A stretch of DNA of 64,000 nucleotides from Candidatus Woesearchaeota archaeon (GTDB taxonomy: Archaea; Nanobdellota; Nanobdellia; Woesearchaeales; UBA583). The stretch is taken from positions 552,713-616,712 of the forward strand of contig OZ242164.1 of NCBI GenBank assembly GCA_965205335.1, given 5' to 3'. The notes under the pieces were generated by a model. It was not told the origin of the DNA and searched no databases. It saw nothing but the letters and a program-made list of their open reading frames with translations. Positions 1 through 64,000 of the stretch are shown here, piece by piece; position 1 is the stretch's first letter, and the number at the start of each line of letters is the position of its first letter. A program made the translations under genes and the position numbers.

Positions 1-399
1 ACTATTAAAATTTAAATCTAATCTAAATCCATAAATGTCGTATTCTCCTGAGCCTATCTTTGTCCAGTTAGATGGACAAAATATGCTCCTAGTCCAAGTA
101 CAGACCCCCTCATCACACACCCTTCCTACTTGGGCATCAACGTAATCTTTATTAACGGCATCACTTCCATTTATCGGAGTTGGAACATCAGTTATCTTGC
201 CAGAATCTCCCAAACTTAGGGTACTGTTTAAAATAAAATTGGGAAAACCTTCATCACTTCCTAAAACCCCTCCTCTTATGTCAGAGGCATGATGCCAAAC
301 ACTGTTTGTGTCTGCAAAAACAGGAACTTCCATCCCTGTAAAAACAAAAAAAATGACAAAAATACTAATAAAAATTCCAAATAAATTCCTTCTAACCAT
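1..399 (-). CDS. Secreted/surface protein, N-terminal part (ORF starts ATG at 399 and runs off the window start); hydrophobic signal/anchor then a tail-fibre-like DAVNKDYVD motif
   Basis: Manual translation of the minus strand from 399 gives MVRRNLFGIFISIFVIFFVFTG...PTPINGSDAVNKDYVDAQV... with no stop before position 1. A TATA-like tatatata lies about 30 nt upstream on the minus strand. The ORF track does not list it because its stop is outside the window. Confidence 0.5.
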   Translation of the reverse strand, partial: MVRRNLFGIFISIFVIFFVFTGMEVPVFADTNSVWHHASDIRGGVLGSDEGFPNFILNSTLSLGDSGKITDVPTPINGSDAVNKDYVDAQVGRVCDEGVCTWTRSIFCPSNWTKIGSGEYDIYGFRLDLNFNS

Positions 400-547
400 G
401 AAAAGTTCCCCTTTGAAAAATATATATAAGTTAGTTTAAACTCCAAAGTAATAATAAACAAAAAATATACATCAAATAATAAACAACCCTGCTAAGAAAA
501 TTCCAACTACACTAAAATTTATATATAATACTTAGTTAATTTTTCAT

Positions 548-1264
548 ATGAATTCTAAAAAAGACAAAAAATCATCACATAATTCCAAACAAAAAAAAAA
601 TACCAAAATTCATAAAGTTACAGATGTCGTTTCAGAAGATGAAGTTGAAACTCAGTTATCAAAAGACCTTATTAAAAAAATAGAAAAAAAGAATCAAGAT
701 GATGAACCCAGATGGTATCACTACCTTATCGTCTCACTTTGCTTCATTGCTCTCTTTATAGGTTTATATTATACATTAGATTATTTTGAAAAAGAACCTC
801 CAAACCCTCATATCAATGTTCAATTATACACGTATCACTTCAAAGTCGGAGAAAAAAACGGTAGCATTCAGTTCTACACACCAATTAACAAAATTGAAGA
901 CTTAGATTATCCTATTGAAGTTTCAAAATATGACTTTCTAAACTCAAAACGAATAATACTATCCTTTATGGAATACAACGGAACCGATAATGGAGAAGTA
1001 GCACTAGTTTCAGGAAGACTGGCTCCTTTCATAAAACATGTTTACTCATTTGATTTTAACCCTTACGAGGACATCAAACATACTAATGAATCTAACTGTT
1101 CAACCTCAACATTAGATGAAAAAATTGTCACATTCAATCCCTACTCAGACAGAAATGGAGTTTTCTACAACGAATCAAACGGATGCATTGAATTTCTAAC
1201 AGATGATGCAACAAAAATGAGAGAACTTGGAGACATATTCTTCTATACCCTCATTAACGAATAA
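548..1264 (+). CDS. Hypothetical membrane-anchored protein (Lys-rich N-terminus, one TM, extracytoplasmic domain with N-glycosylation-type sequons)
   Basis: 238-aa ORF with TM segment YHYLIVSLCFIALFIGLYYTL and no recognisable catalytic motifs. Confidence 0.45.
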   Translation: MNSKKDKKSSHNSKQKKNTKIHKVTDVVSEDEVETQLSKDLIKKIEKKNQDDEPRWYHYLIVSLCFIALFIGLYYTLDYFEKEPPNPHINVQLYTYHFKVGEKNGSIQFYTPINKIEDLDYPIEVSKYDFLNSKRIILSFMEYNGTDNGEVALVSGRLAPFIKHVYSFDFNPYEDIKHTNESNCSTSTLDEKIVTFNPYSDRNGVFYNESNGCIEFLTDDATKMRELGDIFFYTLINE

Positions 1265-1265
1265 A

Positions 1266-1406
1266 ATGAATAACTCATATCTAACAGATTTAATTTGCTG
1301 TCCCAAATGCCAAAAAGACTTAACTGCAAAAAACAACAAACTAATCTGTTCAAACTGCAAAAAAGAATACATAATAAAAGACAACATTCCAATACTATTA
1401 ATATAA
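1266..1406 (+). CDS. Trm112-like small zinc-ribbon protein (46 aa), missed by the ORF track
   Basis: ATG at 1266 gives MNNSYLTDLICCPKCQKDLTAKNNKLICSNCKKEYIIKDNIPILLI, i.e. CPxC...CxxC followed by YxI.dnIPiLL, which is the Trm112/UPF0434 pattern. Confidence 0.45.
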   Translation: MNNSYLTDLICCPKCQKDLTAKNNKLICSNCKKEYIIKDNIPILLI

Positions 1407-1479
1407 GCAAAACAATACAAAACAAATCACATAGTAACCTTTATAAAACTTTAAAAATTAATTTACTTACTAAAAAAAA

Positions 1480-1552
1480 GGACCTGTGGTCTAGTGGCTA
1501 TGACGTTGCCCTTACAAGGCGAAGATCGCCGGTTCAAATCCGGTCAGGTCCA
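1480..1552 (+). tRNA. tRNA-Val (anticodon TAC)
   Basis: Cloverleaf read by hand: acceptor GGACCTG/CAGGTCC, anticodon stem TTGCC/GGCGA, loop CTTACAA, T-arm GCCGG-TTCAAAT-CCGGT. No encoded CCA. Confidence 0.85.
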
Positions 1553-1590
1553 TTTAAAATAACTTAATCTCTCCTATATCTAATACATAC

Positions 1591-1821
1591 TTAATCTATC
1601 TTATACACTCCAAAATCCTCAAAATATTCTCCTTTAGACTTTGCATTTTCCTCTTTTAACTTACTTAAAAACGCCGCTGCATCTTTTGAATCCTCCGACT
1701 TATAATAAACCCTCAAATTACTAAAAACTCTCGTCTTTGAGCATCTCTGACACTTAAAAACCTTAGATGTTCCACTTACTGCAAGCAAATAACAATTCGG
1801 ACACTTAACTACTCTAAACAC
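1591..1821 (-). CDS. Small zinc-ribbon protein (DUF1922-like archaeal Zn-ribbon)
   Basis: CPNC...CQRC motifs in the N-terminal 30 aa of a 76-aa ORF; 8-nt overlap with the upstream gene suggests an operon. Confidence 0.4.
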   Translation of the reverse strand: MFRVVKCPNCYLLAVSGTSKVFKCQRCSKTRVFSNLRVYYKSEDSKDAAAFLSKLKEENAKSKGEYFEDFGVYKID

Positions 1822-2320
1822 CCTCTATCTCAAACTCACGCCTACCCCTCCTTTTATCTGATATACTCCTATAAATCTCAGACAAACTCCTTGCCTGACG
1901 CGTCATAAGACTAATCAAATAGTCATTAAACATAACATAATCAACTGTTCTTGTAATAGTATCATCAATAATTGTTACTATAAAACTTTCTATATTAACA
2001 TCAAATGAAATCTCTTGCTTCTTAAAACCCCAATTAACCTTTAAAACAATTATCAAATCTTCCAAATCATAATACCATGTCTTAATTTCATCTTCATCTT
2101 CATTTAAAATCACAACTGACACAAACTCTCTAAATTCACTTGGTAGAAACCGTTTCAGAAAATCTTCTATAACCAAAGTCCTACTACTCTCTAAAAACTC
2201 AATTGCCTTTCTATTTCTATTCAAATAAAAAAACTCAGTAAACAAATCCTTATTAACAAGCTTCTTATTCTTCTTTTTGAACTGCCTCAAAATAAACTCA
2301 GTCTTTTCGCTTCTGTCCAT
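1814..2320 (-). CDS. Hypothetical protein
   Basis: 168-aa ORF translationally coupled to the Zn-ribbon ORF; no recognisable motifs. Confidence 0.4.
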   Translation of the reverse strand: MDRSEKTEFILRQFKKKNKKLVNKDLFTEFFYLNRNRKAIEFLESSRTLVIEDFLKRFLPSEFREFVSVVILNEDEDEIKTWYYDLEDLIIVLKVNWGFKKQEISFDVNIESFIVTIIDDTITRTVDYVMFNDYLISLMTRQARSLSEIYRSISDKRRGRREFEIEGV

Positions 2321-2406
2321 ATTTGAAACTTTAACTTCATTATTTTTAAATATTTGCTTTTAAAAAAAGATATTACATAATACAATTGCAAAAATTACTT
2401 ACATAC

Positions 2407-3390
2407 TGTGTTGTCCTAATTCTTTTTCCCACTTTTATTATCTCCAATCATTTTTATAAACCTACCTAATGTCCATGGCATTAATTCACGCCAGAACACT
2501 TGTTCAGGCGTATCAAAATCCAAGCTACCATGCGGTCTATGATTATACCAGTCCATAAATTCATTAAATGTATTGAATTTCTGTCTATGAAGTTCATAGG
2601 TATGATTCCACTTCTCAAACTTACCATTGGTTTGAGGGTGTTTATATCTACATTTTGAATGTATAATTTCTAACCTGGCAAGAACTCTTTGGAACTCAGA
2701 TATGCCTTGCTGCTTACCCTCTTGCTTATTTGCATAAAACTGACTGCCTCTATCAGTCAAACAAACATCAATTGGTTTTATATGCAAATACGTTTTGTAA
2801 GCTTGTTTGATCAACCCAATATTGTGTTTTGCTTCTTCTTTTTTGAACTCACCCCCACAAAGGATTTTCCTTGATTTATCATCTAAGACTGCACACATCC
2901 ACATTTGCAAATGTGAATTATAATGCCAATCCATATGAACCATATCTAAAGACCATGGTTTTTCATAACGAATCCATGGCTTTCTTCTCTTTTGTTTTCT
3001 AGGATTGGCAATTGCTTTATTATTTGCAAGTAACACAATATGAACATAGTTATTTGCAATTTTAAAGTTTTCTTTCTTACGCAGATATTGACAAATGTAA
3101 TTTGCTCCAAACCCTAGTTTTGAATGCAAAGAAAGAATTCTTCTTTCTAAACTTCTAGGATAGACTCTTTTTGGTTTCATGCCATTCTTCTGTAAAACAG
3201 GAAGTAACCCTGTTTTCTTAAATTCTAAGAAAAGTTGATTAACTCTTCTTTTACTAATATTGAACTGCTTAGCAATAAAAACAGATGAAACACCTTTATT
3301 CTTACGCTTAATTATCTTTTCAATGTCCAAAGCATTTAGTTTCATAAAAGACTCAATTTCCAAGGTGGGAAATTTTTTGCGGACAATACA
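2407..3390 (-). mobile_element. IS481-like insertion sequence (rve-type DDE transposase, about 1 kb)
   Basis: Imperfect 10-bp TIRs TGTGTTGTCC (2407-2416) and GGACAATACA (3381-3390). The same 18-mer caaaaattacttacatac occurs exactly 1000 bp apart at 2389-2406 and 3389-3406, in direct orientation flanking the element (the right copy shares its first 2 nt, ca, with the 10-bp TIR); it may be a target duplication. Confidence 0.5.
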
Positions 3391-3411
3391 AAAATTACTT
3401 ACATACCACAT
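2416..3411 (-). CDS. IS481-family transposase (N-terminal HTH plus rve/DDE integrase core)
   Basis: HPQTNGKFEKWNHT is the rve signature, with D...D...E spacing. N-terminal HTH region KLNALDIEKIIKRKNKGVSSVFIAKQFNISKRRVNQLF. The true start may be the internal Met at about 3345, since the first 22 codons lie outside the TIR. Confidence 0.8.
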   Translation of the reverse strand: MWYVSNFCIVRKKFPTLEIESFMKLNALDIEKIIKRKNKGVSSVFIAKQFNISKRRVNQLFLEFKKTGLLPVLQKNGMKPKRVYPRSLERRILSLHSKLGFGANYICQYLRKKENFKIANNYVHIVLLANNKAIANPRKQKRRKPWIRYEKPWSLDMVHMDWHYNSHLQMWMCAVLDDKSRKILCGGEFKKEEAKHNIGLIKQAYKTYLHIKPIDVCLTDRGSQFYANKQEGKQQGISEFQRVLARLEIIHSKCRYKHPQTNGKFEKWNHTYELHRQKFNTFNEFMDWYNHRPHGSLDFDTPEQVFWRELMPWTLGRFIKMIGDNKSGKKN

Positions 3412-3460
3412 TCTTTATAAATACCAATCTATTCTCGCAATAATAAAAGAGTAAAACAAG

Positions 3461-6310
3461 ATGAGTGGAAATTTTTTTGATAAGAGTATTTTAGAATCAT
3501 CATACGAAGAAGAATATGAGAGTATAAAAGATTACGATAAACTAACTTACTATTTGAAAAAAACTGAGAACCTATATAGTTTTCATTGCGAAATAAATGG
3601 ACAAAGACTAAACCAAGGAGAACTAAAAGCTCTCATCAAACTAAACGAAAACAAAAAAATCATGAACGAATCAGATGCAGAATTACTAACATACATAATC
3701 CATAAAATAAGTCCAATTCAGACAATATACAAACTATCCACAGACATAGAAGTAATCATCAAATACTTAGCCAACTGTAAATTTAAATTCTTCCTTAACG
3801 ACAAAGAATCAAAAGTTGTATCAAAAAACAAAAAACTTGACCTAAACCTCTACATTGGCAAAGATTCAAACATAAAACTAGACATACTAAACAAAGGTGG
3901 ATTTTTTTGGGGAAACTACGAAGCCTTCTACGTTGAAGATCAAACAATCATGCCAATCTCAGATGAACTACCCCTTAAACTTTACAAAGAAATAATTGAT
4001 GGGAATAACAAATTCTCAATAGAAACATTCTTCCAGATAAAAAATTCAATAATTCCAAAACTAAAAAAACTGCATAACTTAAAAATCTCGGATGAAATTG
4101 AAAAACTATCAAGCCTTTCAATAGAAGAAAAAATTGCCCCCTACATTTTAGAAATTGGAAAATCCGTTCACTTCATCACCTTTCACCTAAAATACAAAAT
4201 AGGCGATGAACTCTTTAACATTGAAGATTACAAATACCTTGAAACAATTAACTGGATGAACAAACCCAATCTAATCAAAATAACAAAAGAAGACTCCGGA
4301 CTTATCAAATACATCTCTGACGAAAAACTCTCAGAGCACACAATTGATACAATATTTGAAGGAGTTAGAATTAAATACAGCAAAAACCAAAAATCACCCT
4401 TCTCAATAATGGTTCCTATCTCAAGTCTTGAAACAGTTGTCAAAAAAGTTCTGCCAAAAGCTCACAAGACATTTCAAATTGAATACAAAGAAGGACAGAA
4501 ACTAACTCTGTCCAACTCAAATGTAAAATTTGAAATTGACACGAACCTAAAAAAAAACCTTAACTTATTTGAATTTAAAGTTCGCTTTAAAATTGGAGAC
4601 GAATTCTTTGACATTGAATTCTTAAAAGAAATTATGTCCAAAAACAGAAAACACGTTCAACTAAAAGACGGTAGAACTGTAAACATTGAAAACTTTCGTG
4701 ACATTAACAAATGGATTGAATTTTTAAATAAATTTGAATTTAAAAGAACAGAAAAAACTTACAAAGCCCAAAGCAGCAGTGCCCTTGAACTTAACGAATT
4801 TCTAAAAAATATTGAAGGAACAAAAGTTACATCAAACGAAGATTACAAGAATATGATTACAGAAGTAAAAGATAGGACTCCAATTGAGCCCATCAAAATC
4901 CCAAAGCAAGTTTCCAATGTCCTTCGTGACTATCAAATAGATGGAGTTTACTGGATGTATTTTCTAAAAAAATATGGCTTCGGAGGAATCTTAGCTGATG
5001 AAATGGGCCTTGGAAAAACCATTCAGGCTCTAACTGTTTTAAGTATGAACAATAACAATGGGACTCATTTAGTCGTATGTCCTAAATCTCTCATCTACAA
5101 CTGGGAAAATGAAATCAAAAAATTCCTTCCTGATATGAAAGTTTTAATTATTGATAAAGACCAAGAAAAAAGAAAAAAACTAATTAAAACTGCAAACAAC
5201 TATGACATAGTTATAACCTCATACTCTATTCTGCAAAGAGACTACTCTTATTACGACGAAAATAAAATCATATTTAATTATCAAATTTTAGATGAAGCTC
5301 ATTACATTAAAAACATAAAAACTCTCTCATCAAAAGCTGTTAGAGTAATTAATGCTAAAAGAAAAGTATTACTAACAGGAACCCCTCTTGAGAACAACTT
5401 AGATGAATTATTTGGAACATTTGAATTAATTATGCCAGGATATTTAGGAACTAAGACTGAATTCAGAAATAATTTTGTTGCAAAAATCGAAAGAAACAAC
5501 CAGATAGCCCTTGACATCTTGCAGGCAAAAATCAGACCTTTCATTTTGCGTAGAACAAAAAATGAGGTTTTAAAAGAATTACCTGACAAGCAAGAACAAA
5601 TAGTATATAACGAGATGACTAATAAACAGATAGGAGTATACAATGAAATCCTTAATCGTGTTAAAAGCGAAGTTAACATACTAATTGAAAAACAGGGATT
5701 TGAAAAATCAAGAATTCAGGTTTTATCTGCTCTTTTGAAACTAAGACAAGTATGCAACCATCCTTCCCTTGTTGATAAATCCTTTTCAGGTGAAGTTGGT
5801 ATCTCTGGAAAACATGAACAATTTAAAGAACTTCTCTCAGAAGTTATTGCATCAGGTGAGAAAGTCCTCGTATTTAGTCAATTCACATCAATGCTTAACA
5901 TCTTTGAAAAAGACTTAAATGAAAGAGATATTACTTTCTCCCGATTAGATGGTTCTACAAAAAATCGCCAAGAAGTCGTTGATGAATTTAACAATAACAA
6001 ATCAATCTCAGTTTTTTTAATTTCACTTAAAGCAGGAGGAGTTGGACTGAATTTGACCTCTGCAAGTGTTGTATTCTTATATGACCCTTGGTGGAATCCT
6101 ATGGTAGAACAACAAGCAGTTGATCGTGCTCACAGAATAGGACAAAAGAAAAAAGTTAACATCTACAAATTCATTACAAAAAATTCAATTGAAGAGAAAA
6201 TTCTCAAACTGCAAGAAAGAAAAGGAAACCTATTTGAGAACTTAGTTGTAGAAGATTCGGGATTTATGAAAAGACTTGAATGGGAAGATTTAATGGAACT
6301 ATTTGATTAA
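3461..6310 (+). CDS. SNF2/Swi2-family ATPase-helicase with a roughly 470-aa uncharacterised N-terminal domain
   Basis: Helicase motifs GILADEMGLGKT (I), DEAH (II, ILDEAHYIKN), LLTGTPLENNLDEL (III), QAVDRAHRIGQ (VI). Confidence 0.85.
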   Translation: MSGNFFDKSILESSYEEEYESIKDYDKLTYYLKKTENLYSFHCEINGQRLNQGELKALIKLNENKKIMNESDAELLTYIIHKISPIQTIYKLSTDIEVIIKYLANCKFKFFLNDKESKVVSKNKKLDLNLYIGKDSNIKLDILNKGGFFWGNYEAFYVEDQTIMPISDELPLKLYKEIIDGNNKFSIETFFQIKNSIIPKLKKLHNLKISDEIEKLSSLSIEEKIAPYILEIGKSVHFITFHLKYKIGDELFNIEDYKYLETINWMNKPNLIKITKEDSGLIKYISDEKLSEHTIDTIFEGVRIKYSKNQKSPFSIMVPISSLETVVKKVLPKAHKTFQIEYKEGQKLTLSNSNVKFEIDTNLKKNLNLFEFKVRFKIGDEFFDIEFLKEIMSKNRKHVQLKDGRTVNIENFRDINKWIEFLNKFEFKRTEKTYKAQSSSALELNEFLKNIEGTKVTSNEDYKNMITEVKDRTPIEPIKIPKQVSNVLRDYQIDGVYWMYFLKKYGFGGILADEMGLGKTIQALTVLSMNNNNGTHLVVCPKSLIYNWENEIKKFLPDMKVLIIDKDQEKRKKLIKTANNYDIVITSYSILQRDYSYYDENKIIFNYQILDEAHYIKNIKTLSSKAVRVINAKRKVLLTGTPLENNLDELFGTFELIMPGYLGTKTEFRNNFVAKIERNNQIALDILQAKIRPFILRRTKNEVLKELPDKQEQIVYNEMTNKQIGVYNEILNRVKSEVNILIEKQGFEKSRIQVLSALLKLRQVCNHPSLVDKSFSGEVGISGKHEQFKELLSEVIASGEKVLVFSQFTSMLNIFEKDLNERDITFSRLDGSTKNRQEVVDEFNNNKSISVFLISLKAGGVGLNLTSASVVFLYDPWWNPMVEQQAVDRAHRIGQKKKVNIYKFITKNSIEEKILKLQERKGNLFENLVVEDSGFMKRLEWEDLMELFD

Positions 6311-6345
6311 TATAAAAATTCTATTTATTTCAGAATTAAAAAAAA

Positions 6346-6834
6346 CTAACCACTTTGAGTTAGCCCTAACTTAAATTTATTTGCTAAATCATTTAACTCA
6401 TCTTCTGATAACTTCTCCCCTTTTAGATTAAAATCCAAGCCATCATGTTCATATCGTGGTATAACATGCATCATAAAATGAGAAGACTGCTGACCTGCTG
6501 CTTTCCCGTTCGCTATAAAAACAGTTGTATCCTTGCACTGCATACTCTCTTTCAATAAATCCGCTAAATATTTTGAAATAACAGACAGATGCCCCAAAAC
6601 CTCATCAGAAACCATAGGAAGCATCATATAATGTTCTTTGGGAATAAGCAGAAGATGTCCATTAGTTGCAGGATTTATATCAAGAACTGCAAAACAAATA
6701 TCATCTTCAAAAACTATCTTTGCATCCATCTCCTTTGATGCCATCTTACAGAAAACACAATTATCCTTCATTAACTGCATTCTCTTCTGCACTTCTTCCG
6801 AAGATAACTGCTCTCCGTTTCCTTGCTCTGCCAT
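6346..6834 (-). CDS. HIT-family (histidine triad) nucleotide hydrolase with an N-terminal extension
   Basis: CVFCKM...NPATNGHLLLIPKEHY...SSHFMMHVIPRY (variant HxHxHxx). Confidence 0.65.
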   Translation of the reverse strand: MAEQGNGEQLSSEEVQKRMQLMKDNCVFCKMASKEMDAKIVFEDDICFAVLDINPATNGHLLLIPKEHYMMLPMVSDEVLGHLSVISKYLADLLKESMQCKDTTVFIANGKAAGQQSSHFMMHVIPRYEHDGLDFNLKGEKLSEDELNDLANKFKLGLTQSG

Positions 6835-6947
6835 AAAATATCACAATAGCATTAATATATAAAACTTTGTTGTATAATTACAACGACAAAGAATTGAAAA
6901 TACTAAATGAATTCCATAGAGATCCCACCAAGTTCAAAAACCAATTC

Positions 6948-8234
6948 TTAAAATAACCCCAATATCCCATACAATAAAGAAGGCCATATCGTAAAAACAA
7001 TTAAAACCAAACTAATCCAAGAAATAACATGATACACATTCAGAGCAGTTTTCTCTTTAAACTTCTTTTCAAGAAGAGTCTTGGCTATCTGTCCCCCATC
7101 TGTAATCCATATAGGAAGCAGATTCATCAATCCAATTGCAATATTCAAAAACCAAATCCAAAAAATAGCTCTCTCAAAACCAATAGGAAAACTTCCTAAA
7201 AACCCATATCCTTCCTTTGGTTCTGTATCTACACCAACGCCAGTTATCCCTATCATACCCTTTCCTTCTACACTTGGATTCTCAAACGTTACAATACTAT
7301 AATTAGTTACAAGACCTCCTTCAAGCAAAGTCAAATCAATAGTCTCATTAACTGAAAGATTACTTATCTTCTCCAAAATAACCCCTACATCTTCCTCACC
7401 ATTTAAAGAAATAATTTCTCCTGACATCACCCCATACCCATACAGAGAACTCTCATTCATTGTATTTTGAAACGTAATACTACTAGCATCCATTGTATTA
7501 TCAACTAAAGGCACAGCCGCAAAAACCCATACAAGAAAAAACAAAAATCCGAAAATAAAATTAGAAGTAGAACCTGCCCCAAGAACTGCAATCTTCTGCC
7601 ACTTCGGTTTCTTATCCATCTGTCTCTCATCGGGCTCAACAAATGCTGCGGGAACAATAGGAGCAAGAATTCCCAAAAAAGCAAATCCACTTGACTTAAC
7701 CTTTATATTAAACCTCTCAGCAATCACCCCATGAGCAAATTCATGAACAATCGCAAGTACAAATATCGCTATAATCCAATACCAGAAAGGAACAAAAAAG
7801 ATTGGAACTGCATTATCAAGCCCCTTCTCTGTCTGAATAGGAAGAACCAAACCTCCTCCTGCACTCATCTCATTCTCAACAATAAACAACAACTGCCAGA
7901 ACATGAAAACAAACATAAACACCACACCAACAACTCCAACAAATATTGCCAAATATGCAAGATAAAGAAATATCTTTGGATGCTTCTTTGACCACTTATC
8001 CATCCTATTAAGCCCTAACTTAGTTCTATATATCATCATATAAAAAATAGGAAAAGCCCCAGATATACTGAGATTCTTCCTTTTAACAAACAGAAAAAGA
8101 GTCAACAACATAACAAAAATTACAAACACAATATTATTTGAAATAAATTCAATCATAAATAATATCACTTGCACTTGTTTAAAAATATTTACATTTATGA
8201 CAACACCAATAAAACTAAAATTTATAAATTTCAA
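6948..8234 (-). CDS. Site-2 protease (peptidase M50) with a PDZ-like insert
   Basis: HEFAHGVIA (HExxH) in a TM helix and NLLPIWITDGGQ (LDG-type second motif); multi-TM. Confidence 0.75.
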   Translation of the reverse strand: MKFINFSFIGVVINVNIFKQVQVILFMIEFISNNIVFVIFVMLLTLFLFVKRKNLSISGAFPIFYMMIYRTKLGLNRMDKWSKKHPKIFLYLAYLAIFVGVVGVVFMFVFMFWQLLFIVENEMSAGGGLVLPIQTEKGLDNAVPIFFVPFWYWIIAIFVLAIVHEFAHGVIAERFNIKVKSSGFAFLGILAPIVPAAFVEPDERQMDKKPKWQKIAVLGAGSTSNFIFGFLFFLVWVFAAVPLVDNTMDASSITFQNTMNESSLYGYGVMSGEIISLNGEEDVGVILEKISNLSVNETIDLTLLEGGLVTNYSIVTFENPSVEGKGMIGITGVGVDTEPKEGYGFLGSFPIGFERAIFWIWFLNIAIGLMNLLPIWITDGGQIAKTLLEKKFKEKTALNVYHVISWISLVLIVFTIWPSLLYGILGLF

Positions 8235-8249
8235 AAATAGAGAAACTAT

Positions 8250-8921
8250 ATGGAGTTTAAAACATACATAAAAAAATATTCAGACAGAATCCAAAGAATT
8301 GAGAAATTATTTCATCTAAAAGAGTTGAAAGTAAGTTACGATGTACTATCATCTAAAATAAGAAAAACCGAAAGAGAACTACTATACTTTGAATACTATG
8401 GAGTTGATGAAAGTGGAATATTCATATTCGGATTTGACTTTTTCATCAAAGAATTTGATGAACAAAACTTTAAAAAATACTTAGGAATGAACCCTTTAAA
8501 TATCAAAATCTATCACGCTTATAGCCACCTTGCAAAAAAACAAAAAAAAGTAAAAATATCCCAAATCCTGAACTTTATTCAAGACAAAAAAAAAGATTCT
8601 CTTGACATTCACAAATTCCTAAGAAGAATTCTAACTCTGGCATATTACTTCAAATGGGAATTAGAACAAGACAAAAAAGACTTAGAAGGAGACTACTTTC
8701 TGAAAATGCCTGACAAATTTTTAGTTAAAGTAAAACAAAGATTTAATTTTGATAAGATTACTTCAGTTTACGAAGATGAAAATATTTTCATATTTCTAAA
8801 CACAAGAGGAAAACTTAACTTAGTTTTCAAAGAAATTGACCAATTCACTAAAAAAGATATTGAAAAACACGTTATTCCTGCTTTGAAGAATACATTTGGA
8901 ATTAAAAAAATTACAACTTAG
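8250..8921 (+). CDS. Hypothetical protein
   Basis: 223-aa ORF with no recognisable motifs. Confidence 0.4.
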   Translation: MEFKTYIKKYSDRIQRIEKLFHLKELKVSYDVLSSKIRKTERELLYFEYYGVDESGIFIFGFDFFIKEFDEQNFKKYLGMNPLNIKIYHAYSHLAKKQKKVKISQILNFIQDKKKDSLDIHKFLRRILTLAYYFKWELEQDKKDLEGDYFLKMPDKFLVKVKQRFNFDKITSVYEDENIFIFLNTRGKLNLVFKEIDQFTKKDIEKHVIPALKNTFGIKKITT

Positions 8922-8926
8922 AGGTT

Positions 8927-9670
8927 TTGCAGAAATTGTTTATATTAGAAAAATCAAAAATTGAATTTCCTAAAAAGACCACAATAAAAAATAAGGTCTT
9001 TTACATAGAAGTTATATTCTCAGAAAAGAAAACATCCTCCGTTAGAATAAAAGATGACAAACTAATTTTCAGACTATCTTCTTACCTATCAAGAAAACAA
9101 GCCCAAATCCACTTCACAGAACTACTTGAAAAAATCACTCGCAGAATTTTAAAAGATGACACCAAAAACTTCATGCCTAACAAAAGTTTTCAGGAAATCT
9201 TTGAAAAAGGAGAATTCATATTTTCAAATGAAAAATACACATTTGAACTCACAAACAAAATTAGAGGAATTAAACTAAAAGAAAATACATTCTATGTGCA
9301 CACTGCTTCTAATTTAGAAAACATAGAAAAAAAAGTAATTAAATTCCTAATTGAAAAATACAAACAAAAACTATATAACTATATTAAAACATATAACTCA
9401 AATACATTTAACTATAAGATAAACGGCTTTGATTTAAAATTACTTAATTCCAAATGGGGGCACTGCACTCATAATAACAAAATTATGCTTAATCTTAAAC
9501 TCCTAAACGCAAAACCAGACATTCTAAACTATATCATATGCCACGAATTAGCACATATCAAAACTAAAAACCACTCCCAAAAATTCTGGGACGAAGTATC
9601 TAAATTCTGTCCTAACTATAAAATATTAAGAAAAGAACTAAAAGCAAATCCTTGTGAGGTATTTAATTAA
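8927..9670 (+). CDS. YgjP/DUF45-type metal-dependent hydrolase (M48-like HExxH)
   Basis: C-terminal ICHELAHIKTKNHSQKFWDEV matches the DUF45/WLM-like HExxH...NHS..FW signature. Confidence 0.55.
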   Translation: MQKLFILEKSKIEFPKKTTIKNKVFYIEVIFSEKKTSSVRIKDDKLIFRLSSYLSRKQAQIHFTELLEKITRRILKDDTKNFMPNKSFQEIFEKGEFIFSNEKYTFELTNKIRGIKLKENTFYVHTASNLENIEKKVIKFLIEKYKQKLYNYIKTYNSNTFNYKINGFDLKLLNSKWGHCTHNNKIMLNLKLLNAKPDILNYIICHELAHIKTKNHSQKFWDEVSKFCPNYKILRKELKANPCEVFN

Positions 9671-10592
9671 TATGAAAAGAAAATTTAATCCGAGATGGAG
9701 TAGAGAACTCAACCTAAGAGAAAATGAATATGAAATTCAATCAGATTTTAAACTCATCTTATCCCTACTAAAAGAACTCCTCTTTTACATCATAATGCTT
9801 ATTCCAAATCTTGCTGCAATGCTACTTTATTTAATTATAGGAAGAACCGATAAGGCCGGTGAATTTTTTTCAAAAATATTTCTTGAACCATTTAAAATAT
9901 TTGCAAAAATAACCCAATGGTTTTTTCAGGCAAAATACACAGGATTTCTAATTATCTTCTTATTTGCCATCTTTATAATCCAAATTCTATTTATTAACCA
10001 GAGCGAAACTCTTCTACAATCTCTAATGTCCCATCCTAATAACCTTGCAAATGGAAACTACTGGGGTGTTTTCACATCTTTATTTTTGCATGCTAACATT
10101 TCTCATCTGCTATCAAACCTATTAGCCCTCTTAGTATTTGGAAGAATTGTCGAAAAGCACTTTGGATTCAATGTCATTACAGCCTTTATCTCAAGTGGAA
10201 TAATTGCAAACATTGTTTCTAATTACATATGGCTATACCTAGGAGATATTGCATACAGCCTTGGAGCAAGTTCAGGTGTTGCAGGACTTATAATCCTTGC
10301 AATCCTTCTTGAACCATTTGCTATCACAAGCGTCTTTATCGTCCCACTCCCAATATTTTTAGTGGGATGGTTTCTAATTGCTCTTGATTTGATTGGACTA
10401 TCAAACCCATCCCAGACAAACCACTTGGCTCACCTAAGCGGTTATAGCACACTATTAATACTATTTTTCTTTTTAGAATTTAGAAATAGAAAAAAAATAA
10501 AATATGGACTGCTTATTAACTTAGGATTTCTTTTACTTGGATACTTAGTAATAAATCTCATAGGTATCAATTTCTTTAAAAAAATAATATGA
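9654..10592 (+). CDS. Rhomboid-family intramembrane serine protease
   Basis: GASSGVAGLI (GxSG catalytic Ser) and HLAHLSG (catalytic His) in TM helices; 6-7 TM. Confidence 0.75.
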   Translation: MRYLINMKRKFNPRWSRELNLRENEYEIQSDFKLILSLLKELLFYIIMLIPNLAAMLLYLIIGRTDKAGEFFSKIFLEPFKIFAKITQWFFQAKYTGFLIIFLFAIFIIQILFINQSETLLQSLMSHPNNLANGNYWGVFTSLFLHANISHLLSNLLALLVFGRIVEKHFGFNVITAFISSGIIANIVSNYIWLYLGDIAYSLGASSGVAGLIILAILLEPFAITSVFIVPLPIFLVGWFLIALDLIGLSNPSQTNHLAHLSGYSTLLILFFFLEFRNRKKIKYGLLINLGFLLLGYLVINLIGINFFKKII

Positions 10593-10615
10593 TAAAACTC
10601 AAATAATTTAAGAAA

Positions 10616-11131
10616 TCAAACTAAAGAATTGGACTTGCCAATGACTTCCTCATATTCTCTTATATTCCTCTTAAGAGCCTCAATCTTTCCTTCTTTATTT
10701 TCTTCATTCATTAAAGAAGAGCAAACAGGACATGAAAAATTTGATTCAAGGGCACTCTCAAACGACAGCCTCTTGCAAAAGTTTGGACAAATGTAAAATA
10801 TTGAAGTCTCCTCATTCTCTAATCTCTCTTTGAACTGTCCTAACTTTATTTTCTTCTCATTTCTATAAACAGTCTCAAAGTTCTGAGGTAAAACCCTCCA
10901 GTAATAAAGATACCAACCTTTTTCTTTATCCTTTCTTCTATCATAATCAATTAAGTTCCTTGATTTTAACTCATAAAGAATACTTCTAATCTGTCCAACT
11001 GTTAATCCAATCTTCTCATTAATGTCAAATTCTGAATATCCGGGGTTCTTATACAAGCATTCCACAACCCGCGCCGCATCTTCTCCAATTAATTCATATG
11101 TAATATCAAATAATCTGTTAGTGTCTACCAC
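10616..11131 (-). CDS. tfe: Transcription factor E (TFE/TFIIE-alpha homolog)
   Basis: N-terminal winged helix (DITYELIGEDAARVVECLYK...) plus a C-terminal Zn ribbon CPNFC...CPVC. Start called at GTG 11129-11131 because a TATA box tttataaat lies 24 nt upstream; the track's longer ORF to 11203 begins with an implausible hydrophobic peptide. Confidence 0.55.
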   Translation of the reverse strand: MVDTNRLFDITYELIGEDAARVVECLYKNPGYSEFDINEKIGLTVGQIRSILYELKSRNLIDYDRRKDKEKGWYLYYWRVLPQNFETVYRNEKKIKLGQFKERLENEETSIFYICPNFCKRLSFESALESNFSCPVCSSLMNEENKEGKIEALKRNIREYEEVIGKSNSLV

Positions 11132-11155
11132 GATTCTTAACTTATGGTTTTTTGG

Positions 11156-11170
11156 ATTTATAAATATATC
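11156..11170 (-). promoter_or_regulatory. BRE/TATA promoter of tfe (leaderless)
   Basis: Minus-strand aaaatagatatatttataaat with TATA at 11156-11164, 24 nt upstream of the GTG start. Confidence 0.4.
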
Positions 11171-11275
11171 TATTTTAACAACATAATAGATATATATTAA
11201 CATTTATTTAAAGTTGTGTTTAATAAGAGAGGACAAATATTTATAAATGATTCCAAGAAGCAAATAATGTAATAC

Positions 11276-11875
11276 ATGGCTTATAACACTAACAAAAAGG
11301 GAGCACAAGGGATTGGAACACTTATTATTTTCATTACCTTAATTCTTGTGGCAGCAGCAGTAGCAGGTGTGTTAATACAAACTGCAAGTAGTCTTCAATC
11401 CAAATCTTTAGGTGTTGGAAGACAATCATTAGAGAAAGTAACAACCAATATTATAGTAATCCAAGTATACGCCAAAGACACAAGTGATAGATATATTACA
11501 AACGACAAAGATAATCTCACAGTACTAATAAAACTTGAGGCAGGAAATGAACCGATTAAGTTTGAAGATTTGTTTATAAAAATTGAAAGTAATTATGGTG
11601 CAGCCTCTTACTCATACAATAGAGGAGGTGAAATTTTCGATTCTGATACATATAGTGCCAGACATATAAGTATAGACCCCAAAGCCTCCCAATACCTAAG
11701 TGATGGCAAAATTGCAGAAATAAAATTCACTTACAGTAGTGATTCTGCAAGCGCAGACATCGGAGAAGACGAAGCATTAACCCTATTAATTGTGCATAAG
11801 AATGGAACTGTAAGACTTACTCAGATGACTACTCCCTCAGTAATGTTAAAAAAAATTACACACCTTTACCCATAA
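11276..11875 (+). CDS. Archaellin (archaeal flagellin FlaB/ArlB) with class III signal peptide
   Basis: KKGAQGIGTLIIFITLILVAAAVAGVLIQTASSLQ is the archaellin N-terminal domain. No other arl/fla genes are present in the window. Confidence 0.7.
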   Translation: MAYNTNKKGAQGIGTLIIFITLILVAAAVAGVLIQTASSLQSKSLGVGRQSLEKVTTNIIVIQVYAKDTSDRYITNDKDNLTVLIKLEAGNEPIKFEDLFIKIESNYGAASYSYNRGGEIFDSDTYSARHISIDPKASQYLSDGKIAEIKFTYSSDSASADIGEDEALTLLIVHKNGTVRLTQMTTPSVMLKKITHLYP

Positions 11876-12089
11876 AATAAAATCCCTTTATCTTTTTTGA
11901 TTCCTTCATTATTAATTCCCTTATTCCTTCTTTATCTCTTTATTAGTGTTACTATCTGCTAACAACAAATATTTAAAATACATTTTTACAAATAGATAAT
12001 ATGAAATATACTAAAAATACTATATCTAAGGATAATCTACCATACTTTTTAAGATATAGTCTGAATTCAAGAGGAGGTGGAATTTTAAG

Positions 12090-15000
12090 ATGTCATACAT
12101 CAAAAGAATGAAACTAAAAGGGTTCAAATCATTTGCCAATCCAATAGTTTTAACATTTGAAAAGGGTTTCAACACAGTTATTGGTGCCAATGGTTCTGGA
12201 AAATCAAATGTATTTGATGCTCTGTGCTTCGTTCTAGGAAGAATGAGTTCAAAAGAACTTAGAACTGAAAAACTAGGGAATCTGGTTTTCAACGGCGGAA
12301 AGAACTTAAAACCATCAAAAGAAGCTCATGTTAGCGTTTATTTATCAAACGACAAAAGAGAACTGCTTGACAGCGATTTAAACGAGGTTAAAGTCACAAG
12401 AATAGTAACAAAAGAAGGAAAATCAAAATATCTCCTAAACAACGAAAAAGTTACAAGAACAGAGATTGTTGAAGTTTTAAACAGAGCAAGAATTGACCCT
12501 GATGGTTATAACATCATTCTTCAAGGAGACATCACAAGAATAGTTAACATGACTCCAAACGAGAGAAGAGAACTAATAGAAGAAATCTCAAACGTATGGG
12601 GTTATGAAGAAAAAAAACAAAAAGCAATTAAAAAATTAGACAAAGTTGAACTTGATTTAAAAGAAGCTGATCTTCTAATGGAAGAAAAAGCAAAATACAT
12701 TAAAGAACTTAAATCAGAAAAAGAACAGGCGGAAAAATACAAAGTTGCAAAAGAAGATTTAAGATACAATAGGTTGCTTCTAATAAAATCTAAAATTATC
12801 AGAAATACCTTCCTTAAAAAAAACAAAGAAAAAGAACTTGAAAAAAAAGAAGAGGAATTCACAAAATACAAGAACAAACTTGATGAATTTGAGAAAATCT
12901 CAAAAGATATTGGCTCAAAAATTGAAAAAATCGGAAAAGAGATTGAAATTAAATCACATAACAACTTCATTTCTATTACTAATAAAATCACAGAACTTGA
13001 ATCAAATATAACTTCTCTAAAAGAGAAAAAAGCAGAACATAAAAAGCAAAAAGCAGAACTTGAAGGAAAAAACAAAAACCTTAAAGCAGACATTGAGAAT
13101 AACAAAAAAGAAATTAAAAAACTTGAAATTCAGATTTTAGATTTGAACAAGAGAAAAGATATCACAAAAAAAGATTTTAACTCCTGCGATGAAAAACTAT
13201 CCAAACTAAAAAAGAATCTATCTTCTGATGTTTTCGAAAAAATTGAAGACATAGAAAAAGGGATTGAAGAACTAAATTCCAAAAAACATGATAAAGGATT
13301 AATCAGATATGACAATGCAATCCAAATTGAAAAATTAAATACAAAAATTGAACACTTAGAAGAAGACAGAGCAAAGATTGAAAAATTAAACGCACAAAAC
13401 AAAAGTTCAGCAAATGAATTAGAAACTCATAGAAAAGAACTCAAAAAATTAATTGTTCAAATCTCAGACAAAGCAAACAAGTCAAGTGAAACCTCCGCTA
13501 AACTAAACAGTCTTCAAAGGGAATATTCAGAAGTGGTTGAAGAAAACAACCGCCTTAAAATAAAACTTGATTCTTCTCGCGAGGCTATTGCATTAAATAA
13601 AGCCGTTGATACAATAATAAAACTAAAACCATCAGACTCCTCAATACTTGGAACTGTTGCAGAACTTGCAAGCGTTAGTGAAAAATACTCAAAAGCTCTT
13701 GAAACTGCGGCAGGCAAATCCTTATTCAATATCGTTGTACGTGACGATAGAACTGCAATTAAACATATCAACTATCTAAAAGAACACAAAATAGGAAGTG
13801 CTACTTTTCTGCCTCTAAACAAAGTTAATGCCAAAGTTCATTTAGATAATCAAGTTCTTGCAAAAAGAGGTGTTATTGATTATGCCCTTAATCTAATTAA
13901 ATTCAACAAAGAATACGAAAGCATTTTTAATTTAATATTTGGAGATTTGCTTATTATTGAAAGAATCGAAGATGCAAAATCCATTGGCATTGGGGATTAT
14001 AAAATGGTAAGTCTTGACGGTGATTTCGTTTCAAAATCAGGTGCTATGTCAGGTGGATTTAAATCAAGAAAAAACAGTTTAGGATTACTTAAAGACAATA
14101 AACTTGAAAAGAAAGCAAAAGATATAGAAAACAGAGCATTAAGCCTTAAATCAGCCATTAATCACTTGCAAGAAGAAAAAGAAAATACAGAAAAAGAAAT
14201 ATATGATTTAAGACATCACAAAATTGAAGTTGAAGGTGAGATTGCAAAACTTGAAAAACTTCTCTCAATTGAAGGACGTGACATAAGTACTCTAAACTCA
14301 GACATTGAAAATATTTTATCTGATAAAATAATTATTGAAAACAGCCTGAAAAAAATAGATAAAGATATTAACCAACTTAACTCTCAAATTGAAAAATTAA
14401 ACTCTAAGAAAAATGAACTCAAAGTACATTCAGGAAGTTCTGGAAATGTTATAAAAGATATTAGCGAATTTGAAGGCCAAAGAGAGAAACTTCGCGAGAA
14501 ACTATCAGAAATAACATCAGAAATTGATACGCGAAATATCCAAATTAAAAATGTTTTAACACCTGATATTACCCAGTCAATGAAAAATCTAAGTGAGGGG
14601 GAATCTGCACTAACGAATATTTCAAAATTACTCAAAGAATTAGACAACGAAATTAAGAAATCCCAATCTTCTTTAAAGGAAAATCAGGCAATAGAAAAAG
14701 AACTATCAAAGGAACACAAAGGACTTATTTCACAAAGAGATAATCTGCGTGAAGATAAAAAGAAACTTGAATTAAAATACGAAAAAGAATTTAACCTGTT
14801 TGATAAAATAAAAGAACAATGTTCACAGATAAGGCACACCATCTCAGAATTTAATACCTTAAATGAGACATTAGATGAAGAACTTGAAACATCTTATAAA
14901 GACGTTAAGATGGAACTTTTATCTGATGATGAGACAACAGGGAAAGGTAAATTAGAAGAATTATTAAATTCCGTTGAAAAGGCTTTATCCCAGAATTTAT

Positions 15001-15701
15001 GGGATGTTAAAGAACTTCAAAACAAAGTTAATAACCTAAAATCAAGAATTAGTTCCTTTGGAGCAATTAATATGAAAGCAGTTGAAGTTTATGACAAACT
15101 AAACGAAGAATTTTCAAAATTGCTTGAGAAAAGAGAAACTCTCAACAATGAAAGAAGAGACATTCTTAATTTTGTAGAGGAGATGGACAATAAGAAAAGA
15201 GAGAGATTTATGGAAACATTTAATGAACTTAAAACTAATTTCACTCATGTTTTCTCCAAATTATCAACAAAAGGAGAAGTTGAAATTATAATTGAAGACG
15301 AAAAAAATTTATGGGAGAGCGGGGTTTTAATAAGAGTTAAACTGTCCCAGAAAAATTACTTAGACATTAAAGCTCTGTCAGGAGGGGAGAAGAGTATTAC
15401 CGCTGTTGCATTTATTTTTGCAGTTCAGGAATTCAACCCTGCATCCTTCTACATATTTGATGAAATTGATGCCTCTCTTGATATTGTAAATTGTGAAAAA
15501 CTTGGAAAACTTGTCCGTGAGAATGCCCACAAGGCTCAGTATATTGTAGTTAGTCACAGCGAACGTTTTATTCAGTCCGCCCAGAGCATTTATGGGGTTA
15601 CAATGGACAACTCAAAAATCAGTTCAATTGTATCACTTGACTTAAAAGGAATGAAAGACTATGTAGACACTAATGCAACCCCTGCCCCTAATGAAGTTTA
15701 A
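12090..15701 (+). CDS. smc: SMC chromosome condensation ATPase
   Basis: Walker A GANGSGKSN, hinge, signature LSGGEKS, Walker B FYIFDEIDASLD, long coiled coils. Shine-Dalgarno gaggaggtgg upstream. Confidence 0.9.
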   Translation: MSYIKRMKLKGFKSFANPIVLTFEKGFNTVIGANGSGKSNVFDALCFVLGRMSSKELRTEKLGNLVFNGGKNLKPSKEAHVSVYLSNDKRELLDSDLNEVKVTRIVTKEGKSKYLLNNEKVTRTEIVEVLNRARIDPDGYNIILQGDITRIVNMTPNERRELIEEISNVWGYEEKKQKAIKKLDKVELDLKEADLLMEEKAKYIKELKSEKEQAEKYKVAKEDLRYNRLLLIKSKIIRNTFLKKNKEKELEKKEEEFTKYKNKLDEFEKISKDIGSKIEKIGKEIEIKSHNNFISITNKITELESNITSLKEKKAEHKKQKAELEGKNKNLKADIENNKKEIKKLEIQILDLNKRKDITKKDFNSCDEKLSKLKKNLSSDVFEKIEDIEKGIEELNSKKHDKGLIRYDNAIQIEKLNTKIEHLEEDRAKIEKLNAQNKSSANELETHRKELKKLIVQISDKANKSSETSAKLNSLQREYSEVVEENNRLKIKLDSSREAIALNKAVDTIIKLKPSDSSILGTVAELASVSEKYSKALETAAGKSLFNIVVRDDRTAIKHINYLKEHKIGSATFLPLNKVNAKVHLDNQVLAKRGVIDYALNLIKFNKEYESIFNLIFGDLLIIERIEDAKSIGIGDYKMVSLDGDFVSKSGAMSGGFKSRKNSLGLLKDNKLEKKAKDIENRALSLKSAINHLQEEKENTEKEIYDLRHHKIEVEGEIAKLEKLLSIEGRDISTLNSDIENILSDKIIIENSLKKIDKDINQLNSQIEKLNSKKNELKVHSGSSGNVIKDISEFEGQREKLREKLSEITSEIDTRNIQIKNVLTPDITQSMKNLSEGESALTNISKLLKELDNEIKKSQSSLKENQAIEKELSKEHKGLISQRDNLREDKKKLELKYEKEFNLFDKIKEQCSQIRHTISEFNTLNETLDEELETSYKDVKMELLSDDETTGKGKLEELLNSVEKALSQNLWDVKELQNKVNNLKSRISSFGAINMKAVEVYDKLNEEFSKLLEKRETLNNERRDILNFVEEMDNKKRERFMETFNELKTNFTHVFSKLSTKGEVEIIIEDEKNLWESGVLIRVKLSQKNYLDIKALSGGEKSITAVAFIFAVQEFNPASFYIFDEIDASLDIVNCEKLGKLVRENAHKAQYIVVSHSERFIQSAQSIYGVTMDNSKISSIVSLDLKGMKDYVDTNATPAPNEV

Positions 15702-15727
15702 CTTTTAATAAACAATAAATCTAATTC

Positions 15728-15982
15728 TCAGAGGGTTTCAAGAGTCTTTAGAATATCATCCATCTCATCCTTTGGAATCTTCTTTTTAGTAAAACTCTTA
15801 TTCCCAACAGACAACCTATTAATTTTATCATTTAAAATTGCAAGAGCAACCCAAATCTGAGCCTTTGACTTATCCTCTGCTCTAGAAATTGCATAATCAT
15901 ATTCCTTAGTCTCCTTCACCAACTCACTTAAATTCTGCTCAATTAAAGAATCCAAATTTTCCCTAAATTCCCTGTCTGTCAT
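15728..15982 (-). CDS. Hypothetical small protein
   Basis: 84-aa ORF. Confidence 0.3.
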   Translation of the reverse strand: MTDREFRENLDSLIEQNLSELVKETKEYDYAISRAEDKSKAQIWVALAILNDKINRLSVGNKSFTKKKIPKDEMDDILKTLETL

Positions 15983-16069
15983 AAATACTTATAGGTTAAC
16001 TTTACTTATAAACTTTGCTTTTGTCTTTAAATAGTTGCGACAAACAGAAAAATTTATAAATACCTAACA

Positions 16070-16477
16070 TTGGCGATTAACTACCAAGGAGATATAAAAA
16101 TGAAAGGAACTAAATGTAAATTAAAAATTCTGGTGGGAATTCTAATTGCTCTCCTTATAATTATTGGATTCATTATATTATACCAATCCACAAATGAAGA
16201 TGTAAAAACTCAGCCACCAGTCAATTCAAGCACTGAAATAGTGGATTTTAAACCATTACAAAAAATGGAAAAACCAAAAACTACACAAATCGTAACAGAT
16301 AAATTCACTCAGAAATTAGATACAAAAGGCAATGTTGTTGTGGTAAAAGTAGATGGTAAAATGTACATAGCTCGAAAAGGAACAGTCCTAACAGATGGGA
16401 TGATAATAACTGCAAACAAAGAATCATACGAAATAAGAAGACTAAACAATGAAAGAGCATCTGTTTCATCAAATTAA
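16070..16477 (+). CDS. Hypothetical membrane-anchored protein
   Basis: N-terminal TM ILVGILIALLIIIGFIILY; likely start at internal Met MKGTKCK. Confidence 0.4.
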   Translation: MAINYQGDIKMKGTKCKLKILVGILIALLIIIGFIILYQSTNEDVKTQPPVNSSTEIVDFKPLQKMEKPKTTQIVTDKFTQKLDTKGNVVVVKVDGKMYIARKGTVLTDGMIITANKESYEIRRLNNERASVSSN

Positions 16478-16571
16478 ACTCTTATTTTTCCTTCTTTTAT
16501 GATCTATAAACTTTAACCAAAAACCCTAGCAAACAAAACATAAAGAATTCAGATACTGCTTCAAAGTTAAA

Positions 16572-19500
16572 ATGGCTCAATATATTTGTAAACTAAAATT
16601 AAACTATATGGAACTAGTCAAAGATGATACAATTAAAAAAATCATACTAGTTTTAGTTCTTCTTTTTGGAGTATCCTTAGTTCTCGGAGCAACAAGCAAT
16701 GGCGAGCCAGATTTTTATGATGATCCCTATGCACCTAACTCTTATGATGATCCCTACTCTTCTGGATCTTATAATGATCCCCATACACCTAACTATGATG
16801 ATCCCTACACTCCTGGATTTTATGATGATCCCTATGCACCTGGCTATTATGATCCCCATACACCTAACCATGATGATCCCTATGCACCTGGCTATTATGA
16901 TCCCCATACACCTAACTATGATGATCCCTACACTCCTGGATTTTATGATGATCCCTATACACCTGGATTTTATGATAATAATTATGATGCTGTGGATGGA
17001 GTTTGCGGTGTAGATGTTGATACATGTAAAAACGGGACCTACAAGAGCCTTCTGGATAATTCAACCCATTATTTATGGAATTGCATAGGATTAAATGGTG
17101 GAAGTGATGCATCTTGCAGTAAACCAAAATCTTCTACTGATGGAGTATGTGATAATTCTGGAAGAAATAGATGTTCAAGTGGAAGTTCTAATGATGGAGC
17201 ACATGCAGATACAACTTGTGAGCATAGATGGCGTTGTGATGGAGTACGTGGAGGAAGTAATTCGGGTATGTGCAGTATAGTCAAACCAAGCCGAATTGTA
17301 AATGGAGTATGTGATAATTCTGGAAGGAATAGATGTTCAAGTGGAGATGATAATGATGAGGCTGTCACAGATACAACCACTCACTATAGATGGCGTTGTG
17401 GTGGAAGTTGTGGTGGAAGTAATTCAGGAACGTGTAGTTATCCTATACCACCATCTTCTATTGATGGTGTTTGTGGTTCAAGTGTTAATAGTTGTATTGA
17501 TGGAACTTTGAGTGATATTGGAGATAATTCAACCCATTATTTATGGAATTGCATAGGATTAAATGGTGGAAGTGATGCATCTTGCAGTAAACCAAAATCT
17601 TCTACTGATGGAGTATGTGATAATTCTGGAAGAAATAGATGTTCAAGTGGAAGTTCTAATGATGGAGCACATGCAGATACAACTTGTGAGCATAGATGGC
17701 GTTGTGATGGAGTACGTGGAGGAAGTAATTCGGGTATGTGCAGTATAGTCAAACCAAGCCGAATTGTAAATGGAGTATGTGATAATTCTGGAAGGAATAG
17801 ATGTTCAAGTGGAGATGATAATGATGAGGCTGTCACAGATACAACCACTCACTATAGATGGCGTTGTGGTGGAAGTTGTGGTGGAAGTAATTCAGGAACG
17901 TGTAGTTATCCTATACCACCATCTTCTATTGATGGTGTTTGTGGTTCAAGTGTTAATAGTTGTATTGATGGAACTTTGAGTGATATTGGAGATAATTCAA
18001 CCCATTATTTATGGAATTGCATAGGGTTAAATGGCGGAAGTAACGCTTCATGTAATGAAAGAATATCATTAAATGAAGATGATAATACCTCAAATAGAAA
18101 TAATTCTAATAATAATTCAGAAAAGATTAAATTAAATATTATTTTTGGCTCATATTATGATAAATTATACCGTCCTTCTCAAGAACATATTCAACTTGAA
18201 TTTTCACAGAGAAATCTCTTTATGAATTGCAATGAGTTTGAAATCGATATTACACTAAATAATGAGTTTAACTACAAATATGATTTTCAAAAAAGAGTGA
18301 TTCCTGTGCATCTTGGTATTGGTCTTTTCGACATAACACTTGATGAACTCAGAAATGAATCAGACACTGTTAAGTATAACGCAGTTCTATCTGGAAAATG
18401 TGAAAACAATCCTAACAAAAGAACAACACTCTTATCGCAAGAAGGAACATTTCAAATACCTCCTTTTGATGTTACCTATGATCGGCTTACTAATAAGATA
18501 AGAATTAAACTCCCTGGATATACCCATTTAGAAAATTATGATATATATATGTTTAATATTACATTACACAATAAATTTAGTCTCACGTCTATATTTGAAC
18601 AACTTTCAAATAGAAAAGAATCATTTATAGAATTTAGTGTTGAACCTTCATTATTAGATAAACTTAGAGAAGAACCAGACTTAGTTAAATACAATGCAAT
18701 TCTTTATGGAGGAAAAACTGTAGGAGGGGATGAAAACCATTTGAATTTCAGCAAAATACTTGGTTCACAAGAAGGACTGTTTCTAATCCAGTTTCTAACC
18801 CTGTATGGTGAACAGTATGGTGAAGAAGGATGTGGGGGATACTGTGATATAGGACCTTTTCTATGGATGGGTGATGGAGATCACTCAAAATATGACTTAT
18901 TTTTTGTATTTGAGGGCAAAACAGTTGAGGAAGTAGAGGACCAATTAGATAGACATTTTAGAAACGGAGATTATTCTTTGTTTAAAACAAACCCTTTTAT
19001 TGAACAAGAAGATAAGTTTAATATTTATTATGCAATAATTTCAGATGCATATGATTATAAACTGAATAAGGAATGTAAATGGGGAACTTATCCCAGACCA
19101 GATTCTCATTTCAACAACATCTTCGCTCAATATGATTGGATAGATGGAGAAGTTCATTTTAGTCAGAACCCATCTGTATGGCCTTATGCTAAGTATGGTA
19201 AGTATATTCAGATGTCTTATGCTTGTTACAGATCTGTTTGGGGTGTCAATTGGGATAAAACTTTTGTCCATGAATTTGGGCATCTGTTCGGCTCTTTGAG
19301 AGATGAATACATTTATCCTTCTTTATCAGATAATAATGCTCGTTCACATGACAGAAAAAATTGTCTTTACATAAGGGAACTAGTGGGTAAAAAATGTGAA
19401 AATGGATGTGAACTAAAAGGAACTCACAGATGGGAACATATTCCAAACTTTGATGGAGAAGTACTCTCTGGATGTAAACATCCTCTTCTTTTTAGGGGTG

Positions 19501-19616
19501 AATTTAATAGTATCATGAGAAACGAATTGCAATTTTATAAAGACACTTGGGCAGGTGGTTGGGGTCCAGTTAATGAGTATTATCTAAGAGAAAAGTTAGA
19601 GGAGAATTATAGTTAA
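16572..19616 (+). CDS. Large surface protein: signal anchor, Tyr/Pro/Asp-rich 9-aa repeats, duplicated Cys-rich modules and a C-terminal M64-like (IgA-peptidase type) zinc metalloprotease domain
   Basis: N-terminal hydrophobic segment; (DDPYxPGxY) x about 12; modules DGVCG...THYLWNCIGLNGGS...C; C-terminal VHEFGHLFGSLRDEY matches the M64 HEFGHxFxxLxDEY signature. Confidence 0.7.
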   Translation: MAQYICKLKLNYMELVKDDTIKKIILVLVLLFGVSLVLGATSNGEPDFYDDPYAPNSYDDPYSSGSYNDPHTPNYDDPYTPGFYDDPYAPGYYDPHTPNHDDPYAPGYYDPHTPNYDDPYTPGFYDDPYTPGFYDNNYDAVDGVCGVDVDTCKNGTYKSLLDNSTHYLWNCIGLNGGSDASCSKPKSSTDGVCDNSGRNRCSSGSSNDGAHADTTCEHRWRCDGVRGGSNSGMCSIVKPSRIVNGVCDNSGRNRCSSGDDNDEAVTDTTTHYRWRCGGSCGGSNSGTCSYPIPPSSIDGVCGSSVNSCIDGTLSDIGDNSTHYLWNCIGLNGGSDASCSKPKSSTDGVCDNSGRNRCSSGSSNDGAHADTTCEHRWRCDGVRGGSNSGMCSIVKPSRIVNGVCDNSGRNRCSSGDDNDEAVTDTTTHYRWRCGGSCGGSNSGTCSYPIPPSSIDGVCGSSVNSCIDGTLSDIGDNSTHYLWNCIGLNGGSNASCNERISLNEDDNTSNRNNSNNNSEKIKLNIIFGSYYDKLYRPSQEHIQLEFSQRNLFMNCNEFEIDITLNNEFNYKYDFQKRVIPVHLGIGLFDITLDELRNESDTVKYNAVLSGKCENNPNKRTTLLSQEGTFQIPPFDVTYDRLTNKIRIKLPGYTHLENYDIYMFNITLHNKFSLTSIFEQLSNRKESFIEFSVEPSLLDKLREEPDLVKYNAILYGGKTVGGDENHLNFSKILGSQEGLFLIQFLTLYGEQYGEEGCGGYCDIGPFLWMGDGDHSKYDLFFVFEGKTVEEVEDQLDRHFRNGDYSLFKTNPFIEQEDKFNIYYAIISDAYDYKLNKECKWGTYPRPDSHFNNIFAQYDWIDGEVHFSQNPSVWPYAKYGKYIQMSYACYRSVWGVNWDKTFVHEFGHLFGSLRDEYIYPSLSDNNARSHDRKNCLYIRELVGKKCENGCELKGTHRWEHIPNFDGEVLSGCKHPLLFRGEFNSIMRNELQFYKDTWAGGWGPVNEYYLREKLEENYS
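16720..16985. repeat. Imperfect 27-nt tandem repeats encoding DDPYxPGxY
   Basis: gatgatccctaYRcMcctggMtWttat units repeated in frame inside the large ORF. Confidence 0.6.
17055..17990. repeat. Two identical 468-bp tandem copies (17055-17522 and 17523-17990) with a diverged third start
   Basis: Sequence beginning ataattcaacccattatttatggaattgcatag recurs at 17055, 17523 and 17991; the ORF-track pairs 17069-17380/17537-17848 etc. are identical. Confidence 0.85.
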
Positions 19617-19617
19617 A

Positions 19618-20406
19618 ATGAAACGAAAAATATTTTTAATACTATTATTTTTGATTGGTCTTTCAGCAGGAGTTTATGGTGATAGTGCGGGAGATGAACG
19701 TATGGAAATAATGGGAATTACCCTAAGCTATTTTAGTGGAGAATTTGAAATTAAAGATGTTTACATTATTACTGGATTTCCAAGTAAAGAACTCGAGTTT
19801 CCAACACATACTCTTAGTGTACTCAATAAGAAAGAAAAGAGCCTTTACTCTGTTAAATTCTCAATAGAAGATGTGTATTTTTCCCCGCCTGAGGAACATT
19901 GGTTTGATGAAGATGGAAATCAGATTTACATCCCAGAATTTGTAGAACAGGAAATCAGTCAAATTATTTTTGTTCCATACTTAAAAGATGGATACTACAT
20001 AACTGTTGAAGATTTGGAGGGAAATGAACTTCTAAGGGATGAAATAAAAAAATGGTTTGGAATTATCAGCGATGATATAAAGTATGAGATAAAACTAGAT
20101 AAAGAAAATAATATTAAAGATAACATATTATATGAGAATGTGGATGTACAAGAATATGAATTGGATAAGAGGGATAGTATAGAAAAGAATGAACCAGACA
20201 AGGAAGAAGATAATGACAAGGATTATGGACAGAATGAAAAAAATGATATTGAAAATAAAGGATTGAACGAGAAAGATAAAATAGAAGAAAACGAAAAAGG
20301 GGGGAAAATAGTGATGTGGTTTTTCCTGATTTCAATTATAATAATTGTTGTATACACAATTGGAATTCTGTATCTTACACATATTAATAAAAAACATAGG
20401 ACTTAA
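19618..20406 (+). CDS. Secreted acidic protein with C-terminal TM anchor, co-transcribed with the M64-like gene
   Basis: Signal peptide MKRKIFLILLFLIGLSAGVYG, Asp/Glu/Lys-rich tail, C-terminal TM MWFFLISIIIIVVYTIGILYL; starts 2 nt after the upstream stop. Confidence 0.5.
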   Translation: MKRKIFLILLFLIGLSAGVYGDSAGDERMEIMGITLSYFSGEFEIKDVYIITGFPSKELEFPTHTLSVLNKKEKSLYSVKFSIEDVYFSPPEEHWFDEDGNQIYIPEFVEQEISQIIFVPYLKDGYYITVEDLEGNELLRDEIKKWFGIISDDIKYEIKLDKENNIKDNILYENVDVQEYELDKRDSIEKNEPDKEEDNDKDYGQNEKNDIENKGLNEKDKIEENEKGGKIVMWFFLISIIIIVVYTIGILYLTHINKKHRT

Positions 20407-20489
20407 TTCCTGCTCTAAAATATTTGAGTGGTATACTCAGATGATATTAAGGCAGATTTAATTAAGAGAATAAAAAAAATTAAACTGAA

Positions 20490-20861
20490 TTAAACCAACA
20501 CACCATATAAAGTAGCATTCTGCCCGGGTCTTGATGTAATCCTTACATCTCCCTTATCGGTTTTAACAATTGCACCCTTCGTTATAATATTACGTCTTGT
20601 ATAATTAATATTTGAAGGATTTGACACTACGCTTTCAATCTTAGCTTTTACTATTTTATTATCCTTGTTAATGCACACAATATTATGCGATAACAATTGC
20701 CTCTTTGAATTTCCTCCAAGAGTCCTCTTAACCTTAACTCTCTTCTCCCCAATATGAGTTAGAGCAGAACTTCCGCCCAAATCAGATAATCTTTTCTTTC
20801 TAACTCCTAAGTACTTTTTTCCAGACACCTTCCTCTTTGATCTAAATTGAGATCTTGCCAT
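20490..20861 (-). CDS. rps8e: Ribosomal protein S8e
   Basis: MARSQFRSKRKVSGKKY...RRNIITKGAIVKTD...RITSRPGQNATLYGVLV aligns well with archaeal S8e. Confidence 0.85.
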   Translation of the reverse strand: MARSQFRSKRKVSGKKYLGVRKKRLSDLGGSSALTHIGEKRVKVKRTLGGNSKRQLLSHNIVCINKDNKIVKAKIESVVSNPSNINYTRRNIITKGAIVKTDKGDVRITSRPGQNATLYGVLV

Positions 20862-21440
20862 TTACCTTAACCTCCTATTATTTGCCCTTAGCGAAGGTCT
20901 TCCCTTCTCAGTTCCAGAACCCCTCTTTCTAAGCCCTCTTGCCTTATTCCCAGCAGACGTTAAACCTCTTGATGCTCTCTTTGTATGCTTATTTAACACA
21001 ATCCAACTTATATCCTTATCAGCCAAAATCTGAGTATGATAAACATCAACTAAAATAACCTCATACCAATAATACTTCTCATCATCCCCAACCCAATATG
21101 AATTCAAAACCTCTAAATTAGGAAATCTCCTTGCAACTCTTTCCTCAGAAATCCACTTATAATTCTTACTCTGGGCAATCCTTGTTGAAAGATTCCCTCC
21201 ATCTCTTCCTCCCATTATTCGAGGATTCTTTGAACCTGAGCGAATAACTCTTACTCTAACAACAACAAACCCCTGCTTTGCTTTATATCCTAAAGATCTT
21301 GCTCTATCAATTCTGGTCGGATAATCAACTCTAACAATTGCTCTCTCTCTTCTCCAATGAACTAAATTCTCCTTATAAGAATCCCTAATATTCTTTCTGG
21401 GCTGTTCCCATGCTTTCTTAATATACTTTAAATATCCCAT
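20862..21440 (-). CDS. rpl15e: Ribosomal protein L15e
   Basis: MGYLKYIKKAWEQPRKN...YKAKQGFVVVRVRV... is typical of L15e; adjacent to S8e. Confidence 0.85.
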   Translation of the reverse strand: MGYLKYIKKAWEQPRKNIRDSYKENLVHWRRERAIVRVDYPTRIDRARSLGYKAKQGFVVVRVRVIRSGSKNPRIMGGRDGGNLSTRIAQSKNYKWISEERVARRFPNLEVLNSYWVGDDEKYYWYEVILVDVYHTQILADKDISWIVLNKHTKRASRGLTSAGNKARGLRKRGSGTEKGRPSLRANNRRLR

Positions 21441-21583
21441 TTTGAACTATGAAATCATGATAACAAGAAATACAAAAATCTTATCACCAATCTTTCGAAA
21501 AGGTGCTTTAAGTCATGTAACCTGCTACGATCTTATGTCCTCATCGTCAATTAGAATTTATGACTATAAAAAACAAATAAAGG

Positions 21584-21784
21584 ATGTTTTATAAAGATTA
21601 TTATGCTACACAGATTATGGCAGAAGATAATACAATTAATGTTAAAGACTTGGATTTGATTGATGAGGCATACGACAGAGTAGATGTCTTAGTTGAAATA
21701 CTTGATAAAAAAGGAATTATAAGCAAAAAAGAATATGAAACAAAACTAAACCAATTTCTTGATGAAAAATATTCTAAAAATTAA
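21584..21784 (+). CDS. Hypothetical small protein
   Basis: 66-aa ORF. Confidence 0.3.
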   Translation: MFYKDYYATQIMAEDNTINVKDLDLIDEAYDRVDVLVEILDKKGIISKKEYETKLNQFLDEKYSKN

Positions 21785-21814
21785 ACTCTGAAATACTTGT
21801 AAAGATTTATCCCA

Positions 21815-22729
21815 TTAATTCTTATCCTTCTTATTATTAAGCCACCACAAAAGCACGCTTGAATTCATGCACCAAGTTGAAATAAAATCAACAACTAAAC
21901 CAATAACTAATATTAAAGCAATCTCAAAAATAACATCAGAATTAGTTATAATAAGAGCACAAATACCTGCAAGCAATGTTGTAACAGACATCAAAACACC
22001 AGTCTTAAGCGCAAAACCTGTCTTCTCAAAATAATCATCCCCTCTCTCCTTAAACACTCTATTTGTTAAAAGAATATCAGTATCAATAGAATAACCTAAA
22101 ATCATAAGCAAAGCGCCAATCCCTGCAATTGACACCTTAAACTCCATTGCATTCAAAACTCCAACAGTCACAATCAAATCAAAAATTGCAGAAAGAACAA
22201 CAGCAATACTTGGAACGAATTCTCTAAAATAAATAAAAATAACTCCTGACATCAAAACAAGTGAAATAACTAAAATATACACTGCCTGCCTAAAAAAAGC
22301 ACCTGACAAAGTAGGACTTATAAAATTTGAAGAATAATTCTGGGAGAACTCTAATTCAATACCATACCTGTCAGAAACAAATTCCATAAGTAAATTCTCC
22401 TCTAAATCCGTATCAATTATAAAACCTGCTCTCTCGCCCTCACTTGATAAATCAGAAACCGAGAAAGAATTACCCGCAAAACTCCTCTCTAATTCTATCT
22501 GTAAAGATTGGGCAGATTCCAGTGTATCAACAGTAACCGCAGCAGACAAACCACCCTTTAAAGAAACATCCCTATAAATCGGAGTACCATCATTAGAAAC
22601 TGCAACAAATATAAAAATAATAGATAAAAAAAACAAAACCGCTGGAAGAATTAAAAATTTCTTATAATTATTCTTATAGAAGTCTAAAAAATTGAAACTA
22701 CCTTTGATTTTATGCCCTTTACTCACCAT
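21815..22729 (-). CDS. secF: SecF/SecD-family protein-export membrane protein (size fits SecF)
   Basis: N-terminal TM, periplasmic domain, C-terminal 5-6 TM with GIGALLMILGYSIDTDILLTNRVFKE. Confidence 0.6.
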   Translation of the reverse strand: MVSKGHKIKGSFNFLDFYKNNYKKFLILPAVLFFLSIIFIFVAVSNDGTPIYRDVSLKGGLSAAVTVDTLESAQSLQIELERSFAGNSFSVSDLSSEGERAGFIIDTDLEENLLMEFVSDRYGIELEFSQNYSSNFISPTLSGAFFRQAVYILVISLVLMSGVIFIYFREFVPSIAVVLSAIFDLIVTVGVLNAMEFKVSIAGIGALLMILGYSIDTDILLTNRVFKERGDDYFEKTGFALKTGVLMSVTTLLAGICALIITNSDVIFEIALILVIGLVVDFISTWCMNSSVLLWWLNNKKDKN

Positions 22730-22789
22730 AAAAAACTAATTAATACCCCATTTAAAAAGGTTTCCCGTAACCCCATTCAACTCTCTAAT

Positions 22790-23422
22790 CTAACGTTCAA
22801 AATACGTAACATCAATTGCAAAAGCCATAGCAAGTATTATCATTTTTAAATTATTATCTGATGTATTCATAAAATCAACAACAAAATTATCTGCATCAGA
22901 AATAAGTTCCTTCCCACCAGACCACTTCTTTGTAATCCTTGCAAACTCCCTATTATTTTCCATAAAATTAAATGTCCAGGGGTGAACTGCCTTTGACTCA
23001 CATATAAAAGTCTTTGAAGAATTAGACATTCTTATCTCCAATACTTTTCTCAGAAAAGTAAATTTACCCTTAACATCTGCTATAACTTCTCCCTTCTCAT
23101 TATAAATCTTCATCTTAGGCACAAAGAAATAAAAAGGTCTTTCAACCGACACACAAATATCTCTCTTATCGTCCATTACATTGATTTTCGTAGGTCTGTT
23201 TCTGCCGCCAAAATACCGAGCCGCAAAAGAACTATCCTCAAAAGCATAAGAAAAACTCCCTCCTCCCTCTGTCTGAATCTCATACTTATTTCTTGTCTCA
23301 AAGCCCGTAAAAATCTCTGCCATTTCCTTTATTTGCTTAACTATCAATTTATTATAAGGTATCTCCATACCCACTTTCATAGAAGAATATTTATAATAAT
23401 TTTCTGTCACGATATAGTACAT
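22790..23422 (-). CDS. Phospholipid scramblase-family (tubby-like fold) protein
   Basis: C-terminal ISDADNFVVDF...KMIILAMAFAIDVTYFE closely mirrors the eukaryotic PLSCR C-terminal signature FTDADNFGIQFP...KAVMIGACFLIDFMFFE. Confidence 0.6.
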   Translation of the reverse strand: MYYIVTENYYKYSSMKVGMEIPYNKLIVKQIKEMAEIFTGFETRNKYEIQTEGGGSFSYAFEDSSFAARYFGGRNRPTKINVMDDKRDICVSVERPFYFFVPKMKIYNEKGEVIADVKGKFTFLRKVLEIRMSNSSKTFICESKAVHPWTFNFMENNREFARITKKWSGGKELISDADNFVVDFMNTSDNNLKMIILAMAFAIDVTYFER

Positions 23423-23439
23423 TACATTCCAAACACCAA

Positions 23440-24480
23440 TTAAAATTCTGATTCAATGTTCACATAAGCATTTGGTTTCAAATCATTAATATCAGTTCTT
23501 GCAGAGGCTCTGTCTAAATACCCCTGCCATGCAATCATAACACCATTATCCAAAGCATACTCCATACAAAAACTATCATACTTAGCCCCTCTTTGCCGAC
23601 ACATCTCCCCTGCCATTTCTGTTAATCTCTTATTTGATGCAACCCCTCCAACAATTATCATCTCCTTTTTATTAGTATAAGCCATCGCCCTCTCGCATAT
23701 TTCCATAACCATTGCAAAGCAATTCTCCTGAAGAGAATAACACAAATCCTCTATTTCATACTTTTTAGAGTTCACCTTCTGCTTTAAATTAGAATAAATT
23801 CCTGCAAGAGATAAATTCATCCCCTTAACTGTATACGGCAATTCAACAAACTTTTCCGACTTCTTAGCCATTTCCTCAATCTTAGGACCTGCCGGAAAAC
23901 CAAAACCAATAAACCTTCCAAACGAATCAAACAAATTCCCAAGTCCTATATCCTCACTCTCACCATATATCTTATACCTCCGCGTCTCATCCTTTGCAAT
24001 AACCTGAGTATTCACACCAGAAACATACAAAAACATAGGCTCAGACATCCCCGTAAGCATCTTTCCAATTTCCAAATGAGCCTTTATATGATTTACTCCA
24101 ACAACTGGAATATTATATTTTAAAGATAAAACCTTAGCGCAAAGAGAGCCAATCTTTAACGAATTACCAATGCCAGGTCCTCTTGAAAAAGAAATCAAAT
24201 CAATATCACAAAAACCTTTCCCAATAGATTTCAAGAATTTCTTTGCCTCCTTTAAAACACAATCAAAATTTGCAACATGAAAATCAGAAAGTTTTCTTAA
24301 ATCCATTCCATCAGAAGAATCCTTAAACGAAGACTTCTCATTAAAAAGAATCTTCTTCTTAGAACAATCAACTATTCCAATTCCAAAAGTATGAGCAGTG
24401 CATTCAATCCCAAGAACTAACATAAAAAAGATAAGAACAACTAACTTATAAAATATTCCAAAGAAGATGCACAGTAACAA
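23440..24480 (-). CDS. kae1: Kae1/TsaD tRNA N6-threonylcarbamoyladenosine synthase
   Basis: GIECTAHTFGIGIVD N-terminal motif and VGVNHIKAHLEIG (metal-binding His pair); probable true start at internal Met near 24423. Confidence 0.8.
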   Translation of the reverse strand: MLLCIFFGIFYKLVVLIFFMLVLGIECTAHTFGIGIVDCSKKKILFNEKSSFKDSSDGMDLRKLSDFHVANFDCVLKEAKKFLKSIGKGFCDIDLISFSRGPGIGNSLKIGSLCAKVLSLKYNIPVVGVNHIKAHLEIGKMLTGMSEPMFLYVSGVNTQVIAKDETRRYKIYGESEDIGLGNLFDSFGRFIGFGFPAGPKIEEMAKKSEKFVELPYTVKGMNLSLAGIYSNLKQKVNSKKYEIEDLCYSLQENCFAMVMEICERAMAYTNKKEMIIVGGVASNKRLTEMAGEMCRQRGAKYDSFCMEYALDNGVMIAWQGYLDRASARTDINDLKPNAYVNIESEF

Positions 24481-24593
24481 AAGTGAATATGTTGTAGATA
24501 TGGAAATTATGTAACTTTGGAAATTGTTTTTGGATGCTATACTAAAAATTAGTGTCTGGAAAAGTTTAAAAAAAGTTTTTTTTCTTATGTTCT

Positions 24594-25721
24594 ATGGAAG
24601 AAAGAGAAAATATTTTAAAAGAGATTGAAAAAAGGGAAAAAGAGATAAAGAAATATCATGAGTTATTTTTTGGTTACCCTTGTAATGCTTGTTTTAATTA
24701 TAAAAAACTTTTTGGTTTTATGAATTATCCTATTAATAATGTTGGGGATCCTTTTGTTCCTTCTTCGTATAAACTCTCTACAAAAGACTTTGAACAAAAG
24801 GTTTTGAAATTCTTTGCAAAACTCTACAAAATTAAAGAGGATGTGTTTTGGGGATATGTTACTTCTGGAGGAACGGAAGGGAATATGTACGGATTGTTTT
24901 TAGCAAGAGAGTTATATCCTAATGGAAGACTTTATTTTTCAGAGGATTCTCATTATTCCATTCTTAAAATTGCAAAGATATTAAAGCTAAAGTATTCTAT
25001 TGTAAAGTCTCTAAACTCTAAAACTGAATGGGGAGAGATTGATGTTAAACATTTAGAGAAACTTCTAATTAAATATAAGAAATCCCCTCCAATATTAAGT
25101 TTGAATATAGGAACTACTATGAAGGGTGGGATTGATAATCTCAATGAAATTTGTGCTATTTTTAAAAGGCATAATATTAAAGAGCATTATATTCATTGTG
25201 ATGCCGCTCTTTTTGGAATGATTATTCCTTTCTTAAAGAAAACTCCTGTAATTGATTTTACTCAGCCTATTAAAAGTATTGCTATCTCAGGGCATAAGTT
25301 TATAGGCTCTCCTATTCCTTGTGGTATTGTTCTTACTAAAAAAGAGTTTGTTAAGAGAATAGAAACAAAGATAAGTTATATTGATACATTAGATACTACT
25401 CTTTCAGGTTCAAGAAATGGAATAACTCCTCTTATTTTATGGTATGCTATTAAAACAAGAAAACTTACAGGGTTTAGAAAGGAGGTTAATGCTTGTATAA
25501 AGAACTCTAAGTATCTTTATGCTTCTTTGAGGAAAATAAAATATCCTGTGAGGTTAAATGAGTTTTCAAATACTGTTGTTATTAAGAAACCTGTTGATGA
25601 GAGATTTGTAAAGAGGTGGCAACTTGCAACTCAGGGGGATTATGCTCATATTGTTGTTATGCAACATATCACAAAACAAAAAATAGATAGATTTATTTCC
25701 GAACTAAAAAAGACATTGTAG
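24594..25721 (+). CDS. PLP-dependent group II amino-acid decarboxylase (MfnA/tyrosine-aspartate decarboxylase-like)
   Basis: TSGGTEGNMYGLFLARE and SISGHKFIGSPIPCG (PLP-binding Lys in the S-x-S-G-H-K motif). Confidence 0.7.
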   Translation: MEERENILKEIEKREKEIKKYHELFFGYPCNACFNYKKLFGFMNYPINNVGDPFVPSSYKLSTKDFEQKVLKFFAKLYKIKEDVFWGYVTSGGTEGNMYGLFLARELYPNGRLYFSEDSHYSILKIAKILKLKYSIVKSLNSKTEWGEIDVKHLEKLLIKYKKSPPILSLNIGTTMKGGIDNLNEICAIFKRHNIKEHYIHCDAALFGMIIPFLKKTPVIDFTQPIKSIAISGHKFIGSPIPCGIVLTKKEFVKRIETKISYIDTLDTTLSGSRNGITPLILWYAIKTRKLTGFRKEVNACIKNSKYLYASLRKIKYPVRLNEFSNTVVIKKPVDERFVKRWQLATQGDYAHIVVMQHITKQKIDRFISELKKTL

Positions 25722-25778
25722 AGTGGTAAGTATTAGTTTCTATGTGAGTGTTAGAATTAGGGACATAATTTTGAATTC

Positions 25779-25906
25779 GGCTCTGTCCGAAAATTCAAGA
25801 GAACTTAAAATATTGTATCAGTAAAGCAATTTTTGACAAATTATTTTTTTCTTTGACTGAATATAGTTAGCATAGATTTTGGAAAAACCAATTTCCGGAC
25901 AGATGG
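25779..25906. mobile_element. MITE copy A (about 128 bp, TIR GGCTCTGTCCGAAAATT family)
   Basis: Left end ggctctgtccgaaaatt, right end ccggacagatgg (degenerate); flanked by GAATTC on both sides. Confidence 0.6.
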
Positions 25907-25914
25907 ACGAATTC

Positions 25915-26046
25915 GTGGCTCTGTCCGGAAAGTCAAGAGAGCATAAAATATTATATAAATAAAACAATTTTTGACAAATAATTTCTTTCTTTGATTGAAC
26001 ATAACTAGCATAGATTTTGAAGAAAACAATTTCAGGACAGAGCCAC
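25915..26046. mobile_element. MITE copy B (about 132 bp), tandem to copy A
   Basis: Left TIR GTGGCTCTGTCCG, right TIR CGGACAGAGCCAC, flanking GAATTC duplication (25909-25914 and 26047-26052). Confidence 0.6.
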
Positions 26047-26093
26047 GAATTCCAAAGTTTTATAAACAACTTGCTGTTAAAACTTCTTATTTA

Positions 26094-27170
26094 ATGGACC
26101 TAAAATTCGGGCTAATTAGTCTGGGGAGTACCTCCTCTAAGATGATTTTGGAAGAAGCAAAAGCTTACTTTGATGTAGTAGATAGTATTGACCTAAAAAA
26201 GATTGAAATCAAAATTAACGATAGTATATCAGTATTATATGATGGAGAATCTCTCCCTGAATATGACTGTCTATACTTTAAGGGGAGTTTTAAATACTCT
26301 ACACTTCTTTTCTCTCTCTCTGAGATCTTTAAGGATAAATGTTATATTCCTATCAGACCAAACGCTCATATAATTGCTCATAACAAATTTATGACTCATC
26401 TTCTCTTATCTTCCGATAAATCCCTTAAAATGCCTTCAACTTACTTTACAGCAAAGATTTCCGAAACTAAAGCTTTCTTAAAAACTCTTAATTATCCTAT
26501 TATTATGAAATTTCCTTCTGGAACTCATGGTAAAGGAGTTATCTTTACAGAAAGTTATTCAAGCGCCAGTTCTATGATTGATGCTTTAGATGTCTTCGAT
26601 CAGCCTGTAATCATTCAGGACTACGTTAATATAAAGTCAGATCTAAGAATTATTGTTGCAGGAGATAAAGTCGTTGGAGCTATGAGGAGGATTGCAAAAG
26701 CCGATGATGTCCGTGCAAATGCTCATGCAGGAGGCAATGCTGAACCCTATTTACCAACTCCTGATGTCAAAAGAATGTCAATTAATGCTGCAAAAAAAAT
26801 TGGAGCTGATATTTGCGGTGTAGATATTATAGAAACTGATTATGGACCTCAGATTCTTGAAGTAAATACTTCACCTGGGCTTCAGAAGATTACAGAGGTT
26901 ACAAAGAAAAACATAGCAAAGGAAATTGTTGAGTTCCTATATGAGAAAACAAAGGAAAGAAAAGAAAGAAAAGACAAAACCATTGCAAAATCAATGGTTG
27001 GAGAATTGGGAATTGATGAGATTGGAATTCGTGAACTTGAAGGAGATATTAGAATAGTTAACGGAAAAATTGTTCTGCCTGAATTTGTATCAAAGATGAG
27101 TGATTTTAGTGATGGGGAAAGCGTTAACTTAAAAGTTTCAAAAGACAGTGTAACAATTGGCAAAAACTAA
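26094..27170 (+). CDS. ATP-grasp ligase of the RimK/LysX/CofF/MptN type (amino-acid or glutamate ligase) with a C-terminal extension
   Basis: FPSGTHGKGV, IIQDYVN, DLRIIVAGDKVVGAMRRIAKADDVRANAHAGGNAEPY, ICGVDIIETDYGPQILEVNTSPGL. Start set at Met 26094, 28 nt downstream of TATA aaagttttataaa. Confidence 0.65.
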   Translation: MDLKFGLISLGSTSSKMILEEAKAYFDVVDSIDLKKIEIKINDSISVLYDGESLPEYDCLYFKGSFKYSTLLFSLSEIFKDKCYIPIRPNAHIIAHNKFMTHLLLSSDKSLKMPSTYFTAKISETKAFLKTLNYPIIMKFPSGTHGKGVIFTESYSSASSMIDALDVFDQPVIIQDYVNIKSDLRIIVAGDKVVGAMRRIAKADDVRANAHAGGNAEPYLPTPDVKRMSINAAKKIGADICGVDIIETDYGPQILEVNTSPGLQKITEVTKKNIAKEIVEFLYEKTKERKERKDKTIAKSMVGELGIDEIGIRELEGDIRIVNGKIVLPEFVSKMSDFSDGESVNLKVSKDSVTIGKN

Positions 27171-27538
27171 TCTTTCAGAACACCTTTAAGCGTTCCTGAA
27201 ACTTTAATTATTTCTATTTTTGCTGGAGTTTTATCTATTCTCTGAATCAGAGAAAGAACTCCAATTAGTTTCTCCTTTGTTCTCGTATCAACTTTTATAA
27301 CTAATTCCTGATTTTTTTCATTAAACTTATCTCTAAGAATCCAAAACCCTGATTTTGATATCTCAATACTCCCTAAAAACATTATAACCTGCGATAATAT
27401 GCTCTCTGATAGTTCCTTAAATTCAAATTTCTTATCAGAAACTATTTTTGCTCTTATGAACCTCTTCTTTGTTCTAAGCGTTGGCGAGAGAGGTTTTAGT
27501 TTTGAATCATAAGAAGCATTCTTAGTTTTATTTAACAT
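27167..27538 (-). CDS. RNase P protein subunit Pop5 (Rnp2)
   Basis: LKPLSPTLRTKKRFIRAKIVSDKKF resembles the archaeal Pop5 N-terminus (LPPTLR.KKRYI.FEV); 123 aa. Confidence 0.55.
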   Translation of the reverse strand: MLNKTKNASYDSKLKPLSPTLRTKKRFIRAKIVSDKKFEFKELSESILSQVIMFLGSIEISKSGFWILRDKFNEKNQELVIKVDTRTKEKLIGVLSLIQRIDKTPAKIEIIKVSGTLKGVLKD

Positions 27539-27669
27539 GTATTAATTCTTTATAACTGCTCTTTTATTAAAAAGCTTTGTTATATCAAAATAAGAAGACG
27601 AAAATAATTAACCTCCAAAAGTTAAACATAAATATTATAAAGCAAAGACACAAAGTTAAATTTAGCACA

Positions 27670-28584
27670 ATGGCTACAAATTCAAAGAAAAAAACAAAAC
27701 CAAAGAAAGCAACAGAGAATATGAAGGCAACAATGCATAGTGAACAGTGTGATACAATGGCTAATGGAAGTTGTTCAAGTAACATAAACACATTACTCAT
27801 AGTTTTAGTAGTGTTGGCTGTTATACAACTTATTTTCTCTGTAATGATGTTGTACCCTCAAGGCAATGATACAGATATGAACATGATGGATAAAGGTATG
27901 AATTTAGATGATTCCTTAATGAAAAAAATTGACTCAATAGAGAGCAAAGTAAATTCAATTGATAATTTCTTTGCATCAAATGTCCAAGGCTACAATCCTG
28001 GTTCAGATAATGGACAACAAGTTGCTCCTACACCAAGTGCTCCTTCTCAACCTGTTGGAGAGCCAGATATAAATGGAGAGCCAACTCTTGGAGATGCTAA
28101 TGCTCCTGTAACAATTGTTGAGTATAGTGACTATGAATGTCCTTTCTGTGCAAGATTCTACAGCCAAACTCTTGGACAGTTAAAAAAAGAATACATAGAC
28201 ACTGGGAAAGTTAAACTTGTATACAAAGATTTCCCATTAGATTTCCACCAGAATGCAAAACCTGCAGCAATTGCAGCAAACTGTGTACATAAAGAATTAG
28301 GAAATGTGAAATATTTCGAATATCACGATATGATCTTTGAGAACCAACAAAGTCTTAACACACAGAATCTTAAAAAATGGGCTCTTGAATTAGGAGTATC
28401 TGAGAATGCTTACGATACTTGTATTAATGACCCACAAATGGCAGCAGAAGTTGAGGAAGACACGAGAGAAGGAAGTTCATTTGGTGTTAGCGGAACTCCA
28501 TCATTTCTAATCAATGGAGAACTTATTGTTGGAGCTGTACCTTACAGCCAGATTAAAGCAACAATTGATAGCAAATTATCATAA
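27670..28584 (+). CDS. Membrane-anchored DsbA-like thioredoxin-fold thiol:disulfide oxidoreductase
   Basis: TM, low-complexity linker, then APVTIVEYSDYECPFCARFY (CPFC active site) ... KVKLVYKDFPL. Confidence 0.7.
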   Translation: MATNSKKKTKPKKATENMKATMHSEQCDTMANGSCSSNINTLLIVLVVLAVIQLIFSVMMLYPQGNDTDMNMMDKGMNLDDSLMKKIDSIESKVNSIDNFFASNVQGYNPGSDNGQQVAPTPSAPSQPVGEPDINGEPTLGDANAPVTIVEYSDYECPFCARFYSQTLGQLKKEYIDTGKVKLVYKDFPLDFHQNAKPAAIAANCVHKELGNVKYFEYHDMIFENQQSLNTQNLKKWALELGVSENAYDTCINDPQMAAEVEEDTREGSSFGVSGTPSFLINGELIVGAVPYSQIKATIDSKLS

Positions 28585-28678
28585 ATTCTTTTTCTTTTAA
28601 CATTTAAAAGAACACATAAATATCTAATATTATAGATTATATGAAAAGTATTATAAACAACAAATTCTCAAACTAAAT

Positions 28679-29116
28679 ATGATGAAAAAACACAAATTCA
28701 AAGGAATAGAATATAAAAGCACAGGTGAGTATGAAATTGCTAAATTTCTAACAAGTCTTGATTTAGAATTTGAATATGAATTTCCAATAGCTATAGTTGA
28801 TAATAAAAAACCAAAATTATGGTACCCAGATTTCTATCTAAAAGAATACCAAGTAGTGATAGAATATTTTGGAATGTACAATTATAACAAAGTGTATAAA
28901 GACAATGCAGAACATAAAAAAGAGATATACAAACAATGTGGAATTCAGTTTGTTGCAATATATCACATAAGTAAAAATTGGCAGGAATATCTACTAAAAA
29001 CAATTCTTACGCATCAGGAAATAAAAGCCAAAAAGATGACATCCATCTTAGATAAATTTGAGAAGAAAAATAAAGGTTTTGCAAAAAAATTCAGATGGGA
29101 TTTCTGGAAGCATTAG
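28679..29116 (+). CDS. Hypothetical protein with a PD-(D/E)xK-like nuclease motif
   Basis: E...YPDFYL...VVIEYFGMYNYNK has spacing consistent with E-PD-ExK. Confidence 0.35.
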   Translation: MMKKHKFKGIEYKSTGEYEIAKFLTSLDLEFEYEFPIAIVDNKKPKLWYPDFYLKEYQVVIEYFGMYNYNKVYKDNAEHKKEIYKQCGIQFVAIYHISKNWQEYLLKTILTHQEIKAKKMTSILDKFEKKNKGFAKKFRWDFWKH

Positions 29117-29117
29117 A

Positions 29118-29438
29118 ATGAAAGAAATTAAAACTGAAAATAAATTACATGTATTTGTTTGTGTAAATGAGAGAATTAACAAAGATTCCTGCTCACATAC
29201 AATTTCTCAAAAAGATTTTTATGAATTAAAAAAATGGGCGAAAGAAGAAGGACTAATTCCCAATATATTCATAACAAAAACAGGCTGTCTTGGATTCTGT
29301 AACCCTATTGGAGGATGCATTGCAATATATCCTAATAAGAAATTCTACTCCGAAATAAAATCAATAGACGAAATAAAGGAAATAATTAGAAAATTTTCAA
29401 AAGAGAATTTAGAAAATACTTTGGAAATGAAAGTTTAA
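29118..29438 (+). CDS. Thioredoxin-like [2Fe-2S] ferredoxin-domain protein
   Basis: VFVCVNER...SCSH...GCLGFCNPIGGC gives four Cys in a NuoE-like arrangement; start set at Met after the upstream stop. Confidence 0.45.
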   Translation: MKEIKTENKLHVFVCVNERINKDSCSHTISQKDFYELKKWAKEEGLIPNIFITKTGCLGFCNPIGGCIAIYPNKKFYSEIKSIDEIKEIIRKFSKENLENTLEMKV

Positions 29439-29528
29439 GGAATATTTGCATAAATGAATTTAAACAATTTTGATAATATTGATTTCACAAAACCTTATAA
29501 ATCAAAATTCATTACTAATTAGTTAAGA

Positions 29529-30521
29529 GTGGTGTCTTTGTTAAGGGAGAAAACTAACAGTTCAGAAAACCATAGACTGGAACAAAGATTAGAAGGTTGG
29601 AGAAGATTAGACTATTTAGGAAGAGAATACGTTAGATTATACAAAGATTTAGTCCATGAAGATGAGCAAGGTAATCCATTACCATTTGAAGAAACCCCTA
29701 AAATGAGATCTACTAAAGACGAAATTCTCACAAAAATTCAGCGTTATTTACATTATCTAATGAGGGAAATTGTTTTCAAAGGCAAAACAATAAATCTGAG
29801 AGGTAGAGAAGTTGGACTTTCCCTATTTGGTAATCCAGAATGGGTGAATAATAGAGAGTATCTTCTCAATGAAGTAATTCAGGATGCAAACTTAGCAATT
29901 CTTGAAAATTTACATAAATACAATCCAGAATTTGCCTTCTCACAATATGTTTCTCTTATGTTTGTAACAGGTGTTAAAAGATATATGAATAAAAGAAGAG
30001 GTTTAATCAGAATCTCCATTCATAGACAATCACCTTTTTTTTGGAAATGTCTAAGCAAATCAAACGGATTAGAAGATTTTGTTAGATTAGTTAATAAAGA
30101 AACAGGATTGAAGGATAATGCATGCTGTGCTATTTACTTTGGATTAACAAATGAGTATGAACCTCTCTTTGAAGAACCCCAATATAAACAAGAAGATGGG
30201 AGTACTGCCCCTCTATCTTATGAGGAAAGCCTTGCAGATGAATCCTTATCAGGAAGAGACCCTTTAAAAATATTTGAGAAATTTGAACTTCGTGAAAATA
30301 CCAGATATGTTTTAAGTGAGACACGACTAACCAAACGTGAACGAGATATAATCTCTCTTCATTTTGGATTAGACAATAATAAAGAGTTAACTTTAGAAGA
30401 AATTGGAAAAAGGTATGGTGTAACAAGAGAGGCAATCCGACAGATTGAAGCGGAAGCATTTAAAAAATTACGCAGAAGAACTCTTAATACCCCTCACCTT
30501 AAAGAATATCTTGGTTCTTAA
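29529..30521 (+). CDS. Sigma-70-family RNA polymerase sigma factor-like protein (regions 2 and 4)
   Basis: LNEVIQDANLAILENLHKYNPEFAFSQYVSLMFVTGVKRYMNKRRGLIRISIH aligns with sigma region 2 (LIQEGNIGLMKAVEKFDPE...TIRIPVH). DIISLHFGLDNNKELTLEEIGKRYGVTREAIRQIEAEAFKKLR is a textbook region 4.2 HTH. GTG start lies 26 nt from TATA ccttataaatc. Confidence 0.65.
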   Translation: MVSLLREKTNSSENHRLEQRLEGWRRLDYLGREYVRLYKDLVHEDEQGNPLPFEETPKMRSTKDEILTKIQRYLHYLMREIVFKGKTINLRGREVGLSLFGNPEWVNNREYLLNEVIQDANLAILENLHKYNPEFAFSQYVSLMFVTGVKRYMNKRRGLIRISIHRQSPFFWKCLSKSNGLEDFVRLVNKETGLKDNACCAIYFGLTNEYEPLFEEPQYKQEDGSTAPLSYEESLADESLSGRDPLKIFEKFELRENTRYVLSETRLTKRERDIISLHFGLDNNKELTLEEIGKRYGVTREAIRQIEAEAFKKLRRRTLNTPHLKEYLGS

Positions 30522-30639
30522 ACTTAATCTCTATACAACTTTAGAAGTTGGAACACAGTAAACAAAAAAGAAGTTTTAAATACATATTTAAAACAACACA
30601 TATTCTAATATACAAAGAAAATCTATATGGTGATAAGTA

Positions 30640-31683
30640 ATGAAATTAGTAAAAACAATTCTTAGCATATTTATAGTTGCCCTCACTCTATTTCTTGTAT
30701 TTATCCTATGGGCTTCATCTCAAAGTGGCATAGCACACCAGATAAATGGCGTACACACTACAACAAACACATCCTATAACTCTCCCTATGAAAGTTTAGA
30801 CAACAATAAAATAATAATAGCAACATATAATATTGGATATTTTTCATATCTTTCAAATATGGGTTTATATATTGATAAGAATATCAATGAATCCTTCCAG
30901 AAATTTGACAAACGCCCATCCAAGAACATATATGATACCGCAGAGAAGACATTTCAAAAAATAATGAAAGACAAACAAATAGATATACTTGCCACACAGG
31001 AAGTTGATTTTAAAGCATATCGCTCATACCATGCTAATCAGGGAGAGATAATTACATCACTCCTATCATTTCCTTATTCTGCATACATAGTAACATGGGA
31101 TAAAACTTTTGTACCATACCCCTATTCATTTGATTACGCAACACGTGATGTAGTTTCAGGACAGGGAGTATTTTCACGCCACCGTATTATCTCGCAGGAA
31201 ACCATTAGCCTCCCTCAATCAGGCGGAATCCTTCGCCGGCACTTTGATTTTAAAAAAAAGATACAAATAATAAGTATGGAAATTGACAAAGAAGTTGTAT
31301 ATATCATACACGCGCATCTTGATGCCTTTGATGCAGATACCAACTTTAAACAGGGACAGATACTTTTTGATACATATAAAAAAACTAAAGAGAAGGGTCC
31401 AACAATTGTACTTGGCGATTTCAACAATGATATAAAAACAGAAAAAGGGGAGAATGCTCTCTCAATATTTTTAAAATCTGATGAGATCGCACATATCTCG
31501 CAAGAGCCTCTTGATGAAAATTTCTATACATACCCATCAAATAACCCCATATTTCCTATTGATCACATACTATATGACCCAGATCATTTCTCTGTTGAAA
31601 AATGGGAAGTACTTAATATCTCAGGGGTATCTGATCACCTTCCAGTTATCGCAACACTGCATCTTATTAACAAATCACAATAA
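30640..31683 (+). CDS. Secreted endonuclease/exonuclease/phosphatase (EEP) family hydrolase
   Basis: Signal/TM; IATYNIGYF, LATQEVD, VLGDFNN, SDHLPVIATL are EEP catalytic motifs. Confidence 0.7.
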   Translation: MKLVKTILSIFIVALTLFLVFILWASSQSGIAHQINGVHTTTNTSYNSPYESLDNNKIIIATYNIGYFSYLSNMGLYIDKNINESFQKFDKRPSKNIYDTAEKTFQKIMKDKQIDILATQEVDFKAYRSYHANQGEIITSLLSFPYSAYIVTWDKTFVPYPYSFDYATRDVVSGQGVFSRHRIISQETISLPQSGGILRRHFDFKKKIQIISMEIDKEVVYIIHAHLDAFDADTNFKQGQILFDTYKKTKEKGPTIVLGDFNNDIKTEKGENALSIFLKSDEIAHISQEPLDENFYTYPSNNPIFPIDHILYDPDHFSVEKWEVLNISGVSDHLPVIATLHLINKSQ

Positions 31684-31706
31684 CCAAAAGGAAAATCAAA
31701 AAATCT

Positions 31707-33845
31707 CTAAACTTTTTTAACCAAATCCTTATAATACATAAGTCCCAACTGAGGTCCTTTCTTTGTCACAACATTGGCGCTATTTCCCGCTGCATACTCC
31801 ATTGCCTTTTTAATTGTACATCCCTTTGAATAAAAATACATAAAAGTTGCTCCAAAACAATCCCCTGCTCCTGTTGTATCAACAATCTTATCTGGCTTGA
31901 ATGCAGCAGTAAAATACTCCATATTCCCATCATAAGCGTAAGAACCATTCGCTCCATCCGTTACAATAACCAACTCACACGCAAGTTTCTTCAAACCCCT
32001 AAGAACAGAACTAAAAGACTGCTCCTTTCCCAAAATCTCACAAGCCTCCTCATAATTCAAAATAATAACATCACAAATCCTAATTAAATCCATTAACTTA
32101 GGTTCAGTGTGAATTAAAGAAGGACTTGCTCCATAAAAAATCTTTGCTCTCTTATTTCTCTTCTTTATAATCTTAGCAAGCTCTAACTGAGTCTTAAAAC
32201 TCTCCCCACTAAGAGCTGTAAAATAATAAAAATTTGAAGAAAATTTATTATAATCAAAATTATCTAACTCTAAAAACTGATTTGAACCCCTATAAGTAAT
32301 AATCAATCTGTCATTATCTTTTGTATCCAAAAGAATTGACTTGGCAATTGGTTTTTTTGTCTTCTTTGACTCAATTAATCTCACATTCTCTATATCAAGC
32401 CTCTCCTTTAAAAAATCAAACTCATTATATGAAATTTTTCCTAAATAGGCAACCCTTGCTCCCAACCTTGCAAGACAAACAGACATATTAACTCCCCCCC
32501 CCCCAAGTTCTTTCTTAAAATCATCCTTAACCCTAACTTTCTCACCAATATACAAATTTGAGAACTTCTCATTAACACTAACCACTGTATCCAAAACATT
32601 TGAACCCACTACTATAAAATCCTCTCTTCCTTCAAACTTAGAACATAACATCTCAAGAACTTCAATTCCAAAAAGTCTCTCATTTGACAAAAACTTAACC
32701 AAAGCCCCTCCAGCAAGACTAACATACGAAAACTTATCCAAACACTTGAACTTCTCTGCAACAGTTACACTATGCCCTCCTCCCACAAAAGAAAACCCCT
32801 TTGAATTTACAATCTCTCTTAGAATGCTCTTAGTTCCAACATCACACCCTTTAAGCTCAAAATTCCCGCAAGGCCCCTTCAAATAAATACCTCCTGCCTG
32901 CCTTAACAATAACGAATACTTTCTTATAGTATCACTTCCTATATCATTTATCATATTCTTATCCAAAAACTTCCTATTACTACCCAACCCACTTGCTTTT
33001 ATCTCAACCCTTCTTCCATTCAAAACTAATGCAACATCACTTGGAAATAAAATCTTCTTTGGATACTTTCTAAGAAGTCCCCTTAAATCCTTCTCAACTG
33101 ATAAATAATTATTCTCTCTTAGAAAATCCAGTTTCTTCCCCAGATAAAAACCATTAACATGCAGTGCAATCTCCCCAATAACACCTGTTAGCAAAATACA
33201 ATCAACTTCCTTTAACCTAAGAGACTTCTCAATCAAAGGAATTAAATCATCAGGCTTAGCTCCTCCAAAAACATATACTAATGGCCTATGAACTAATGAA
33301 ATACTATTTAACCCTCTAAGTTCTCTATCCATTAACCTTCCTGCAATTACTGGAATCTTTGAAAAACCAACAACAGACGTCTGCTTCCTATGACATACAG
33401 AAAACGCATCAAAAACATAATAATCGAAAACCCTCTCAAGCGACTTTATAATATTACCCTTCTTATTTACATCCAACTCATCATCATAGAACCTCAAATT
33501 CTCAAGCAAAAGAATCTCCCCACATTTTAGAGATAAAATCCTATCATCTCTTCTCTTATCATCCAAATCACAAAAACCAATCTTCCTATTAATACACTTT
33601 GAAATCAGCTTAGAATGCTGCTTTAAAGAAATACAATCCACCTTCCCAGTCCTGCCCTGATGCGCCAAAATAACTACTCTTGCTCCCTTACTTACAAGTT
33701 CATCTATTGTCGAAGACGCCTTAACAATTCTCTCATTTAGAACCACCTTTGACTTAATAACAGGAGAATTAATATCAATCCTTAGCCCTACAATCCTATC
33801 CTTTAAATCAAAACTATCAAGAGTGAAATAATTATGCATAAACAC
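31707..33845 (-). CDS. pgk: Fusion protein: phosphoglycerate kinase (N-terminal, about 400 aa) plus PfkB-family carbohydrate or nucleoside kinase (C-terminal, about 300 aa)
   Basis: PGK: RIDINSPV...VVILAHQGRTG...LLLENLRFY. PfkB: GGGGVNMSVCLARLG ... DTTGAGDCFGATFMY...GNSANVV. Confidence 0.75.
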   Translation of the reverse strand: MFMHNYFTLDSFDLKDRIVGLRIDINSPVIKSKVVLNERIVKASSTIDELVSKGARVVILAHQGRTGKVDCISLKQHSKLISKCINRKIGFCDLDDKRRDDRILSLKCGEILLLENLRFYDDELDVNKKGNIIKSLERVFDYYVFDAFSVCHRKQTSVVGFSKIPVIAGRLMDRELRGLNSISLVHRPLVYVFGGAKPDDLIPLIEKSLRLKEVDCILLTGVIGEIALHVNGFYLGKKLDFLRENNYLSVEKDLRGLLRKYPKKILFPSDVALVLNGRRVEIKASGLGSNRKFLDKNMINDIGSDTIRKYSLLLRQAGGIYLKGPCGNFELKGCDVGTKSILREIVNSKGFSFVGGGHSVTVAEKFKCLDKFSYVSLAGGALVKFLSNERLFGIEVLEMLCSKFEGREDFIVVGSNVLDTVVSVNEKFSNLYIGEKVRVKDDFKKELGGGGVNMSVCLARLGARVAYLGKISYNEFDFLKERLDIENVRLIESKKTKKPIAKSILLDTKDNDRLIITYRGSNQFLELDNFDYNKFSSNFYYFTALSGESFKTQLELAKIIKKRNKRAKIFYGASPSLIHTEPKLMDLIRICDVIILNYEEACEILGKEQSFSSVLRGLKKLACELVIVTDGANGSYAYDGNMEYFTAAFKPDKIVDTTGAGDCFGATFMYFYSKGCTIKKAMEYAAGNSANVVTKKGPQLGLMYYKDLVKKV

Positions 33846-34035
33846 ACAACAATAAAAACCAATAAAAGAAATTATATAAACTCAATAGAGAAGACTACCC
33901 AAAATAAACCCAAAACATTCCCCTGTCGTTGTTGACTTTAGCCTTTCAAAAACTCTTATTTTCTAAAAGGAAACCAGAATTAACCCCCTTAAAATAATTA
34001 ATAACTTATATAATACTCCTAATGATAATTCTATT

Positions 34036-36360
34036 ATGAATACAAAAACAAAAGCCGCCCAAAAAGTTGTCCAGAAAAAGTCCCAAGCAAAACGTACAAA
34101 AAAAGCAGAAACAGTTGTTACAAAAGAAGATGCAAAACTCTTAGATGATACTCTAAATATGGTTAAATCACTAAACCAAAAAATTAGTACTGTCAGTAAA
34201 GCAAAAACAAAACTCCAAAAGGATGTATCAGAACTAAGCAGAAGAATTGACTCAAAGGATAAAAACCAAACAGATGATTCAAAGTTAAAAGACGAAATAA
34301 TAGAAGAATTTAAACCAATCTTTAATAAACTAAATCCTCAGACATTAAAAACCCAGTTAAATAAAGAAATTAATTCATCCCTTAAACAGGAAATTGAAAA
34401 AGCAAAATCCCAAGTAAAATCAGATACGAAAAAAGGAGCAGAAGAAATCTCAAAGAAAGTAGCACATTTAGAGAAGGATTTAATGCAGTCAATAAAATCA
34501 AATGAAAAACTAAAAAATGAACTAAACAGATTAAGCAACTCAAAATTAGGTGAAGATATTTTTATAGGAGTTGAAAAGAAAATCCGTGAACATGTTGAAA
34601 TCTCCCTAAGAAAAATTTCAAAGGAAATTTCAGAGTTAAGAGTTAATCCACAAGGACATCAGGACAAATCCTTAAACAATAAGATAAGTAACATTGAAAA
34701 GTCTTTAAACAAACTTGAAAAGGAATTGAAAAAAACAGAGGATAAAACATCTAAAAGCATTCAAAAAGAAGTAGAAAACATCAAAAAGAAGATTCTAAGC
34801 GATTTGAAATCAAAAGATTTAAACCATAAAAGAGAACTTGAAGTATTTAAGATTGAAGTATCAAAGCATATCAGGGCATTACTTGATGGATTACATGCAG
34901 AATACAACCTACTAAAAGAGAAGGCTCAGGAGTCCCAGATGGAAGAAGAGAAATTCTTAGAGGAAGTAGCGCAGGGAAATTTGGACAGATATGAATTATT
35001 TTCACAAAGGGTTGATAAGGCAATAAAATCAAACAAAGAAACCGAAGAGAAACTTGTGGAATTAACTTATAACAATAAAGTTGAACTTGAAAACATATTT
35101 GCGCAGCAAATCAAAGAGGACTTAGCACAGAAAACAATTTCCAATAATGAGTTCTTATTAAATCTAAAAAAATTAGCAAAAGAGAAACAGGAGGAATTGT
35201 CAGAGAATATTGATAACAAATTAGTTAATTCAGTTGCCCAATTTGAAGGAAAGTTTCATGAGTACATGCAGGATTTTGACAAGGCCTTAAAGGAGAAAGA
35301 AAAAGAGTTTTTAGAAAAGTTAAAAGTAGTTGAGAATGAACGTTATGAAGTTATCTCTCAAATGGAAGAATTTAAAGAAGAAATATCAAAATTAACAAAA
35401 GAATATATGGCAAACCTTCATGATGAACTTGAGAGAATTAAGAAAAAAGAAGTTAAATTAGGTAATGAGAAAAACCAGTTTCTTGTACATATCAATGAAT
35501 CATCAAAGGCAAGAAAATTAGAAATTGAAGATCTTGCAAATCAAATGAAAGATAGAGTTAAGGGAGTTTTAGAGGAAGAGAGAGACGCATTTGACAGACA
35601 TGAAGAAACATTTAGAGGAGTGTTTTATGAAAAAGTCCAGAATCTGCATGATTTCTCAAAGAAAAAACTAGAAAATATTGAAAGAAAGTTTGTTGACAAG
35701 AATCTAAAATATGTTAGTGATAAAATTAATTCAATGCTTGAACCTCTAAGATTACTTGAAGAAAGTGTCAATGCAAAGGAAGGTGAAATTTCAAAATTAG
35801 GTCAGGAAATCAACAGCAAACAGGAAGTCTTCTTAGAAGATTTTCATTCACATCAAAAGAATTTAAATCAGGATTTTACAAAACTTGAGAAAAAGTTAAA
35901 TGAAAAACTTGAAGATTCAGACAAGCAAATTATAAAATCAAGAAGTGTTGTCAAAGCTATTCTTGAAGAAGTTGAATTCTCAATGACAAAAATGGATAAT
36001 TTAATCAATTCAAAGATAGAGGAAATTAATGCAGGCTTAAACAGATTAAAATCCATAGAAAGTAGACTCGTGGGAATTTCACAAATAGATTATAAGATTA
36101 ATCAGATAGAATCAAATATGAACAATATGCATGGTAAAATCAATGAAATTGAAAATCTAAATCATACACATGGGTTTGAATCACTTAATTTATTAGTTTC
36201 AACAATTGGAGAATACGAGCAAAATTTAATTGCCTTAGTAAAATCACTTAAATCAGAAGGAGTTTCAGAAGAGCACATTAAAACCATTCTAAGACAGAAA
36301 GGTCACCCTATGCTATATGTCTCAATGGTCTTGGAAAATCTGAACTTCTTAGAGCACTAA
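34036..36360 (+). CDS. Long coiled-coil protein (774 aa, Lys/Glu-rich), function unknown
   Basis: Heptad-rich low-complexity sequence throughout; no enzymatic motifs. Confidence 0.5.
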   Translation: MNTKTKAAQKVVQKKSQAKRTKKAETVVTKEDAKLLDDTLNMVKSLNQKISTVSKAKTKLQKDVSELSRRIDSKDKNQTDDSKLKDEIIEEFKPIFNKLNPQTLKTQLNKEINSSLKQEIEKAKSQVKSDTKKGAEEISKKVAHLEKDLMQSIKSNEKLKNELNRLSNSKLGEDIFIGVEKKIREHVEISLRKISKEISELRVNPQGHQDKSLNNKISNIEKSLNKLEKELKKTEDKTSKSIQKEVENIKKKILSDLKSKDLNHKRELEVFKIEVSKHIRALLDGLHAEYNLLKEKAQESQMEEEKFLEEVAQGNLDRYELFSQRVDKAIKSNKETEEKLVELTYNNKVELENIFAQQIKEDLAQKTISNNEFLLNLKKLAKEKQEELSENIDNKLVNSVAQFEGKFHEYMQDFDKALKEKEKEFLEKLKVVENERYEVISQMEEFKEEISKLTKEYMANLHDELERIKKKEVKLGNEKNQFLVHINESSKARKLEIEDLANQMKDRVKGVLEEERDAFDRHEETFRGVFYEKVQNLHDFSKKKLENIERKFVDKNLKYVSDKINSMLEPLRLLEESVNAKEGEISKLGQEINSKQEVFLEDFHSHQKNLNQDFTKLEKKLNEKLEDSDKQIIKSRSVVKAILEEVEFSMTKMDNLINSKIEEINAGLNRLKSIESRLVGISQIDYKINQIESNMNNMHGKINEIENLNHTHGFESLNLLVSTIGEYEQNLIALVKSLKSEGVSEEHIKTILRQKGHPMLYVSMVLENLNFLEH

Positions 36361-36374
36361 ATTTTTTAATGCTA

Positions 36375-37223
36375 TCAATTAATACTTTCTATTTCAACAG
36401 GCTTTGTACGATAAGTAACTAAAAACTCTGACTTATCGTACAACAGGTTAGCAGTAATTCCCAAGTTTTCCATTTCCATAATAAGAACGCAAATATTATG
36501 GCATACAATTTTACATAACACTTCGTTTACCTGTGCTGTCCTGTTTTTAGATTTAACATTATCCCCAAACTTCTTTTTCACCATACTAAATGTAGTTTCA
36601 ACATTACTTCGTTTATGATAATGTTCCATAAACTCATCCTGATTATAAAGGAAATAATGTAATGCTTTCTTCCAGATTATACCTCGTTTATGTTTGGATT
36701 TTTCATTTACATTATTTTTGAAAGGAATATAAGGAACTGCTCCTACTTCATTGATTGCTTCTAAGTTTTCCTTACTGATATACGCCTTATCTCCTGAAAA
36801 CTCCTCTATTGTGAAGACTTCATTAGTCTTATCCAGTAACTCTTTTAACTGTGGGCTGTCGTGGTCAAATTCAGACGTTATTTTAACTGCTGGAATGATG
36901 TTAGTATGAACTCCTGAAACTATGTGACATTTAACCCATTTCTTATATCTGTCCTGTGTGGAATGCTTATACTTATTCCAGTTCTGCACTATTGACGTAC
37001 CAAATCCCGAACTGTCTATTGCAAAATTGGTTTCAACTTCTTTCAATGGCTGTGATGTAATCTTAATCAGGTTGTGCAGAATCTCTGAAACCTCTTTTTT
37101 ATTAAAGTAAACTTTAAGTGTTGTAAATGGAACTTCCTTAGTTATGTACTCAAAATCCTTGCTTAACTGCATATCACAGGTAAATCTACGCCCAGAAACC
37201 CCTGAATACACTTTAAATATCAT
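36375..37223 (-). CDS. IS transposase orfB (DDE_Tnp_1 / IS4-IS5-like catalytic domain)
   Basis: DSSG...GDKAY...YHKRSNVETTFSMVKKKFG (Y-x2-R-x3-E-x6-K signature). The ORF reads through the left TIR into flanking DNA for its last 8 codons. Confidence 0.75.
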   Translation of the reverse strand: MIFKVYSGVSGRRFTCDMQLSKDFEYITKEVPFTTLKVYFNKKEVSEILHNLIKITSQPLKEVETNFAIDSSGFGTSIVQNWNKYKHSTQDRYKKWVKCHIVSGVHTNIIPAVKITSEFDHDSPQLKELLDKTNEVFTIEEFSGDKAYISKENLEAINEVGAVPYIPFKNNVNEKSKHKRGIIWKKALHYFLYNQDEFMEHYHKRSNVETTFSMVKKKFGDNVKSKNRTAQVNEVLCKIVCHNICVLIMEMENLGITANLLYDKSEFLVTYRTKPVEIESIN

Positions 37224-38062
37224 TGAGTTAAAATATCGTGTATAGGTGTTTTAGGTCGCCCAAACTTATAACCTTCCTCCTGTGAGTTCTTAACTAAATC
37301 GCTCAACAATTTCATAAACTTGTCCTTCTCTGTTTTCTGTGCCTCATCATAAGCACTCCAATTCTGTGTGTATATCTTCTTAGTTACTTCCTGTTTTAAA
37401 GTTCCGTCGGTATAAATTGTCTGAGTTACAGTATATTCTACTGCAAAGATATGCTTACATTTAGAGTGACGCTTCTTATAGTCCATACAACTGCATTTAG
37501 CACCAAAACCATTACTCTTAACCACATAGCACATTTTAGTATTCGTTTGGCTCGTACTATCTACGTTGTATCATTCTCCTTCTTAATCTTGAAGTCCTTT
37601 GCAATTTCAAGACCTCTTTCTTGTCTTAAGTTTTGTTGTGGTTGTTTGTTTTGTACCATAATAAGTAATAATTATTACTCTTAAAATATTTATTAATACC
37701 TATACCTAATAATCCTGAAAAAATATCCTAAATTATTAAAGAGAATATAAAAATTGCTAAAAAGTCAAGAATAGAGGAATTAAAAGCAATGTCCAAAATT
37801 AATGAAACTCCTATAATTTCAATTTTTGGTTCAATACAAAAAAACTAAGGACAAAAACATTTAAATATCTCTACCTTTTTATTGTATAAGAGATTTCGCT
37901 TAATTTCACTCGTGGTTGTTTGTTTTTAGGCGAAATCTCTCTTATTTTTAAATAATATATATAAATATTAAAGTTTAGTAAATTTTATGACAAACCAAGT
38001 AATTTAAGACTTTTCGTACAGATTCCTTACTTTTCGTACAAAACACACTTTTCGTACAAAGC
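36400..38062 (-). mobile_element. IS element (1663 bp) of the IS4/IS5-type DDE superfamily with a separate SWIM-zinc-finger orfA
   Basis: 17-bp TIRs GGCTTTGTACGATAAGT (36400-36416) and ACTTTTCGTACAAAGCC (38046-38062). 9-bp direct target duplication ATTTCAACA at 36391-36399 and 38063-38071. Three subterminal acttttcgtaca repeats at 38010-38062. Confidence 0.7.
37220..37534 (-). CDS. IS orfA: SWIM zinc-finger DNA-binding protein
   Basis: CSCMDYKKRHSKCKHIF (CxCxnCxH SWIM); stop overlaps the orfB start in ATGA, indicating translational coupling. Confidence 0.6.
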   Translation of the reverse strand: MCYVVKSNGFGAKCSCMDYKKRHSKCKHIFAVEYTVTQTIYTDGTLKQEVTKKIYTQNWSAYDEAQKTEKDKFMKLLSDLVKNSQEEGYKFGRPKTPIHDILTQ

Positions 38063-38108
38063 CATTTCAACAATAATCTTTATAAAAGAATTCCAATTAT
38101 TTTCAAGT

Positions 38109-38300
38109 ATGATAATCCCAATAAGATGTTTTTCATGCGGTAAACCAGTAGGTCATTTATGGGAAGAATTTAAAACCCAAACTGAAAAAGGGAAACCAGT
38201 AAAAGAAGTTCTTGACTCTTTAGAATTAAAAAGATTCTGTTGCAGAACAGTTGTTATGTCCCATGTTGATTCAATAGATATTGTAGGAAAATACAAATAA
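38109..38300 (+). CDS. rpoN: DNA-directed RNA polymerase subunit N (Rpb10 homolog)
   Basis: MIIPIRCFSCGKPVGHLWEEF...LKRFCCRTVVMSHVD is canonical RpoN; TATA tttataaaa lies 18 nt upstream. Confidence 0.8.
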   Translation: MIIPIRCFSCGKPVGHLWEEFKTQTEKGKPVKEVLDSLELKRFCCRTVVMSHVDSIDIVGKYK

Positions 38301-38389
38301 TTCTCTATTTCTGCTTAATCCATACCCTACCTCTTAGTTTTTTATTATATCTTACAAAGTTTTATATTATTGTAATTTAAAATATTTTT

Positions 38390-39040
38390 ATGGAAGTGAA
38401 AATAATCCCAAGTGTATTTGCAACAAGCATTCAGACTTTTAATTCAAAACTTGAGAAACTAAAGTTTTCAAATGAAATTCACCTAGATTTCATGGATGGA
38501 AAATTCACGCCCAAAAAATCAGTTAAACTCTTAGATACGAATAAAATAAAGAACCACCCTAATATTAAGTTTGAAACTCATTTAATGGCATACAATCCAA
38601 TAAAATATAAAAATAAACTAAAAGACATGGGAGTTAAAAAAATTCTAATACATTTTGAGGTATTTAACAAAAGAGAAAATCTCATTCAAACATTAGATGA
38701 ATTCAAAAAAGAAAAATTTGAGGTATTTCTCGTATTAAACCCTAACACAAACATAGAGAGCATTCTAAACTATACAAGATTAATTGATGGTATAATGCTA
38801 ATGTCAGTAATCTCTGGTGCTGAAGGGCAGAACTTCATTGAGAAAACTTATAAGAGGATAGAATCTCTGAGAAAAAATGAGCCCAATGTAATAATTCAGA
38901 TAGATGGGGGAATAAAAGATACAAATATAGAGAAAATGGTTAAGAAAGGAGCGAATATCCTAACTATTGGTTCTTATATTTCATCCTCAGAAACTCCAGA
39001 AGATAATTTTAAAAAACTAAACCATTTAATAGGAAATTAG
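38390..39040 (+). CDS. rpe: Ribulose-phosphate 3-epimerase
   Basis: IIPSVFATS...HLDFMDGKFTP...IQIDGGIKDTN motifs. Confidence 0.7.
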   Translation: MEVKIIPSVFATSIQTFNSKLEKLKFSNEIHLDFMDGKFTPKKSVKLLDTNKIKNHPNIKFETHLMAYNPIKYKNKLKDMGVKKILIHFEVFNKRENLIQTLDEFKKEKFEVFLVLNPNTNIESILNYTRLIDGIMLMSVISGAEGQNFIEKTYKRIESLRKNEPNVIIQIDGGIKDTNIEKMVKKGANILTIGSYISSSETPEDNFKKLNHLIGN

Positions 39041-39137
39041 AATCCTAATTACTCTTTTATTAAAAAATGTTAGCAATTTTTTCACGACATTTTTTAAAAC
39101 ATAAATAATATTAATGAGTTTTAAGAGATATTTTTAG

Positions 39138-39416
39138 ATGGAACTTAACATACTGCATAATTATGAATTTAAAGACGTGCTTAACACATTCCCAGTATTA
39201 AAAGAAACATTGGATGAATTAGACATCAATTTAGAAGATATTCATGATGGTGAGACAATGGATAATTACTTTAGCAGAAAATCCCTATCACAAGAAGAGG
39301 TTGATGTTATTATCAGAAAAATGAATCGTAAACTGCAAACACATTTTCACAGAACTGATGAAAAAAGAGAACCCTCCTCGTTTGAAAAGCTCACAATAAG
39401 AGAAGAGGAGGAATAA
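39138..39416 (+). CDS. Hypothetical small acidic protein
   Basis: 92-aa ORF. Confidence 0.3.
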   Translation: MELNILHNYEFKDVLNTFPVLKETLDELDINLEDIHDGETMDNYFSRKSLSQEEVDVIIRKMNRKLQTHFHRTDEKREPSSFEKLTIREEEE

Positions 39417-39627
39417 TCTTCTCCTTAAATCCTAATATTTTTAAATCATGTATCCTTTCCACTTCTTACAACAACAAAGTTAAATGTAAAGGCGCCAAGT
39501 TTTGAAGTTATAACATATCATAATAAACCCACATAAGAAATATATAATTTAGAGAGAACAATCCAAAGCAAACTTATGTAACTCTTTTGAGATAATTACA
39601 AATTCTTTTTAATAAAAAAAGGACAAA

Positions 39628-40440
39628 ATGAGCATGACAGATTATAGAAACATAAAGAAAGCAATGAAAAAACTTGAAACTGATGGGAAATCTTTCTTTT
39701 TAGCATATGATCATGGTCTTGAACATGGGCCAAGTGATTTAAGTGATGATAATGAGAATCCACAAGATTTATTTTATTGGGCTGAGAAGGGGGAATTTGA
39801 TGGTTTCATCTGTCAGAAAGGAATTGCAGAAAAATATGGAGATTCTTATAAAACAAATATAATTCTTAAAGTTAATGGCAAGACAACTCTTGGCATAAAG
39901 GACGATCCTTATTCTCCTGTTATTTGTAGTGTGAAAAGAGCTGTCGAGTTAAACGCAAAATGTATTGGGTTTACTTTCTTCCCTGGCTCTTCATACCAGT
40001 CTAAGATGTACGAAGACTTTAGAAAGATTCAGGAAGATGCCCATGACTTTGGGCTTCCTGTTGCCGCTTGGATGTATCCAAGAGGTAAAGCAATTAAAAA
40101 CGATATGGATGGAGAACTTTTGGCTTACTGCGCAAGAATTGGGCTTGAGATAGGTGCTGATATGGTTAAGATGAAATACAACGGAAACAAAGATGATTTC
40201 GCAAAACAAGTTCAAACAGCAGGAAAAACTAAGGTTTTATTATCTGGAGGACCTAAACATAACTCAACAAAGGAGTTTTTACAAGATGTATGCGATGTTA
40301 CAAGTGTTGGGGCACATGGGCTTGCAATCGGGAGAAATATATGGCAACACGAAAAACCAATTGAATTAAGCAAAGCAGTCAGAGATGTTCAGATAAGAGG
40401 CAAAGACATTTACACAGCCCTTAAAAGATTAGAAAATTGA
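39628..40440 (+). CDS. Class I fructose-bisphosphate aldolase / DhnA-family aldolase (FBA or ADH synthase AroA')
   Basis: FLAYDHGLEHGP ... GADMVKMKY (Schiff-base Lys region) ... LSGGPK; about 270 aa is typical of the archaeal DhnA family. Confidence 0.6.
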   Translation: MSMTDYRNIKKAMKKLETDGKSFFLAYDHGLEHGPSDLSDDNENPQDLFYWAEKGEFDGFICQKGIAEKYGDSYKTNIILKVNGKTTLGIKDDPYSPVICSVKRAVELNAKCIGFTFFPGSSYQSKMYEDFRKIQEDAHDFGLPVAAWMYPRGKAIKNDMDGELLAYCARIGLEIGADMVKMKYNGNKDDFAKQVQTAGKTKVLLSGGPKHNSTKEFLQDVCDVTSVGAHGLAIGRNIWQHEKPIELSKAVRDVQIRGKDIYTALKRLEN

Positions 40441-40469
40441 CTATATACAATCTCTCTTGTATTAAATTC

Positions 40470-41008
40470 CTAAAAAAAAATATTCCATAAAGTATCATAA
40501 TTATAAATAACAATAAAAGTAATAATATACCACAAAAGAACCACCCCAATTAATGGTAAATAATCTGTCTCAAACTCCTCTTTAAACACATAAAGAGAAG
40601 TAAACATCTGCTTAAGCGAGTAATAACCAATAACAAATGATGCTAAAAGAGAAATACTATATACTAATAAAAGAGGAACTAAAGAAGATGAGGCAAGAGT
40701 ATATCCTATAGCTAAAGTAGTTAATCCCATATAAATTAAACTAAATAACACTATTCCAATATAAACAGGCAAATGCAAATAAGTTAGTACTATATAAAAT
40801 TGCGTTGCAGATAGATCTGTTTTAAAAAAGATTTTTGTATAATAATACCCTACAAAATAATGAAAAATAGAAATCCAACCAACCAAGAAGATAGTGAAAT
40901 CAAAAAAGTAAAATAAGGATTACCTGTAATTGCTAGGAGAATTGGTACTGTGAGGATCAAAGTTGGTACTGAACTTACTAATCCTAAAAGCACATGAATA
41001 AGAAGCAT
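40470..41008 (-). CDS. Hypothetical multi-TM membrane protein
   Basis: The track ORF (TTG start) extends in frame to ATG at 41006-41008: MLLIHVLLGLVSSVPTLILTVPILLAITG... Confidence 0.4.
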
Positions 41009-41260
41009 ATATTTCCATTTAAGTTTAGAAGACTTTTCTACAAACTTAGAAATCTTCTCATCATCTTTCTTCCAACTATAATATCTTATGAATCAAAATA
41101 ATTAACCATTATAATAACTTGATTTCTACGAATATATATATGCATTAACCAGAAAGTAATCATTTGTACAAAATTCTAATAGTAATATAACATAAAACTT
41201 TATTACTAGACCTAAAAAACCAAAACATTAAGCACAATCAAAAGTAATAATTTGTTACAA

Positions 41261-43435
41261 TTACTGATTTTCGCTTAAACCTTTCCTATCTCTTATTTGC
41301 TTGATAATATTATCCTGCAATTCTGTTGGCAGTCTCTCAAACTCTTGATATTTCACAAAAAATGAGCCCTTCCCATCTGTTGATGACCTTAAATCCCCTG
41401 TCATACCAAATGTTTCTGCCACCGGAACTTTCGCAATAACTGATAAATTATCCTCATCCATAATCATATCCTGAACCTGTCCACGCCTATTATTAATAAC
41501 TGCTGTTACATTACCCATCATATCCTGAGGACAATCAATCTGTATAGTCTGTATTGGTTCAAACAAAGAAGGACCCGCCCCCAATATCGCTTGTTTTAAC
41601 CCATCACGAATTGCTGGGTACACCTGCCCTGGTCCCCTGTGAATTGCATCCTCATGAAGAGTTACATCAGTTAATTTAACCTTAAAATTAATACATGTTT
41701 CCCTTGCCATAGGACCTGCATTCATAACCTGTACAAACCCCTCAAGCACAAGTTCAATCACTTCATTTAGAGCAACTATACCCCTTGTCATATCAACAAA
41801 AACATTACCTTTATAGATTTGCTTAACTCTCTCAGCCTCATCTTTTGGAAGTCCTTTCTCATGTAACAAATCCCATAACTCTCTGTCCTTCTTCTTAATC
41901 ACACCCAGAGGAACTTCCTGATTTGCAAGTGCCTTTGAAAAAGACTCCTCAAGAGGTTCAATTGTCATATAGAACTTATTATGCTTATTTGGAGACTTTC
42001 CCTCAACCTCAGGAGATAACTTTGTAACTGCTTCCCTATACACAACAATTGGAGGAGAAACTTTAATCTGCATACCTTTCTCATCTCTAATTCTGTTCGT
42101 TACAACCTCAAGATGCAACTCTCCCATTCCTGCAATAAGAAACTCCCCTGTCTCCTCATTAATCTTTACCTTTAACGATGGGTCTTCCTTACCTACAACC
42201 TTAAGAACTTCAAGAAGCTTAGGCAAATCAGCAGGTTTTGTGGGTTCAACTGCAACAGTTACAACAGGTTCAAATATGTGCTGTATGTCCTCAAACGGTG
42301 TAATTCCATTAACTGAAATTGTCTCACCAACATATATATCTCTAATCCCGGTAATTCCTATAATATTTCCAGCTACTGCTTTTTCAATCTGAATTCTCGC
42401 AGAGCCCTTTGAAATAAATACCTGTTGAACTCTCCCCTTCTGTCCACCAGATGTTACAACCTCTACACCCTTGCTAACCGTCCCCGAAAACATACGCCCT
42501 GTACACACCTCTCCTGCATGTTTATCCTGAGTAATCTTCGTTACAACAAACGCTAACTCTCCATTAGGATTACACTCAGCAAGATCCCTTCCTTCGTTTG
42601 ACTCTGCATCTCCAGGCCAAATTAACGGAATTCTGTACTTTTGGGCATCAATCGGATTTGGTAAATGATCAACCACTGAATTTAATAAAACCTCATGTAA
42701 CGGGGCTTCCTTTGCTAACTTTTTAATCTCTTCTCCATCATCTTCTTTCTCATAAGCCTCTATTACTTTGCTAAAAGTAACCCCTTTCCTCTTCATATAA
42801 GGAACTGACAGAGCCCAATTTGAATAAGCCGAACCAAAACACACCGAACCATCAGACACATTAACCTGCCACTTGATCTTAAACTCAGGAGGAGCAATCT
42901 TTTTTATCAGAACATTCAATTCATTAATAATCTTAATAAACCTCTCCTGCATCATCTCAGGGGTTAATTTCAACTCCTTAATCAACCTGTCAGCCTTATT
43001 AATAAAAAGAATAGGTTTAACCTTCTCTTTTAGAGACTGCCTTAAAACAGTTTCGGTCTGAGGCATAATCCCCTCAACGGCACATGACAAAACCACCGCG
43101 CCATCTACTGCTCTCATAGCTCTTGTTACATCCCCTCCAAAATCCACATGCCCAGGGGTATCTATAAGATTAATTAGAAAATCTGTTCCTTCCACCTCAT
43201 GAATCATTGAAACATTAGCAGCATCAATAGTAATTCCTCTCTGAGCCTCATCCTCATGAAAGTCCATAAACCTCTGCTTCCCAGCAAGCTCTTCACTTAT
43301 CATCCCTGCACCTGACAATAAATTATCAGAAAGAGTTGTTTTTCCGTGATCAATATGAGCAGCAATTGCAATATTTCTAATCAAAGTAGGTCTTCTCATT
43401 GCCTCAACTACTGCCTGTCCTAAATCCTTTGCCAT
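41261..43435 (-). CDS. fusA: Translation elongation factor aEF-2
   Basis: RNIAIAAHIDHGKTTLSDNLL G-domain; DTPGHVDF; diphthamide-site loop HEDAIHRGPGQV; 724 aa. Confidence 0.9.
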   Translation of the reverse strand: MAKDLGQAVVEAMRRPTLIRNIAIAAHIDHGKTTLSDNLLSGAGMISEELAGKQRFMDFHEDEAQRGITIDAANVSMIHEVEGTDFLINLIDTPGHVDFGGDVTRAMRAVDGAVVLSCAVEGIMPQTETVLRQSLKEKVKPILFINKADRLIKELKLTPEMMQERFIKIINELNVLIKKIAPPEFKIKWQVNVSDGSVCFGSAYSNWALSVPYMKRKGVTFSKVIEAYEKEDDGEEIKKLAKEAPLHEVLLNSVVDHLPNPIDAQKYRIPLIWPGDAESNEGRDLAECNPNGELAFVVTKITQDKHAGEVCTGRMFSGTVSKGVEVVTSGGQKGRVQQVFISKGSARIQIEKAVAGNIIGITGIRDIYVGETISVNGITPFEDIQHIFEPVVTVAVEPTKPADLPKLLEVLKVVGKEDPSLKVKINEETGEFLIAGMGELHLEVVTNRIRDEKGMQIKVSPPIVVYREAVTKLSPEVEGKSPNKHNKFYMTIEPLEESFSKALANQEVPLGVIKKKDRELWDLLHEKGLPKDEAERVKQIYKGNVFVDMTRGIVALNEVIELVLEGFVQVMNAGPMARETCINFKVKLTDVTLHEDAIHRGPGQVYPAIRDGLKQAILGAGPSLFEPIQTIQIDCPQDMMGNVTAVINNRRGQVQDMIMDEDNLSVIAKVPVAETFGMTGDLRSSTDGKGSFFVKYQEFERLPTELQDNIIKQIRDRKGLSENQ

Positions 43436-43560
43436 TTTTTATCTAATATACTCTAAAAGAACTATAATACCTTTATAAAAGTTTTTAGTATTCAAAAGAG
43501 TTAAAACAATTCGCAAACAAAATTAAAACAGAATAAACAAATGAAAATCCTATAAAAATA

Positions 43561-43633
43561 TAGTCCCGCCCAGATTCGAACTGGGGTCTGCAGATCCAGA
43601 GTCCACAATGATAGTCCACTACACTACGGGACT
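43561..43633 (-). tRNA. tRNA-Gln (anticodon CTG), with an unusual D-arm
   Basis: Minus strand AGTCCCG...CGGGACT acceptor with discriminator A, T-arm CCCAG-TTCGAAT-CTGGG, anticodon stem GUGGA/UCUGC with loop CUCUGGA. Overall similarity to archaeal tRNA-Gln (UAGUGUAGUGG..UAUCAU). Followed by oligo-T. Confidence 0.7.
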
Positions 43634-43780
43634 GCAACAAATAAATCAAGTCAATTAGGTTTTATAAATTTTATTTCCATCATCCTCTCAATCATAACCC
43701 AGTCAGCACAAAAAAACACTCAAAAACTTAAAAAATCCTACGCCAATAACATATAACACTCAGCAAGAACCAATTAAACC

Positions 43781-45775
43781 CTAAAAATAAATTTCCTTCT
43801 TCTCTCTCTCTTCTGTAATCCTTTGAATGAACTCCTTTAAAGTTGTAGTAAACTCTTCATTCTTACCATTTTCAAACTTGCGGGTTCTAACTGAGATTGT
43901 TTTATTCTTCTCATCCTTATCTCCAATAATTAAAGTATAATTTGGCTTCTCCTCATCACGAGACATTGCAATCTTTTTGCTAACCCCTTCATTCTCATAC
44001 CCGCTTGAAACCCTAAAATCCAACTTCTCAAGTTCCGATTTAATCTTCTCACAATACTTAACATGCCTGTCTGCAACATTTATAATCTTAATCTGAGTTG
44101 GGGACAACCACAAAGGAAACTTGCCTGCAAAATGCTCAATCAGAACTCCAATGCTTCTCTCAAGACTTCCTGCAATTGCCCTGTGTATTACAATAGGTCT
44201 TTGCTTCTTTGCATCCTCATCAATATAAAACAACTCAAACTTATCAGGAAGATTAAAATCTAATTGAATAGTAGACAACTGATGCTCTCTCCCGATAGCA
44301 TCCTTAAACATAAAATCCAATTTAGGCCCATAAAATGCCGCCTCACCTTCAACTTTTTTGTAATCAACTCCAAGTTCCTTTGCAATCTCTTCTAAAACAC
44401 TCTCTGCAATATCCCAGACATCATCAGAACCCACATAATCCTTCTTATTTCCTTTATCTCTAACTGACAGACTTACCCAGTAATCCTCTGCCATCCCCAT
44501 AACTTCATAGAACTCTTTAATTATTTCAACAATTACCTCAACCTCTTTTTTTATCTGATCTTTTCTGCAAAACAAATGCCCATCATCCTGCGTAACTGCC
44601 CTGACTCTCGTTAAACCGCTAAGAGTCCCGGACAACTCATCCCTGTAAACCGTTGCAGGTTCAAAATACCTAACAGGCATATCCTTATACGAAAAATAAT
44701 TATCCGCAAAAATCTGCATATGATGAGGACAATTCATGGGCTTTAGCATAAACTCCTCTTTGTCCTTTCCCATTGCCTTAAAATTCTCTTTATAATGTTC
44801 ATAATGTCCCGACTGCTTATACAACTCGGACTTTGCAATATGAGGTGTCCACACTCTTGTATACCCTCTCTTTTTATGCAAACTCCAGAGAAAATCTTCA
44901 ATCTCCTTTCTTAAAACAGTTCCTTTCGGTCCAAATAACGGCAATCCCGCTCCAACCATTTCCGAAATTGTAAATAACTTCATCCTTGAGCCTAAAATCC
45001 TATGATCTCTCTTCTTAGCTTCCTCTAACATCTCAAAATACTCATCCATTTGAGACTTCTTCCAAAAAGCAGTTCCATACACCCTAAACAACTGCTTATT
45101 CTTTGAATCCGCTCTCCAGTATGCTCTTGTTATCTTCTCTAACTTAAACGCCTTGACTAATCCAGTTCTTGGAAGATGCGGACCTGTGCAAATATCTTCA
45201 AACTCTCCTTGCTTATAGAACTTAAACTTACCACTTCGAATTGAACCTTCCTTCTTCTCCTCATCACTAAGACTTCCAGAAGCGATAGAATCAATTATCT
45301 CCTGCTTATATTGATTATTATAAAAATGCTTTTTGGCTTCATCAAGAGACTTATAATTTACTGTAATCTCTAAATCTTCATATATTATTTTTTGCATTTC
45401 CTTCTCTATTGCTTCAAGTTTATCCTCTGTTAAATCATCATAATCAACATCATAATAAAATCCATTATCTATTGACGGTCCTATTGTGATTTTTGCTTCT
45501 GGGAATAACCTCAAGACTGCTTGAGCAAATACATGAGCAGTCGTATGTCTTAATATCTCAACAGACTCTTCACTTTTTGGAGTAATTACTTCAACCTTAG
45601 AACCCTTCGTAATTACTTGGGTCAAATCAGAAAGTTCGCCATTTATCTTTATAGCAACAGCACTCTTCAAAAGTCCTTGCGATATGGATTTTGCAATCTC
45701 CAAGCCATTTGTTTCCTTCTCAAACTCTCTTATGCTCCCATCTGGCAAAGTAATCTCTATCATAGTACTATCCAA
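43781..45775 (-). CDS. thrS: Threonyl-tRNA synthetase
   Basis: N-terminal TGS domain, class II core (RDHRILG, FRNE-like YRDELSG, GLTRVRAV), C-terminal anticodon-binding domain. Confidence 0.9.
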   Translation of the reverse strand: MDSTMIEITLPDGSIREFEKETNGLEIAKSISQGLLKSAVAIKINGELSDLTQVITKGSKVEVITPKSEESVEILRHTTAHVFAQAVLRLFPEAKITIGPSIDNGFYYDVDYDDLTEDKLEAIEKEMQKIIYEDLEITVNYKSLDEAKKHFYNNQYKQEIIDSIASGSLSDEEKKEGSIRSGKFKFYKQGEFEDICTGPHLPRTGLVKAFKLEKITRAYWRADSKNKQLFRVYGTAFWKKSQMDEYFEMLEEAKKRDHRILGSRMKLFTISEMVGAGLPLFGPKGTVLRKEIEDFLWSLHKKRGYTRVWTPHIAKSELYKQSGHYEHYKENFKAMGKDKEEFMLKPMNCPHHMQIFADNYFSYKDMPVRYFEPATVYRDELSGTLSGLTRVRAVTQDDGHLFCRKDQIKKEVEVIVEIIKEFYEVMGMAEDYWVSLSVRDKGNKKDYVGSDDVWDIAESVLEEIAKELGVDYKKVEGEAAFYGPKLDFMFKDAIGREHQLSTIQLDFNLPDKFELFYIDEDAKKQRPIVIHRAIAGSLERSIGVLIEHFAGKFPLWLSPTQIKIINVADRHVKYCEKIKSELEKLDFRVSSGYENEGVSKKIAMSRDEEKPNYTLIIGDKDEKNKTISVRTRKFENGKNEEFTTTLKEFIQRITEEREKKEIYF

Positions 45776-45958
45776 ACCTTATACTTTATAAATATTATCT
45801 CTTGGATTCTCTTTAAATTAAGTTTTCATGCAAAAATATCTTGCAAAATAATAGAATATCCTGCTTAGTTCAAACTTTAAAAAAGCCAAAAATTCAAAAA
45901 TATCCTTACACCTTAATAATACCAAATTTATTTAAAGCATTAAATCAAGTCTTAGATA

Positions 45959-46420
45959 ATGTTTAATAATAAAAAAGGCTCTCTTCCAGTACTTGAACTT
46001 ATATTCATACTTCTTCTATCTACAATAATATTAGTTTTATGGGTATTAGTTCTTCTAAATGCCCAGAATTTCTATATCGATGAAAGAAAAATTCAAACTC
46101 AATTAGTAATAAATAATATACTCTCAAATGATTGTTTTGGTAATGGTTACGCGGTATTTAATCTTGATGAATTCACTCAGAATTCTCTTGATACCTGTTT
46201 AAGCGGACTTAATGACTCATCAGCATTAGTTAGAATAAAATTAGAGTCAAAAAGGTTTGTCGCATTCAAAAGAGATAAAGATTTCCAAGAAAAAGCAGTT
46301 TTGTGTACAAGATCCAGTTCTATACTCTGCACTGAAATGAGGTATCCTGTAAGAATACTGTCTCAAAACAACGAAGAAATGGATATATTAACTCTTCAAA
46401 GTATAGCCACTGTATCATAA
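45959..46420 (+). CDS. Hypothetical protein with N-terminal signal/TM (possibly pilin-like)
   Basis: KKGSLPVLELIFILLLSTIILVLWVLVLL. Confidence 0.35.
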   Translation: MFNNKKGSLPVLELIFILLLSTIILVLWVLVLLNAQNFYIDERKIQTQLVINNILSNDCFGNGYAVFNLDEFTQNSLDTCLSGLNDSSALVRIKLESKRFVAFKRDKDFQEKAVLCTRSSSILCTEMRYPVRILSQNNEEMDILTLQSIATVS

Positions 46421-46618
46421 TCATTCACATTTATCACTTTTTAATTATAAGACAAAACTTTATAAATATGTAGGTTTCCTCTTTAGTATCAATTAAGTAG
46501 TTAATTGAAGTCCTTTTAACTGGATACTAAATAGTTTGTATTATTTCACGGTCAAAACTATTGGTAAGTTTTATAAATAAGGGAGTATTAATAATACTAT
46601 TAATAAGTATGATAAAAA

Positions 46619-47416
46619 ATGATTGTTAAGGAAGAATTTCTAAATATGCTAAGGCAGTATTTTAGTCTAAATCTTTATGAAGTTAAGATTTGGACTGCCC
46701 TTTTATCACGAAAAGTAGCAACTGCTGGCGAACTAAGTGACTTAGCTGTAGTACCTAGATCAAGAACATATGATGTTTTGGAATCTCTTGAGAAGAAAGG
46801 ATTTGTAATGGTTAAGTTAGGCAAACCAATTAAATACATTGCCATATCTCCAGCCGATGTTATCGACAGAGTAAAGAAAAGATTTACAGAAAAGTCTAAA
46901 GAGAAATTGGATAAGTTAGAGGCCTTAAGGGATTCTGACGTTTTAAAGGATTTAGAGCAATTACATGAACAAGGAATTCAATTAGTTGAACCCTCTGATT
47001 TAAGTGGTGCTCTAAAAGGAAGATATAACCTATACAATCATTTAGAAGCAATGGTTAAGTCAGCTGAATCTGAAGTAATCATAATGACTACTTCAACTGG
47101 ATTTCTAAGAAAGGTTGAAGCTCTTAGAGGAGTATTTGAAGAATTACAAGACAGAGGAGTTTCCATTAAGATTGCATGCCCTAAAACTGATAAAACAAAA
47201 GATTTAAGCAGTACCCTAAAAGACTTAGCAGAAGTAAGGTTCACAAATGAAATTGAAGCAAGATTCTGCATCATTGATGGAGAAGAAGTATTATTTATGA
47301 CACTTCATGACAAAGATATTTACCCAGCATATGACATTGGAGTATGGGTTAACACACCATTTTTCGCCCAGGCTCTTCAGCAATTATTTGAAATCGCTTG
47401 GAAAGAGATGAAATAA
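46619..47416 (+). CDS. TrmB-family transcriptional regulator
   Basis: N-terminal wHTH LYEVKIWTALLSRKVATAGELSDLAVVPRSRTYDVLESLEKKGFV plus a C-terminal sensor-like domain. Confidence 0.65.
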   Translation: MIVKEEFLNMLRQYFSLNLYEVKIWTALLSRKVATAGELSDLAVVPRSRTYDVLESLEKKGFVMVKLGKPIKYIAISPADVIDRVKKRFTEKSKEKLDKLEALRDSDVLKDLEQLHEQGIQLVEPSDLSGALKGRYNLYNHLEAMVKSAESEVIIMTTSTGFLRKVEALRGVFEELQDRGVSIKIACPKTDKTKDLSSTLKDLAEVRFTNEIEARFCIIDGEEVLFMTLHDKDIYPAYDIGVWVNTPFFAQALQQLFEIAWKEMK

Positions 47417-47566
47417 TTCCTTAATTCTCATATATTATTATACTAAATAAATATTAACTCATTCTAATTAGAACAAAAAACTTCACACATTTCTCACACC
47501 AAACAAATCATACAGTAGATTTTATAAATTAATTATAGTTAATTTTAATTATTTCTCATATTTCAA

Positions 47567-47640
47567 GCCGATTTAGCTCAGCTGGTTAGAGTGCCAGACT
47601 CATAATCTGGAGGTCCCGTGTTCAAGTCATGGAATCGGCA
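47567..47640 (+). tRNA. tRNA-Met (anticodon CAT; elongator type or Ile2 candidate)
   Basis: GCCGATT acceptor, D-arm GCTCAGCTGGTTAGAGT, anticodon stem CCAGA/TCTGG with loop CTCATAA, T-arm CCGTG-TTCAAGT-CATGG, discriminator A. Confidence 0.85.
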
Positions 47641-47794
47641 TTTAAGATTTCAGTAATACCATAATTTGAAACCCTAAACCCTCTTTCAACAACTCTCTTA
47701 ATCAAGATATGCATATACGAAAAATCAAACCTACTTAATCTCACTGAAACTTCTAAACACAAAATTTATAATATATCATTAATGCTCCATAACT

Positions 47795-48259
47795 ATGGCT
47801 GAAAAAATTACAGCAAGATTTGTAATACAAATTGCAGGAAAACCTGTTGAAAATGTATCAAAAGTACTTGAAAAAATTGAAGAGAGTATAAAAGAAGATG
47901 AAAGATTTAAAGTTCTTGATTCAGAAATAATTGAACCAGAATTAGATAAAGAAACAACAATGTATTCAGGACTAATTGAATTGGGAATTAAATTTGAAAA
48001 TAGTGAAAAACTAATGGAATTCATTGTAGACTACACACCAAATTCAGTTGAAATTGAAGACCCAAGCACTCTTAAATTTGATTCTGTTTCATTTACCGCA
48101 ATTCTAAACGATATGAGTTCTCATCTATTAAGAAACAGTATTAATCTCAGACAGGCATTAATTAGAATCCAAATACTTGAAAAAGAACTAAGAGAATTAC
48201 AGGAAAAATCTAAAAAAGAACCAACTTCTAAACCTAAAAATTCCAAAAAGAAAAAATAA
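47795..48259 (+). CDS. Hypothetical protein
   Basis: 154-aa ORF with Lys-rich C-terminus. Confidence 0.35.
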   Translation: MAEKITARFVIQIAGKPVENVSKVLEKIEESIKEDERFKVLDSEIIEPELDKETTMYSGLIELGIKFENSEKLMEFIVDYTPNSVEIEDPSTLKFDSVSFTAILNDMSSHLLRNSINLRQALIRIQILEKELRELQEKSKKEPTSKPKNSKKKK

Positions 48260-48351
48260 GCCTAATGCTTCCTCTATTTATTCAGAATTTCACCACTGTT
48301 TAAACACAAAAACCTAAGTTTTATAAATACAATATAATTCACTATTATAAT

Positions 48352-48765
48352 ATGCGAGAAATTGCTAAAGCTGACAAGAAATCAAACAAGTTACTATCAC
48401 AAATCAGAAAAAACATAACTCATTTGATAGAACTAAACGACTCAAATCACAAAGACGCAAAAAAACTTAAGGAAGTTATAGATGAAATTCACTATGGATT
48501 AAATAAATATGAATCAACTGAAGAAGACAAAAATAACCAAACCCTGCCAGATGAATCTTTCAAAAAGCACAAAGAAGAAAAAAATTTGAAGTCAAATATA
48601 GACTTAAAAAATCTAATGACACAAAGCAAAACTGAAATGGATAATGTGAGAGAATCCCAAAAAGAAGAACTAAAATATTTAGATGTGCCAAGCAAAATTG
48701 TAGTAAAAAGAATATCAAGAAGAAGATCTTTTTCAGGGTGGCTGTTTAATAATATGGACATATAA
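48352..48765 (+). CDS. Hypothetical protein
   Basis: 137-aa ORF. Confidence 0.3.
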   Translation: MREIAKADKKSNKLLSQIRKNITHLIELNDSNHKDAKKLKEVIDEIHYGLNKYESTEEDKNNQTLPDESFKKHKEEKNLKSNIDLKNLMTQSKTEMDNVRESQKEELKYLDVPSKIVVKRISRRRSFSGWLFNNMDI

Positions 48766-48770
48766 GAAAA

Positions 48771-49196
48771 ATGATGATAGGTAAACTAATAACACTAAAC
48801 ATATTGGGGCTTTTAGCAATGCTAAATACTTTCTATACTTTCTTTAATAATGGAATTCTTCCTTTCTCACTAAGTAACGATTATTTTTCACATATAGCTC
48901 AAGGTGGTTTTTTAATCCTTCTTATATGGCTTTTAATACTAATATCCACTCTAAATTCTGCAGCAAATAGAGCATTACATAAAAAAAACATGCTTAGAGT
49001 TCCATTAGTATTTTTTGTAGTATTATTACTAATTAGTATCTCCTTAAGAATTAACGAAGCGTTAAACGGAACTTACTGTATACCATGCTATATCCAGACA
49101 GTATTATACTTACTTATTATAATTGTTTTATATCTAATGCTAAAAAACCTGCATATAACTATAGATACATTACTTAGCGAAAAAAAACAAGTTTAA
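48771..49196 (+). CDS. Hypothetical membrane protein (4 TM)
   Basis: Hydrophobic helices throughout. Confidence 0.35.
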   Translation: MMIGKLITLNILGLLAMLNTFYTFFNNGILPFSLSNDYFSHIAQGGFLILLIWLLILISTLNSAANRALHKKNMLRVPLVFFVVLLLISISLRINEALNGTYCIPCYIQTVLYLLIIIVLYLMLKNLHITIDTLLSEKKQV

Positions 49197-49221
49197 TAAG
49201 TAAACAGTTTCTTTAAATTTT

Positions 49222-49824
49222 ATGACTAAATCAAGAAAGAATTTCTCATATAAAAAAAACAAGGAAATTTTTTACAAAGATGCAAAAAACAAAGATATCA
49301 GAGCCCGTTCCTATTTTAAACTGCAACAGATAAACGAAAAATTTAACCTAATAAAAGACAACCAGAACATAATTGACTTGGGAGCATCCCCTGGAGGCTG
49401 GCTTCAATATATTGATGAGAATATAAAAAAAGGAAATATAATTGGAATTGATATCTTGGAAATAAGAAATACTCACAAATTTAGCAATAATATCTCTATA
49501 ATAGAAGATGACTTTAATAACATTGAAAATTACAACCTAGGCAAATTTGATTTGATTCTATCAGATATGGCTCCTGAATTTAGCGGAGATTCAAAAGCCG
49601 ATAGGGGAAGAACCCATAAACTTAATATTTCAGTTATTGAATTTTGTAAAAAGCATCTAAAAAAAGGTGGAAACTGTATATTCAAATCCTTTGAAGGAGA
49701 AGACTTACAATATGTAACAAACACTGCAAGAAACCTATTTCAAGAAATCAAACATTTCAAACCAAAATCTTCTATGAAAAAAAGTTCTGAGGTGTTCATA
49801 ATCTGTCTAAACAAAAAATTATGA
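49222..49824 (+). CDS. rlmE: FtsJ/RlmE-type 23S rRNA 2'-O-methyltransferase
   Basis: RARSYFKLQQI, DLGASPGGWLQY (motif I), DLILSDMAPEFSGD. Confidence 0.75.
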   Translation: MTKSRKNFSYKKNKEIFYKDAKNKDIRARSYFKLQQINEKFNLIKDNQNIIDLGASPGGWLQYIDENIKKGNIIGIDILEIRNTHKFSNNISIIEDDFNNIENYNLGKFDLILSDMAPEFSGDSKADRGRTHKLNISVIEFCKKHLKKGGNCIFKSFEGEDLQYVTNTARNLFQEIKHFKPKSSMKKSSEVFIICLNKKL

Positions 49825-49872
49825 TTAATTAGATAATCTGTTATTCAATTAATATCTAAAACTCAATATCTA

Positions 49873-50391
49873 TTATGGAGTACATATACTAAAAGTCGGT
49901 TGGTTGGTAGAGTTCCATGCACTAGCTCCTCTACTAAAATTACCACAATCTATTACTCTATTTGTATTCCATAAACTTATATCTCCATTAAATGAAGTTG
50001 CACCATCAAACATACTTCCCATATCTGTAGTACCTGTCAAATTCAATACATCGGTAGCAGACACATCTAAATTAGAACACCCTTGAAAATAACCTCTATA
50101 ACCGCCAAGTCTTAATGAACCCCAATTCTTAATATCAATGATTTTATTCTTATCTCCCGAATCACTGAATCTAAAACCTATTATATCCCCTTTAATTCTT
50201 ATTTTATATTCTCCCTCATGCGGATATGAATGCATTACTTCTGACTGATTCCATTGAGTGATTCTATAATGAGTTCCATCCCCCCCAAAAAACCGTAAAA
50301 TCATATCTTCCTGAAGGAGATAAAGGTAATTTAATTGAATGACGATTTGAACTTCCCAAACTTGTTTCATTTGTTCTCCAGACTGAAACAA
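49873..50391 (-). CDS. DUF285 (BspA-type surface repeat) domain protein fragment
   Basis: TDMGSMFDGATSFNGDISLWNTNRVIDCGNF matches the DUF285 repeat. The N-terminus carries T7/G7 homopolymers (FFGGDG), so it may be a frameshifted continuation of the upstream ORF. Confidence 0.45.
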   Translation of the reverse strand: MFQSGEQMKQVWEVQIVIQLNYLYLLQEDMILRFFGGDGTHYRITQWNQSEVMHSYPHEGEYKIRIKGDIIGFRFSDSGDKNKIIDIKNWGSLRLGGYRGYFQGCSNLDVSATDVLNLTGTTDMGSMFDGATSFNGDISLWNTNRVIDCGNFSRGASAWNSTNQPTFSICTP

Positions 50392-50408
50392 ACGAACCCT
50401 TAAAATCC

Positions 50409-50846
50409 CTAATAGGTCCTTAAAGAAATTCCCTCAAATCTATTCTTGTGCGGCTTTGAAAAATTAATCTCTACATCTCCATTTGCACGCTCTGAAAAAT
50501 TTATTCTGACATTTTCAGGGATATTATAATGATAAACATCTGCTCTATCTCTGGCATAATGAAAATATTCAAACGAAAGAGAACTTCCATTAATACTTAA
50601 ATTAAAACTCTCAGTATGTGAAGACGGAATGACAATCTGTCTTGAATATCCCTCATCAACCTCTTGGAGAATCTCAAACTCAATAAAAATTCTCTCTGCA
50701 AAATCATCACTAATCTTTCTGGCTTCATTATCTTTTAAATCAATAACAATCCTCCCAGAAATTGCAATTATAGTAGTTACAATGATAATAACGAAAACAA
50801 AAATAGAAAGAAATTCAAATGCTATCTGAGTTTTCCTATTTCCCAT
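50409..50846 (-). CDS. Pilin-like or surface protein N-terminal part (class III signal peptide-like)
   Basis: MGNRKTQIAFEFLSIFVFVIIIVTTIIAI; ends 17 nt before the DUF285 ORF in another frame. Confidence 0.4.
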   Translation of the reverse strand: MGNRKTQIAFEFLSIFVFVIIIVTTIIAISGRIVIDLKDNEARKISDDFAERIFIEFEILQEVDEGYSRQIVIPSSHTESFNLSINGSSLSFEYFHYARDRADVYHYNIPENVRINFSERANGDVEINFSKPHKNRFEGISLRTY

Positions 50847-50988
50847 AACAAAAAACCAAATCTATAATTTATAAATTTGTTTATTCTCTAAATAAAATAA
50901 ATTAATAACAAAAACTTGAATTTGCTTTATTAATCAAACAATCCATTTAATTAAAGTCATTTTATAAAGTATTAACTTAAAATATTAT

Positions 50989-51981
50989 TTAATAATTAAA
51001 TTCCTTTCTAAATATTCTAATAAGAGTTGTAAACAAAGAAATAATCAAAGGTCCAATTAGAATACCAATAAATCCAAAAAAACTAAGCCCCATAAAAACC
51101 CCTAAAAACGTTTCAAGAGGGTGAATATTTGCAAATTTATTTACAAGTTTTGGACGAATGAAATTATCAACCTGAGACACAACAAGAACTCCCCATACAA
51201 GAACAAAAATTCCTTGCCATATCTGTCCGCTAATTAAAAGAAAAATTCCAGCTGGAAGCCAGATCAAAAACGCTCCTACAACAGGAATAATAGATAAAAT
51301 AGTCATGATAATTCCCCAGAAGAAAAAACCTGAAATCCCCACAATAATAAACGAAAACATTCCAAGAGCACCTTGAATAATTGCAGTTAAAACCTGCCCA
51401 ATCAATACTGCCTTTATTACTCGTGAACTATTACTTAACAATTCCTTTGTATTATTCTTAGAAAAAGTGGAAATACGGTAACATTCATTAATAAAAAAAT
51501 CCTTTGAAACAAGCAGATAAAATAGAATAAAAAATACTATGAAAATTTCAAGCAGGAAATTAGATGTATATGAAAAAAAAGATGGTAGACTTTCTTTAGC
51601 TGTGCTTTGAATCCATTCCTGCCCCCTCGCCATTAATTCAAAGAAATTAATTTCAACTCCAATTTTATTTGCAAAAAAATACTCAATTCTCTCAACCTTT
51701 TCTTCATCAATCTCAAAGTTGTCAATCTGTTCAAATAACACCGCCGCAACAGTACTAATAGGTATAATTATAATCAAGAAAAGCCCAACCAAAACAATTG
51801 ATGCCGCTGTAACATCACTCCTAAATTTGCTCCTAATCCACTTATACGAAGGATACAAAAGAGGAGCAATAACAATCGCACTTAAAATTGGAGTAATAAA
51901 TCTCCCAAGCATATAAAGAATTGCAATCCCTAAAACAATTATTACAAAAAATGAAACATACTTCCTTACAAGTTTTTCCAT
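50989..51981 (-). CDS. AI-2E/UPF0118-family transporter-like membrane protein
   Basis: 330 aa with about 8 TM and AI-2E-like topology; assignment is by architecture only. Confidence 0.4.
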   Translation of the reverse strand: MEKLVRKYVSFFVIIVLGIAILYMLGRFITPILSAIVIAPLLYPSYKWIRSKFRSDVTAASIVLVGLFLIIIIPISTVAAVLFEQIDNFEIDEEKVERIEYFFANKIGVEINFFELMARGQEWIQSTAKESLPSFFSYTSNFLLEIFIVFFILFYLLVSKDFFINECYRISTFSKNNTKELLSNSSRVIKAVLIGQVLTAIIQGALGMFSFIIVGISGFFFWGIIMTILSIIPVVGAFLIWLPAGIFLLISGQIWQGIFVLVWGVLVVSQVDNFIRPKLVNKFANIHPLETFLGVFMGLSFFGFIGILIGPLIISLFTTLIRIFRKEFNY

Positions 51982-52081
51982 ACGAAAAGATATTTTTATT
52001 AATTTATAAACTCTCCTATATCCGAACTAAGAATATAATATTGGGGCTTTACTTTCTAACCTCACACATAAATTCTATTAG

Positions 52082-52210
52082 TGGCTCTGTCCGAAAATTC
52101 AAGAGAACTTAAAATATTGTATTAATAAAACAATTTTTGACAAATAATTTTTTTCTTTGATTGAAGATAGTTAGCATAGATTTTGGAAAAAACAATTTTC
52201 GGACAGAGCC
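52082..52210. mobile_element. MITE copy C (TIR GGCTCTGTCCGAAAATT family)
   Basis: tggctctgtccgaaaattc ... aattttcggacagagcc, flanked by CTATTAG at 52075-52081 and 52211-52217. Confidence 0.65.
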
Positions 52211-52218
52211 CTATTAGT

Positions 52219-52233
52219 AAAAGTTTTATAAAT
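52219..52233 (+). promoter_or_regulatory. BRE/TATA promoter (aaaagttttataaat) for the gene at 52254
   Basis: Consensus archaeal TATA 21 nt upstream of ATG; lies immediately downstream of MITE C. Confidence 0.45.
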
Positions 52234-52253
52234 AAGAACTTTTTAAATGTACT

Positions 52254-53093
52254 ATGGAAAAAATTATAGACGCTCTTCTAAAAAAAATAAAATCAAAACC
52301 ACAAATTAAGCATTTAGAAGACAAATTTATACTAGAGAGAATTAGAAAGTTTCTCAAAACAAACGGTGATATTAGAGTAAAACTTGAAAAAGAATTTAAG
52401 TTAAAACAAGATAAAATAACTAAATCAAAAGTTTTCAAGGAAATTGTAAAAGCAATCAGATGGGAAATAGGAGTAATCTATGGAAGTTTTCTGACAAAGA
52501 GCTTTCCAAAAAAAAATAAATTAATTGAAAGCAATTACAAAGACTTACTAAAACTTCACAAATCAACAAAAGAGAGAATTGAACTATATGAAAAAATTTA
52601 CAGACAGATACTCAGATGGTATAAACCAAAAAAAATAGGGGACTTAGGATGCGGATTAAATCCTATCTCTTATGAAATAATTGAAAAAATTCTAAAATAC
52701 AAACCAGAATACTTTGCATCAGATTTAAACTCTGAGGACATAGAATTTTTAAATAACTACTTTGAATCAAACGACATTAAGGGAAAAGCCAAAGTATATA
52801 ACATAACAAACCTTGAAATATTAAAAGATGAAGATTTTAAAGAGTGTGATTTAATATTCTTATTTAAGGTTCTTGACAGTTTTGAATTCATTAAAAAAAA
52901 TATCTCAAAGAAATTGCTTGATGAAATAAAATCAAAACATATAGTTGTTTCATTTCCAATGAAATCCCTTATTTCAAAGAAGACTTTTGATTTCAGTAAA
53001 AGAAACTGGTTTAAGAATTACATAAATAAAATGAATTGGGATTACAAAGCATTTGAAGTTGAAAACGAAATATTTTATTTAATTAAAAAATAG
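52254..53093 (+). CDS. Hypothetical protein with a class-I SAM-methyltransferase-like motif
   Basis: IGDLGCGLNP resembles motif I (DxGxGxG); the rest is unassigned. Confidence 0.35.
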   Translation: MEKIIDALLKKIKSKPQIKHLEDKFILERIRKFLKTNGDIRVKLEKEFKLKQDKITKSKVFKEIVKAIRWEIGVIYGSFLTKSFPKKNKLIESNYKDLLKLHKSTKERIELYEKIYRQILRWYKPKKIGDLGCGLNPISYEIIEKILKYKPEYFASDLNSEDIEFLNNYFESNDIKGKAKVYNITNLEILKDEDFKECDLIFLFKVLDSFEFIKKNISKKLLDEIKSKHIVVSFPMKSLISKKTFDFSKRNWFKNYINKMNWDYKAFEVENEIFYLIKK

Positions 53094-53347
53094 ACAATGC
53101 ATAAGCCACGTTCTGTAATTTCTGTAGCACCTAAACATTTAGGCAACGAAATTCGTATAATTCATCTAAGCGAGCATTAAACTCTTGCACCAGTCAGTTT
53201 GTTTCAACTTTGAAGGATTTATAACGCTCAACTAATATCATCGCTAAATCAACCAAAGGGATTTTCTGTATAGGCTGTTTCCATCCTCTGACTATAACTA
53301 AGGGTGCGTGGACTTTCCTCCCAAAAGGGTTTATACTAATTGCCTAT
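53086..53347 (-). ncRNA. rnpB: RNase P RNA (minimal archaeal type), about 250 nt
   Basis: Minus-strand transcript has GGGAGGAAAGUCCACGC (CR-I, P4 5' strand) near the 5' end, CUUAGAUGAAU, and ACAGAACGUGGCUUAUG (CR-V, P4 3' strand; AAGUCCACG pairs with CGUGGCUU) near the 3' end, followed by oligo-U. The region is GC-richer than its surroundings and has no ORF. Confidence 0.65.
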
Positions 53348-53394
53348 TGCAATAAAACATACGAGATTTTATTTATAAAACTATCTCCACTTGG

Positions 53395-53511
53395 GGCTTT
53401 GTACGAAAAGTAACAATTGCTTTAAAAAAGATTAAAACATTATATTATATATTGATAATTTTAATTATTTCTAATTTATTGTTAATTCTTAATGACTTTT
53501 CGTACAAAGCC
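53395..53511. mobile_element. MITE (117 bp) derived from the IS at 36400-38062
   Basis: TIRs GGCTTTGTACGAAAAGT and ACTTTTCGTACAAAGCC, 9-bp target duplication TCCACTTGG (53386-53394 and 53512-53520), AT-rich non-coding core. Confidence 0.6.
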
Positions 53512-53576
53512 TCCACTTGGAAATTCTACAACCCTCACTAAAAAAATTTTATAAAAGGATGTCAATTAAACAATTT

Positions 53577-54497
53577 ATGAGAAAAGCTATTTCCATTAAA
53601 AACTTGAAAAAAACATATGACAACAATTTTCAGGCTCTTAAAGGAATTAACTTGGAAATTGAAGAAGGAGACTTCTTTGCACTCTTAGGCCCAAACGGTG
53701 CAGGCAAATCCACAACCATAGGAATACTAACATCCTTGGTTAGAAAAACGTCAGGACAAGTTAAAATTTTTGGAATAGACATAGATGAAGATTTTGATAA
53801 AGCAAAAACATACATTGGGGTAGTTCCTCAGGAATTCAACCTTGGAATCTTTGAAAAAGTAGAAGAAATAATAACAACACAGGCAGGATATTATGGAATC
53901 CCGTACAAAGAAGCAAAAAAAAGAGCAGAAAAATACCTTAAAGAATTAGGACTCTGGAATAAAAAAGACCATAAAGCAATGCTTCTCTCAAGCGGAATGA
54001 AAAGAAGATTAATAATTGCAAGAGCCTTAGTTCACGAACCAAAACTATTAATTCTTGACGAGCCAACTGCAGGCGTTGACATTGAAATAAGAGCAACCAT
54101 TTGGAAACTCCTTAAAAAAATAAACAAAGAAGGAGTAACCATTGTTCTTACAACCCATTACTTAGAAGAAGCAGAAGCCATGTGCAAAAACATAGCAATA
54201 ATTGACAAAGGAGAAATTGTAGTAAACACATCCATCAAATCACTATTAAGAAAAGCAAACACTCAGACAATTTTAGTTGATACAAAAAATCCAGTTCATA
54301 AAATCCCAAAACTAAAAGACTGCAAATATGAATTAATTGACGAGCATACAATTAAAATAAGTTTTTCAAACAAAGTAACACTTAATGATGTATTTAACTG
54401 CCTGAACAAATATGAAATTCAAATCATTTCAATGAGAAATCAAAGAAACAGATTAGAGGGATTATTCTTAGAACTAACAAGAGGTACATTAAGATGA
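53577..54497 (+). CDS. ABC transporter ATP-binding protein
   Basis: Walker A GPNGAGKST, signature LSSGMKRRL, Walker B LLILDEPTAGVD. Start set at Met 53577 (MRKAISIKNLKKTY), 21 nt downstream of TATA ttttataaaa. Confidence 0.85.
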   Translation: MRKAISIKNLKKTYDNNFQALKGINLEIEEGDFFALLGPNGAGKSTTIGILTSLVRKTSGQVKIFGIDIDEDFDKAKTYIGVVPQEFNLGIFEKVEEIITTQAGYYGIPYKEAKKRAEKYLKELGLWNKKDHKAMLLSSGMKRRLIIARALVHEPKLLILDEPTAGVDIEIRATIWKLLKKINKEGVTIVLTTHYLEEAEAMCKNIAIIDKGEIVVNTSIKSLLRKANTQTILVDTKNPVHKIPKLKDCKYELIDEHTIKISFSNKVTLNDVFNCLNKYEIQIISMRNQRNRLEGLFLELTRGTLR

Positions 54498-55270
54498 GAA
54501 TCTCATACACAAAAAGAATTGCATTTTACACAATCGCAAGAAAAGAAATTAATAGAATCCTAAGAATATGGACTCAAACACTTTTCCCATCAGTTATAAC
54601 CTCAATACTATATTTTGTAATCTTTGGTGGTTTAATAGGTTCTCATATTGGAGAAATGGATGGAATTGAGTATATATCGTTTATTATCCCTGGCTTTATT
54701 ATGATGGCTGTAATCAATAACTCATATATAAACACAGCATCATCATTTTTTATGAACAAATTCCATAAATCAATTGAAGAGATAATAGTTAGTCCAACTC
54801 CAAGTTGGGTTATCGCAACAGGTTATGCTATTGGTGGAATGTTCAGAGGACTTGTCGTGGGTTTTTTAGTGATATTAGTATCTTTATTTTTTGTGGAACT
54901 AGAAATCTTCAACATTGCAATTCTTATATCAAGCATTGTTTTAACATCAGCACTGTTCTCATTTGCAGGATTAATCAATGGGATTTATGCTAAAAAATTT
55001 GATGATGTCGGAATTATCCCCATATTTATATTAACTCCCTTAACCTACTTTGGAGGAGTTTTCTATTCAATAACACTTCTTCCTCAATTCTGGCAGAATC
55101 TTTCACTAATTAACCCTATTCTTTATATGGTAAACATTTTCAGATATGGATTCTTTGGAGTATCAGATGTAAACATTATATTCGCCATTTCAATGATTAT
55201 AATCTTACTTGTAATATTTTACGTATGGGTAATTTATCTTCTAAGCAAAGGCCATAGCATGCGCTCATAG
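54494..55270 (+). CDS. ABC-2 type transporter permease
   Basis: 6-TM ABC-2 topology; 4-nt overlap with the ATPase gene. Confidence 0.7.
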   Translation: MRISYTKRIAFYTIARKEINRILRIWTQTLFPSVITSILYFVIFGGLIGSHIGEMDGIEYISFIIPGFIMMAVINNSYINTASSFFMNKFHKSIEEIIVSPTPSWVIATGYAIGGMFRGLVVGFLVILVSLFFVELEIFNIAILISSIVLTSALFSFAGLINGIYAKKFDDVGIIPIFILTPLTYFGGVFYSITLLPQFWQNLSLINPILYMVNIFRYGFFGVSDVNIIFAISMIIILLVIFYVWVIYLLSKGHSMRS

Positions 55271-55316
55271 AACCAAATCAACTCAGGATTTAAGCAAAGC
55301 CATTATCTCTGACAAA

Positions 55317-56258
55317 CTAAATTTTTGAAATGCAATTATTTCCCCCTTTAAGACAGCATACAAAAAAACCCTGAGTGTGTGATTTATACGGCATAAATCT
55401 AATAGATTTCTGACTCTTAATTACTGGTTGAGTTGGAAAAGGGAATTTTAATTTAGGTCTGAAATCTATTAAGGAAAAATTTTCCTTGAAATATTCAACA
55501 TTCTCCTCATTTTCACAAACTTCAATAGAACAAGTGGAATAAATCAAAATTCCATCTTTATTTAACATACCAGATATATTAGAAACAATATTTCTTTGAA
55601 TTTTAGCCATTTTCAAAATTCCATTTAAATCTCTTTTTTTAAGCCAGTCCTCATCAGAAATCAAATTTCCACTGCACGGAACATCTGCTAATATAATATC
55701 AAACCTGATATTTGTTTTGAAATCCTCTGCTTTGGATTCAATGACTTTAACATTTCTAAAACCCTGCTTCTGAACATTATTAATTAAACTTCTATGCCTC
55801 TTAATCTGAGGTTCAAGAGCAATTATTTCATATTCTATCTCATGATAATTTAACAAATCCGCAAGCTGAGTTGTTTTAGAACCAGGAGAAGCGCAAGAAT
55901 CAAGAATATTTATTTTTCTATCTTTTCTTTTCAGACTTTCAAAATCAATACAATTAACTGGAACTAATGAAGTTAAGTCCTGTGAATAGATTTTTCCTGA
56001 TAGTGCATTAACAGATGAATTAATCTTAAAGAAAGTTTTTTCAATTTTAAGACAATTATATATAAAAGTTTGTGAAAACTCGGCTCTGTTATTTTTAAGA
56101 AAATTTTCAATCTCATATTTCTTAGTTTTAGACAAATTAATTCTTATATATTCATCACTTGAATATTTCCTTCTAGAATCAAGTAAATTTTTAAATGTGC
56201 CCACTCCAAATGTTTCATCATACATCTTTCTGAAATCCGTCTTAGGCTCTCTCATCAT
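55317..56258 (-). CDS. NOL1/NOP2/Sun-family RNA (cytosine-C5) methyltransferase
   Basis: DSCASPGSKTTQLAD, DVPCSGNLISDED, YSTCSIEVCENEENV (catalytic Cys motifs). Confidence 0.8.
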   Translation of the reverse strand: MMREPKTDFRKMYDETFGVGTFKNLLDSRRKYSSDEYIRINLSKTKKYEIENFLKNNRAEFSQTFIYNCLKIEKTFFKINSSVNALSGKIYSQDLTSLVPVNCIDFESLKRKDRKINILDSCASPGSKTTQLADLLNYHEIEYEIIALEPQIKRHRSLINNVQKQGFRNVKVIESKAEDFKTNIRFDIILADVPCSGNLISDEDWLKKRDLNGILKMAKIQRNIVSNISGMLNKDGILIYSTCSIEVCENEENVEYFKENFSLIDFRPKLKFPFPTQPVIKSQKSIRFMPYKSHTQGFFVCCLKGGNNCISKI

Positions 56259-56350
56259 ATTTATCTGAAATAAAACACCAATTATAAAGTTTTAGTTCAA
56301 AAATCAAATACAATATTTATAGAAATACACTTACTAAGAGTTCATATACT

Positions 56351-56400
56351 ATTCATTAAATTGAAGATAGTTAGCATAGATTTTGGAAAAAACAATTTTC
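56351..56400. repeat. Truncated right half of the GGCTCTGTCCG-family MITE (solo end)
   Basis: ttgaagatagttagcatagattttggaaaaaacaattttcggacagagcc is identical to the right 50 bp of copy C; the left half is absent. Confidence 0.55.
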
Positions 56401-56454
56401 GGACAGAGCCTTTTAAATAAAAGTTTTATAAATCAAAGTTTCTTAGTTTTACTT

Positions 56455-56922
56455 ATGACAGATTTAAAAGAAAAAATTATTGAAGTTCTAAGAGATGTAT
56501 ATGACCCAGAAATTCCCGTTAATGTGTACGATTTAGGTTTAATCTATGAAATAAATATAAAAGAGGATTCATCTGTTCACATCCTAATGACTTTAACATC
56601 CCCTACATGTCCAACAGCAGAATATATTCAGACTATGATTGAGGATGCAATTAAAACAATTTCTGATGTCAAGGATGTAGAAATTGAACTAACATTTACG
56701 CCTGCATGGACTCCTGATAGAGTTTCTATGGATGCGAAAGAAGAATTAGGACTTGGAGATGTTCAATCACAGGACAATTTAGCAGTTCAGTCAGTATACG
56801 GAGATGATAGTGTTTGTTCAAAGTGCAATATTTCAAGTGATAAGAAAATTCTTCTAAAAGCAGTTTGTGACAATAAAGAGATTTTGATTTGTAATGATTG
56901 TCTTGTTAAACAAGAGAAGTAA
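56455..56922 (+). CDS. DUF59 (MIP18/SufT-like Fe-S assembly) domain protein with a C-terminal Cys-rich extension
   Basis: IEVLRDVYDPEIPVNVYDLGLIYEI...LTSPTCP is the DUF59 signature. C-terminal CSKCN...CDNKEILICNDC. Start at Met 56455, 21 nt from TATA. Confidence 0.6.
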   Translation: MTDLKEKIIEVLRDVYDPEIPVNVYDLGLIYEINIKEDSSVHILMTLTSPTCPTAEYIQTMIEDAIKTISDVKDVEIELTFTPAWTPDRVSMDAKEELGLGDVQSQDNLAVQSVYGDDSVCSKCNISSDKKILLKAVCDNKEILICNDCLVKQEK

Positions 56923-56989
56923 CTTATTTAGGAACGATAAATTTATAAATATCAAAGCATATATATTATTATCTACTTTAATACTAAAA

Positions 56990-57577
56990 ATGAATATTGA
57001 CATAACTAAAATTAATATTGGTGAAATATCTCAGGTAATAAAAAGAGGAATATCGTCATATTATTTATGTGAGGAAGGTAATATTGAGAATTTTGTAAAT
57101 ATTAAAGATATTCAAAATGGAGTTATAAATATGGAATTCGTTGAAAGAGTTAAGATTAAAATTACAAATTCAACTAAAAATTCACAATTAGAAGTTGGAG
57201 ATTTGGTTTTAGCAGTCAAAGGCTCTAATTATAAGTGTGGTTTAGTTGATGAAAATTCAGAAGGTTCATATATTAGCAGTAATTTAATTGCAATTAAACT
57301 TAAACATCAATACAATTCTGAACTCGTTTTGGAATATTTGAACAGTTCTTTTGGTCAAAAGGAATTAAATATAAGAGCAAGTGGCAACTTTCAAAAATCA
57401 TTATCTATTAAGTCCATCTTAGATATTGAGATACCTATTTTTCCTAAAGATAAGGAAAATGTATTAGTTAAGTTTTTTGAGTTAAGTAAGAAGTTAGTTA
57501 AATTAAATATGCAAGAGTTAAAGTTAAGAAGCAAGTTAAATAATGAGATAATTGGAGAGGTTTTAAAAAATGATTGA
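56990..57577 (+). CDS. hsdS: Short (single-TRD) Type I restriction-modification specificity subunit HsdS
   Basis: N-terminal INIGEISQVIKRG start of a TRD and C-terminal conserved coiled region IPIFPKDKENVLVKFFELSKKLVKLNMQELKLRSKLNNEII; overlaps hsdM by 8 nt. Confidence 0.55.
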   Translation: MNIDITKINIGEISQVIKRGISSYYLCEEGNIENFVNIKDIQNGVINMEFVERVKIKITNSTKNSQLEVGDLVLAVKGSNYKCGLVDENSEGSYISSNLIAIKLKHQYNSELVLEYLNSSFGQKELNIRASGNFQKSLSIKSILDIEIPIFPKDKENVLVKFFELSKKLVKLNMQELKLRSKLNNEIIGEVLKND

Positions 57578-59069
57578 AAATACACTAACAGATGAACAGT
57601 TAAAAAGCAAAGTATGGCAGGCGGCAGATATATTAAGAGGTTCTATTGATTCATCAGATTATAAGAACTATATTTTCGGATTTTTATTCTTAAAAAGGTT
57701 GTCTGATGTTTTTGAAGAGAAAGTGCAGAAGATTTTAGATGAAGGAGAGAGTAAAGGTGTTGCATATGATCCTGATGAACACAAATTCTTTGTTCCCGAA
57801 AAAGCAAGATGGAAAAATATTAAGAAACAGCCTTCACAAATTGGTGATTATCTAAACAAAGTTGCAGCAGAGTTGGAGGATGAAAACAAATCATTGGACG
57901 GAGTTCTCAAAACTATTGATTTTAACAGCGAGCAGTTAGGAGATGTAAAGCAGAGAGATTCTACTTTATTGCAGTTAGTTCAGCACTTTTCAGCAATTCC
58001 TTTGAGAAATTCTGATATACACAGAGCTGACGCTTTAGGAGATGTATATGAGTATTTAATTGAGAAATTCGCTGATGATTCCGGAAAGAAAGGTGGAGAG
58101 TTTTATACACCAAAGGAAGTCGTTAAATTGATAGTTGAATTGTTAGACCCAAAAGAAGGAATGAGAATTTGCGACCCCACCTGCGGTTCTGGTGGTATGC
58201 TAATTGAAAGTGCTCATCATATTAAGGAAAGCAAAGGTAACGAACATAATATTTCTTTGTTTGGACAGGAAAAGAATGTCGGAACTTGGAGTATATGCAA
58301 GATGAATATGCTTTTGCATAATCTTCCCGATGCAGATATTAGAAAAGGAGATACTATTCGTGAGCCTAAATTATTATCTGACGGGCAGTTAGTATTGTTT
58401 GATAGAGTAATCGCCAATCCTCCTTTCTCCTTGGACAGATGGGGTATTGAAACCGCTCAAAATGATGGCTTTGGAAGGTTCATTTATGGAATACCTCCCA
58501 AGTCCAAAGGGGACTTTGCGTTTATTGAGCATATGATTGCAACAACTAATCAGGATGGAATGGTTGGAGTTGTAGTTCCTCACGGAGTTTTATTTAGAGG
58601 AGCATCTGAAGGAAGAATAAGGACTAATTTTATTGAAAAAGATTTAATTGAGGCTGTTGTTGGATTGCCTTCAAATCTGTTTTATGGCACAGGCATTCCT
58701 GCCGCAATTTTAGTGTTTAACAAATCCAAGTCTGCAGACAGAAGAAATAAGGTATTGTTCATTGATTCATCGCAGAATTTTGAAAGCGGAAAAAATCAGA
58801 ATAAGTTAAGAAGCAGTGATATTTCTAAAATTGTTAATGCATTTAAGGATTATAAGACTATTGATAAGTATTCAAGAGTTGTAGAGATTAAAGAGATTAA
58901 AGAGAATGATTACAATTTGAATATTTCAAGATATGTTGATACAACGCCAGAGGAAGAGCCCATTGACATTAAGGCGACTATAAAGGAGTTGAATGATATT
59001 GAGAAAGAGAAAGCAGAAGTAGAAAAAGAGATGAACAAATATTTAGAAGAGTTGGGATTTAAGAGGTGA
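57570..59069 (+). CDS. hsdM: Type I restriction-modification DNA methyltransferase subunit HsdM (N6-adenine)
   Basis: HsdM_N region, GEFYTPKEVVKLIVELLDP, motif I DPTCGSGGMLI, motif IV NPPFS. Confidence 0.9.
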   Translation: MIENTLTDEQLKSKVWQAADILRGSIDSSDYKNYIFGFLFLKRLSDVFEEKVQKILDEGESKGVAYDPDEHKFFVPEKARWKNIKKQPSQIGDYLNKVAAELEDENKSLDGVLKTIDFNSEQLGDVKQRDSTLLQLVQHFSAIPLRNSDIHRADALGDVYEYLIEKFADDSGKKGGEFYTPKEVVKLIVELLDPKEGMRICDPTCGSGGMLIESAHHIKESKGNEHNISLFGQEKNVGTWSICKMNMLLHNLPDADIRKGDTIREPKLLSDGQLVLFDRVIANPPFSLDRWGIETAQNDGFGRFIYGIPPKSKGDFAFIEHMIATTNQDGMVGVVVPHGVLFRGASEGRIRTNFIEKDLIEAVVGLPSNLFYGTGIPAAILVFNKSKSADRRNKVLFIDSSQNFESGKNQNKLRSSDISKIVNAFKDYKTIDKYSRVVEIKEIKENDYNLNISRYVDTTPEEEPIDIKATIKELNDIEKEKAEVEKEMNKYLEELGFKR

Positions 59070-59073
59070 TAAT

Positions 59074-60417
59074 ATGAGAAAGAAAGATATTCTTAAATTA
59101 ATTGAAACTGGAGAAGGTTATAAATTGGAGTTTAAGGAGACTTTTAGTAGTTCTATCGGAAAGGAAGTTTGCGCTTTTGCAAATGCATCAGGAGGTAAGA
59201 TTATTCTGGGAGTTAGAGATGATAATACAATTAGAGGTTGCTCATTAAATAATTCAGAATTTTCACGAATACAAGATATTGCACGAAATATAGAACCTTC
59301 TTTTAATGTTAGCATTGAACAGGTTGATGATTTAGTTGTTATTGATGTTTCAGAGGGCAAAGAGAAACCTTATTCTGTTAATGGGCATTTTTATATTCGT
59401 CAGGGGGCAAACTCCCAGAAGTTAAGAAGAGACGAAGTAAGAGGTTTTTTTCAAAGAGAGAATTTAATCAGGTTTGATAATAAAGCAAATCCTGATTTTG
59501 ATATTAGAAATGATTTTGACAGGGAAAAATTTAAAGCATTTGTTCAGAAATTAGGAGTTGATAAATCATTACCACAGAAGAATTTGTTGCAGAATTTAGG
59601 TTTAGTAACCGATGGAAAATTAAATAATACAGGGGTTTTGTTTTTTTCGCATAGAATTTCAAAGTTCTTTCTTAATTCTGTTATTTGTTGCGTTTTGTAT
59701 GATGGCAGAACAAAGACAAAGATTTTAGACAAGAAAGAATATGATGGGGATTTTGTTTCAAACTTTAATGATGCTGTGCTTTTTGTTCTGAGAAACCTCA
59801 GAACTGAATTTGTCATTGAGAAGATTGAGCGGGAGGAAAAAGAAGAGATTCCAGAAAATGCTTTAAGGGAGTTGATTATTAATGCAATGGCACACAGGGA
59901 TTATTTTTCAGAAGGACGCATATTAATTGAGATTTTTTCAGATAATGTTAAAATATCAAATCCCGGCAGTTTGTTGTTTGATAAAAAAGATTTTGGGAAA
60001 AGGAGTCTTTCAAGAAATCCCTTAATTGTTGATATAGCCCACAGATTAAAATTTGTTGAGCGTTTAGGTTCAGGTATTGAGAGAGTCAGAGAGATTTTAA
60101 AAGACAGAGTTAAATTTGAGATAAGTTCAGATTGGTTTGAGGTTATAATTAAGAGAAGGCAGATAAGAATTATTGCAGAAGAAACAGAGAATTACAGAAA
60201 GAGTTCACCAAAAGTTCATCAAAAAAGTTCACCAAAAATAATTGAGTTAATGAGAGAAAATCCTAATATAACAATAACAGAACTTTCCCTGATTATTGGA
60301 ATAACAGAGAGGGGAATAAAGAAGAATATTGCTAAATTAAAACAGGAAGGAATAATAAAAAGAGTTGGTTCATACAGGGCTGGTTATTGGAAAGTATTGG
60401 GGGATAATAAAAAATGA
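59074..60417 (+). CDS. AlbA_2 (divergent-AAA/Schlafen-like) plus HATPase_c_4 plus C-terminal wHTH protein embedded in the Type I R-M operon
   Basis: ETGEGYKLEFKETFSSSIGKEVCAFANASGGKIILGV (AlbA_2); ELIINAMAHRDYFSEGRILIEIFSDNVKISNPGSL (HATPase_c_4); C-terminal HTH ITITELSLIIGITERGIKKNIAKLKQEGII. Confidence 0.7.
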   Translation: MRKKDILKLIETGEGYKLEFKETFSSSIGKEVCAFANASGGKIILGVRDDNTIRGCSLNNSEFSRIQDIARNIEPSFNVSIEQVDDLVVIDVSEGKEKPYSVNGHFYIRQGANSQKLRRDEVRGFFQRENLIRFDNKANPDFDIRNDFDREKFKAFVQKLGVDKSLPQKNLLQNLGLVTDGKLNNTGVLFFSHRISKFFLNSVICCVLYDGRTKTKILDKKEYDGDFVSNFNDAVLFVLRNLRTEFVIEKIEREEKEEIPENALRELIINAMAHRDYFSEGRILIEIFSDNVKISNPGSLLFDKKDFGKRSLSRNPLIVDIAHRLKFVERLGSGIERVREILKDRVKFEISSDWFEVIIKRRQIRIIAEETENYRKSSPKVHQKSSPKIIELMRENPNITITELSLIIGITERGIKKNIAKLKQEGIIKRVGSYRAGYWKVLGDNKK

Positions 60418-61202
60418 TAGAGTACATAAAGTTATTTTTTGGGAAGCATTGGAAATTGGTTTTGGTTTTTGTAATTGGAGTTATCATTACTTTCAGTATA
60501 ATGTCTCATTTTCATCAAAAAGATATTGACATAAAGGATAGTACCATAGAAATAAAAGATAGCACTATAGAAAATTTGAAAGAACAACATCAGAAAGATA
60601 TAGATATAAAAGATAGCACCATAAAAAGTCTGGAAGTTCAGAATAATAATTTATCTTATCAAATTGGATATGTAAAAGAAGAAAGTTTAGAATGTAAAAT
60701 TGAATTCGGAGACTTTGATTTATCAAATAACAACATAATAAATTTTTCCACTCAAAAAGATTTAAATTTCAGTTGTATAGAGAAAGATGTTGTAATTGAT
60801 AAACTAATTGATAAAACTAATTCACAAGATGAAAGTTTGAGGATTTCAGAAAATAAGAATCAAGTTCTTGAAGAAGAAAATAACCAATTATCAAACGAGA
60901 ACTCAGATTTAAAAAGTAAAATTGGAATTGAGAAGAATTTCTTAAATAGTACAATCACGATTAATAATCTTAAAACATATGAAGCAGAAAATGGAAAATT
61001 CGCAATTACTGTAACAGGTATATTTAATGGGCAAACATCATTGAAAATTAATGGCAAGGACTTTAATAACTTAGGCAGAGGAACTCAAATAAATTTCACT
61101 TACAAAAACCAAGAATACATTTTGAGAATAAACGAGATTTATGGTGAGTCAGCATATCATAATCAAAATTACATAATTATTAGGATTATTAAAAATGACT
61201 AA
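60414..61202 (+). CDS. Hypothetical protein: N-terminal TM, internal near-identical QKDIDIKDSTI repeats, coiled-coil, beta-rich C-terminus
   Basis: TM WKLVLVFVIGVIITFSI; repeat HQKDIDIKDSTIE / HQKDIDIKDSTIK at 60520-60625; 4-nt overlap with the upstream gene. Confidence 0.4.
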   Translation: MIEYIKLFFGKHWKLVLVFVIGVIITFSIMSHFHQKDIDIKDSTIEIKDSTIENLKEQHQKDIDIKDSTIKSLEVQNNNLSYQIGYVKEESLECKIEFGDFDLSNNNIINFSTQKDLNFSCIEKDVVIDKLIDKTNSQDESLRISENKNQVLEEENNQLSNENSDLKSKIGIEKNFLNSTITINNLKTYEAENGKFAITVTGIFNGQTSLKINGKDFNNLGRGTQINFTYKNQEYILRINEIYGESAYHNQNYIIIRIIKND

Positions 61203-61254
61203 AACAAATGAAAACACTATTCCAAACTGTTGGCAAAAAGCAAAATCAAGATAA
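61195..61254 (+). pseudogene. Truncated duplicate of the hsdS 5' end (19 codons then stop)
   Basis: atgactaaaacaaatgaaaacactattccaaactgttggcaa... is about 75% identical to the start of the full hsdS at 63096 (atgactcaaacaaatgaaaacactatcccagaagattggcaa...). It encodes MTKTNENTIPNCWQKAKSR* versus MTQTNENTIPEDWQEVKLNE. Confidence 0.5.
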
Positions 61255-61262
61255 AAGAGAAA

Positions 61263-62354
61263 ATGGCAAGCACAACAAATAAACTGCAAACTAAGGATTT
61301 GATAAGATTTAAGCATATGTTTAAATTATTAGACATCTTTAGTTTTGTAATTACTAATTTTATTTTTTTTATAATTATTCTTTACTTTTACGATTTGAAT
61401 ATAAATCCCTTGCATCTTGCATTCTTGATAAACCTTTTAATTTTTATCATGATTTTAATCCTCAATTTTATCTTGCTAAAACCAGAACATATCTTGTTAT
61501 GGAAAAATTCTAAAAAGTATTTCGGTTTTATTCCATCATTAAATAAATTAGAAAGAAAAAACAGAAAATTTTTAAGCAGTTTCCATATTATCACATTGTT
61601 AATAATTATCACTAGAACTCTTTTCTTTGAAATCTTAAGAAATTTTTTTATAATTACAATAATTTGGAGTTCTATCCTATTGCTATTGTACTTTTTGGGA
61701 ATTTATGTAATAAATCAAAATATAGGATATGAAGCCTTCATATATCTAATCACTGCAATTGGGATTTTTTCTGGAATATTCCAATTTTATTTTAAAGATT
61801 ATAAAAACGAAGAGAAAAACAGAGTTCTTTTAATTATTCAAAATTATTTGAAAGAGAAAATTAAATTGGTTTCACAAGAAGAATTCTTAGAATATCTTAG
61901 TGAGAAAAACTCAAAATTGCACAACACTTTCAAAGATAAATGTAGAGATAATGTCGCTTATAATCAGAATAGAAACAATACTCTTTATCTTTCATTTCCC
62001 AATTATAAAAACTTTAATATTGTGATGAAAGAAATGGAAAATGGCGATAAAGAGGAATTTACTAATCATTTAAACAATTTTTTTGAAGAAAGATTTAATG
62101 AGGTTAAGGGAGACTTAGAAAAAGATTTTAAAACTGAGGAACTTATGGAATTAAGAGTACGTATCCTCACAATAATAACATTTTTAGATGACGCATTAGT
62201 TACTTTTCTAAATACAGAATTCAACTTGACAAAAAATCAGGAGAAAAACGAGAAATATGAGGACTATTTAAGCACTTTTATTACAGAAATATATGAGTGC
62301 CTCTTTGATTATTTCTTACTTGGAGAAAACACAAATAAAGAGGAGAAAAAATAA
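61263..62354 (+). CDS. Hypothetical membrane protein (4 N-terminal TM helices plus a roughly 190-aa cytoplasmic Lys/Glu-rich domain)
   Basis: Start MASTTNKL placed after the hsdS remnant; TM helices in residues 30-190. Confidence 0.45.
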   Translation: MASTTNKLQTKDLIRFKHMFKLLDIFSFVITNFIFFIIILYFYDLNINPLHLAFLINLLIFIMILILNFILLKPEHILLWKNSKKYFGFIPSLNKLERKNRKFLSSFHIITLLIIITRTLFFEILRNFFIITIIWSSILLLLYFLGIYVINQNIGYEAFIYLITAIGIFSGIFQFYFKDYKNEEKNRVLLIIQNYLKEKIKLVSQEEFLEYLSEKNSKLHNTFKDKCRDNVAYNQNRNNTLYLSFPNYKNFNIVMKEMENGDKEEFTNHLNNFFEERFNEVKGDLEKDFKTEELMELRVRILTIITFLDDALVTFLNTEFNLTKNQEKNEKYEDYLSTFITEIYECLFDYFLLGENTNKEEKK

Positions 62355-62355
62355 A

Positions 62356-63099
62356 ATGAGTTCTGAGAATAAATTGAAGGAGAAGAAGAAGAAGGAATGT
62401 GGAAATTATTATGATTGGTTATGTGGTGATGAAGATTTAGAAAGGGTAAAATTCTCTGAAAATATATCTGAAGAAGATATTGAAAAAATCAAATTTTTAT
62501 TTAGAAACTGTTGTTATAATAAAAACAGATTTGAGGAAGAATTTAATAGAGATGAAGGCTGGAAGTTTGACAAAGGATTTTTTAAACATAACAATCTTAA
62601 ACTTAAAGCACAAATTCCATTTACAATGTGGGCAGATATTCACGTTTTTGAGTTTAATTCTTTCTTGTTTAATGTTTCAAGATTAATAAATTTTTTAGTT
62701 AAAGTAGAATTGGAAATGGAAAGCATAGATACTAAGAGAACTCCCACAATTAATGAACTCTTAAATGAGAAAAGGAAAGCGAAATTCAAATCATTCAAAC
62801 TTTATGATTTTTTTAAGGAAGAAAATGAGAAATGGGTAAGATTTCTAAACAATTTGAGGAATGAAATTACTCATAAGGAAATAGAGAGAAAATTAGAAGG
62901 TTATTACAAATTAGATGTTAGGATGGACAAGAAAAGTGATGAATTGGTAGTTAAGCAAGAAAAAATCTTTGAAGTAAAGAAATACAACATAGACAATTTG
63001 AAAGTTTATATAAATATGAGTTTGAATAATCTTACATATTTAATAAATGAATTTATGAACAGGATAGAAGTAAATTATCAAATCAAAAATAAGAAATGA
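62356..63099 (+). CDS. Hypothetical soluble protein with an Abi_2/HEPN-like RNxxxH motif
   Basis: FLNNLRNEITHKEIERKL matches the Rx4-6H HEPN motif in its AbiD/AbiF-like R-N-x3-H form. Translationally coupled to the upstream 4-TM gene (stop, one nt, then ATG) and to hsdS (ATGA). Confidence 0.35.
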   Translation: MSSENKLKEKKKKECGNYYDWLCGDEDLERVKFSENISEEDIEKIKFLFRNCCYNKNRFEEEFNRDEGWKFDKGFFKHNNLKLKAQIPFTMWADIHVFEFNSFLFNVSRLINFLVKVELEMESIDTKRTPTINELLNEKRKAKFKSFKLYDFFKEENEKWVRFLNNLRNEITHKEIERKLEGYYKLDVRMDKKSDELVVKQEKIFEVKKYNIDNLKVYINMSLNNLTYLINEFMNRIEVNYQIKNKK

Positions 63100-64000
63100 C
63101 TCAAACAAATGAAAACACTATCCCAGAAGATTGGCAAGAAGTTAAATTGAACGAAATAATAAAGATTAAAAAGGGGAAAACCCAAAGTCCTCTTTTTGAT
63201 AATAAGGTTGATAGTTCATTACCTCATATTTTAGTTGAATCTTTTGATGGAAATTATAAAAGATTTACAACTTCAAAAAATGGAGTCTTATGTTCAAAAA
63301 ATGAAATATTAACTATCTGGGATGGTTCAAGATTTGGCTTAGTCGCAAAAAATTTAGAAGGGTATGTAGGTTCAACTATTGGAATCTTAACACCCATTAA
63401 TAACTTAAATAAAGACTATCTTTACTATTTTTTAGAGGAAAATTATAATAATATTAGAAAGACCACAGCTGGAAGTGGAATTCCGCATATAGATAAAAAT
63501 TACTTATTAAGTTTAAAGATTTGTTTGTTTTCCATAAAAAAACAGCAAAAGATAGCGTCTATATTAACAAGTGTTGATGATTTAATAGAACAAACACAAA
63601 GAACACTTGAAAACAATCAAGTTTTAAAAAAAGGATTAATGAATGAATTATTAACAAAAGGAATAGGACACAAAGAATTTAAAAAAATAAAATTAGGATT
63701 AAAGGAAATTGAAACACCCATTGATTGGGGAATTATGAATTTCGGAGAATTTACAAAAATGATTTCTAAAAAAAATACAGATAAACAAATAACTAATGTT
63801 GTTTCTGTGACTAAATATGATGGTATTGTTGATTCATTAGAATATTTTAAGAAACAAGTTTATAGTAAAGAACTAGGAGTATATAAAATAATTAAAAAAT
63901 ATCAATTTGCTTATGCAACAATTCATCTTGAAGAGGGTTCAATAGGTTATTTAGATATTTATGATGAAGCAGTTTTAAGTCCTATGTATACTGTTTTTGA
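63096..64000 (+). CDS. hsdS: Type I restriction-modification specificity subunit HsdS (5' partial in window, continues beyond 64000)
   Basis: IPEDWQEVKLNEIIKIKKGKTQS (TRD1 start) and central conserved region SIKKQQKIASILTSVDDLIEQTQRTLENNQVLKKGLMNELLTKG, followed by TRD2. Confidence 0.7.
   Translation, partial: MTQTNENTIPEDWQEVKLNEIIKIKKGKTQSPLFDNKVDSSLPHILVESFDGNYKRFTTSKNGVLCSKNEILTIWDGSRFGLVAKNLEGYVGSTIGILTPINNLNKDYLYYFLEENYNNIRKTTAGSGIPHIDKNYLLSLKICLFSIKKQQKIASILTSVDDLIEQTQRTLENNQVLKKGLMNELLTKGIGHKEFKKIKLGLKEIETPIDWGIMNFGEFTKMISKKNTDKQITNVVSVTKYDGIVDSLEYFKKQVYSKELGVYKIIKKYQFAYATIHLEEGSIGYLDIYDEAVLSPMYTVF

Follow-up and report, generated by a model that had tools for sequence, protein, structure and literature searches.

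Family-2 elements and their neighbors in the window

The window, by which we mean the whole 64-kb stretch of DNA that was analyzed, holds three full copies and one truncated copy of a 128-nt MITE with ends GGCTCTGTCCGAAAATT (family 2, copies c1 to c4), a MITE of another family (family 1) and an insertion sequence (IS). The elements, their target duplications and two of the neighboring genes lie as follows.

25771-25778: 8-mer TTGAATTC to the left of c1, the ancestral sequence (as in the empty site of relative L116) and left copy of the target duplication
25779-25906, + strand: family-2 MITE c1, right end degenerate, with c2 between it and the promoter
25907-25916: c1/c2 junction ACGAATTCGT, a perfect palindrome where TTGAATTC is expected
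25917-26044, + strand: family-2 MITE c2, absent from relative L116
26045-26052: 8-mer ACGAATTC between c2 and the BRE, at the position of the target duplication
36391-36399 and 38064-38072: 9-bp duplication ATTTCAACA of the IS
36400-38063, - strand: IS of 1664 bp with ends GGCTTTGTACGA(T/A)AAGT
37534-37220: ORF1 of the IS, 104 aa, weak SWIM-finger match
37223-36375: ORF2 of the IS, DDE transposase, 282 aa (PF01609 DDE_Tnp_1, E 1.9e-24)
38109-38300: RNA polymerase subunit N gene (PF01194, E 1.1e-25)
52075-52082 and 52211-52218: left and right copies of the c3 target duplication CTATTAGT
52083-52210, + strand: family-2 MITE c3, perfect 17-nt inverted ends, absent from relatives L100 and L101
53090-53347, - strand: archaeal RNase P RNA gene, 5' end 24 nt past the TATA box
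53386-53394 and 53512-53520: 9-bp duplication TCCACTTGG of the family-1 MITE
53395-53511: family-1 MITE with ends GGCTTTGTACGAAAAGT
56360-56410, + strand: family-2 MITE c4, right 51 nt remaining, absent from relative L100
56411-56418: 8-mer TTTTAAAT between c4 and the BRE, the surviving copy of the duplication

An earlier note on this DNA had located the elements at essentially these positions, with c4, then given as 56351-56400, now corrected; it had counted five copies or fragments, and we find four elements. Its reading of the flanks as GAATTC and CTATTAG(T) was correct, as was its count of 14 matches in 17 positions between the family-2 end and the IS end GGCTTTGTACGAAAAGT. A search of the window with the 17-mer GGCTCTGTCCGAAAATT, allowing up to three mismatches, returned nine matches against 0.13 expected, and all nine are ends of the four family-2 elements, the family-1 MITE or the IS. 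The RNase P RNA gene was recognized over the full-length Rfam model RF00373 (E 4.9e-16), with a score of 59.6 bits that lies below the gathering score of 84. Homologues of the proteins flanking the elements are named as Nanoarchaeota or Woesearchaeota, and by these names we describe the host as a DPANN-type archaeon.

The family-2 elements have the properties of MITEs, being small (128 nt), non-coding and multicopy (four copies in 64 kb), with terminal inverted repeats that are perfect over 17 nt in c3 and have related counterparts in c1 and c2. Pairwise identity is 91% between c1 and c3, 89% between c2 and c3, and 84% between c1 and c2, and c4 does not differ from the last 51 nt of c3 (100% identity). 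The truncation of c4 removed the left half of the element with some of its flank, and flank and element are now joined at a shared ATTG microhomology. All four copies have the same orientation relative to the promoter; a fixed orientation as a rule for these elements was dropped, since the ISs described below occur both ways round.

Copies c1 and c2 are arranged head-to-tail at 25773-26052, and their 84% identity indicates that the tandem consists of two diverged copies and did not arise by a recent duplication. The locus reads, in order, TTGAATTC, c1 ending in GGACAGATGG, ACGAATTC, GT, c2, ACGAATTC and CAAAGT. This departs from two successive 8-bp duplications of TTGAATTC by a change of TT to AC in two of the 8-mer copies, and a simple duplication model also fails to predict the extra GT, to which the palindrome ACGAATTCGT is due, and the degenerate end of c1 (GGACAGATGG in place of GGACAGAGCC).

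Empty sites in relatives and the spacing to the TATA box

Contigs of relatives whose proteins are 88-92% identical (L100, L101 and L116) supplied empty sites for all three family-2 loci; in each of these sites the 8-mer is present once and the BRE/TATA promoter comes right after it. At the c3 locus, L100 and L101 have one xxATTAGT and then AAAAGTTTTATAAATAAG leading to the ATG, with no c3; the window has CTATTAGT, c3, CTATTAGT and then a promoter of the FmrO-like methyltransferase gene identical to that in the two empty sites. The c4 fragment is missing from L100, where the promoter of the Fe-S assembly gene is nevertheless present in the same form. At the tandem locus L116 reads TTGAATTC, CAAAAG and TTTATAAA without c1 and c2, so that the promoter of the ATP-grasp gene also pre-exists; two chance ORFs that overlap c1 and c2 in the window (25818-26069 on the minus strand, and 25995-27170) are both gone in this empty site. 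There is also a reciprocal case, in which L100 carries a 1031-bp IS at a site that is empty in the window:

47751-47772, + strand: unoccupied target site, TTCTAAAC followed by ACAAAA and TTTATAAT, IS-occupied in L100

Empty sites with a ready BRE/TATA indicate that the elements are mobile and that the promoter preceded them. Judged from these occupied and empty alleles, the MITEs are real mobile elements that neither carry nor create a promoter.

The five promoter-adjacent insertions of the window (c2, c3, c4, the family-1 MITE and the IS) have one layout, 5/5, in which the duplication is followed by 6 nt and then by the TATA box TTTATAAA. Within the genome this count covers the 64-kb window, and copies outside it may behave otherwise.

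26053-26066, + strand: beside c2, duplication ACGAATTC, BRE CAAAGT, TATA TTTATAAA; RimK-like ATP-grasp gene, ATG at 26094, 27 nt past the TATA box
38073-38086, + strand: directly after the IS duplication ATTTCAACA, BRE ATAATC, TATA TTTATAAA; rpoN promoter (RNA polymerase subunit N)
52219-52232, + strand: beside c3, duplication CTATTAGT, BRE AAAAGT, TATA TTTATAAA; FmrO-like methyltransferase gene, ATG at 52254, 21 nt past the TATA box
53372-53385, - strand: abutting the duplication of the family-1 MITE (CCAAGTGGA on the minus strand), BRE GATAGT, TATA TTTATAAA; RNase P RNA promoter
56419-56432, + strand: beside c4, duplication TTTTAAAT, BRE AAAAGT, TATA TTTATAAA; Fe-S assembly protein gene (PF01883), ATG at 56455

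Gene starts at these window targets fall 21-27 nt past the TATA box, a distance that fits archaeal transcripts with a short leader or none. The promoter motif had been put 2-12 nt beyond the right end of the elements; AAAGTTTTATAAA in fact begins 9-10 nt out, after the 8-bp duplication and 1 nt. The proposal that the elements target promoter-proximal DNA is strongly supported, and in a sharper form than was proposed, at one exact nucleotide as counted from the TATA box. A preference for GAATTC, suggested by the tandem, did not hold up: what the sites have in common is the distance to the TATA box, and the duplicated 8-9 bp sequences differ.

The same 6-nt spacing recurs at the ISs of L100 and L145, at two IS sites of P0277 and at six distinct IS sites of P0314/P0315 (IS ends GACATTGTCCGGAGTT), and the layout of duplication, 6 nt and TATA box was found at about 30 sites in all. 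A logo built from 29 sites reads R-A-A-A-R-N followed by TTTATAAA, which we take to be the general archaeal BRE/TATA pattern; the fourth BRE position is A in 28 of the 29, and within the duplication there is only a weak preference, for C at the last position (17/29). Sites that score well tend to be occupied: when the 64-kb window is searched with a weight matrix made solely from the non-window sites, 13 sites match, and at four a MITE stands in the predicted position. The IS set of P0300 is less regular, with two sites that fit within 1 nt, one of them being 1 nt off, and one without a clear TATA box; these loci were left out of the counts, their left ends being ambiguous and the assemblies chimeric in appearance. 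In the metagenomic IS contigs of L128 and the P0300 set the left and right flanks form no duplication, and such flank pairs are probably assembly chimeras or recombinants.

Partner insertion sequences and a scan across genomes

The kinship of the MITEs with an IS family, which the earlier note had proposed, was borne out: the ends resemble those of the IS of the window, and a full-length partner IS with the same 8-bp duplication is present in L100. This IS (2995-4025, 1031 bp) has ends GGCTCTGTCCGGAAA, an 8-bp duplication ATCTAAAC and a single 316-aa DDE_Tnp_1 protein. A second one, in L145 (2943-3967), lies at the target GGTAAAGC, AATAGT, TTTATAAA. With ends GGCTCTGTCC(G/A)(G/T)AAA and 8-bp duplications, both match as autonomous partners of family 2, a matching that rests on the first 17-20 nt of the MITE and IS ends, and the L100-type IS appears to be the kind of autonomous partner that family 2 needs. 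Two transposases (P0243 and P0361) are 80% identical to that of L100 and are encoded on the same 1,199,749-bp contig as a 100% match to a window protein, a contig that we take to be the source genome. The ISs of L100, L145 and the P0314/P0315 sites face either way relative to the promoter.

The transposases of the window IS and of L100, L145, P0277, P0314 and P0300 were assigned to family PF01609. The best NCBIfam model for the window-IS and L100 enzymes is transpos_IS5_2, at 131.6 and 106.5 bits, which is under the cut-off of 140; a Mutator-like (p-MULT) match was not obtained for the transposases, and the significant Pfam and NCBIfam matches were solely of IS4/IS5 type. By these profile matches the transposases are IS4/IS5-type DDE enzymes, IS5-like but divergent. 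The P0314 transposase is 48% identical to that of L100, and the window-IS and L100 enzymes are only 26% identical, yet they have similar ends (GGCTNTGTNCG) and a common target rule, which argues that targeting belongs to an old and broad clade as a whole rather than to an individual element. Duplications of both 8 bp and 9 bp are seen, according to lineage.

We also scanned one genome per GTDB species, blind to the flanks, for 110-140-nt elements with ends GGCTCTGTCC...GGACAGAGCC, which gave at least 99 loci; as perfect 10-nt ends were required, the scan sampled young copies. Among the matches listed, 18 are archaeal, from Nanoarchaeota, Woesearchaeota, Pacearchaeota and two Methanosarcinales MAGs, with a locus GC content of 28-52%, and most of these have perfect or near-perfect 9-bp duplications. 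BLAST of the window MITE against the 99 loci listed revealed no member of the same family, and the archaeal interiors are unrelated. A TATA-like 8-mer (at most two mismatches to TTTATAAA) stands at offset 15 on one flank in 15 of the 18 archaeal elements listed, and other offsets reach no more than four. Random positions in the same loci give an average background of 2.6% per element, corresponding for the listed matches to a binomial P of about 2e-17. The remaining three of the 18 fit offset 14 with an 8-bp spacer, with the duplication confirmed in neither L025 nor L056. In most of the listed archaeal cases an ATG ORF begins 20-37 nt past the TATA box, and the opposite flank has no such pattern; this spacing, together with the genes downstream in the window, supports the target sites as real promoters.

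The signal did not extend to the bacterial matches listed, which have the same 10-nt ends: at offset 15 a TATA-like 8-mer is present in 0 of 80. They are different elements, with 2-bp TA/TAG or other flanks or with longer inverted repeats. A metagenome scan with a family-specific right-end pattern gave no match, and one with the family-1 end pattern gave 14 unrelated or chance matches with no TATA signal, serving as a negative control. Scans of viral contigs returned nothing, or one chance match inside a gene.

Proposed target choice at archaeal core promoters

Observation establishes that the elements move and duplicate their target, that relatives have empty sites in which the promoter already stands, and that the offset is fixed and is conserved from lineage to lineage and from host to host. 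The reading that we favor, and with considerable confidence, is that the MITEs and their parent ISs are directed to integrate at the upstream border of archaeal core promoters. The MITEs would be non-autonomous and mobilized in trans by the IS4/IS5-type DDE transposase of ISs of ∼1.0 kb with ends GGCTCTGTCCGRAAA; the 1664-bp IS and the family-1 MITE would represent a distant sister lineage whose insertion is likewise non-random. The gene-proximal cut in the target would be made exactly 6 bp ahead of the TATA box, on the upstream border of the BRE (the TFB-recognition element), and the second cut another 8 or 9 bp upstream, according to lineage. The resulting layout is the element, its 8-9 bp duplication, the 6-nt BRE, the TATA box and ∼21-27 nt to the ATG or RNA start. 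Because the core promoter stays intact, insertion would be nearly neutral even in very compact genomes, a "safe haven," and one promoter can be struck twice, as in the c1/c2 tandem.

That the 6-nt spacing is constant despite duplications of 8 and 9 bp places the anchor on the TATA side, and we infer that the transpososome itself selects the promoter. It might do so by reading the sequence or deformability of the BRE/TATA, which we consider somewhat the likelier route, or by docking on the bent promoter bound by TBP and TFB. The identical 13-mer AAAGTTTTATAAA at the three family-2 targets indicates a strong sequence preference, or else a preference for the strongest promoters. Docking is suggested by the logo being simply that of promoters in general, in hosts that range widely in GC content and with transposases that have diverged far. 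We can only tentatively propose, as a possibility that we would not yet call probable, that the transposase docks on the sharply bent, TBP/TFB-bound promoter instead of reading the DNA sequence and integrates where the TFB footprint ends on its upstream side, as an archaeal DNA-transposon counterpart of the Ty3/TFIIIB system.

Targeting has to be weighed against survivorship, that is, insertion that is random or merely biased toward AT-rich DNA, with purifying selection acting afterward. Spacers between genes measure about 100-270 bp in these compact genomes; insertions in genes or in the BRE/TATA would be purged, and every copy observed is intergenic. Even so, single-nucleotide precision is beyond the reach of selection when neutral positions lie further upstream in every spacer, 15 of the 18 independent archaeal elements among the matches listed sit at one offset, as do the window and IS cases, and the TATA box is 6 nt away with 8- and 9-bp duplications alike. 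We regard survivorship as improbable for this pattern. The other suggestion of the earlier note, an element that carries or creates promoter context, would amount to a mobile promoter or a Correia-like MITE with the aaagttttataaa motif traveling along with the repeat, and it fares worse still. Relatives have the same BRE/TATA in empty sites without the element, a variable duplication of 8-9 bp separates the element end from the BRE, and the sequence past the TATA box is locus-specific. These points make a traveling promoter very unlikely, in spite of the fact that AAAGTTTTATAAA occurs exactly at four places in the window, three of which adjoin a family-2 element, and that the similarity between the c3 and c4 loci runs past the element end (family D5).

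It would be equally surprising if the repeats were a conserved structured RNA, or a hairpin that acts as a regulatory or terminator module upstream of promoters. Presence/absence polymorphism, duplications and ends common to transposase-encoding ISs define a MITE, and the long terminal stem into which c3 folds (z about -5.6 on either strand), which with a T-rich run in the element interior would speak for an RNA, is just the inverted ends, equally strong on both strands. Copies c1 and c2 fold far less well (z -1.8 to -4.3), and an Rfam search of the elements matched no family. The reading as an RNA gene was dropped, as folding shows the terminal stem alone and on both strands; a secondary, exapted role of the MITE, for example in insulation or termination, may exist.

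Targeted integration upstream of the core promoter has parallels in other systems. Integration of yeast Ty3 and of the Dictyostelium TRE elements is directed by TFIIIB (TBP + Brf1), and archaeal TBP and TFB are homologues of TBP and Brf1/TFIIB. The elements described here resemble Ty3 in nucleotide-precise integration beside an initiation complex of the TBP/TFIIB family, and in finding a safe haven in a compact genome. They differ in that Ty3 is an LTR retroelement whose integrase is brought to Pol III start sites by a demonstrated protein contact, whereas the elements here are DNA transposons that lie at the upstream edge of the BRE. Archaeal IS5-family ISs with MITEs are familiar, for instance Sulfolobus ISC1058 with the SM3 MITEs, and in the ISfinder groupings the IS903 group makes 9-bp and the ISH1 group 8-bp duplications. 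Our elements are alike in having an IS of ∼1-1.7 kb with a single DDE_Tnp_1 transposase, ends that start with GGC, 8-9 bp duplications and MITEs of ∼120-130 nt; the difference is that the transposases here score under the curated NCBIfam IS5 cut-off. In the literature searched we found no report of promoter-directed target choice for archaeal IS5-family ISs or MITEs.

The closest precedent is bacterial. The conjugative transposons TnGBS and the insertion sequences ISLre2 and ISKra4 encode Mutator-like DDE transposases. Their insertions lie 15-17 bp ahead of the -35 box in sigma-A promoters, which leaves the promoter intact and has been read as limiting the fitness cost; where the inverted repeats are symmetric, an element can insert either way round (PMC3942029). 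Common to that group and the elements described here are the fixed distance upstream of a promoter, the sparing of the promoter and, for the ISs here, both orientations. The enzymes and targets are different, Mutator-like transposases, bacterial sigma-A -35/-10 promoters and 15-17 bp in the one case, DDE_Tnp_1, the archaeal BRE/TATA and 6 bp in the other, so that our elements work like this group and are not members of it. For archaea, ISH6 has been speculated to favor promoters because its duplicated target is AT-rich (PMC3942029). Correia elements of Neisseria are MITEs that lie mostly just upstream of genes and are able to affect expression (PMC10969869). They carry their own promoters and insert at TA, whereas the elements here are promoterless and lie upstream of an existing promoter: the BRE/TATA is found beyond the duplication and in the empty sites, not inside the element. 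Recent surveys of archaeal MITEs and ISs make no mention of promoter or target specificity (PMC11602168, PMC13343696, PMC10969869), and one of them describes a high MITE density in Woesearchaeota. We found no report of BRE/TATA-directed insertion in archaea in the literature searched, the coverage of which was partial, so that an earlier description is possible. In sum, these are IS5-like ISs and MITEs that target archaeal core promoters with nucleotide precision.

ISs and MITEs are usually treated as weakly site-selective, and here an archaeal clade is precise to a single base at the border of the promoter. This offers an explanation of how mobile DNA can persist at high density in DPANN genomes of about 1 Mb at little cost to the host, and it provides a marker of real promoters in uncultured archaea that needs nothing beyond sequence. 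With it archaea have a counterpart to TnGBS/ISLre2 of bacteria and Ty3 of eukaryotes, and the question of how a transposase finds a promoter is opened to tests in a simple TBP/TFB system. Such elements occur in MAGs assigned to Methanosarcinales, and species of Methanosarcina can be manipulated genetically. Should docking prove true, transposition directed by a transcription factor would be seen for the first time in archaea, kept across transposases that are 26% identical and across DPANN and Methanosarcinales hosts, and the elements would be a natural, nucleotide-precise reporter of promoter occupancy as well as a tool for inserting DNA beside promoters. Each insertion also parts any upstream regulator sites from the core promoter, and the elements could in this way rewire regulation.

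Open reading frames and ends of the insertion sequence

The 1664-bp insertion sequence on the minus strand of the window (36400-38063) carries two open reading frames, the second of which, ORF2, encodes the DDE transposase and overruns the left end of the element by 25 nt, so that its stop codon lies in flanking DNA (36375-36400) and, as read from the sequence, the C-terminus of the transposase would be set by the insertion site. The first reading frame is as follows:

37220-37534, minus strand: ORF1, 104 aa, with a weak match to the SWIM zinc finger (PF04434, E 4.4e-4).

No counterpart of ORF1 is found in the single-ORF insertion sequences of the sister lineage, and its product could be an accessory protein, a candidate for binding DNA or the target. 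Between ORF1 and the right end there is a non-coding stretch of ∼530 nt (37535-38063), and in its last 65 nt ACTTTTCGTACA is repeated three times in direct orientation; these copies may be additional binding sites for the transposase.

Promoters around the family-1 MITE and loss from a family-2 copy

Two features lie on either side of the family-1 MITE (53395-53511):

53090-53347, minus strand: archaeal RNase P RNA gene (Rfam RF00373, 59.6 bits, E 4.9e-16, model matched over its full length).
53542-53555, plus strand: second strong BRE/TATA (AAAAAT TTTATAAA), that of the ABC-transporter gene.

As the ABC-transporter BRE/TATA lies at a distance of 31 nt from the MITE's right end, the element is flanked by two divergent promoters and abuts only that of the RNase P RNA gene. 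The score of this RNA is lower than the RF00373 gathering score of 84, and the gene was not recovered by a standard gathering-threshold scan, which suggests a divergent or reduced RNase P RNA of DPANN type.

In the truncated family-2 copy, which keeps only the right 51 nt (56360-56410), flank and element are joined at a common ATTG (window 56347-56362 compared with 13190-13240 of L100, a contig from a relative), and ∼19 nt of ancestral flank kept in L100 are absent. The loss of the left half looks like a microhomology-mediated deletion.

Strain-level turnover and a repeat protein

5020-6832 of L101, a contig from another relative: IS1595-type transposase and D12-class DNA methyltransferase, near the AI-2E transporter gene.
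16572-19616 of the window, plus strand: 1014-aa ORF with internal repeats.

The L101 pair is absent from the window, a difference that reads as further strain-level mobile-element turnover. Within the 1014-aa ORF, tandem repeats of 24/27 nt code for units like YDDPY(A/T)P(N/G), and there are also 468-nt repeats with 100% identity; the encoded repeat protein probably sits at the surface or is secreted.

Loci with the same ends in other genomes

Multicopy MITEs of 110-140 nt that share with the archaeal elements the 10-nt GGCTCTGTCC near their ends occur in many bacterial MAGs among the matches listed (L001-L099), for example CALMOL01 (Verrucomicrobia) and CAYNVI01 (Pirellulaceae). Those of Planctomycetes have TA/TAG on their flanks, and those of one Verrucomicrobia MAG have an inverted repeat that reaches further outward (GCCTCTACAAC...). 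The ends held in common are a hint that an IS5-like end motif is very widespread and that its target rules differ in bacteria. Two of the loci (L055 and L068) have the same MITE and flanks, one binned as Bacteriovoracaceae (nzgw165) and the other as an archaeon (nzgw41); the former is probably a mis-binned archaeal contig.

Follow-up and report, generated by a model that had tools for sequence, protein, structure and literature searches.

A sigma-70-family protein encoded in a woesearchaeal genome: member of a divergent archaeal subfamily with a possible role in DNA-binding transcription regulation

The open reading frame at positions 29529–30521 (+ strand) of the analyzed window, a 64-kb stretch of a woesearchaeal contig, encodes a sigma-70-family protein of 330 amino acids. 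It starts with GTG; other possible starts are present at codons 2 and 4. The coordinates of the gene and the two motifs reported in the first-pass annotation were present in the translation as given there. The region 2 motif LNEVIQDANLAILENLHKYNPEFAFSQYVSLMFVTG...GLIRISIH covers amino acids 113–165, and the region 4.2 motif LTLEEIGKRYGVTREAIRQIEAEAFKKLR covers amino acids 287–315. An archaeal TATA box, TTATAAAT, was found at 29495–29502 (+ strand), with the previously described 26 nt between the box and the GTG codon. The same 8-mer is located 28–48 nt upstream of the starts of eight other genes in the window. For the more general pattern TTTATA[AT]A, 66 copies were counted where 31 would be expected; 42 of them lie in the intergenic 14% of the window. 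Because the box is positioned at the distance usual for this host, the gene has the promoter layout of the host, which implies a leaderless mRNA or one with a very short leader.

The genes of the window are archaeal and encode, among others, aEF-2, ThrRS, L15e, S8e, a Kae1-type TsaD, Pop5, TFE-alpha, an archaeal flagellin, and TrmB. The earlier description of the contig as archaeal, which named aEF-2, L15e, S8e, Pop5, and TFE-alpha, is thereby borne out. Archaeal genes are found on both flanks of the sigma-like gene (Pop5, 27167–27538; PGK-PfkB, aEF-2, L15e, and S8e), and genes for a bacterial RNA polymerase (RNAP) were not seen in the 64-kb window, which contains no RNAP genes that could be paired with the sigma-like protein. 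The window also harbors transposase/integrase genes at 2416–3411 and 36375–37223 and a MITE-like repeat at 25779–26052. A gene for a PD-(D/E)xK-like nuclease, an assignment with weak support, is located just upstream of the sigma-like gene. Among the neighbors to which a bacterial flavor had been ascribed, the DsbA-like protein and the EEP hydrolase were confirmed and the PD-(D/E)xK-like protein was weakly supported, whereas the 2Fe-2S ferredoxin-like protein was not confirmed by Pfam.

The GC content of the window is about 0.30 throughout and displays no step near the sigma-like gene. The gene itself has a GC content of 0.331 (window mean 0.312) and a GC3 of 0.21. Of its 31 arginine codons, 21 are AGA, and its synonymous-codon likelihood does not deviate from that of the 55 other ORFs of the window (leave-one-out z = −0.15), in agreement with the native codon usage claimed before. 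No shift in GC or codon usage was detected across 27.5–31.7 kb of the window. The archaeal genome, the native composition, and the host-type TATA box argue for an established resident rather than a contamination, and this part of the first-pass annotation was upheld. Since sigma factors are a hallmark of bacteria, an assembly or binning artefact that attached a bacterial fragment to archaeal DNA was considered as an explanation. However, a contig of 1,199,749 nt is on record for exactly this protein, the genes on both flanks are archaeal, the composition is uniform, and the gene is preceded by an archaeal TATA box. Furthermore, homologues are encoded on independent archaeal contigs from other samples, and mis-binning was excluded for such genes by Castelle et al. 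(2021; PMC8204110). Such an artefact is therefore regarded as extremely improbable, and contamination or chimerism of the sigma-like locus in general as very unlikely.

The proposed assignment to the sigma-70 family was followed up with profile HMMs, sequence alignments, and a structural model. Pfam Sigma70_r4 matched the protein well above its cutoff (61.8 bits, cutoff 24.1; E = 4e-17), whereas the match to Sigma70_r2 was below threshold (14.8 bits, cutoff 24; amino acids 109–156), and the r3 and r1_2 domains were undetected in the Pfam scan of the protein. On Pfam alone, the protein came close to being only a generic helix-turn-helix protein, the outcome that the first-pass annotation had named as speaking against a sigma factor. 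The NCBIfam model TIGR02937 (sigma-70 superfamily) matched above its cutoff (66 bits, cutoff 42.9) and covered regions 2–4 (amino acids 108–317). In a phmmer search of the PDB sequences, approximately amino acids 108–328 were aligned to regions 2.2–4.2 of SigA/RpoD with E-values down to 3e-16. The AlphaFold2 model built with an alignment of 57 sequences had a mean pLDDT of 84.9 (46 for the single-sequence model). When this model was compared to the PDB with Foldseek, the best 50 matches were all bacterial sigma chains (SigA, RpoD, RpoS, and SigB), each with a probability of 1.0, and the alignments to full-length sigma chains comprised 270–390 columns. Because TIGR02937, the phmmer alignments to PDB sequences, and the AlphaFold2/Foldseek results agree, the sigma-family identity is considered settled. 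Both the helix-turn-helix of region 4 (4.1–4.2) and the region 2 domain (sigma2) were found, and a sigma3-like bundle and an interdomain linker are seen in the model. It is highly probable that the gene encodes a complete sigma-70-family protein, native to and intact in this DPANN-type archaeal genome.

The best NCBIfam/PADLOC match of the protein was MzaA of the MZA anti-phage system, obtained via sigma regions 2–4 (80/65 bits). MzaA, however, has more than 680 amino acids with a large N-terminal part that the window protein does not possess, and none of the MZA models matched the four flanking proteins scanned with PADLOC. Membership in MzaA or the MZA system was rejected, since 80 bits are a tenth of the 800-bit cutoff, only the sigma part is matched, and no MZA neighbor was found among the flanking proteins scanned.

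In the structural model, two long N-terminal helices (amino acids 11–41 and 57–84) are followed by a hairpin. These two helices form an N-terminal module (amino acids 11–84; 29559–29780, + strand) with the motif GW..L..LGREY and a long second helix; the module is located where sigma factors have regions 1.2 and 2.1. Regions 2.2–2.4 together with the IRISIH motif were assigned to amino acids 109–168 (29853–30032, + strand) from the alignment and the model, in which the region 2.2 helix comprises amino acids 109–126 and the region 2.3–2.4 helix amino acids 137–156. The sigma3-like domain (amino acids 169–207; 30033–30149, + strand) is modeled as a bundle of three helices (amino acids 169–177, 181–192, and 196–207). 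It has no match to Pfam r3 and ends in the subfamily motif A..IY..LT..Y. According to alignment, model, and conservation profile, it is followed by an acidic linker of 37 amino acids resembling region 3.2 (amino acids 208–244; 30150–30260, + strand), in which D237 is nearly invariant within the subfamily described below. Sigma4 (regions 4.1–4.2, amino acids 245–318; 30261–30482, + strand) contains the helix-turn-helix with VTREAIRQIEAEAFKKLR.

Relatives of the protein were revealed by an exhaustive search of 1.84 billion representative proteins (50%-identity clusters). None of these representatives shared more than 50% identity with the window protein. At E < 1e-30, only the query itself was retrieved; at E < 1e-10, 747 proteins were found, mostly via region 4. 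Word-indexed searches using the single protein, the family alignment, or the N-terminal alignment yielded almost nothing beyond the query and a few members. The subfamily obtained comprises 15 clusters, the query and 14 others that align with it end to end. Ten of them were identified at 22–29% identity (P0009, P0016, P0018, P0019, P0032, P0075, P0107, P0013, P0011, and P0155), and four were added by the family HMM (P0127, P0043, P0100, and P0052). P0009 corresponds to the NCBI entry HLC81629.1, a [quoted passage not shown], and is 29% identical to the window protein over amino acids 9–310 (E = 2e-28). A scan of genome contigs with the region 4.2 pattern listed 80 loci with bacterial titles, which were matched in regions 2–4 only. 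L001 was rejected as a full-length member of the subfamily because it encodes an ordinary RpoD.

The family HMM built without the query aligned amino acids 19–327 of the query with 176 bits, whereas the other members scored 200–387 bits. By these scores, the window protein is the most divergent of the 15 clusters. An HMM of the N-terminal module (approximately 90 residues, also built without the query) recognized the query with 24.9 bits (E = 1.4e-7), while no bacterial sigma factor compared scored above 8.6 bits, which marks the module as specific for the subfamily. The phylogeny suggested earlier was calculated as a neighbor-joining tree of 141 sequences based on 226 columns shared with bacterial sigma factors. 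The 15 members, including the window protein, formed one bipartition with moderate bootstrap support (67/100).

The archaeal status of the encoding contigs was judged for the window and for the loci L081, L084–L086, L087, L092, and L094; the other members are located on contigs of 1–4 kb. All member contigs long enough for judging are archaeal, and the gene contexts of six other members were readable. P0032 (L081) is encoded next to PCNA, a beta-CASP RNase, diphthamide synthase, and prefoldin, and P0009 (L084–L086) next to ribosomal protein S6e, LSM, FtsZ, and translin. The neighbors of P0013 (L087) are an S-layer protein, MetRS, and a MJ1341_C-domain protein, those of P0127 (L092) are DUF460, HisRS, and a faint match to Top6B, and those of P0052 (L094) are GyrB, ScpB, ExoVII, and a beta-CASP RNase. 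On L094, half of the genes have TTTATAAA at −29 to −33, which corresponds to the archaeal leaderless layout. The GC content of the subfamily loci ranges from 0.27 to 0.49, and TATA boxes precede several of the sigma-like genes at −29 to −34. Intact multi-domain sigma homologues are thus preceded by archaeal promoters in more than one archaeal lineage. No RNA genes were detected in an Rfam scan of the related loci, and an anti-sigma partner was seen neither at the window locus nor at those of the relatives. No neighbor is conserved between the subfamily members, and no mobile or defense gene is common to their surroundings. The lack of a conserved neighbor leaves no candidate for an operon partner or an anti-sigma factor, and it does not agree with the acquired island that had been suggested from the neighbors of the window gene: in the other archaea, the relatives are surrounded by quite different, mostly housekeeping genes.

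The same observations bear on the question of whether the gene arrived only recently, as cargo of a virus, another mobile element, or an island of bacterial origin, and lacks an integrated role in the host. The transposase/integrase genes, the PD-(D/E)xK-like gene, and the MITE-like repeat of the window would fit such cargo, as would the fact that the best single NCBIfam/PADLOC match is the sigma domain of an anti-phage protein. Nevertheless, codon usage and GC content are native, the promoter is of the host type, and homologues reside among housekeeping genes without shared mobile or defense neighbors; the MzaA match is far from the cutoff of that model (80 vs. 800 bits). No relative of the protein was present in the viral contig collection, and phage sigma factors were weaker structural matches to the model than cellular sigma factors. 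A viral origin was rejected on these two grounds, and recent cargo of any of these kinds appears quite improbable.

For the analysis of single residues, positions were numbered according to a reference fragment of E. coli sigma-70, which agrees closely in regions 2–4 with retrieved RpoD-type sequences such as P0012. In region 2.2, the equivalents of D403, Q406, E407, and N409 in the query are E, Q, D, and N. The D403 position is acidic in all 15 members and Q406 is kept in nine; N409 is retained by the query alone, whereas the 14 other members have a different residue there, in most cases A. An aromatic residue occupies the Y430 position in all members, and the query has kept the tyrosine. In contrast, W433, W434, R436, Q437, and T440, the positions for reading the −10 element and for opening the strands as a wedge, are not conserved across the 15 members and are L, M, V, T, and K in the query. 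Among the residues considered for −10 recognition and strand opening (Y430, W433, W434, Q437, and T440), Y430 alone is retained. The region 2 signature, which had been called clear in the first-pass annotation, is thus recognizable in the region 2.2 helix but not in the −10-recognition and melting residues of regions 2.3–2.4.

In most members, region 4.2 closely resembles its counterpart in primary sigma factors. The residues contacting the −35 element are kept at R584 (13/15), E585 (13/15), R588 (14/15), and Q589 (12/15), with VTREAIRQ in the query, and the KALRKLRHPSR tail typical of the C-terminus of primary sigma factors is present in the subfamily consensus. The mean pairwise identity within the subfamily is highest in region 4.2 (0.51), followed by region 4.1 (0.37), the region 2.1-like helix (0.33), region 2.2 (0.30), regions 2.3–2.4 (0.26), the linker (0.23), and sigma3 (0.19). 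Measured against bacterial primary sigma factors, where region 2 is counted among the best-conserved parts, the order of conservation would be reversed in the archaeal subfamily.

Compared with bacterial sigma factors of groups 1 and 2 (RpoD/SigA, RpoS), the window protein has the same order of domains and the same folds. Region 4.2 is nearly the same, including the four −35 residues and the C-terminal tail of the subfamily consensus, and the region 2.2 helix is recognizable. In contrast to these groups, it lacks region 1.1, carries the subfamily-specific N-terminal module, has lost the equivalents of W433, W434, R436, Q437, and T440, matches Pfam r2 only below threshold, and is encoded in a genome that uses TATA promoters. 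The protein also differs from archaeal helix-turn-helix regulators with a sigma4-/LuxR-like fold (e.g., the "archaeal transcription regulator" of PDB entry 8hno, and the Tfx and HTH_10 proteins covered by the survey PMC5413776), which carry the helix-turn-helix only, whereas sigma2, the sigma3-like domain, and the linker are retained in the window protein.

Selection in the subfamily probably acts mainly on the sigma4 helix-turn-helix, by which the protein would bind a −35-like element and regulate transcription. A sigma-derived, sequence-specific DNA-binding transcription regulator is tentatively put forward from the pattern of conservation as the most likely role of the protein. A bacterial primary-like (group 1/2) sigma factor would have entered these archaea long ago as the ancestor. 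The highly conserved helix-turn-helix of sigma4 would still read a −35-like DNA element, while sigma2 would no longer recognize a −10 element or melt DNA but persist as a module for protein contacts. At TATA promoters, TBP, TFB, and TFE would remain responsible for basal initiation, melting, and start-site choice. In bacteria, the C-terminal domain of the RNAP alpha subunit (alpha-CTD) reads the UP element next to sigma4. P0052 is fused to this bacterial DNA-binding domain (PF03118, 33.6 bits vs. 23.8), and this fusion, located on a contig with archaeal promoter layout, argues for the regulator role. Pairs of −35 and −10 elements of the sigma-70 type were not enriched in the window (4 vs. 15.7 expected), and no sigma-70-type promoter set, only archaeal TATA boxes, was found in the window and upstream of the family genes. 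A point against the regulator role is that no DNA target emerged within the window; TTGACA is depleted (37 copies vs. 50 expected), and only three copies are intergenic. Taken jointly, family identity, native status, and the regulator role form the overall best explanation, which we hold to be fairly probable.

For a pure helix-turn-helix regulator, however, sigma2, sigma3, and the 3.2-like linker would be superfluous, and their retention at 22–29% identity, together with the D403 position that is acidic in all 15 members, Q406 in nine of them, and the nearly invariant D237, hints at a partner of the RNAP type. Alternatively, the protein might serve the archaeal RNAP as a functional sigma-type factor for initiation or selectivity, with sigma2 bound to the clamp coiled-coil of Rpo1 and the 3.2 linker and sigma4 placed in the sites of TFB, and might either redirect the enzyme to special promoters or block TFB. 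In the archaeal enzyme, this coiled-coil is the homologue of the bacterial beta-prime clamp helices, on which sigma2 docks, and also serves as the site of Spt5/TFE. The full sigma2-sigma3-linker-sigma4 layout and its spacing were retained across 15 deeply diverged clusters, and the query has equivalents of the core-binding residues of region 2.2 (D403 as E, Q406, E407 as D, and N409). The nearly invariant, acidic D237 of the linker and the KALRKLRHPSR tail of the subfamily consensus point in the same direction. In bacteria, ECF sigma factors melt DNA without W433 and W434, and the loss of these two residues is therefore no proof of a lost sigma function.

Several observations argue against such a factor, in particular the loss of the residues for −10 reading and melting as a whole, the substitution of N409 in every member except the query, mostly by A, and the clear TATA promoters of the window, in which −35/−10 pairs are not enriched. 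To our knowledge, the archaeal RNAP also lacks the flap-tip helix that holds sigma4 in bacteria, and TFB occupies the dock and the exit channel of the archaeal enzyme. Anti-sigma partners are missing at these loci as well as in PMC8204110, which would suit a working initiation factor. On balance, we consider this role unlikely. Marginally less probable still is the related notion that the subfamily as such might dock to the archaeal RNAP via the universally conserved clamp coiled-coil, be it as a promoter-selectivity subunit or as a competitor of TFB/TFE.

As symbionts, DPANN archaea rely on other cells. Together with a region 4.2 that hardly differs from the one in bacterial primary sigma factors, this lifestyle would be compatible with an effector that acts as a sigma mimic or competitor on the bacterial RNAP of a partner or host cell. 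Neither a signal peptide nor a secretion-associated neighbor is evident in the sequence, however, and the residues required for opening a bacterial −10 element are lost. In addition, the DPANN hosts known so far are archaea, as stated in PMC8204110. An effector of this kind is accordingly regarded as very improbable.

Genes of the sigma-70 family (fam00359) in DPANN archaea, especially in Woesearchaeota, were reported by Castelle et al. (2021, Front Microbiol; PMC8204110). For fam00359, anti-sigma factors were not found and the mechanism was called unclear (PMC8204110). HLC81629.1 has already been named a sigma-70 family protein by NCBI. The novelty implied by the first-pass annotation was overstated in this respect, and since the literature already documents such genes in DPANN archaea, the locus itself is no discovery. 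Like fam00359 and HLC81629.1, the window gene belongs to the sigma-70 family, is located on a genuinely archaeal contig, and has no anti-sigma partner. It differs from them in lacking a relative of more than 50% identity and in being the most divergent of the 15 clusters. Our literature search found no functional or structural study of DPANN sigma-70 proteins. Some details of the subfamily may be new: an N-terminal module of its own, −35 residues that are kept while those for −10 reading and melting are lost, and the fusion to an alpha-CTD.

Sigma factors define transcription initiation in bacteria, while archaea initiate transcription with TBP, TFB, and TFE. An intact and conserved sigma homologue in archaea raises the question of what role a sigma factor can play without a bacterial polymerase. 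This question is narrowed by a separate clade with a private N-terminal module and a nearly unchanged −35 helix, and it is narrowed further by the dropped residues for −10 reading and melting and by the alpha-CTD fusion in one lineage. If the docking to the archaeal RNAP were true, it would amount to a hybrid initiation system in DPANN archaea.

Two transposase or integrase genes are located in the window, both on the minus strand (2416-3411 and 36375-37223), one containing an rve integrase core and the other a DDE_Tnp_1 domain. Neither adjoins the gene of the sigma-70-like protein. Upstream of the latter, an ORF of 145 amino acids (28679-29116, plus strand) showed weak similarity to the PD-(D/E)xK nuclease domains found in candidate defence proteins (E = 1e-8 for PADLOC HEAT_CxxC_PDDEXK) and to phage endonuclease PHROGs; its Pfam search returned nothing above threshold.

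A repeat element of about 138 nt is present in two tandem copies (25779-26052) and in a third copy 26 kb away (52078-52200), all of them intergenic. The element is bordered by terminal inverted repeats of 23 nt (GAATTCGTGGCTCTGTCCGGAAA) and looks like a MITE. Every copy contains the sigma-70-type −35 hexamer TTGACA, and of the three intergenic TTGACA sites in the window, two are explained by these copies.

The minus-strand ORF at 31707-33845 (712 amino acids) joins a phosphoglycerate kinase (PF00162, residues 9-387) and a PfkB-family sugar kinase (PF00294, residues 423-700), which is an unusual two-kinase fusion. A phospholipid scramblase-family protein of 210 amino acids (22790-23422, minus strand; PF03803, E = 5.5e-35), belonging to a mostly eukaryotic family, is encoded between the SecF and Kae1 genes. 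The 172-amino-acid product of the ORF at 49873-50391 (minus strand) has a match to PF03382 (DUF285), a family of repeats originally reported from Mycoplasma, and is a further bacterial-flavoured product of this archaeal window. The plus-strand ORF at 16572-19616 (1014 amino acids) had no match in Pfam and probably encodes a repetitive, Cys/Gly-rich surface protein. It contains large internal DNA repeats, comprising a 468-nt unit in 2.1 copies with 99% identity (17055-18041) as well as units of 162 nt and 123 nt.

On two archaeal contigs carrying relatives of the sigma-like gene, L081 and L094, a beta-CASP RNase (RNase J/aCPSF-like, approximately 445 amino acids) is encoded nearby. Its gene adjoins the sigma-like gene in divergent orientation on L081 (8481-9815) and is separated from it by approximately 4 kb on L094 (9078-10418); this proximity may be due to chance.

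Fusions of sigma domains to the C-terminal domain of the bacterial RNA polymerase alpha subunit (alpha-CTD) were found in two unrelated proteins. P0173 combines Sigma70_r4 with three alpha-CTD repeats, and its HARE-HTH match was below threshold (19 bits, cutoff 25.9). P0052, a member of the sigma-like subfamily encoded on L094 (3226-4761; NCBI GCA_041598975.1, contig JBFHXM010000005.1), has a C-terminal alpha-CTD (PF03118, 33.6 bits, residues 412-474). Since the TATA layout of its contig is archaeal and leaderless, the domain composition of P0052 indicates that two bacterial promoter-reading modules are joined in one archaeal chain.

What the first reader, a model, noticed from the sequence alone, without database searches (positions are those of the whole stretch)
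31707..33845. Phosphoglycerate kinase fused to a PfkB-family sugar or nucleoside kinase
A single 712-aa ORF carries a complete PGK (RIDINSPV...AHQGR...LLLENLRFY) followed by a complete PfkB kinase (GGGGVNMS...DTTGAGDCFGA). I do not know of this fusion as a characterised enzyme. In DPANN and other reduced archaea, PfkB kinases act in nucleoside salvage feeding 3-phosphoglycerate into lower glycolysis, so fusion to PGK could channel that flux. Rpe and a class I aldolase lie 5-6 kb downstream.
Basis: partly seen in the sequence, partly recalled or inferred. Interest (0 to 1): 0.5.

Follow-up and report, generated by a model that had tools for sequence, protein, structure and literature searches.

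The report
Conserved archaeal PGK–sugar kinase fusion protein
A small-genome (DPANN/Woesearchaeota-type) archaeon encodes one protein that joins the glycolytic enzyme phosphoglycerate kinase to a second, ribokinase-like sugar kinase; the fusion is real, old and conserved in over 80 relatives, is labelled only 'phosphoglycerate kinase' in databases, and its hidden second half is a candidate for the phosphofructokinase these archaea are reported to lack.

Summary
Window 31707-33839 (minus strand; 710 aa from the ATG, 712 from an upstream GTG) encodes a complete archaeal PGK (PF00162, 290 bits) joined within about 5 residues to a complete PfkB kinase (PF00294, 142 bits). It is not a frameshift artefact. 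About 82 cluster representatives of roughly 710 aa from independent assemblies share the architecture at 39-57% identity. They form one clade in a PGK tree. All catalytic motifs are invariant in both halves, and dN/dS is 0.17 and 0.14. The G11 tract is in frame. The only 'split' close relative carries a 1-nt insertion inside the PfkB domain on a 3x contig.

The PfkB half belongs to a distinct subfamily that reaches no NCBIfam equivalog cut-off (ribokinase 108 bits against 300). Its fold is ribokinase-like, but it lacks the ribokinase Lys and has three conserved basic residues that ribokinases lack. Six of eight loci holding its nearest stand-alone relatives place the kinase gene within about 3.5 kb of a fructose-bisphosphate-type aldolase gene (four within 1.5 kb). 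One such Saccharibacteria kinase was recently predicted to be a pfkB-type PFK. Woesearchaeota are reported to lack pfk.

My best reading is a bifunctional PGK/sugar-phosphate kinase, most likely a PFK (about 0.35-0.4). Ribokinase is the main rival. I found no published description.

The parts
31707..33839 (-). Fusion gene, 710 aa from the ATG (an in-frame GTG at 33845 would add 2 aa); PGK-PfkB bifunctional protein
   Evidence: (P0001, 710 aa, 100% identity)
32631..33827 (-). Complete archaeal-type phosphoglycerate kinase half (aa 5-403). Contains RIDINSP, AHQGR, LENLRF, CHRKQTS, GGAKPDD, KGPCGNFE, GGGHS and SLAGGALV.
   Evidence: Pfam PF00162 289.6 bits, full profile. End-to-end alignment to P. 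horikoshii PGK 2CUN, 228 bits. Motif residues invariant in 37 fused homologues. Coordinates.
32616..32630 (-). Junction of about 5 residues (EGRED) between the last PGK helix (…KFEG) and PfkB strand beta1 (DFIVVGSN). There is no flexible linker, and the length is fixed in 31 of 37 homologues.
   Evidence: Junction alignment. AF2 model has no low-confidence segment at the junction; pLDDT 91.4, pTM 0.83.
31722..32615 (-). Complete PfkB (ribokinase-like) kinase half (aa 409-706). Contains VVGSNVLD (sugar-binding Asp), IGEK, GGGGVN, DRLIITYRGSN, NYEE (NXXE), VTDG and DTTGAGD (anion hole plus catalytic Asp).
32494..32504 (-). G11 homopolymer (C11 on the + strand) encoding the invariant GGGG motif. 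It is the only G/C run of 8 or more bases in the window. A +/-1 slip would give a 450- or 465-aa PGK-only product.
33873..33880 (-). TATA-like box (TTTATATA) ending 33 nt upstream of the ATG; a candidate archaeal promoter for a monocistronic gene
   Evidence: Read directly from the sequence. Function is inferred, not tested.
31698..31703 (-). Oligo-T run starting 4 nt after the stop codon; a candidate archaeal terminator. The gene converges on the Exo_endo_phos gene at 30640-31683.
   Evidence: Read directly from the sequence; neighbour identified

Best explanation
Shown. The gene encodes a genuine, anciently fused and selectively maintained bifunctional protein of Woesearchaeota-type (Nanoarchaeia, DPANN) archaea. 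A complete archaeal phosphoglycerate kinase is joined with essentially no linker to a complete, catalytically competent PfkB (ribokinase-fold) kinase. The PfkB half belongs to its own subfamily, which is found almost only in this fusion.

Inferred. The PGK half is the cell's ordinary PGK (1,3-bisphosphoglycerate + ADP <-> 3-phosphoglycerate + ATP). The PfkB half uses ATP to phosphorylate a sugar or sugar phosphate of central carbon metabolism. My preferred substrate is fructose 6-phosphate. On that reading it is a ribokinase-like, PFK-B-type 6-phosphofructokinase feeding the DhnA-type class I aldolase encoded 6 kb away. It would then supply the 'missing pfk' of Woesearchaeota, overlooked because the whole protein is named PGK (the one record that shows orthology codes lists only COG0126 and K00927).

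Speculative. The fusion ties an ATP-investing step to the ATP-yielding PGK step in fixed 1:1 stoichiometry, possibly with local ADP/ATP exchange. Dimerisation through the PfkB lid sheet would pair two PGKs.

Step probabilities: real bifunctional fusion about 0.95; both halves catalytically active about 0.85; PfkB half is a PFK about 0.35-0.4; direct nucleotide hand-over about 0.15. The overall confidence given (0.38) is for the statement including the PFK assignment.
For: Fusion real and conserved:
- About 82 cluster representatives of roughly 710 aa carry PF00162 plus PF00294 at 39-57% identity, from NCBI, ENA, JGI and Logan assemblies.
- All 81 fused proteins other than P0197 form one clade in an NJ tree of PGK domains, with an unfused Woesearchaeal PGK (P0089) as sister.
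- The only close 'split' (L001) is a +1 T inside the PfkB domain on a 3x contig.
- dN/dS is 0.17 for the PGK half and 0.14 for the PfkB half.
- Catalytic motifs of both halves are invariant across 37 sequences.
- The junction has a fixed length.
- The AF2 model has pLDDT 91.4 and pTM 0.83.

PGK half is a complete archaeal PGK.

PfkB half is a distinct subfamily:
- In the exhaustive HMMER search the top 17 hits are fused proteins or fragments. After a gap from 183 to 156 bits come stand-alone proteins at 30-36% identity.

Not a canonical ribokinase:
- TIGR02152 scores 108.5 bits against a cut-off of 299.65.
- It has GGGGxN where ribokinases have GGKGANQ.
- K434, R511 and R/K517 are conserved where the ribokinases aligned have Thr, Glu/Gln and Asn/Pro.

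PFK lead from context of relatives:
- Saccharibacteria L006 has a PGK, class II ketose-bisphosphate aldolase, PfkB operon.
- L007, L048 and archaeal L009 have PfkB beside class II FBA.
- P0157 sits in a PfkB, PEP synthase, DhnA aldolase cluster on 3 contigs.
- P0161 sits in a PfkB, ROK glucokinase-like, DhnA aldolase cluster.

Literature:
- The TM7x 'ribokinase' in the FBA operon is predicted to be a pfkB-type PFK and is induced by glucose (PMC12815258).
- pfk is reported absent from all or most Woesearchaeota (PMC5994134; PMC8421398).
- PFK-B enzymes include archaeal 6-PFKs (PMC12525153).
- A DhnA-type aldolase is present in the window.
Against: - No direct evidence exists for any substrate.
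- The relatives that carry the aldolase linkage are only 27-36% identical to the fused PfkB half. Two of the eight contexts point elsewhere: a PfkB-RpiB-Rpe operon suggesting ribokinase and a true DeoC nearby.
- PfkB-plus-aldolase pairs also occur in inositol (IolC/IolJ) and tagatose pathways. IolC is the second-best NCBIfam hit at 88.7 bits.
- The fusion gene has no conserved metabolic neighbours in the window or in the four relatives examined (L001, L003, L004, L005).
- The window's aldolase scores equally as ADH synthase.
- Woesearchaeota could bypass PFK through the pentose-phosphate pathway, as PMC5994134 proposes.
- One lineage (P0047) separates the halves by a disordered linker of about 320 aa. 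One genuine stand-alone PfkB (P0123) and unfused, unlinked PGKs (P0089) also exist. Tight physical coupling is therefore not obligatory.
- pTM is only indirect evidence for a fixed interface, because I could not inspect PAE or coordinates.
Confidence: 0.38

Rival explanations
1. The PfkB half is a ribokinase or broad (deoxy)ribo-nucleoside kinase. It activates scavenged ribose or nucleosides to ribose 5-phosphate or nucleotides. The non-oxidative pentose-phosphate pathway then converts these to glyceraldehyde 3-phosphate, and ATP is recovered at the PGK step. The fusion would link the entry kinase and the first pay-off kinase of ribose fermentation.
For: - Ribokinase is the best curated-family hit (TIGR02152, 108.5 bits, aligned end to end).
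- Ribokinases are the best PDB sequence hit (5zwy, 80 bits).
- The sugar-binding Asp and Asn equivalents (D417, N451) are invariant.
- One near stand-alone relative (P0163) sits in a tight PfkB-RpiB-Rpe operon, and another lies near a true DeoC.
- Rpe lies 4.5 kb from the gene.
Against: - The score is about a third of the ribokinase cut-off.
- The ribokinase GGKGANQ lysine is an invariant Gly.
- Three conserved basic residues are absent from the ribokinases aligned.
- The nucleoside kinase model scores only 54.7 bits against 450.
- Six of eight loci holding related stand-alone kinases are aldolase-linked rather than linked to the pentose-phosphate pathway.
- Identity to any characterised ribokinase is only 21-25%.
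Confidence: 0.3
2. The PfkB half is a ribose-1-phosphate (or related) kinase of the archaeal pentose-bisphosphate/AMP nucleoside-degradation pathway. The RuBisCO product of that pathway, 3-phosphoglycerate, is handed to the fused PGK.
For: - Some Woesearchaeota subgroups encode AMP phosphorylase, R15P isomerase and form III RuBisCO (PMC8421398).
- Ribose-1-phosphate kinases are PfkB enzymes and give detectable hits (NF053626 50.8 bits; NF041134 45.5 bits).
- Conserved basic residues would suit a phosphorylated substrate.
Against: - The hits are far below the cut-offs of 330 and 500, and weaker than the ribokinase and IolC hits.
- Catabolic 3-PGA does not pass through PGK. PGK would be used only gluconeogenically (pathway knowledge).
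- No RuBisCO, deoA or e2b2 gene lies near the fusion in any of the five contexts examined.
- The fusion is widespread in the clade, whereas the AMP pathway is reported only for some subgroups.
Confidence: 0.1
3. The PfkB half phosphorylates some other substrate (for example 2-keto-3-deoxygluconate, 5-dehydro-2-deoxygluconate, tagatose 6-phosphate, fructose or inositol). Alternatively it has become a regulatory or nucleotide-sensing module for PGK rather than a metabolic kinase.
For: - IolC (88.7 bits), fructoselysine kinase (67 bits) and KDG kinase (65.5 bits) give comparable sub-threshold hits.
- PfkB specificity is notoriously hard to predict, and no equivalog cut-off is reached.
Against: - The catalytic Asp, anion hole, NXXE and GG motifs are all invariant. 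This argues for a working kinase rather than a pseudo-enzyme.
- No pathway partners for inositol or Entner-Doudoroff routes were seen in any examined context.
Confidence: 0.18
4. The fusion is an artefact: an assembly error or sequencing frameshift (for example at the G11 tract) has merged two adjacent genes.
For: - A G11 homopolymer lies inside the ORF.
- The closest relative, L001, is annotated as two overlapping genes.
Against: - About 82 independent fused homologues exist from different assemblers and samples.
- The G11 tract lies about 40 codons inside the PfkB domain, not at the junction. It encodes the invariant GGGG in the same frame that relatives encode without a homopolymer.
- L001's split is a 1-nt insertion inside the PfkB domain on a 3x contig, and purifying selection continues downstream of it.
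- The junction has no room for a stop codon plus a start codon.
Confidence: 0.01

Closest known systems
Bifunctional phosphoglycerate kinase/triosephosphate isomerase (Thermotoga-type; NCBIfam NF010569)
   Same: PGK forms the N-terminal half of a fusion with a second central-carbon enzyme. NF010569 matches the PGK part (aa 8-403, 201.9 bits).
   Different: The partner here is a PfkB kinase, not TIM. The score is far below the cut-off of 883, and only model positions 5-392 of 645 align. The lineage is archaeal (DPANN), not bacterial.
Pyrococcus horikoshii phosphoglycerate kinase (PDB 2CUN) and other stand-alone archaeal PGKs
   Same: It aligns end to end with the PGK half (228 bits) and shares the archaeal GGGHS motif and all substrate- and nucleotide-binding motifs.
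   Different: Stand-alone PGKs end where the fusion continues directly into a PfkB domain.
Saccharibacteria TM7x_02415-type PfkB kinase ('ribokinase' in the FBA operon, predicted to be a pfkB-type phosphofructokinase; PMC12815258)
   Same: It is a ribokinase-like PfkB kinase in a reduced-genome organism said to lack pfk, and it is genomically tied to glycolytic genes. The Saccharibacteria loci L006 and L048 that I examined show the same kinase-plus-aldolase arrangement, and in L006 PGK is in the same operon. These kinases share the GxK, GGG[GA]xN and [DE]R signature, and most also have a basic residue at the Y[KR]G position (3 of 6 Lys/Arg, 2 of 6 His).
   Different: Identity to the fused PfkB half is only 27-31%. 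The association there is by operon, not by fusion, and the aldolase is class II. The PFK function is itself only predicted, with qPCR support. I did not compare TM7x_02415's own sequence.
Ribokinase (EC 2.7.1.15; TIGR02152; e.g. PDB 5zwy, 2fv7, 1vm7)
   Same: These give the best sequence and structure similarity. The fold, lid sheet, GG, NXXE and GAGD motifs are the same.
   Different: The score is below the family cut-off (108.5 against 299.65). The Lys of GGKGANQ is Gly, and extra conserved basic residues are present (K434, R511, R517). The kinase is fused to PGK.
PFK-B-type ATP-dependent 6-phosphofructokinases (E. coli Pfk-2, PDB 3CQD; Aeropyrum pernix PFK, Hansen and Schonheit 2001)
   Same: They belong to the same superfamily, and the proposed reaction is the same. 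The existence of archaeal PFK-B 6-PFKs is established.

Membership tests
Phosphoglycerate kinase (PF00162, EC 2.7.2.3) | Full-length match to the family profile above the curated cut-off | tested here: met
   289.6 bits against a cut-off of 27; profile positions 1-377 of 379. 228 bits end to end to PGK structure 2CUN.
Phosphoglycerate kinase (PF00162, EC 2.7.2.3) | 3-PG-binding basic patch and nucleotide/hinge motifs (RxDxN, R37, HQGR, LENLRF, HR, GGAK, GPxGxFE, GGG, GGA) | tested here: met
   R20 D22 N24 R37 H60 Q61 R63 R116 H150 R151 K195 G322 G325 F327 E328 G353-355 G377-A379 are invariant in 37 fused homologues. Assigning these residues to functions rests on established PGK literature and was not tested here.
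Phosphoglycerate kinase (PF00162, EC 2.7.2.3) | PGK enzymatic activity | not testable with these tools
   Needs an enzyme assay.
PfkB / ribokinase-like carbohydrate kinase superfamily (PF00294) | Profile match above the cut-off and the ribokinase fold with a lid beta-sheet | tested here: met
PfkB / ribokinase-like carbohydrate kinase superfamily (PF00294) | Catalytic signatures: GG dipeptide, NXXE, and the [DN]TxGAGD anion hole with catalytic Asp | tested here: met
   G446-G449, N595/E598 and T656-G-A-G-D660 are invariant in 37 sequences and in relatives.
Ribokinase (TIGR02152, EC 2.7.1.15) | Score at or above the equivalog cut-off | tested here: not met
   108.5 bits against 299.65. The second ribokinase model, NF008353, scores 62.2 against 341.
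Ribokinase (TIGR02152, EC 2.7.1.15) | GGKGANQ motif with the ribose-contacting Lys | tested here: not met
   The query has GGGGVNMS where Leishmania and Thermus ribokinases have GGKGANQA in the printed alignments. The Gly is invariant in the family. That this Lys contacts ribose rests on my memory of the E. coli RbsK structure.
Pfk-2/FruK/LacC hexose-phosphate kinase subfamily (TIGR03168, TIGR03828) | Score at or above the subfamily cut-off | tested here: not met
Ribose-1-phosphate kinases (NF041134 ADP-dependent; NF053626 ATP-dependent) | Score at or above the equivalog cut-off | tested here: not met
   45.5 bits against 500, and 50.8 against 330.
Archaeal nucleoside kinase (NF041164) | Score at or above the equivalog cut-off | tested here: not met
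Bifunctional PGK/TIM (NF010569) | Both PGK and TIM halves present and the score at or above the cut-off | tested here: not met
   Only model positions 5-392 of 645 align, at 201.9 bits against 883. There is no TIM domain.
PGK-PfkB fusion family (defined here) | Protein of about 710 aa with N-terminal PF00162 plus C-terminal PF00294, a junction without a linker, and placement inside the monophyletic fused clade | tested here: met
   The window protein (P0001) nests inside the clade of 81 fused proteins.

The most novel reading that the evidence does not exclude
The PfkB half is the long-'missing' 6-phosphofructokinase of Woesearchaeota-type DPANN archaea. Its rigid fusion to PGK forms a closed adenylate loop, in which ATP made at the PGK site is used directly by the PFK site. 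That would be a single-polypeptide analogue of the ATP balance kept inside trypanosome glycosomes. It would mean that many 'glycolysis-incomplete' DPANN genomes in fact run a complete Embden-Meyerhof pathway.
Probability: 0.15. Interest if true: 0.75.

Novelty: new variant of a known kind. Interest (0 to 1): 0.55.

Why it matters
Metabolic reconstructions of Woesearchaeota and other DPANN archaea repeatedly report an incomplete glycolysis lacking phosphofructokinase, and they use this as evidence for dependence on a host or partner (PMC5994134, PMC8421398). This protein family is named only 'phosphoglycerate kinase', and the one record that shows orthology codes lists only COG0126 and K00927. 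A conserved and apparently active sugar kinase would therefore be missed by reconstructions that rely on one name or orthology code per gene.

If the hidden half is a PFK, the inferred metabolic dependency of a very large and widespread archaeal group would need revising. The same holds, to a lesser degree, if it is a ribokinase that feeds the pentose-phosphate bypass. A similar PfkB 'ribokinase' next to FBA, and sometimes PGK, occurs in CPR/Saccharibacteria. This suggests a shared solution in both ultra-small-cell radiations.

The question can be tested directly with one recombinant protein. The fusion is also a clean natural example of coupling an ATP-consuming kinase to an ATP-producing kinase.

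Tried and rejected
1. Frameshift or assembly artefact at the G11 tract: rejected.
2. The natural two-gene state in the closest relative L001: rejected. It is a +1 T inside the PfkB domain on a 3x contig.
3. A conserved operon context for the fusion gene: none found. Neighbours are housekeeping genes and vary.
4. A third enzyme domain in the 1014-aa variant P0047: rejected. The insert is an acidic, low-complexity linker.
5. GTDB genome scan for taxonomic distribution: largely failed. The scan did turn up the CPR PGK-FBA-PfkB loci.
6. The window's own protein (P0001) is not on record in the contig index, so the rest of its 1.2 Mb genome could not be inspected for PFK, ribokinase or RuBisCO.
7. 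P0150 as a stand-alone member: probably a 5'-truncated fragment. P0123 is the one verified stand-alone.
8. Substrate assignment by curated HMMs, for the fusion or for its nearest stand-alone relatives: no equivalog cut-off was reached.
9. The AFDB fold search of the full-length model was unavailable.
10. Literature: seven of the eight full-text searches, plus the supplementary files of an archaeal fusion/fission catalogue that were held as text, gave no description of a PGK-PfkB fusion.
11. P0197 as a second fused family: it is a singleton. An independent fusion is plausible but rests on one protein cluster.
Full report
OBSERVATION

The window (31% GC) carries an ORF at 31707-33845 on the minus strand. 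It is 712 aa from a GTG. The ATG two codons downstream (33839) gives 710 aa. This matches the public gene call P0001 (100% identity, 710 aa, on a contig of 1,199,749 bp) and the family's consensus N-terminus.

Pfam finds PGK (PF00162) at aa 9-387 with 289.6 bits over profile positions 1-377/379. It finds PfkB (PF00294) at aa 423-700 with 142.3 bits. The ribokinase model TIGR02152 aligns across aa 411-708 (model 2-296/298), so the second domain is complete as well. The PGK half aligns end to end with the Pyrococcus horikoshii PGK structure 2CUN (228 bits), including the archaeal GGGHS motif and the very C-terminal helix.

The organism is an archaeon of the Woesearchaeota/Nanoarchaeia (DPANN) type. 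Homologues are named 'Candidatus Woesearchaeota archaeon', 'Nanoarchaeota archaeon' and 'Candidatus Nanoarchaeia archaeon'. The syntenic relative L001 carries Rpp14, Kae1/TsaD and L15e.

IS THE FUSION REAL?

Yes, on several independent grounds.

- About 82 cluster representatives (90% identity clusters) of roughly 710 aa carry both Pfam domains at 39-57% identity. They come from NCBI, ENA, JGI and Logan assemblies.
- In a neighbour-joining tree of PGK domains, all 81 fused proteins other than P0197 form one clade. The only 'unfused' members inside it are P0011, P0087 and P0088. The genuinely unfused Woesearchaeal PGK P0089 is the sister.
- P0011 is the closest relative (87% nt identity, locus L001) and is annotated there as PGK plus PfkB genes overlapping by 59 nt. 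The DNA alignment shows a single extra T in a T-run at gene nt 1281 (aa 427). That position is inside the PfkB domain and not at the domain boundary, and the contig is labelled 3x coverage. After repairing that base, dN/dS between the window and L001 is 0.17 for the PGK half and 0.14 for the PfkB half. The PfkB half is therefore still under purifying selection, and the split is a sequencing error or a very recent event.
- The G11 tract (32494-32504) lies about 40 codons inside the PfkB domain. It encodes the invariant GGGG motif in the same frame in which five relatives encode it with mixed GGA/GGT/GGG codons.
- In a 37-sequence alignment, conservation is even across both halves. The catalytic signatures of both enzymes are invariant. 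For PGK these are R20/D22/N24, R37, H60-Q61-x-R63, R116, H150-R151, K195, the GPxGNFE core and GGG353-355. For PfkB they are D417, GGGG446-449, N451, N595-x-x-E598 and T656-GAGD660.

ANATOMY

The junction has essentially no linker. The last PGK helix (…LExSxxxFEK) is followed within 3-4 residues by PfkB strand beta1 (DFxVVGSN). The length is the same in 31 of 37 sequences, and only the most divergent clade has a 3-13 residue insert.

AlphaFold2 with this alignment gives mean pLDDT 91.4 and pTM 0.83 for the full 710 residues, with no low-confidence segment at the junction. This suggests a defined packing of the PfkB domain on PGK. I could not inspect PAE or coordinates, so this evidence is indirect. 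The PfkB half alone models at pLDDT 93.9 and pTM 0.92.

The tight arrangement is not obligatory everywhere:
- A 1014-aa variant (P0047/P0295) separates the halves by an acidic, low-complexity linker of about 320 residues.
- One genuine stand-alone member of the PfkB subfamily exists (P0123, 52% identity, no PGK gene upstream).
- Some Woesearchaeota have an unfused PGK with no PfkB neighbour.
- A distant singleton from Tara Oceans (P0197) has the same architecture. Its PGK half is closer to ordinary PGKs (40-42%) than to the fused clade (31-33%). This suggests a second, independent fusion, but on thin evidence.

The gene looks monocistronic. It has a TATA-like box ending 33 nt upstream of the ATG and an oligo-T run starting 4 nt after the stop, and it converges on the downstream gene.

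WHAT IS THE PfkB HALF?

It belongs to its own subfamily. In an exhaustive HMMER search of 1.84 billion representatives, the 17 best hits (at least 183 bits) are fused proteins or their fragments. After a gap to 156 bits there is a continuum of stand-alone PfkB proteins of about 320 aa at 30-36% identity.

No curated model reaches its cut-off:

| Model | Bits | Cut-off |
|---|---|---|
| Ribokinase (TIGR02152) | 108.5 | 299.65 |
| IolC | 88.7 | 300 |
| KDG kinase | 65.5 | 400 |
| Hexose-kinase subfamily (TIGR03168) | 63.2 | 216.4 |
| Nucleoside kinase | 54.7 | 450 |
| ATP-dependent R1P kinase | 50.8 | 330 |
| ADP-dependent R1P kinase | 45.5 | 500 |

It is not a canonical ribokinase. Where the ribokinases in the printed alignments have GGKGANQ, GET and no basic residues in the lid strands, this family has invariant GGGGxN, G-x-K434, [D]-R511 and Y-[R/K]517-G. 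The same signature (GxK, GGG[GA]xN, [DE]R, and in most sequences a basic residue at the Y[KR]G position) is shared with the nearest stand-alone clade and with CPR kinases discussed below. Extra conserved basic residues in the substrate lid are what one would expect for an anionic (phosphorylated) substrate. That is an inference and was not tested.

CONTEXT EVIDENCE

The fusion gene itself has no informative neighbours. In the window it sits between an Exo_endo_phos gene and a 774-aa coiled-coil gene. An IS transposase then separates it from Rpe (38390-39040) and a DhnA-type class I aldolase (39628-40440) on the other strand. The aldolase scores identically as archaeal class I FBA and as its paralogue ADH synthase. 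The four relatives whose contexts I examined (L001, L003, L004, L005) have housekeeping neighbours.

The nearest stand-alone relatives of the PfkB half are more telling:

| Relative or locus | Context |
|---|---|
| L006 (Saccharibacteria) | Tight operon: PGK, class II ketose-bisphosphate aldolase (TIGR00167, 228 bits against 215.6), PfkB |
| L007 (Patescibacteria) | FBA then PfkB, with PGK 4 kb away |
| L048 (Saccharibacteria) | PfkB then FBA |
| L009 (uncultured archaeon) | PfkB with FBA 1.3 kb away |
| P0157 (36% identity, three contigs) | PfkB, PEP synthase, DhnA aldolase |
| P0161 | PfkB, 2-hydroxyacid dehydrogenase, ROK glucokinase-like, GHMP kinase, DhnA aldolase |
| P0163 | PfkB-RpiB-Rpe operon (ribokinase-like context) |
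| P0162 | Near a true DeoC |

Six of eight are therefore linked to an FBP-type aldolase. A further locus, L010 (Kerfeldbacteria), has a PfkB about 8 kb from a PGK but no aldolase hit.

LITERATURE

I found no paper describing this fusion in seven of my eight full-text searches, nor in an archaeal fusion/fission catalogue, checking its main text and those of its supplementary files that were held as text. The eighth search addressed the missing pfk.

- Two Woesearchaeota comparative-genomics papers state that pfk is absent from all (PMC5994134) or most (PMC8421398) genomes, and that glycolysis is therefore incomplete.
- A 2025 paper on the cultured Saccharibacterium TM7x notes that a gene 'originally annotated as a ribokinase' lies in the same operon as FBA. 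[quoted passage not shown]
- PFK-B enzymes include bona fide archaeal 6-PFKs (PMC12525153).

MECHANISM: COMMITMENT AND UNCERTAINTY

Shown: a real, monophyletic, selectively maintained fusion of a complete PGK and a complete PfkB kinase that appears catalytically intact.

Inferred: the PfkB half phosphorylates a sugar or sugar phosphate of central carbon metabolism. My preferred assignment is fructose 6-phosphate, giving a ribokinase-like PFK-B-type PFK, at about 0.35-0.4. The grounds are the aldolase and PGK linkage of its relatives, the Rosetta-stone logic of fusion to a glycolytic enzyme, the reported pfk gap alongside an FBA-like aldolase, the basic-residue signature and the failed ribokinase signature.

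The main rival is ribokinase or nucleoside kinase (about 0.3). It has the best raw similarity, one pentose-phosphate operon among the relatives, and the nearby Rpe. Other substrates or a regulatory role take about 0.18, and artefact about 0.01.

Why fuse? The simplest reading is fixed 1:1 co-expression of an ATP-investing kinase and the ATP-yielding PGK in a tiny cell that cannot make its own nucleotides. Direct ADP/ATP hand-over is possible, given the rigid junction in most members. It remains speculative, and the long-linker variant shows it is not essential.

NOVELTY AND SCORE

Both domains are textbook families, and PGK fusions are known (PGK-TIM). The architecture also already sits in public databases under the name 'phosphoglycerate kinase'. 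This particular fusion, its breadth, and the distinct PfkB subfamily it carries appear not to have been described in the literature I could search. I rate it a new variant of a known kind, with interest 0.55. It is not categorically new, but it turns a long-standing 'missing enzyme' statement about a major archaeal radiation into a one-protein experiment.

Noticed in passing
window 32494-32504: The G11 tract is the only G/C homopolymer of 8 or more bases in the 64-kb, 31%-GC window. It encodes the invariant GGGG motif of the PfkB half. Five relatives encode that motif with mixed GGA/GGT/GGG codons, with no G run longer than 5. A +/-1 slip would give a 450- or 465-aa product with an intact PGK and no PfkB domain, so it could act as a phase-variable switch, or it may just be chance codon choice.
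   Followed up: partly
window 29529-30521 (+): A 272-330 aa protein with a bacterial-type Sigma-70 region 4 domain (PF04545, 62 bits) in what is otherwise an archaeal genome.
   Followed up: no
window 36375-37534 (-) and 2416-3411 (-): Mobile-element genes. A DDE_Tnp_1 transposase overlaps a small SWIM zinc-finger ORF, and this pair lies between the fusion gene and the Rpe/aldolase pair. An rve-family integrase core-domain gene lies near the start of the window.
   Followed up: no
window 38390-40440 (+): Co-oriented Rpe, a 92-aa ORF, and a DhnA-type class I aldolase. The aldolase scores identically (about 201 bits) for archaeal class I FBA and for ADH synthase, below both cut-offs, so its function is ambiguous.
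   Followed up: partly
window 46619-47416 (+): A TrmB-family sugar-specific transcriptional regulator (PF01978 plus PF11495), 6 kb beyond the aldolase. It is a possible regulator of sugar metabolism genes in this reduced genome.
   Followed up: no
P0047 / P0295 (1014 aa, Nanoarchaeota archaeon MFW5704297.1): A variant of the fusion in which PGK and PfkB are separated by an acidic, Lys-rich, low-complexity linker of about 320 residues. Its GG motif reads GGAG instead of GGGG.
   Followed up: partly
P0197 (748 aa, 'archaeon' MAF36796.1, Tara Oceans): A singleton PGK-PfkB fusion with a bacterial/eukaryotic-style GGGGDT PGK motif and a longer linker. Its PGK half is closer to unfused PGKs than to the Woesearchaeal fused clade, so it is probably an independent fusion event.
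   Followed up: partly
P0297-P0299, P0309 (789-795 aa): Other long PGK-containing proteins in which PGK covers only about half the length. One carries PF06962. These are different, uncharacterised PGK fusions.
   Followed up: no
L006 9914-12972; L007 4260-6084 and 9992-11086; L048 6374-8355; L009 1852-4963: CPR (Saccharibacteria/Patescibacteria) genomes and one uncultured archaeon place a ribokinase-like PfkB kinase next to class II fructose-bisphosphate aldolase. PGK is in the same operon in L006 and 4 kb away in L007. This is the arrangement recently proposed to encode the missing PFK of TM7x.
   Followed up: partly
L086-L088 (P0157) and L090 (P0161): Archaeal stand-alone PfkB kinases sit in clusters with PEP synthase plus a DhnA aldolase, or with a ROK glucokinase-like gene, a GHMP kinase and a DhnA aldolase. 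These are possible unannotated upper-glycolysis gene sets.
   Followed up: partly
L001 2870-5024: In the 87%-identical relative, the fusion gene is annotated as two overlapping genes because of one extra T in a T-run on a 3x-coverage contig. This is an example of a technical 'fission' in public data.
   Followed up: yes
window 34036-36360 (+): A 774-aa Lys/Glu-rich coiled-coil protein with no real Pfam family lies directly upstream of the fusion gene, divergently oriented. A protein of similar size with no Pfam hit occupies the same position in L001 (800 aa). Homology between the two was not tested.
   Followed up: no
window 57570-60417 (+): A type I restriction-modification methylase HsdM, followed by a Schlafen/AlbA_2-HATPase_c_4-HTH protein. 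This is a possible defence island.
   Followed up: no
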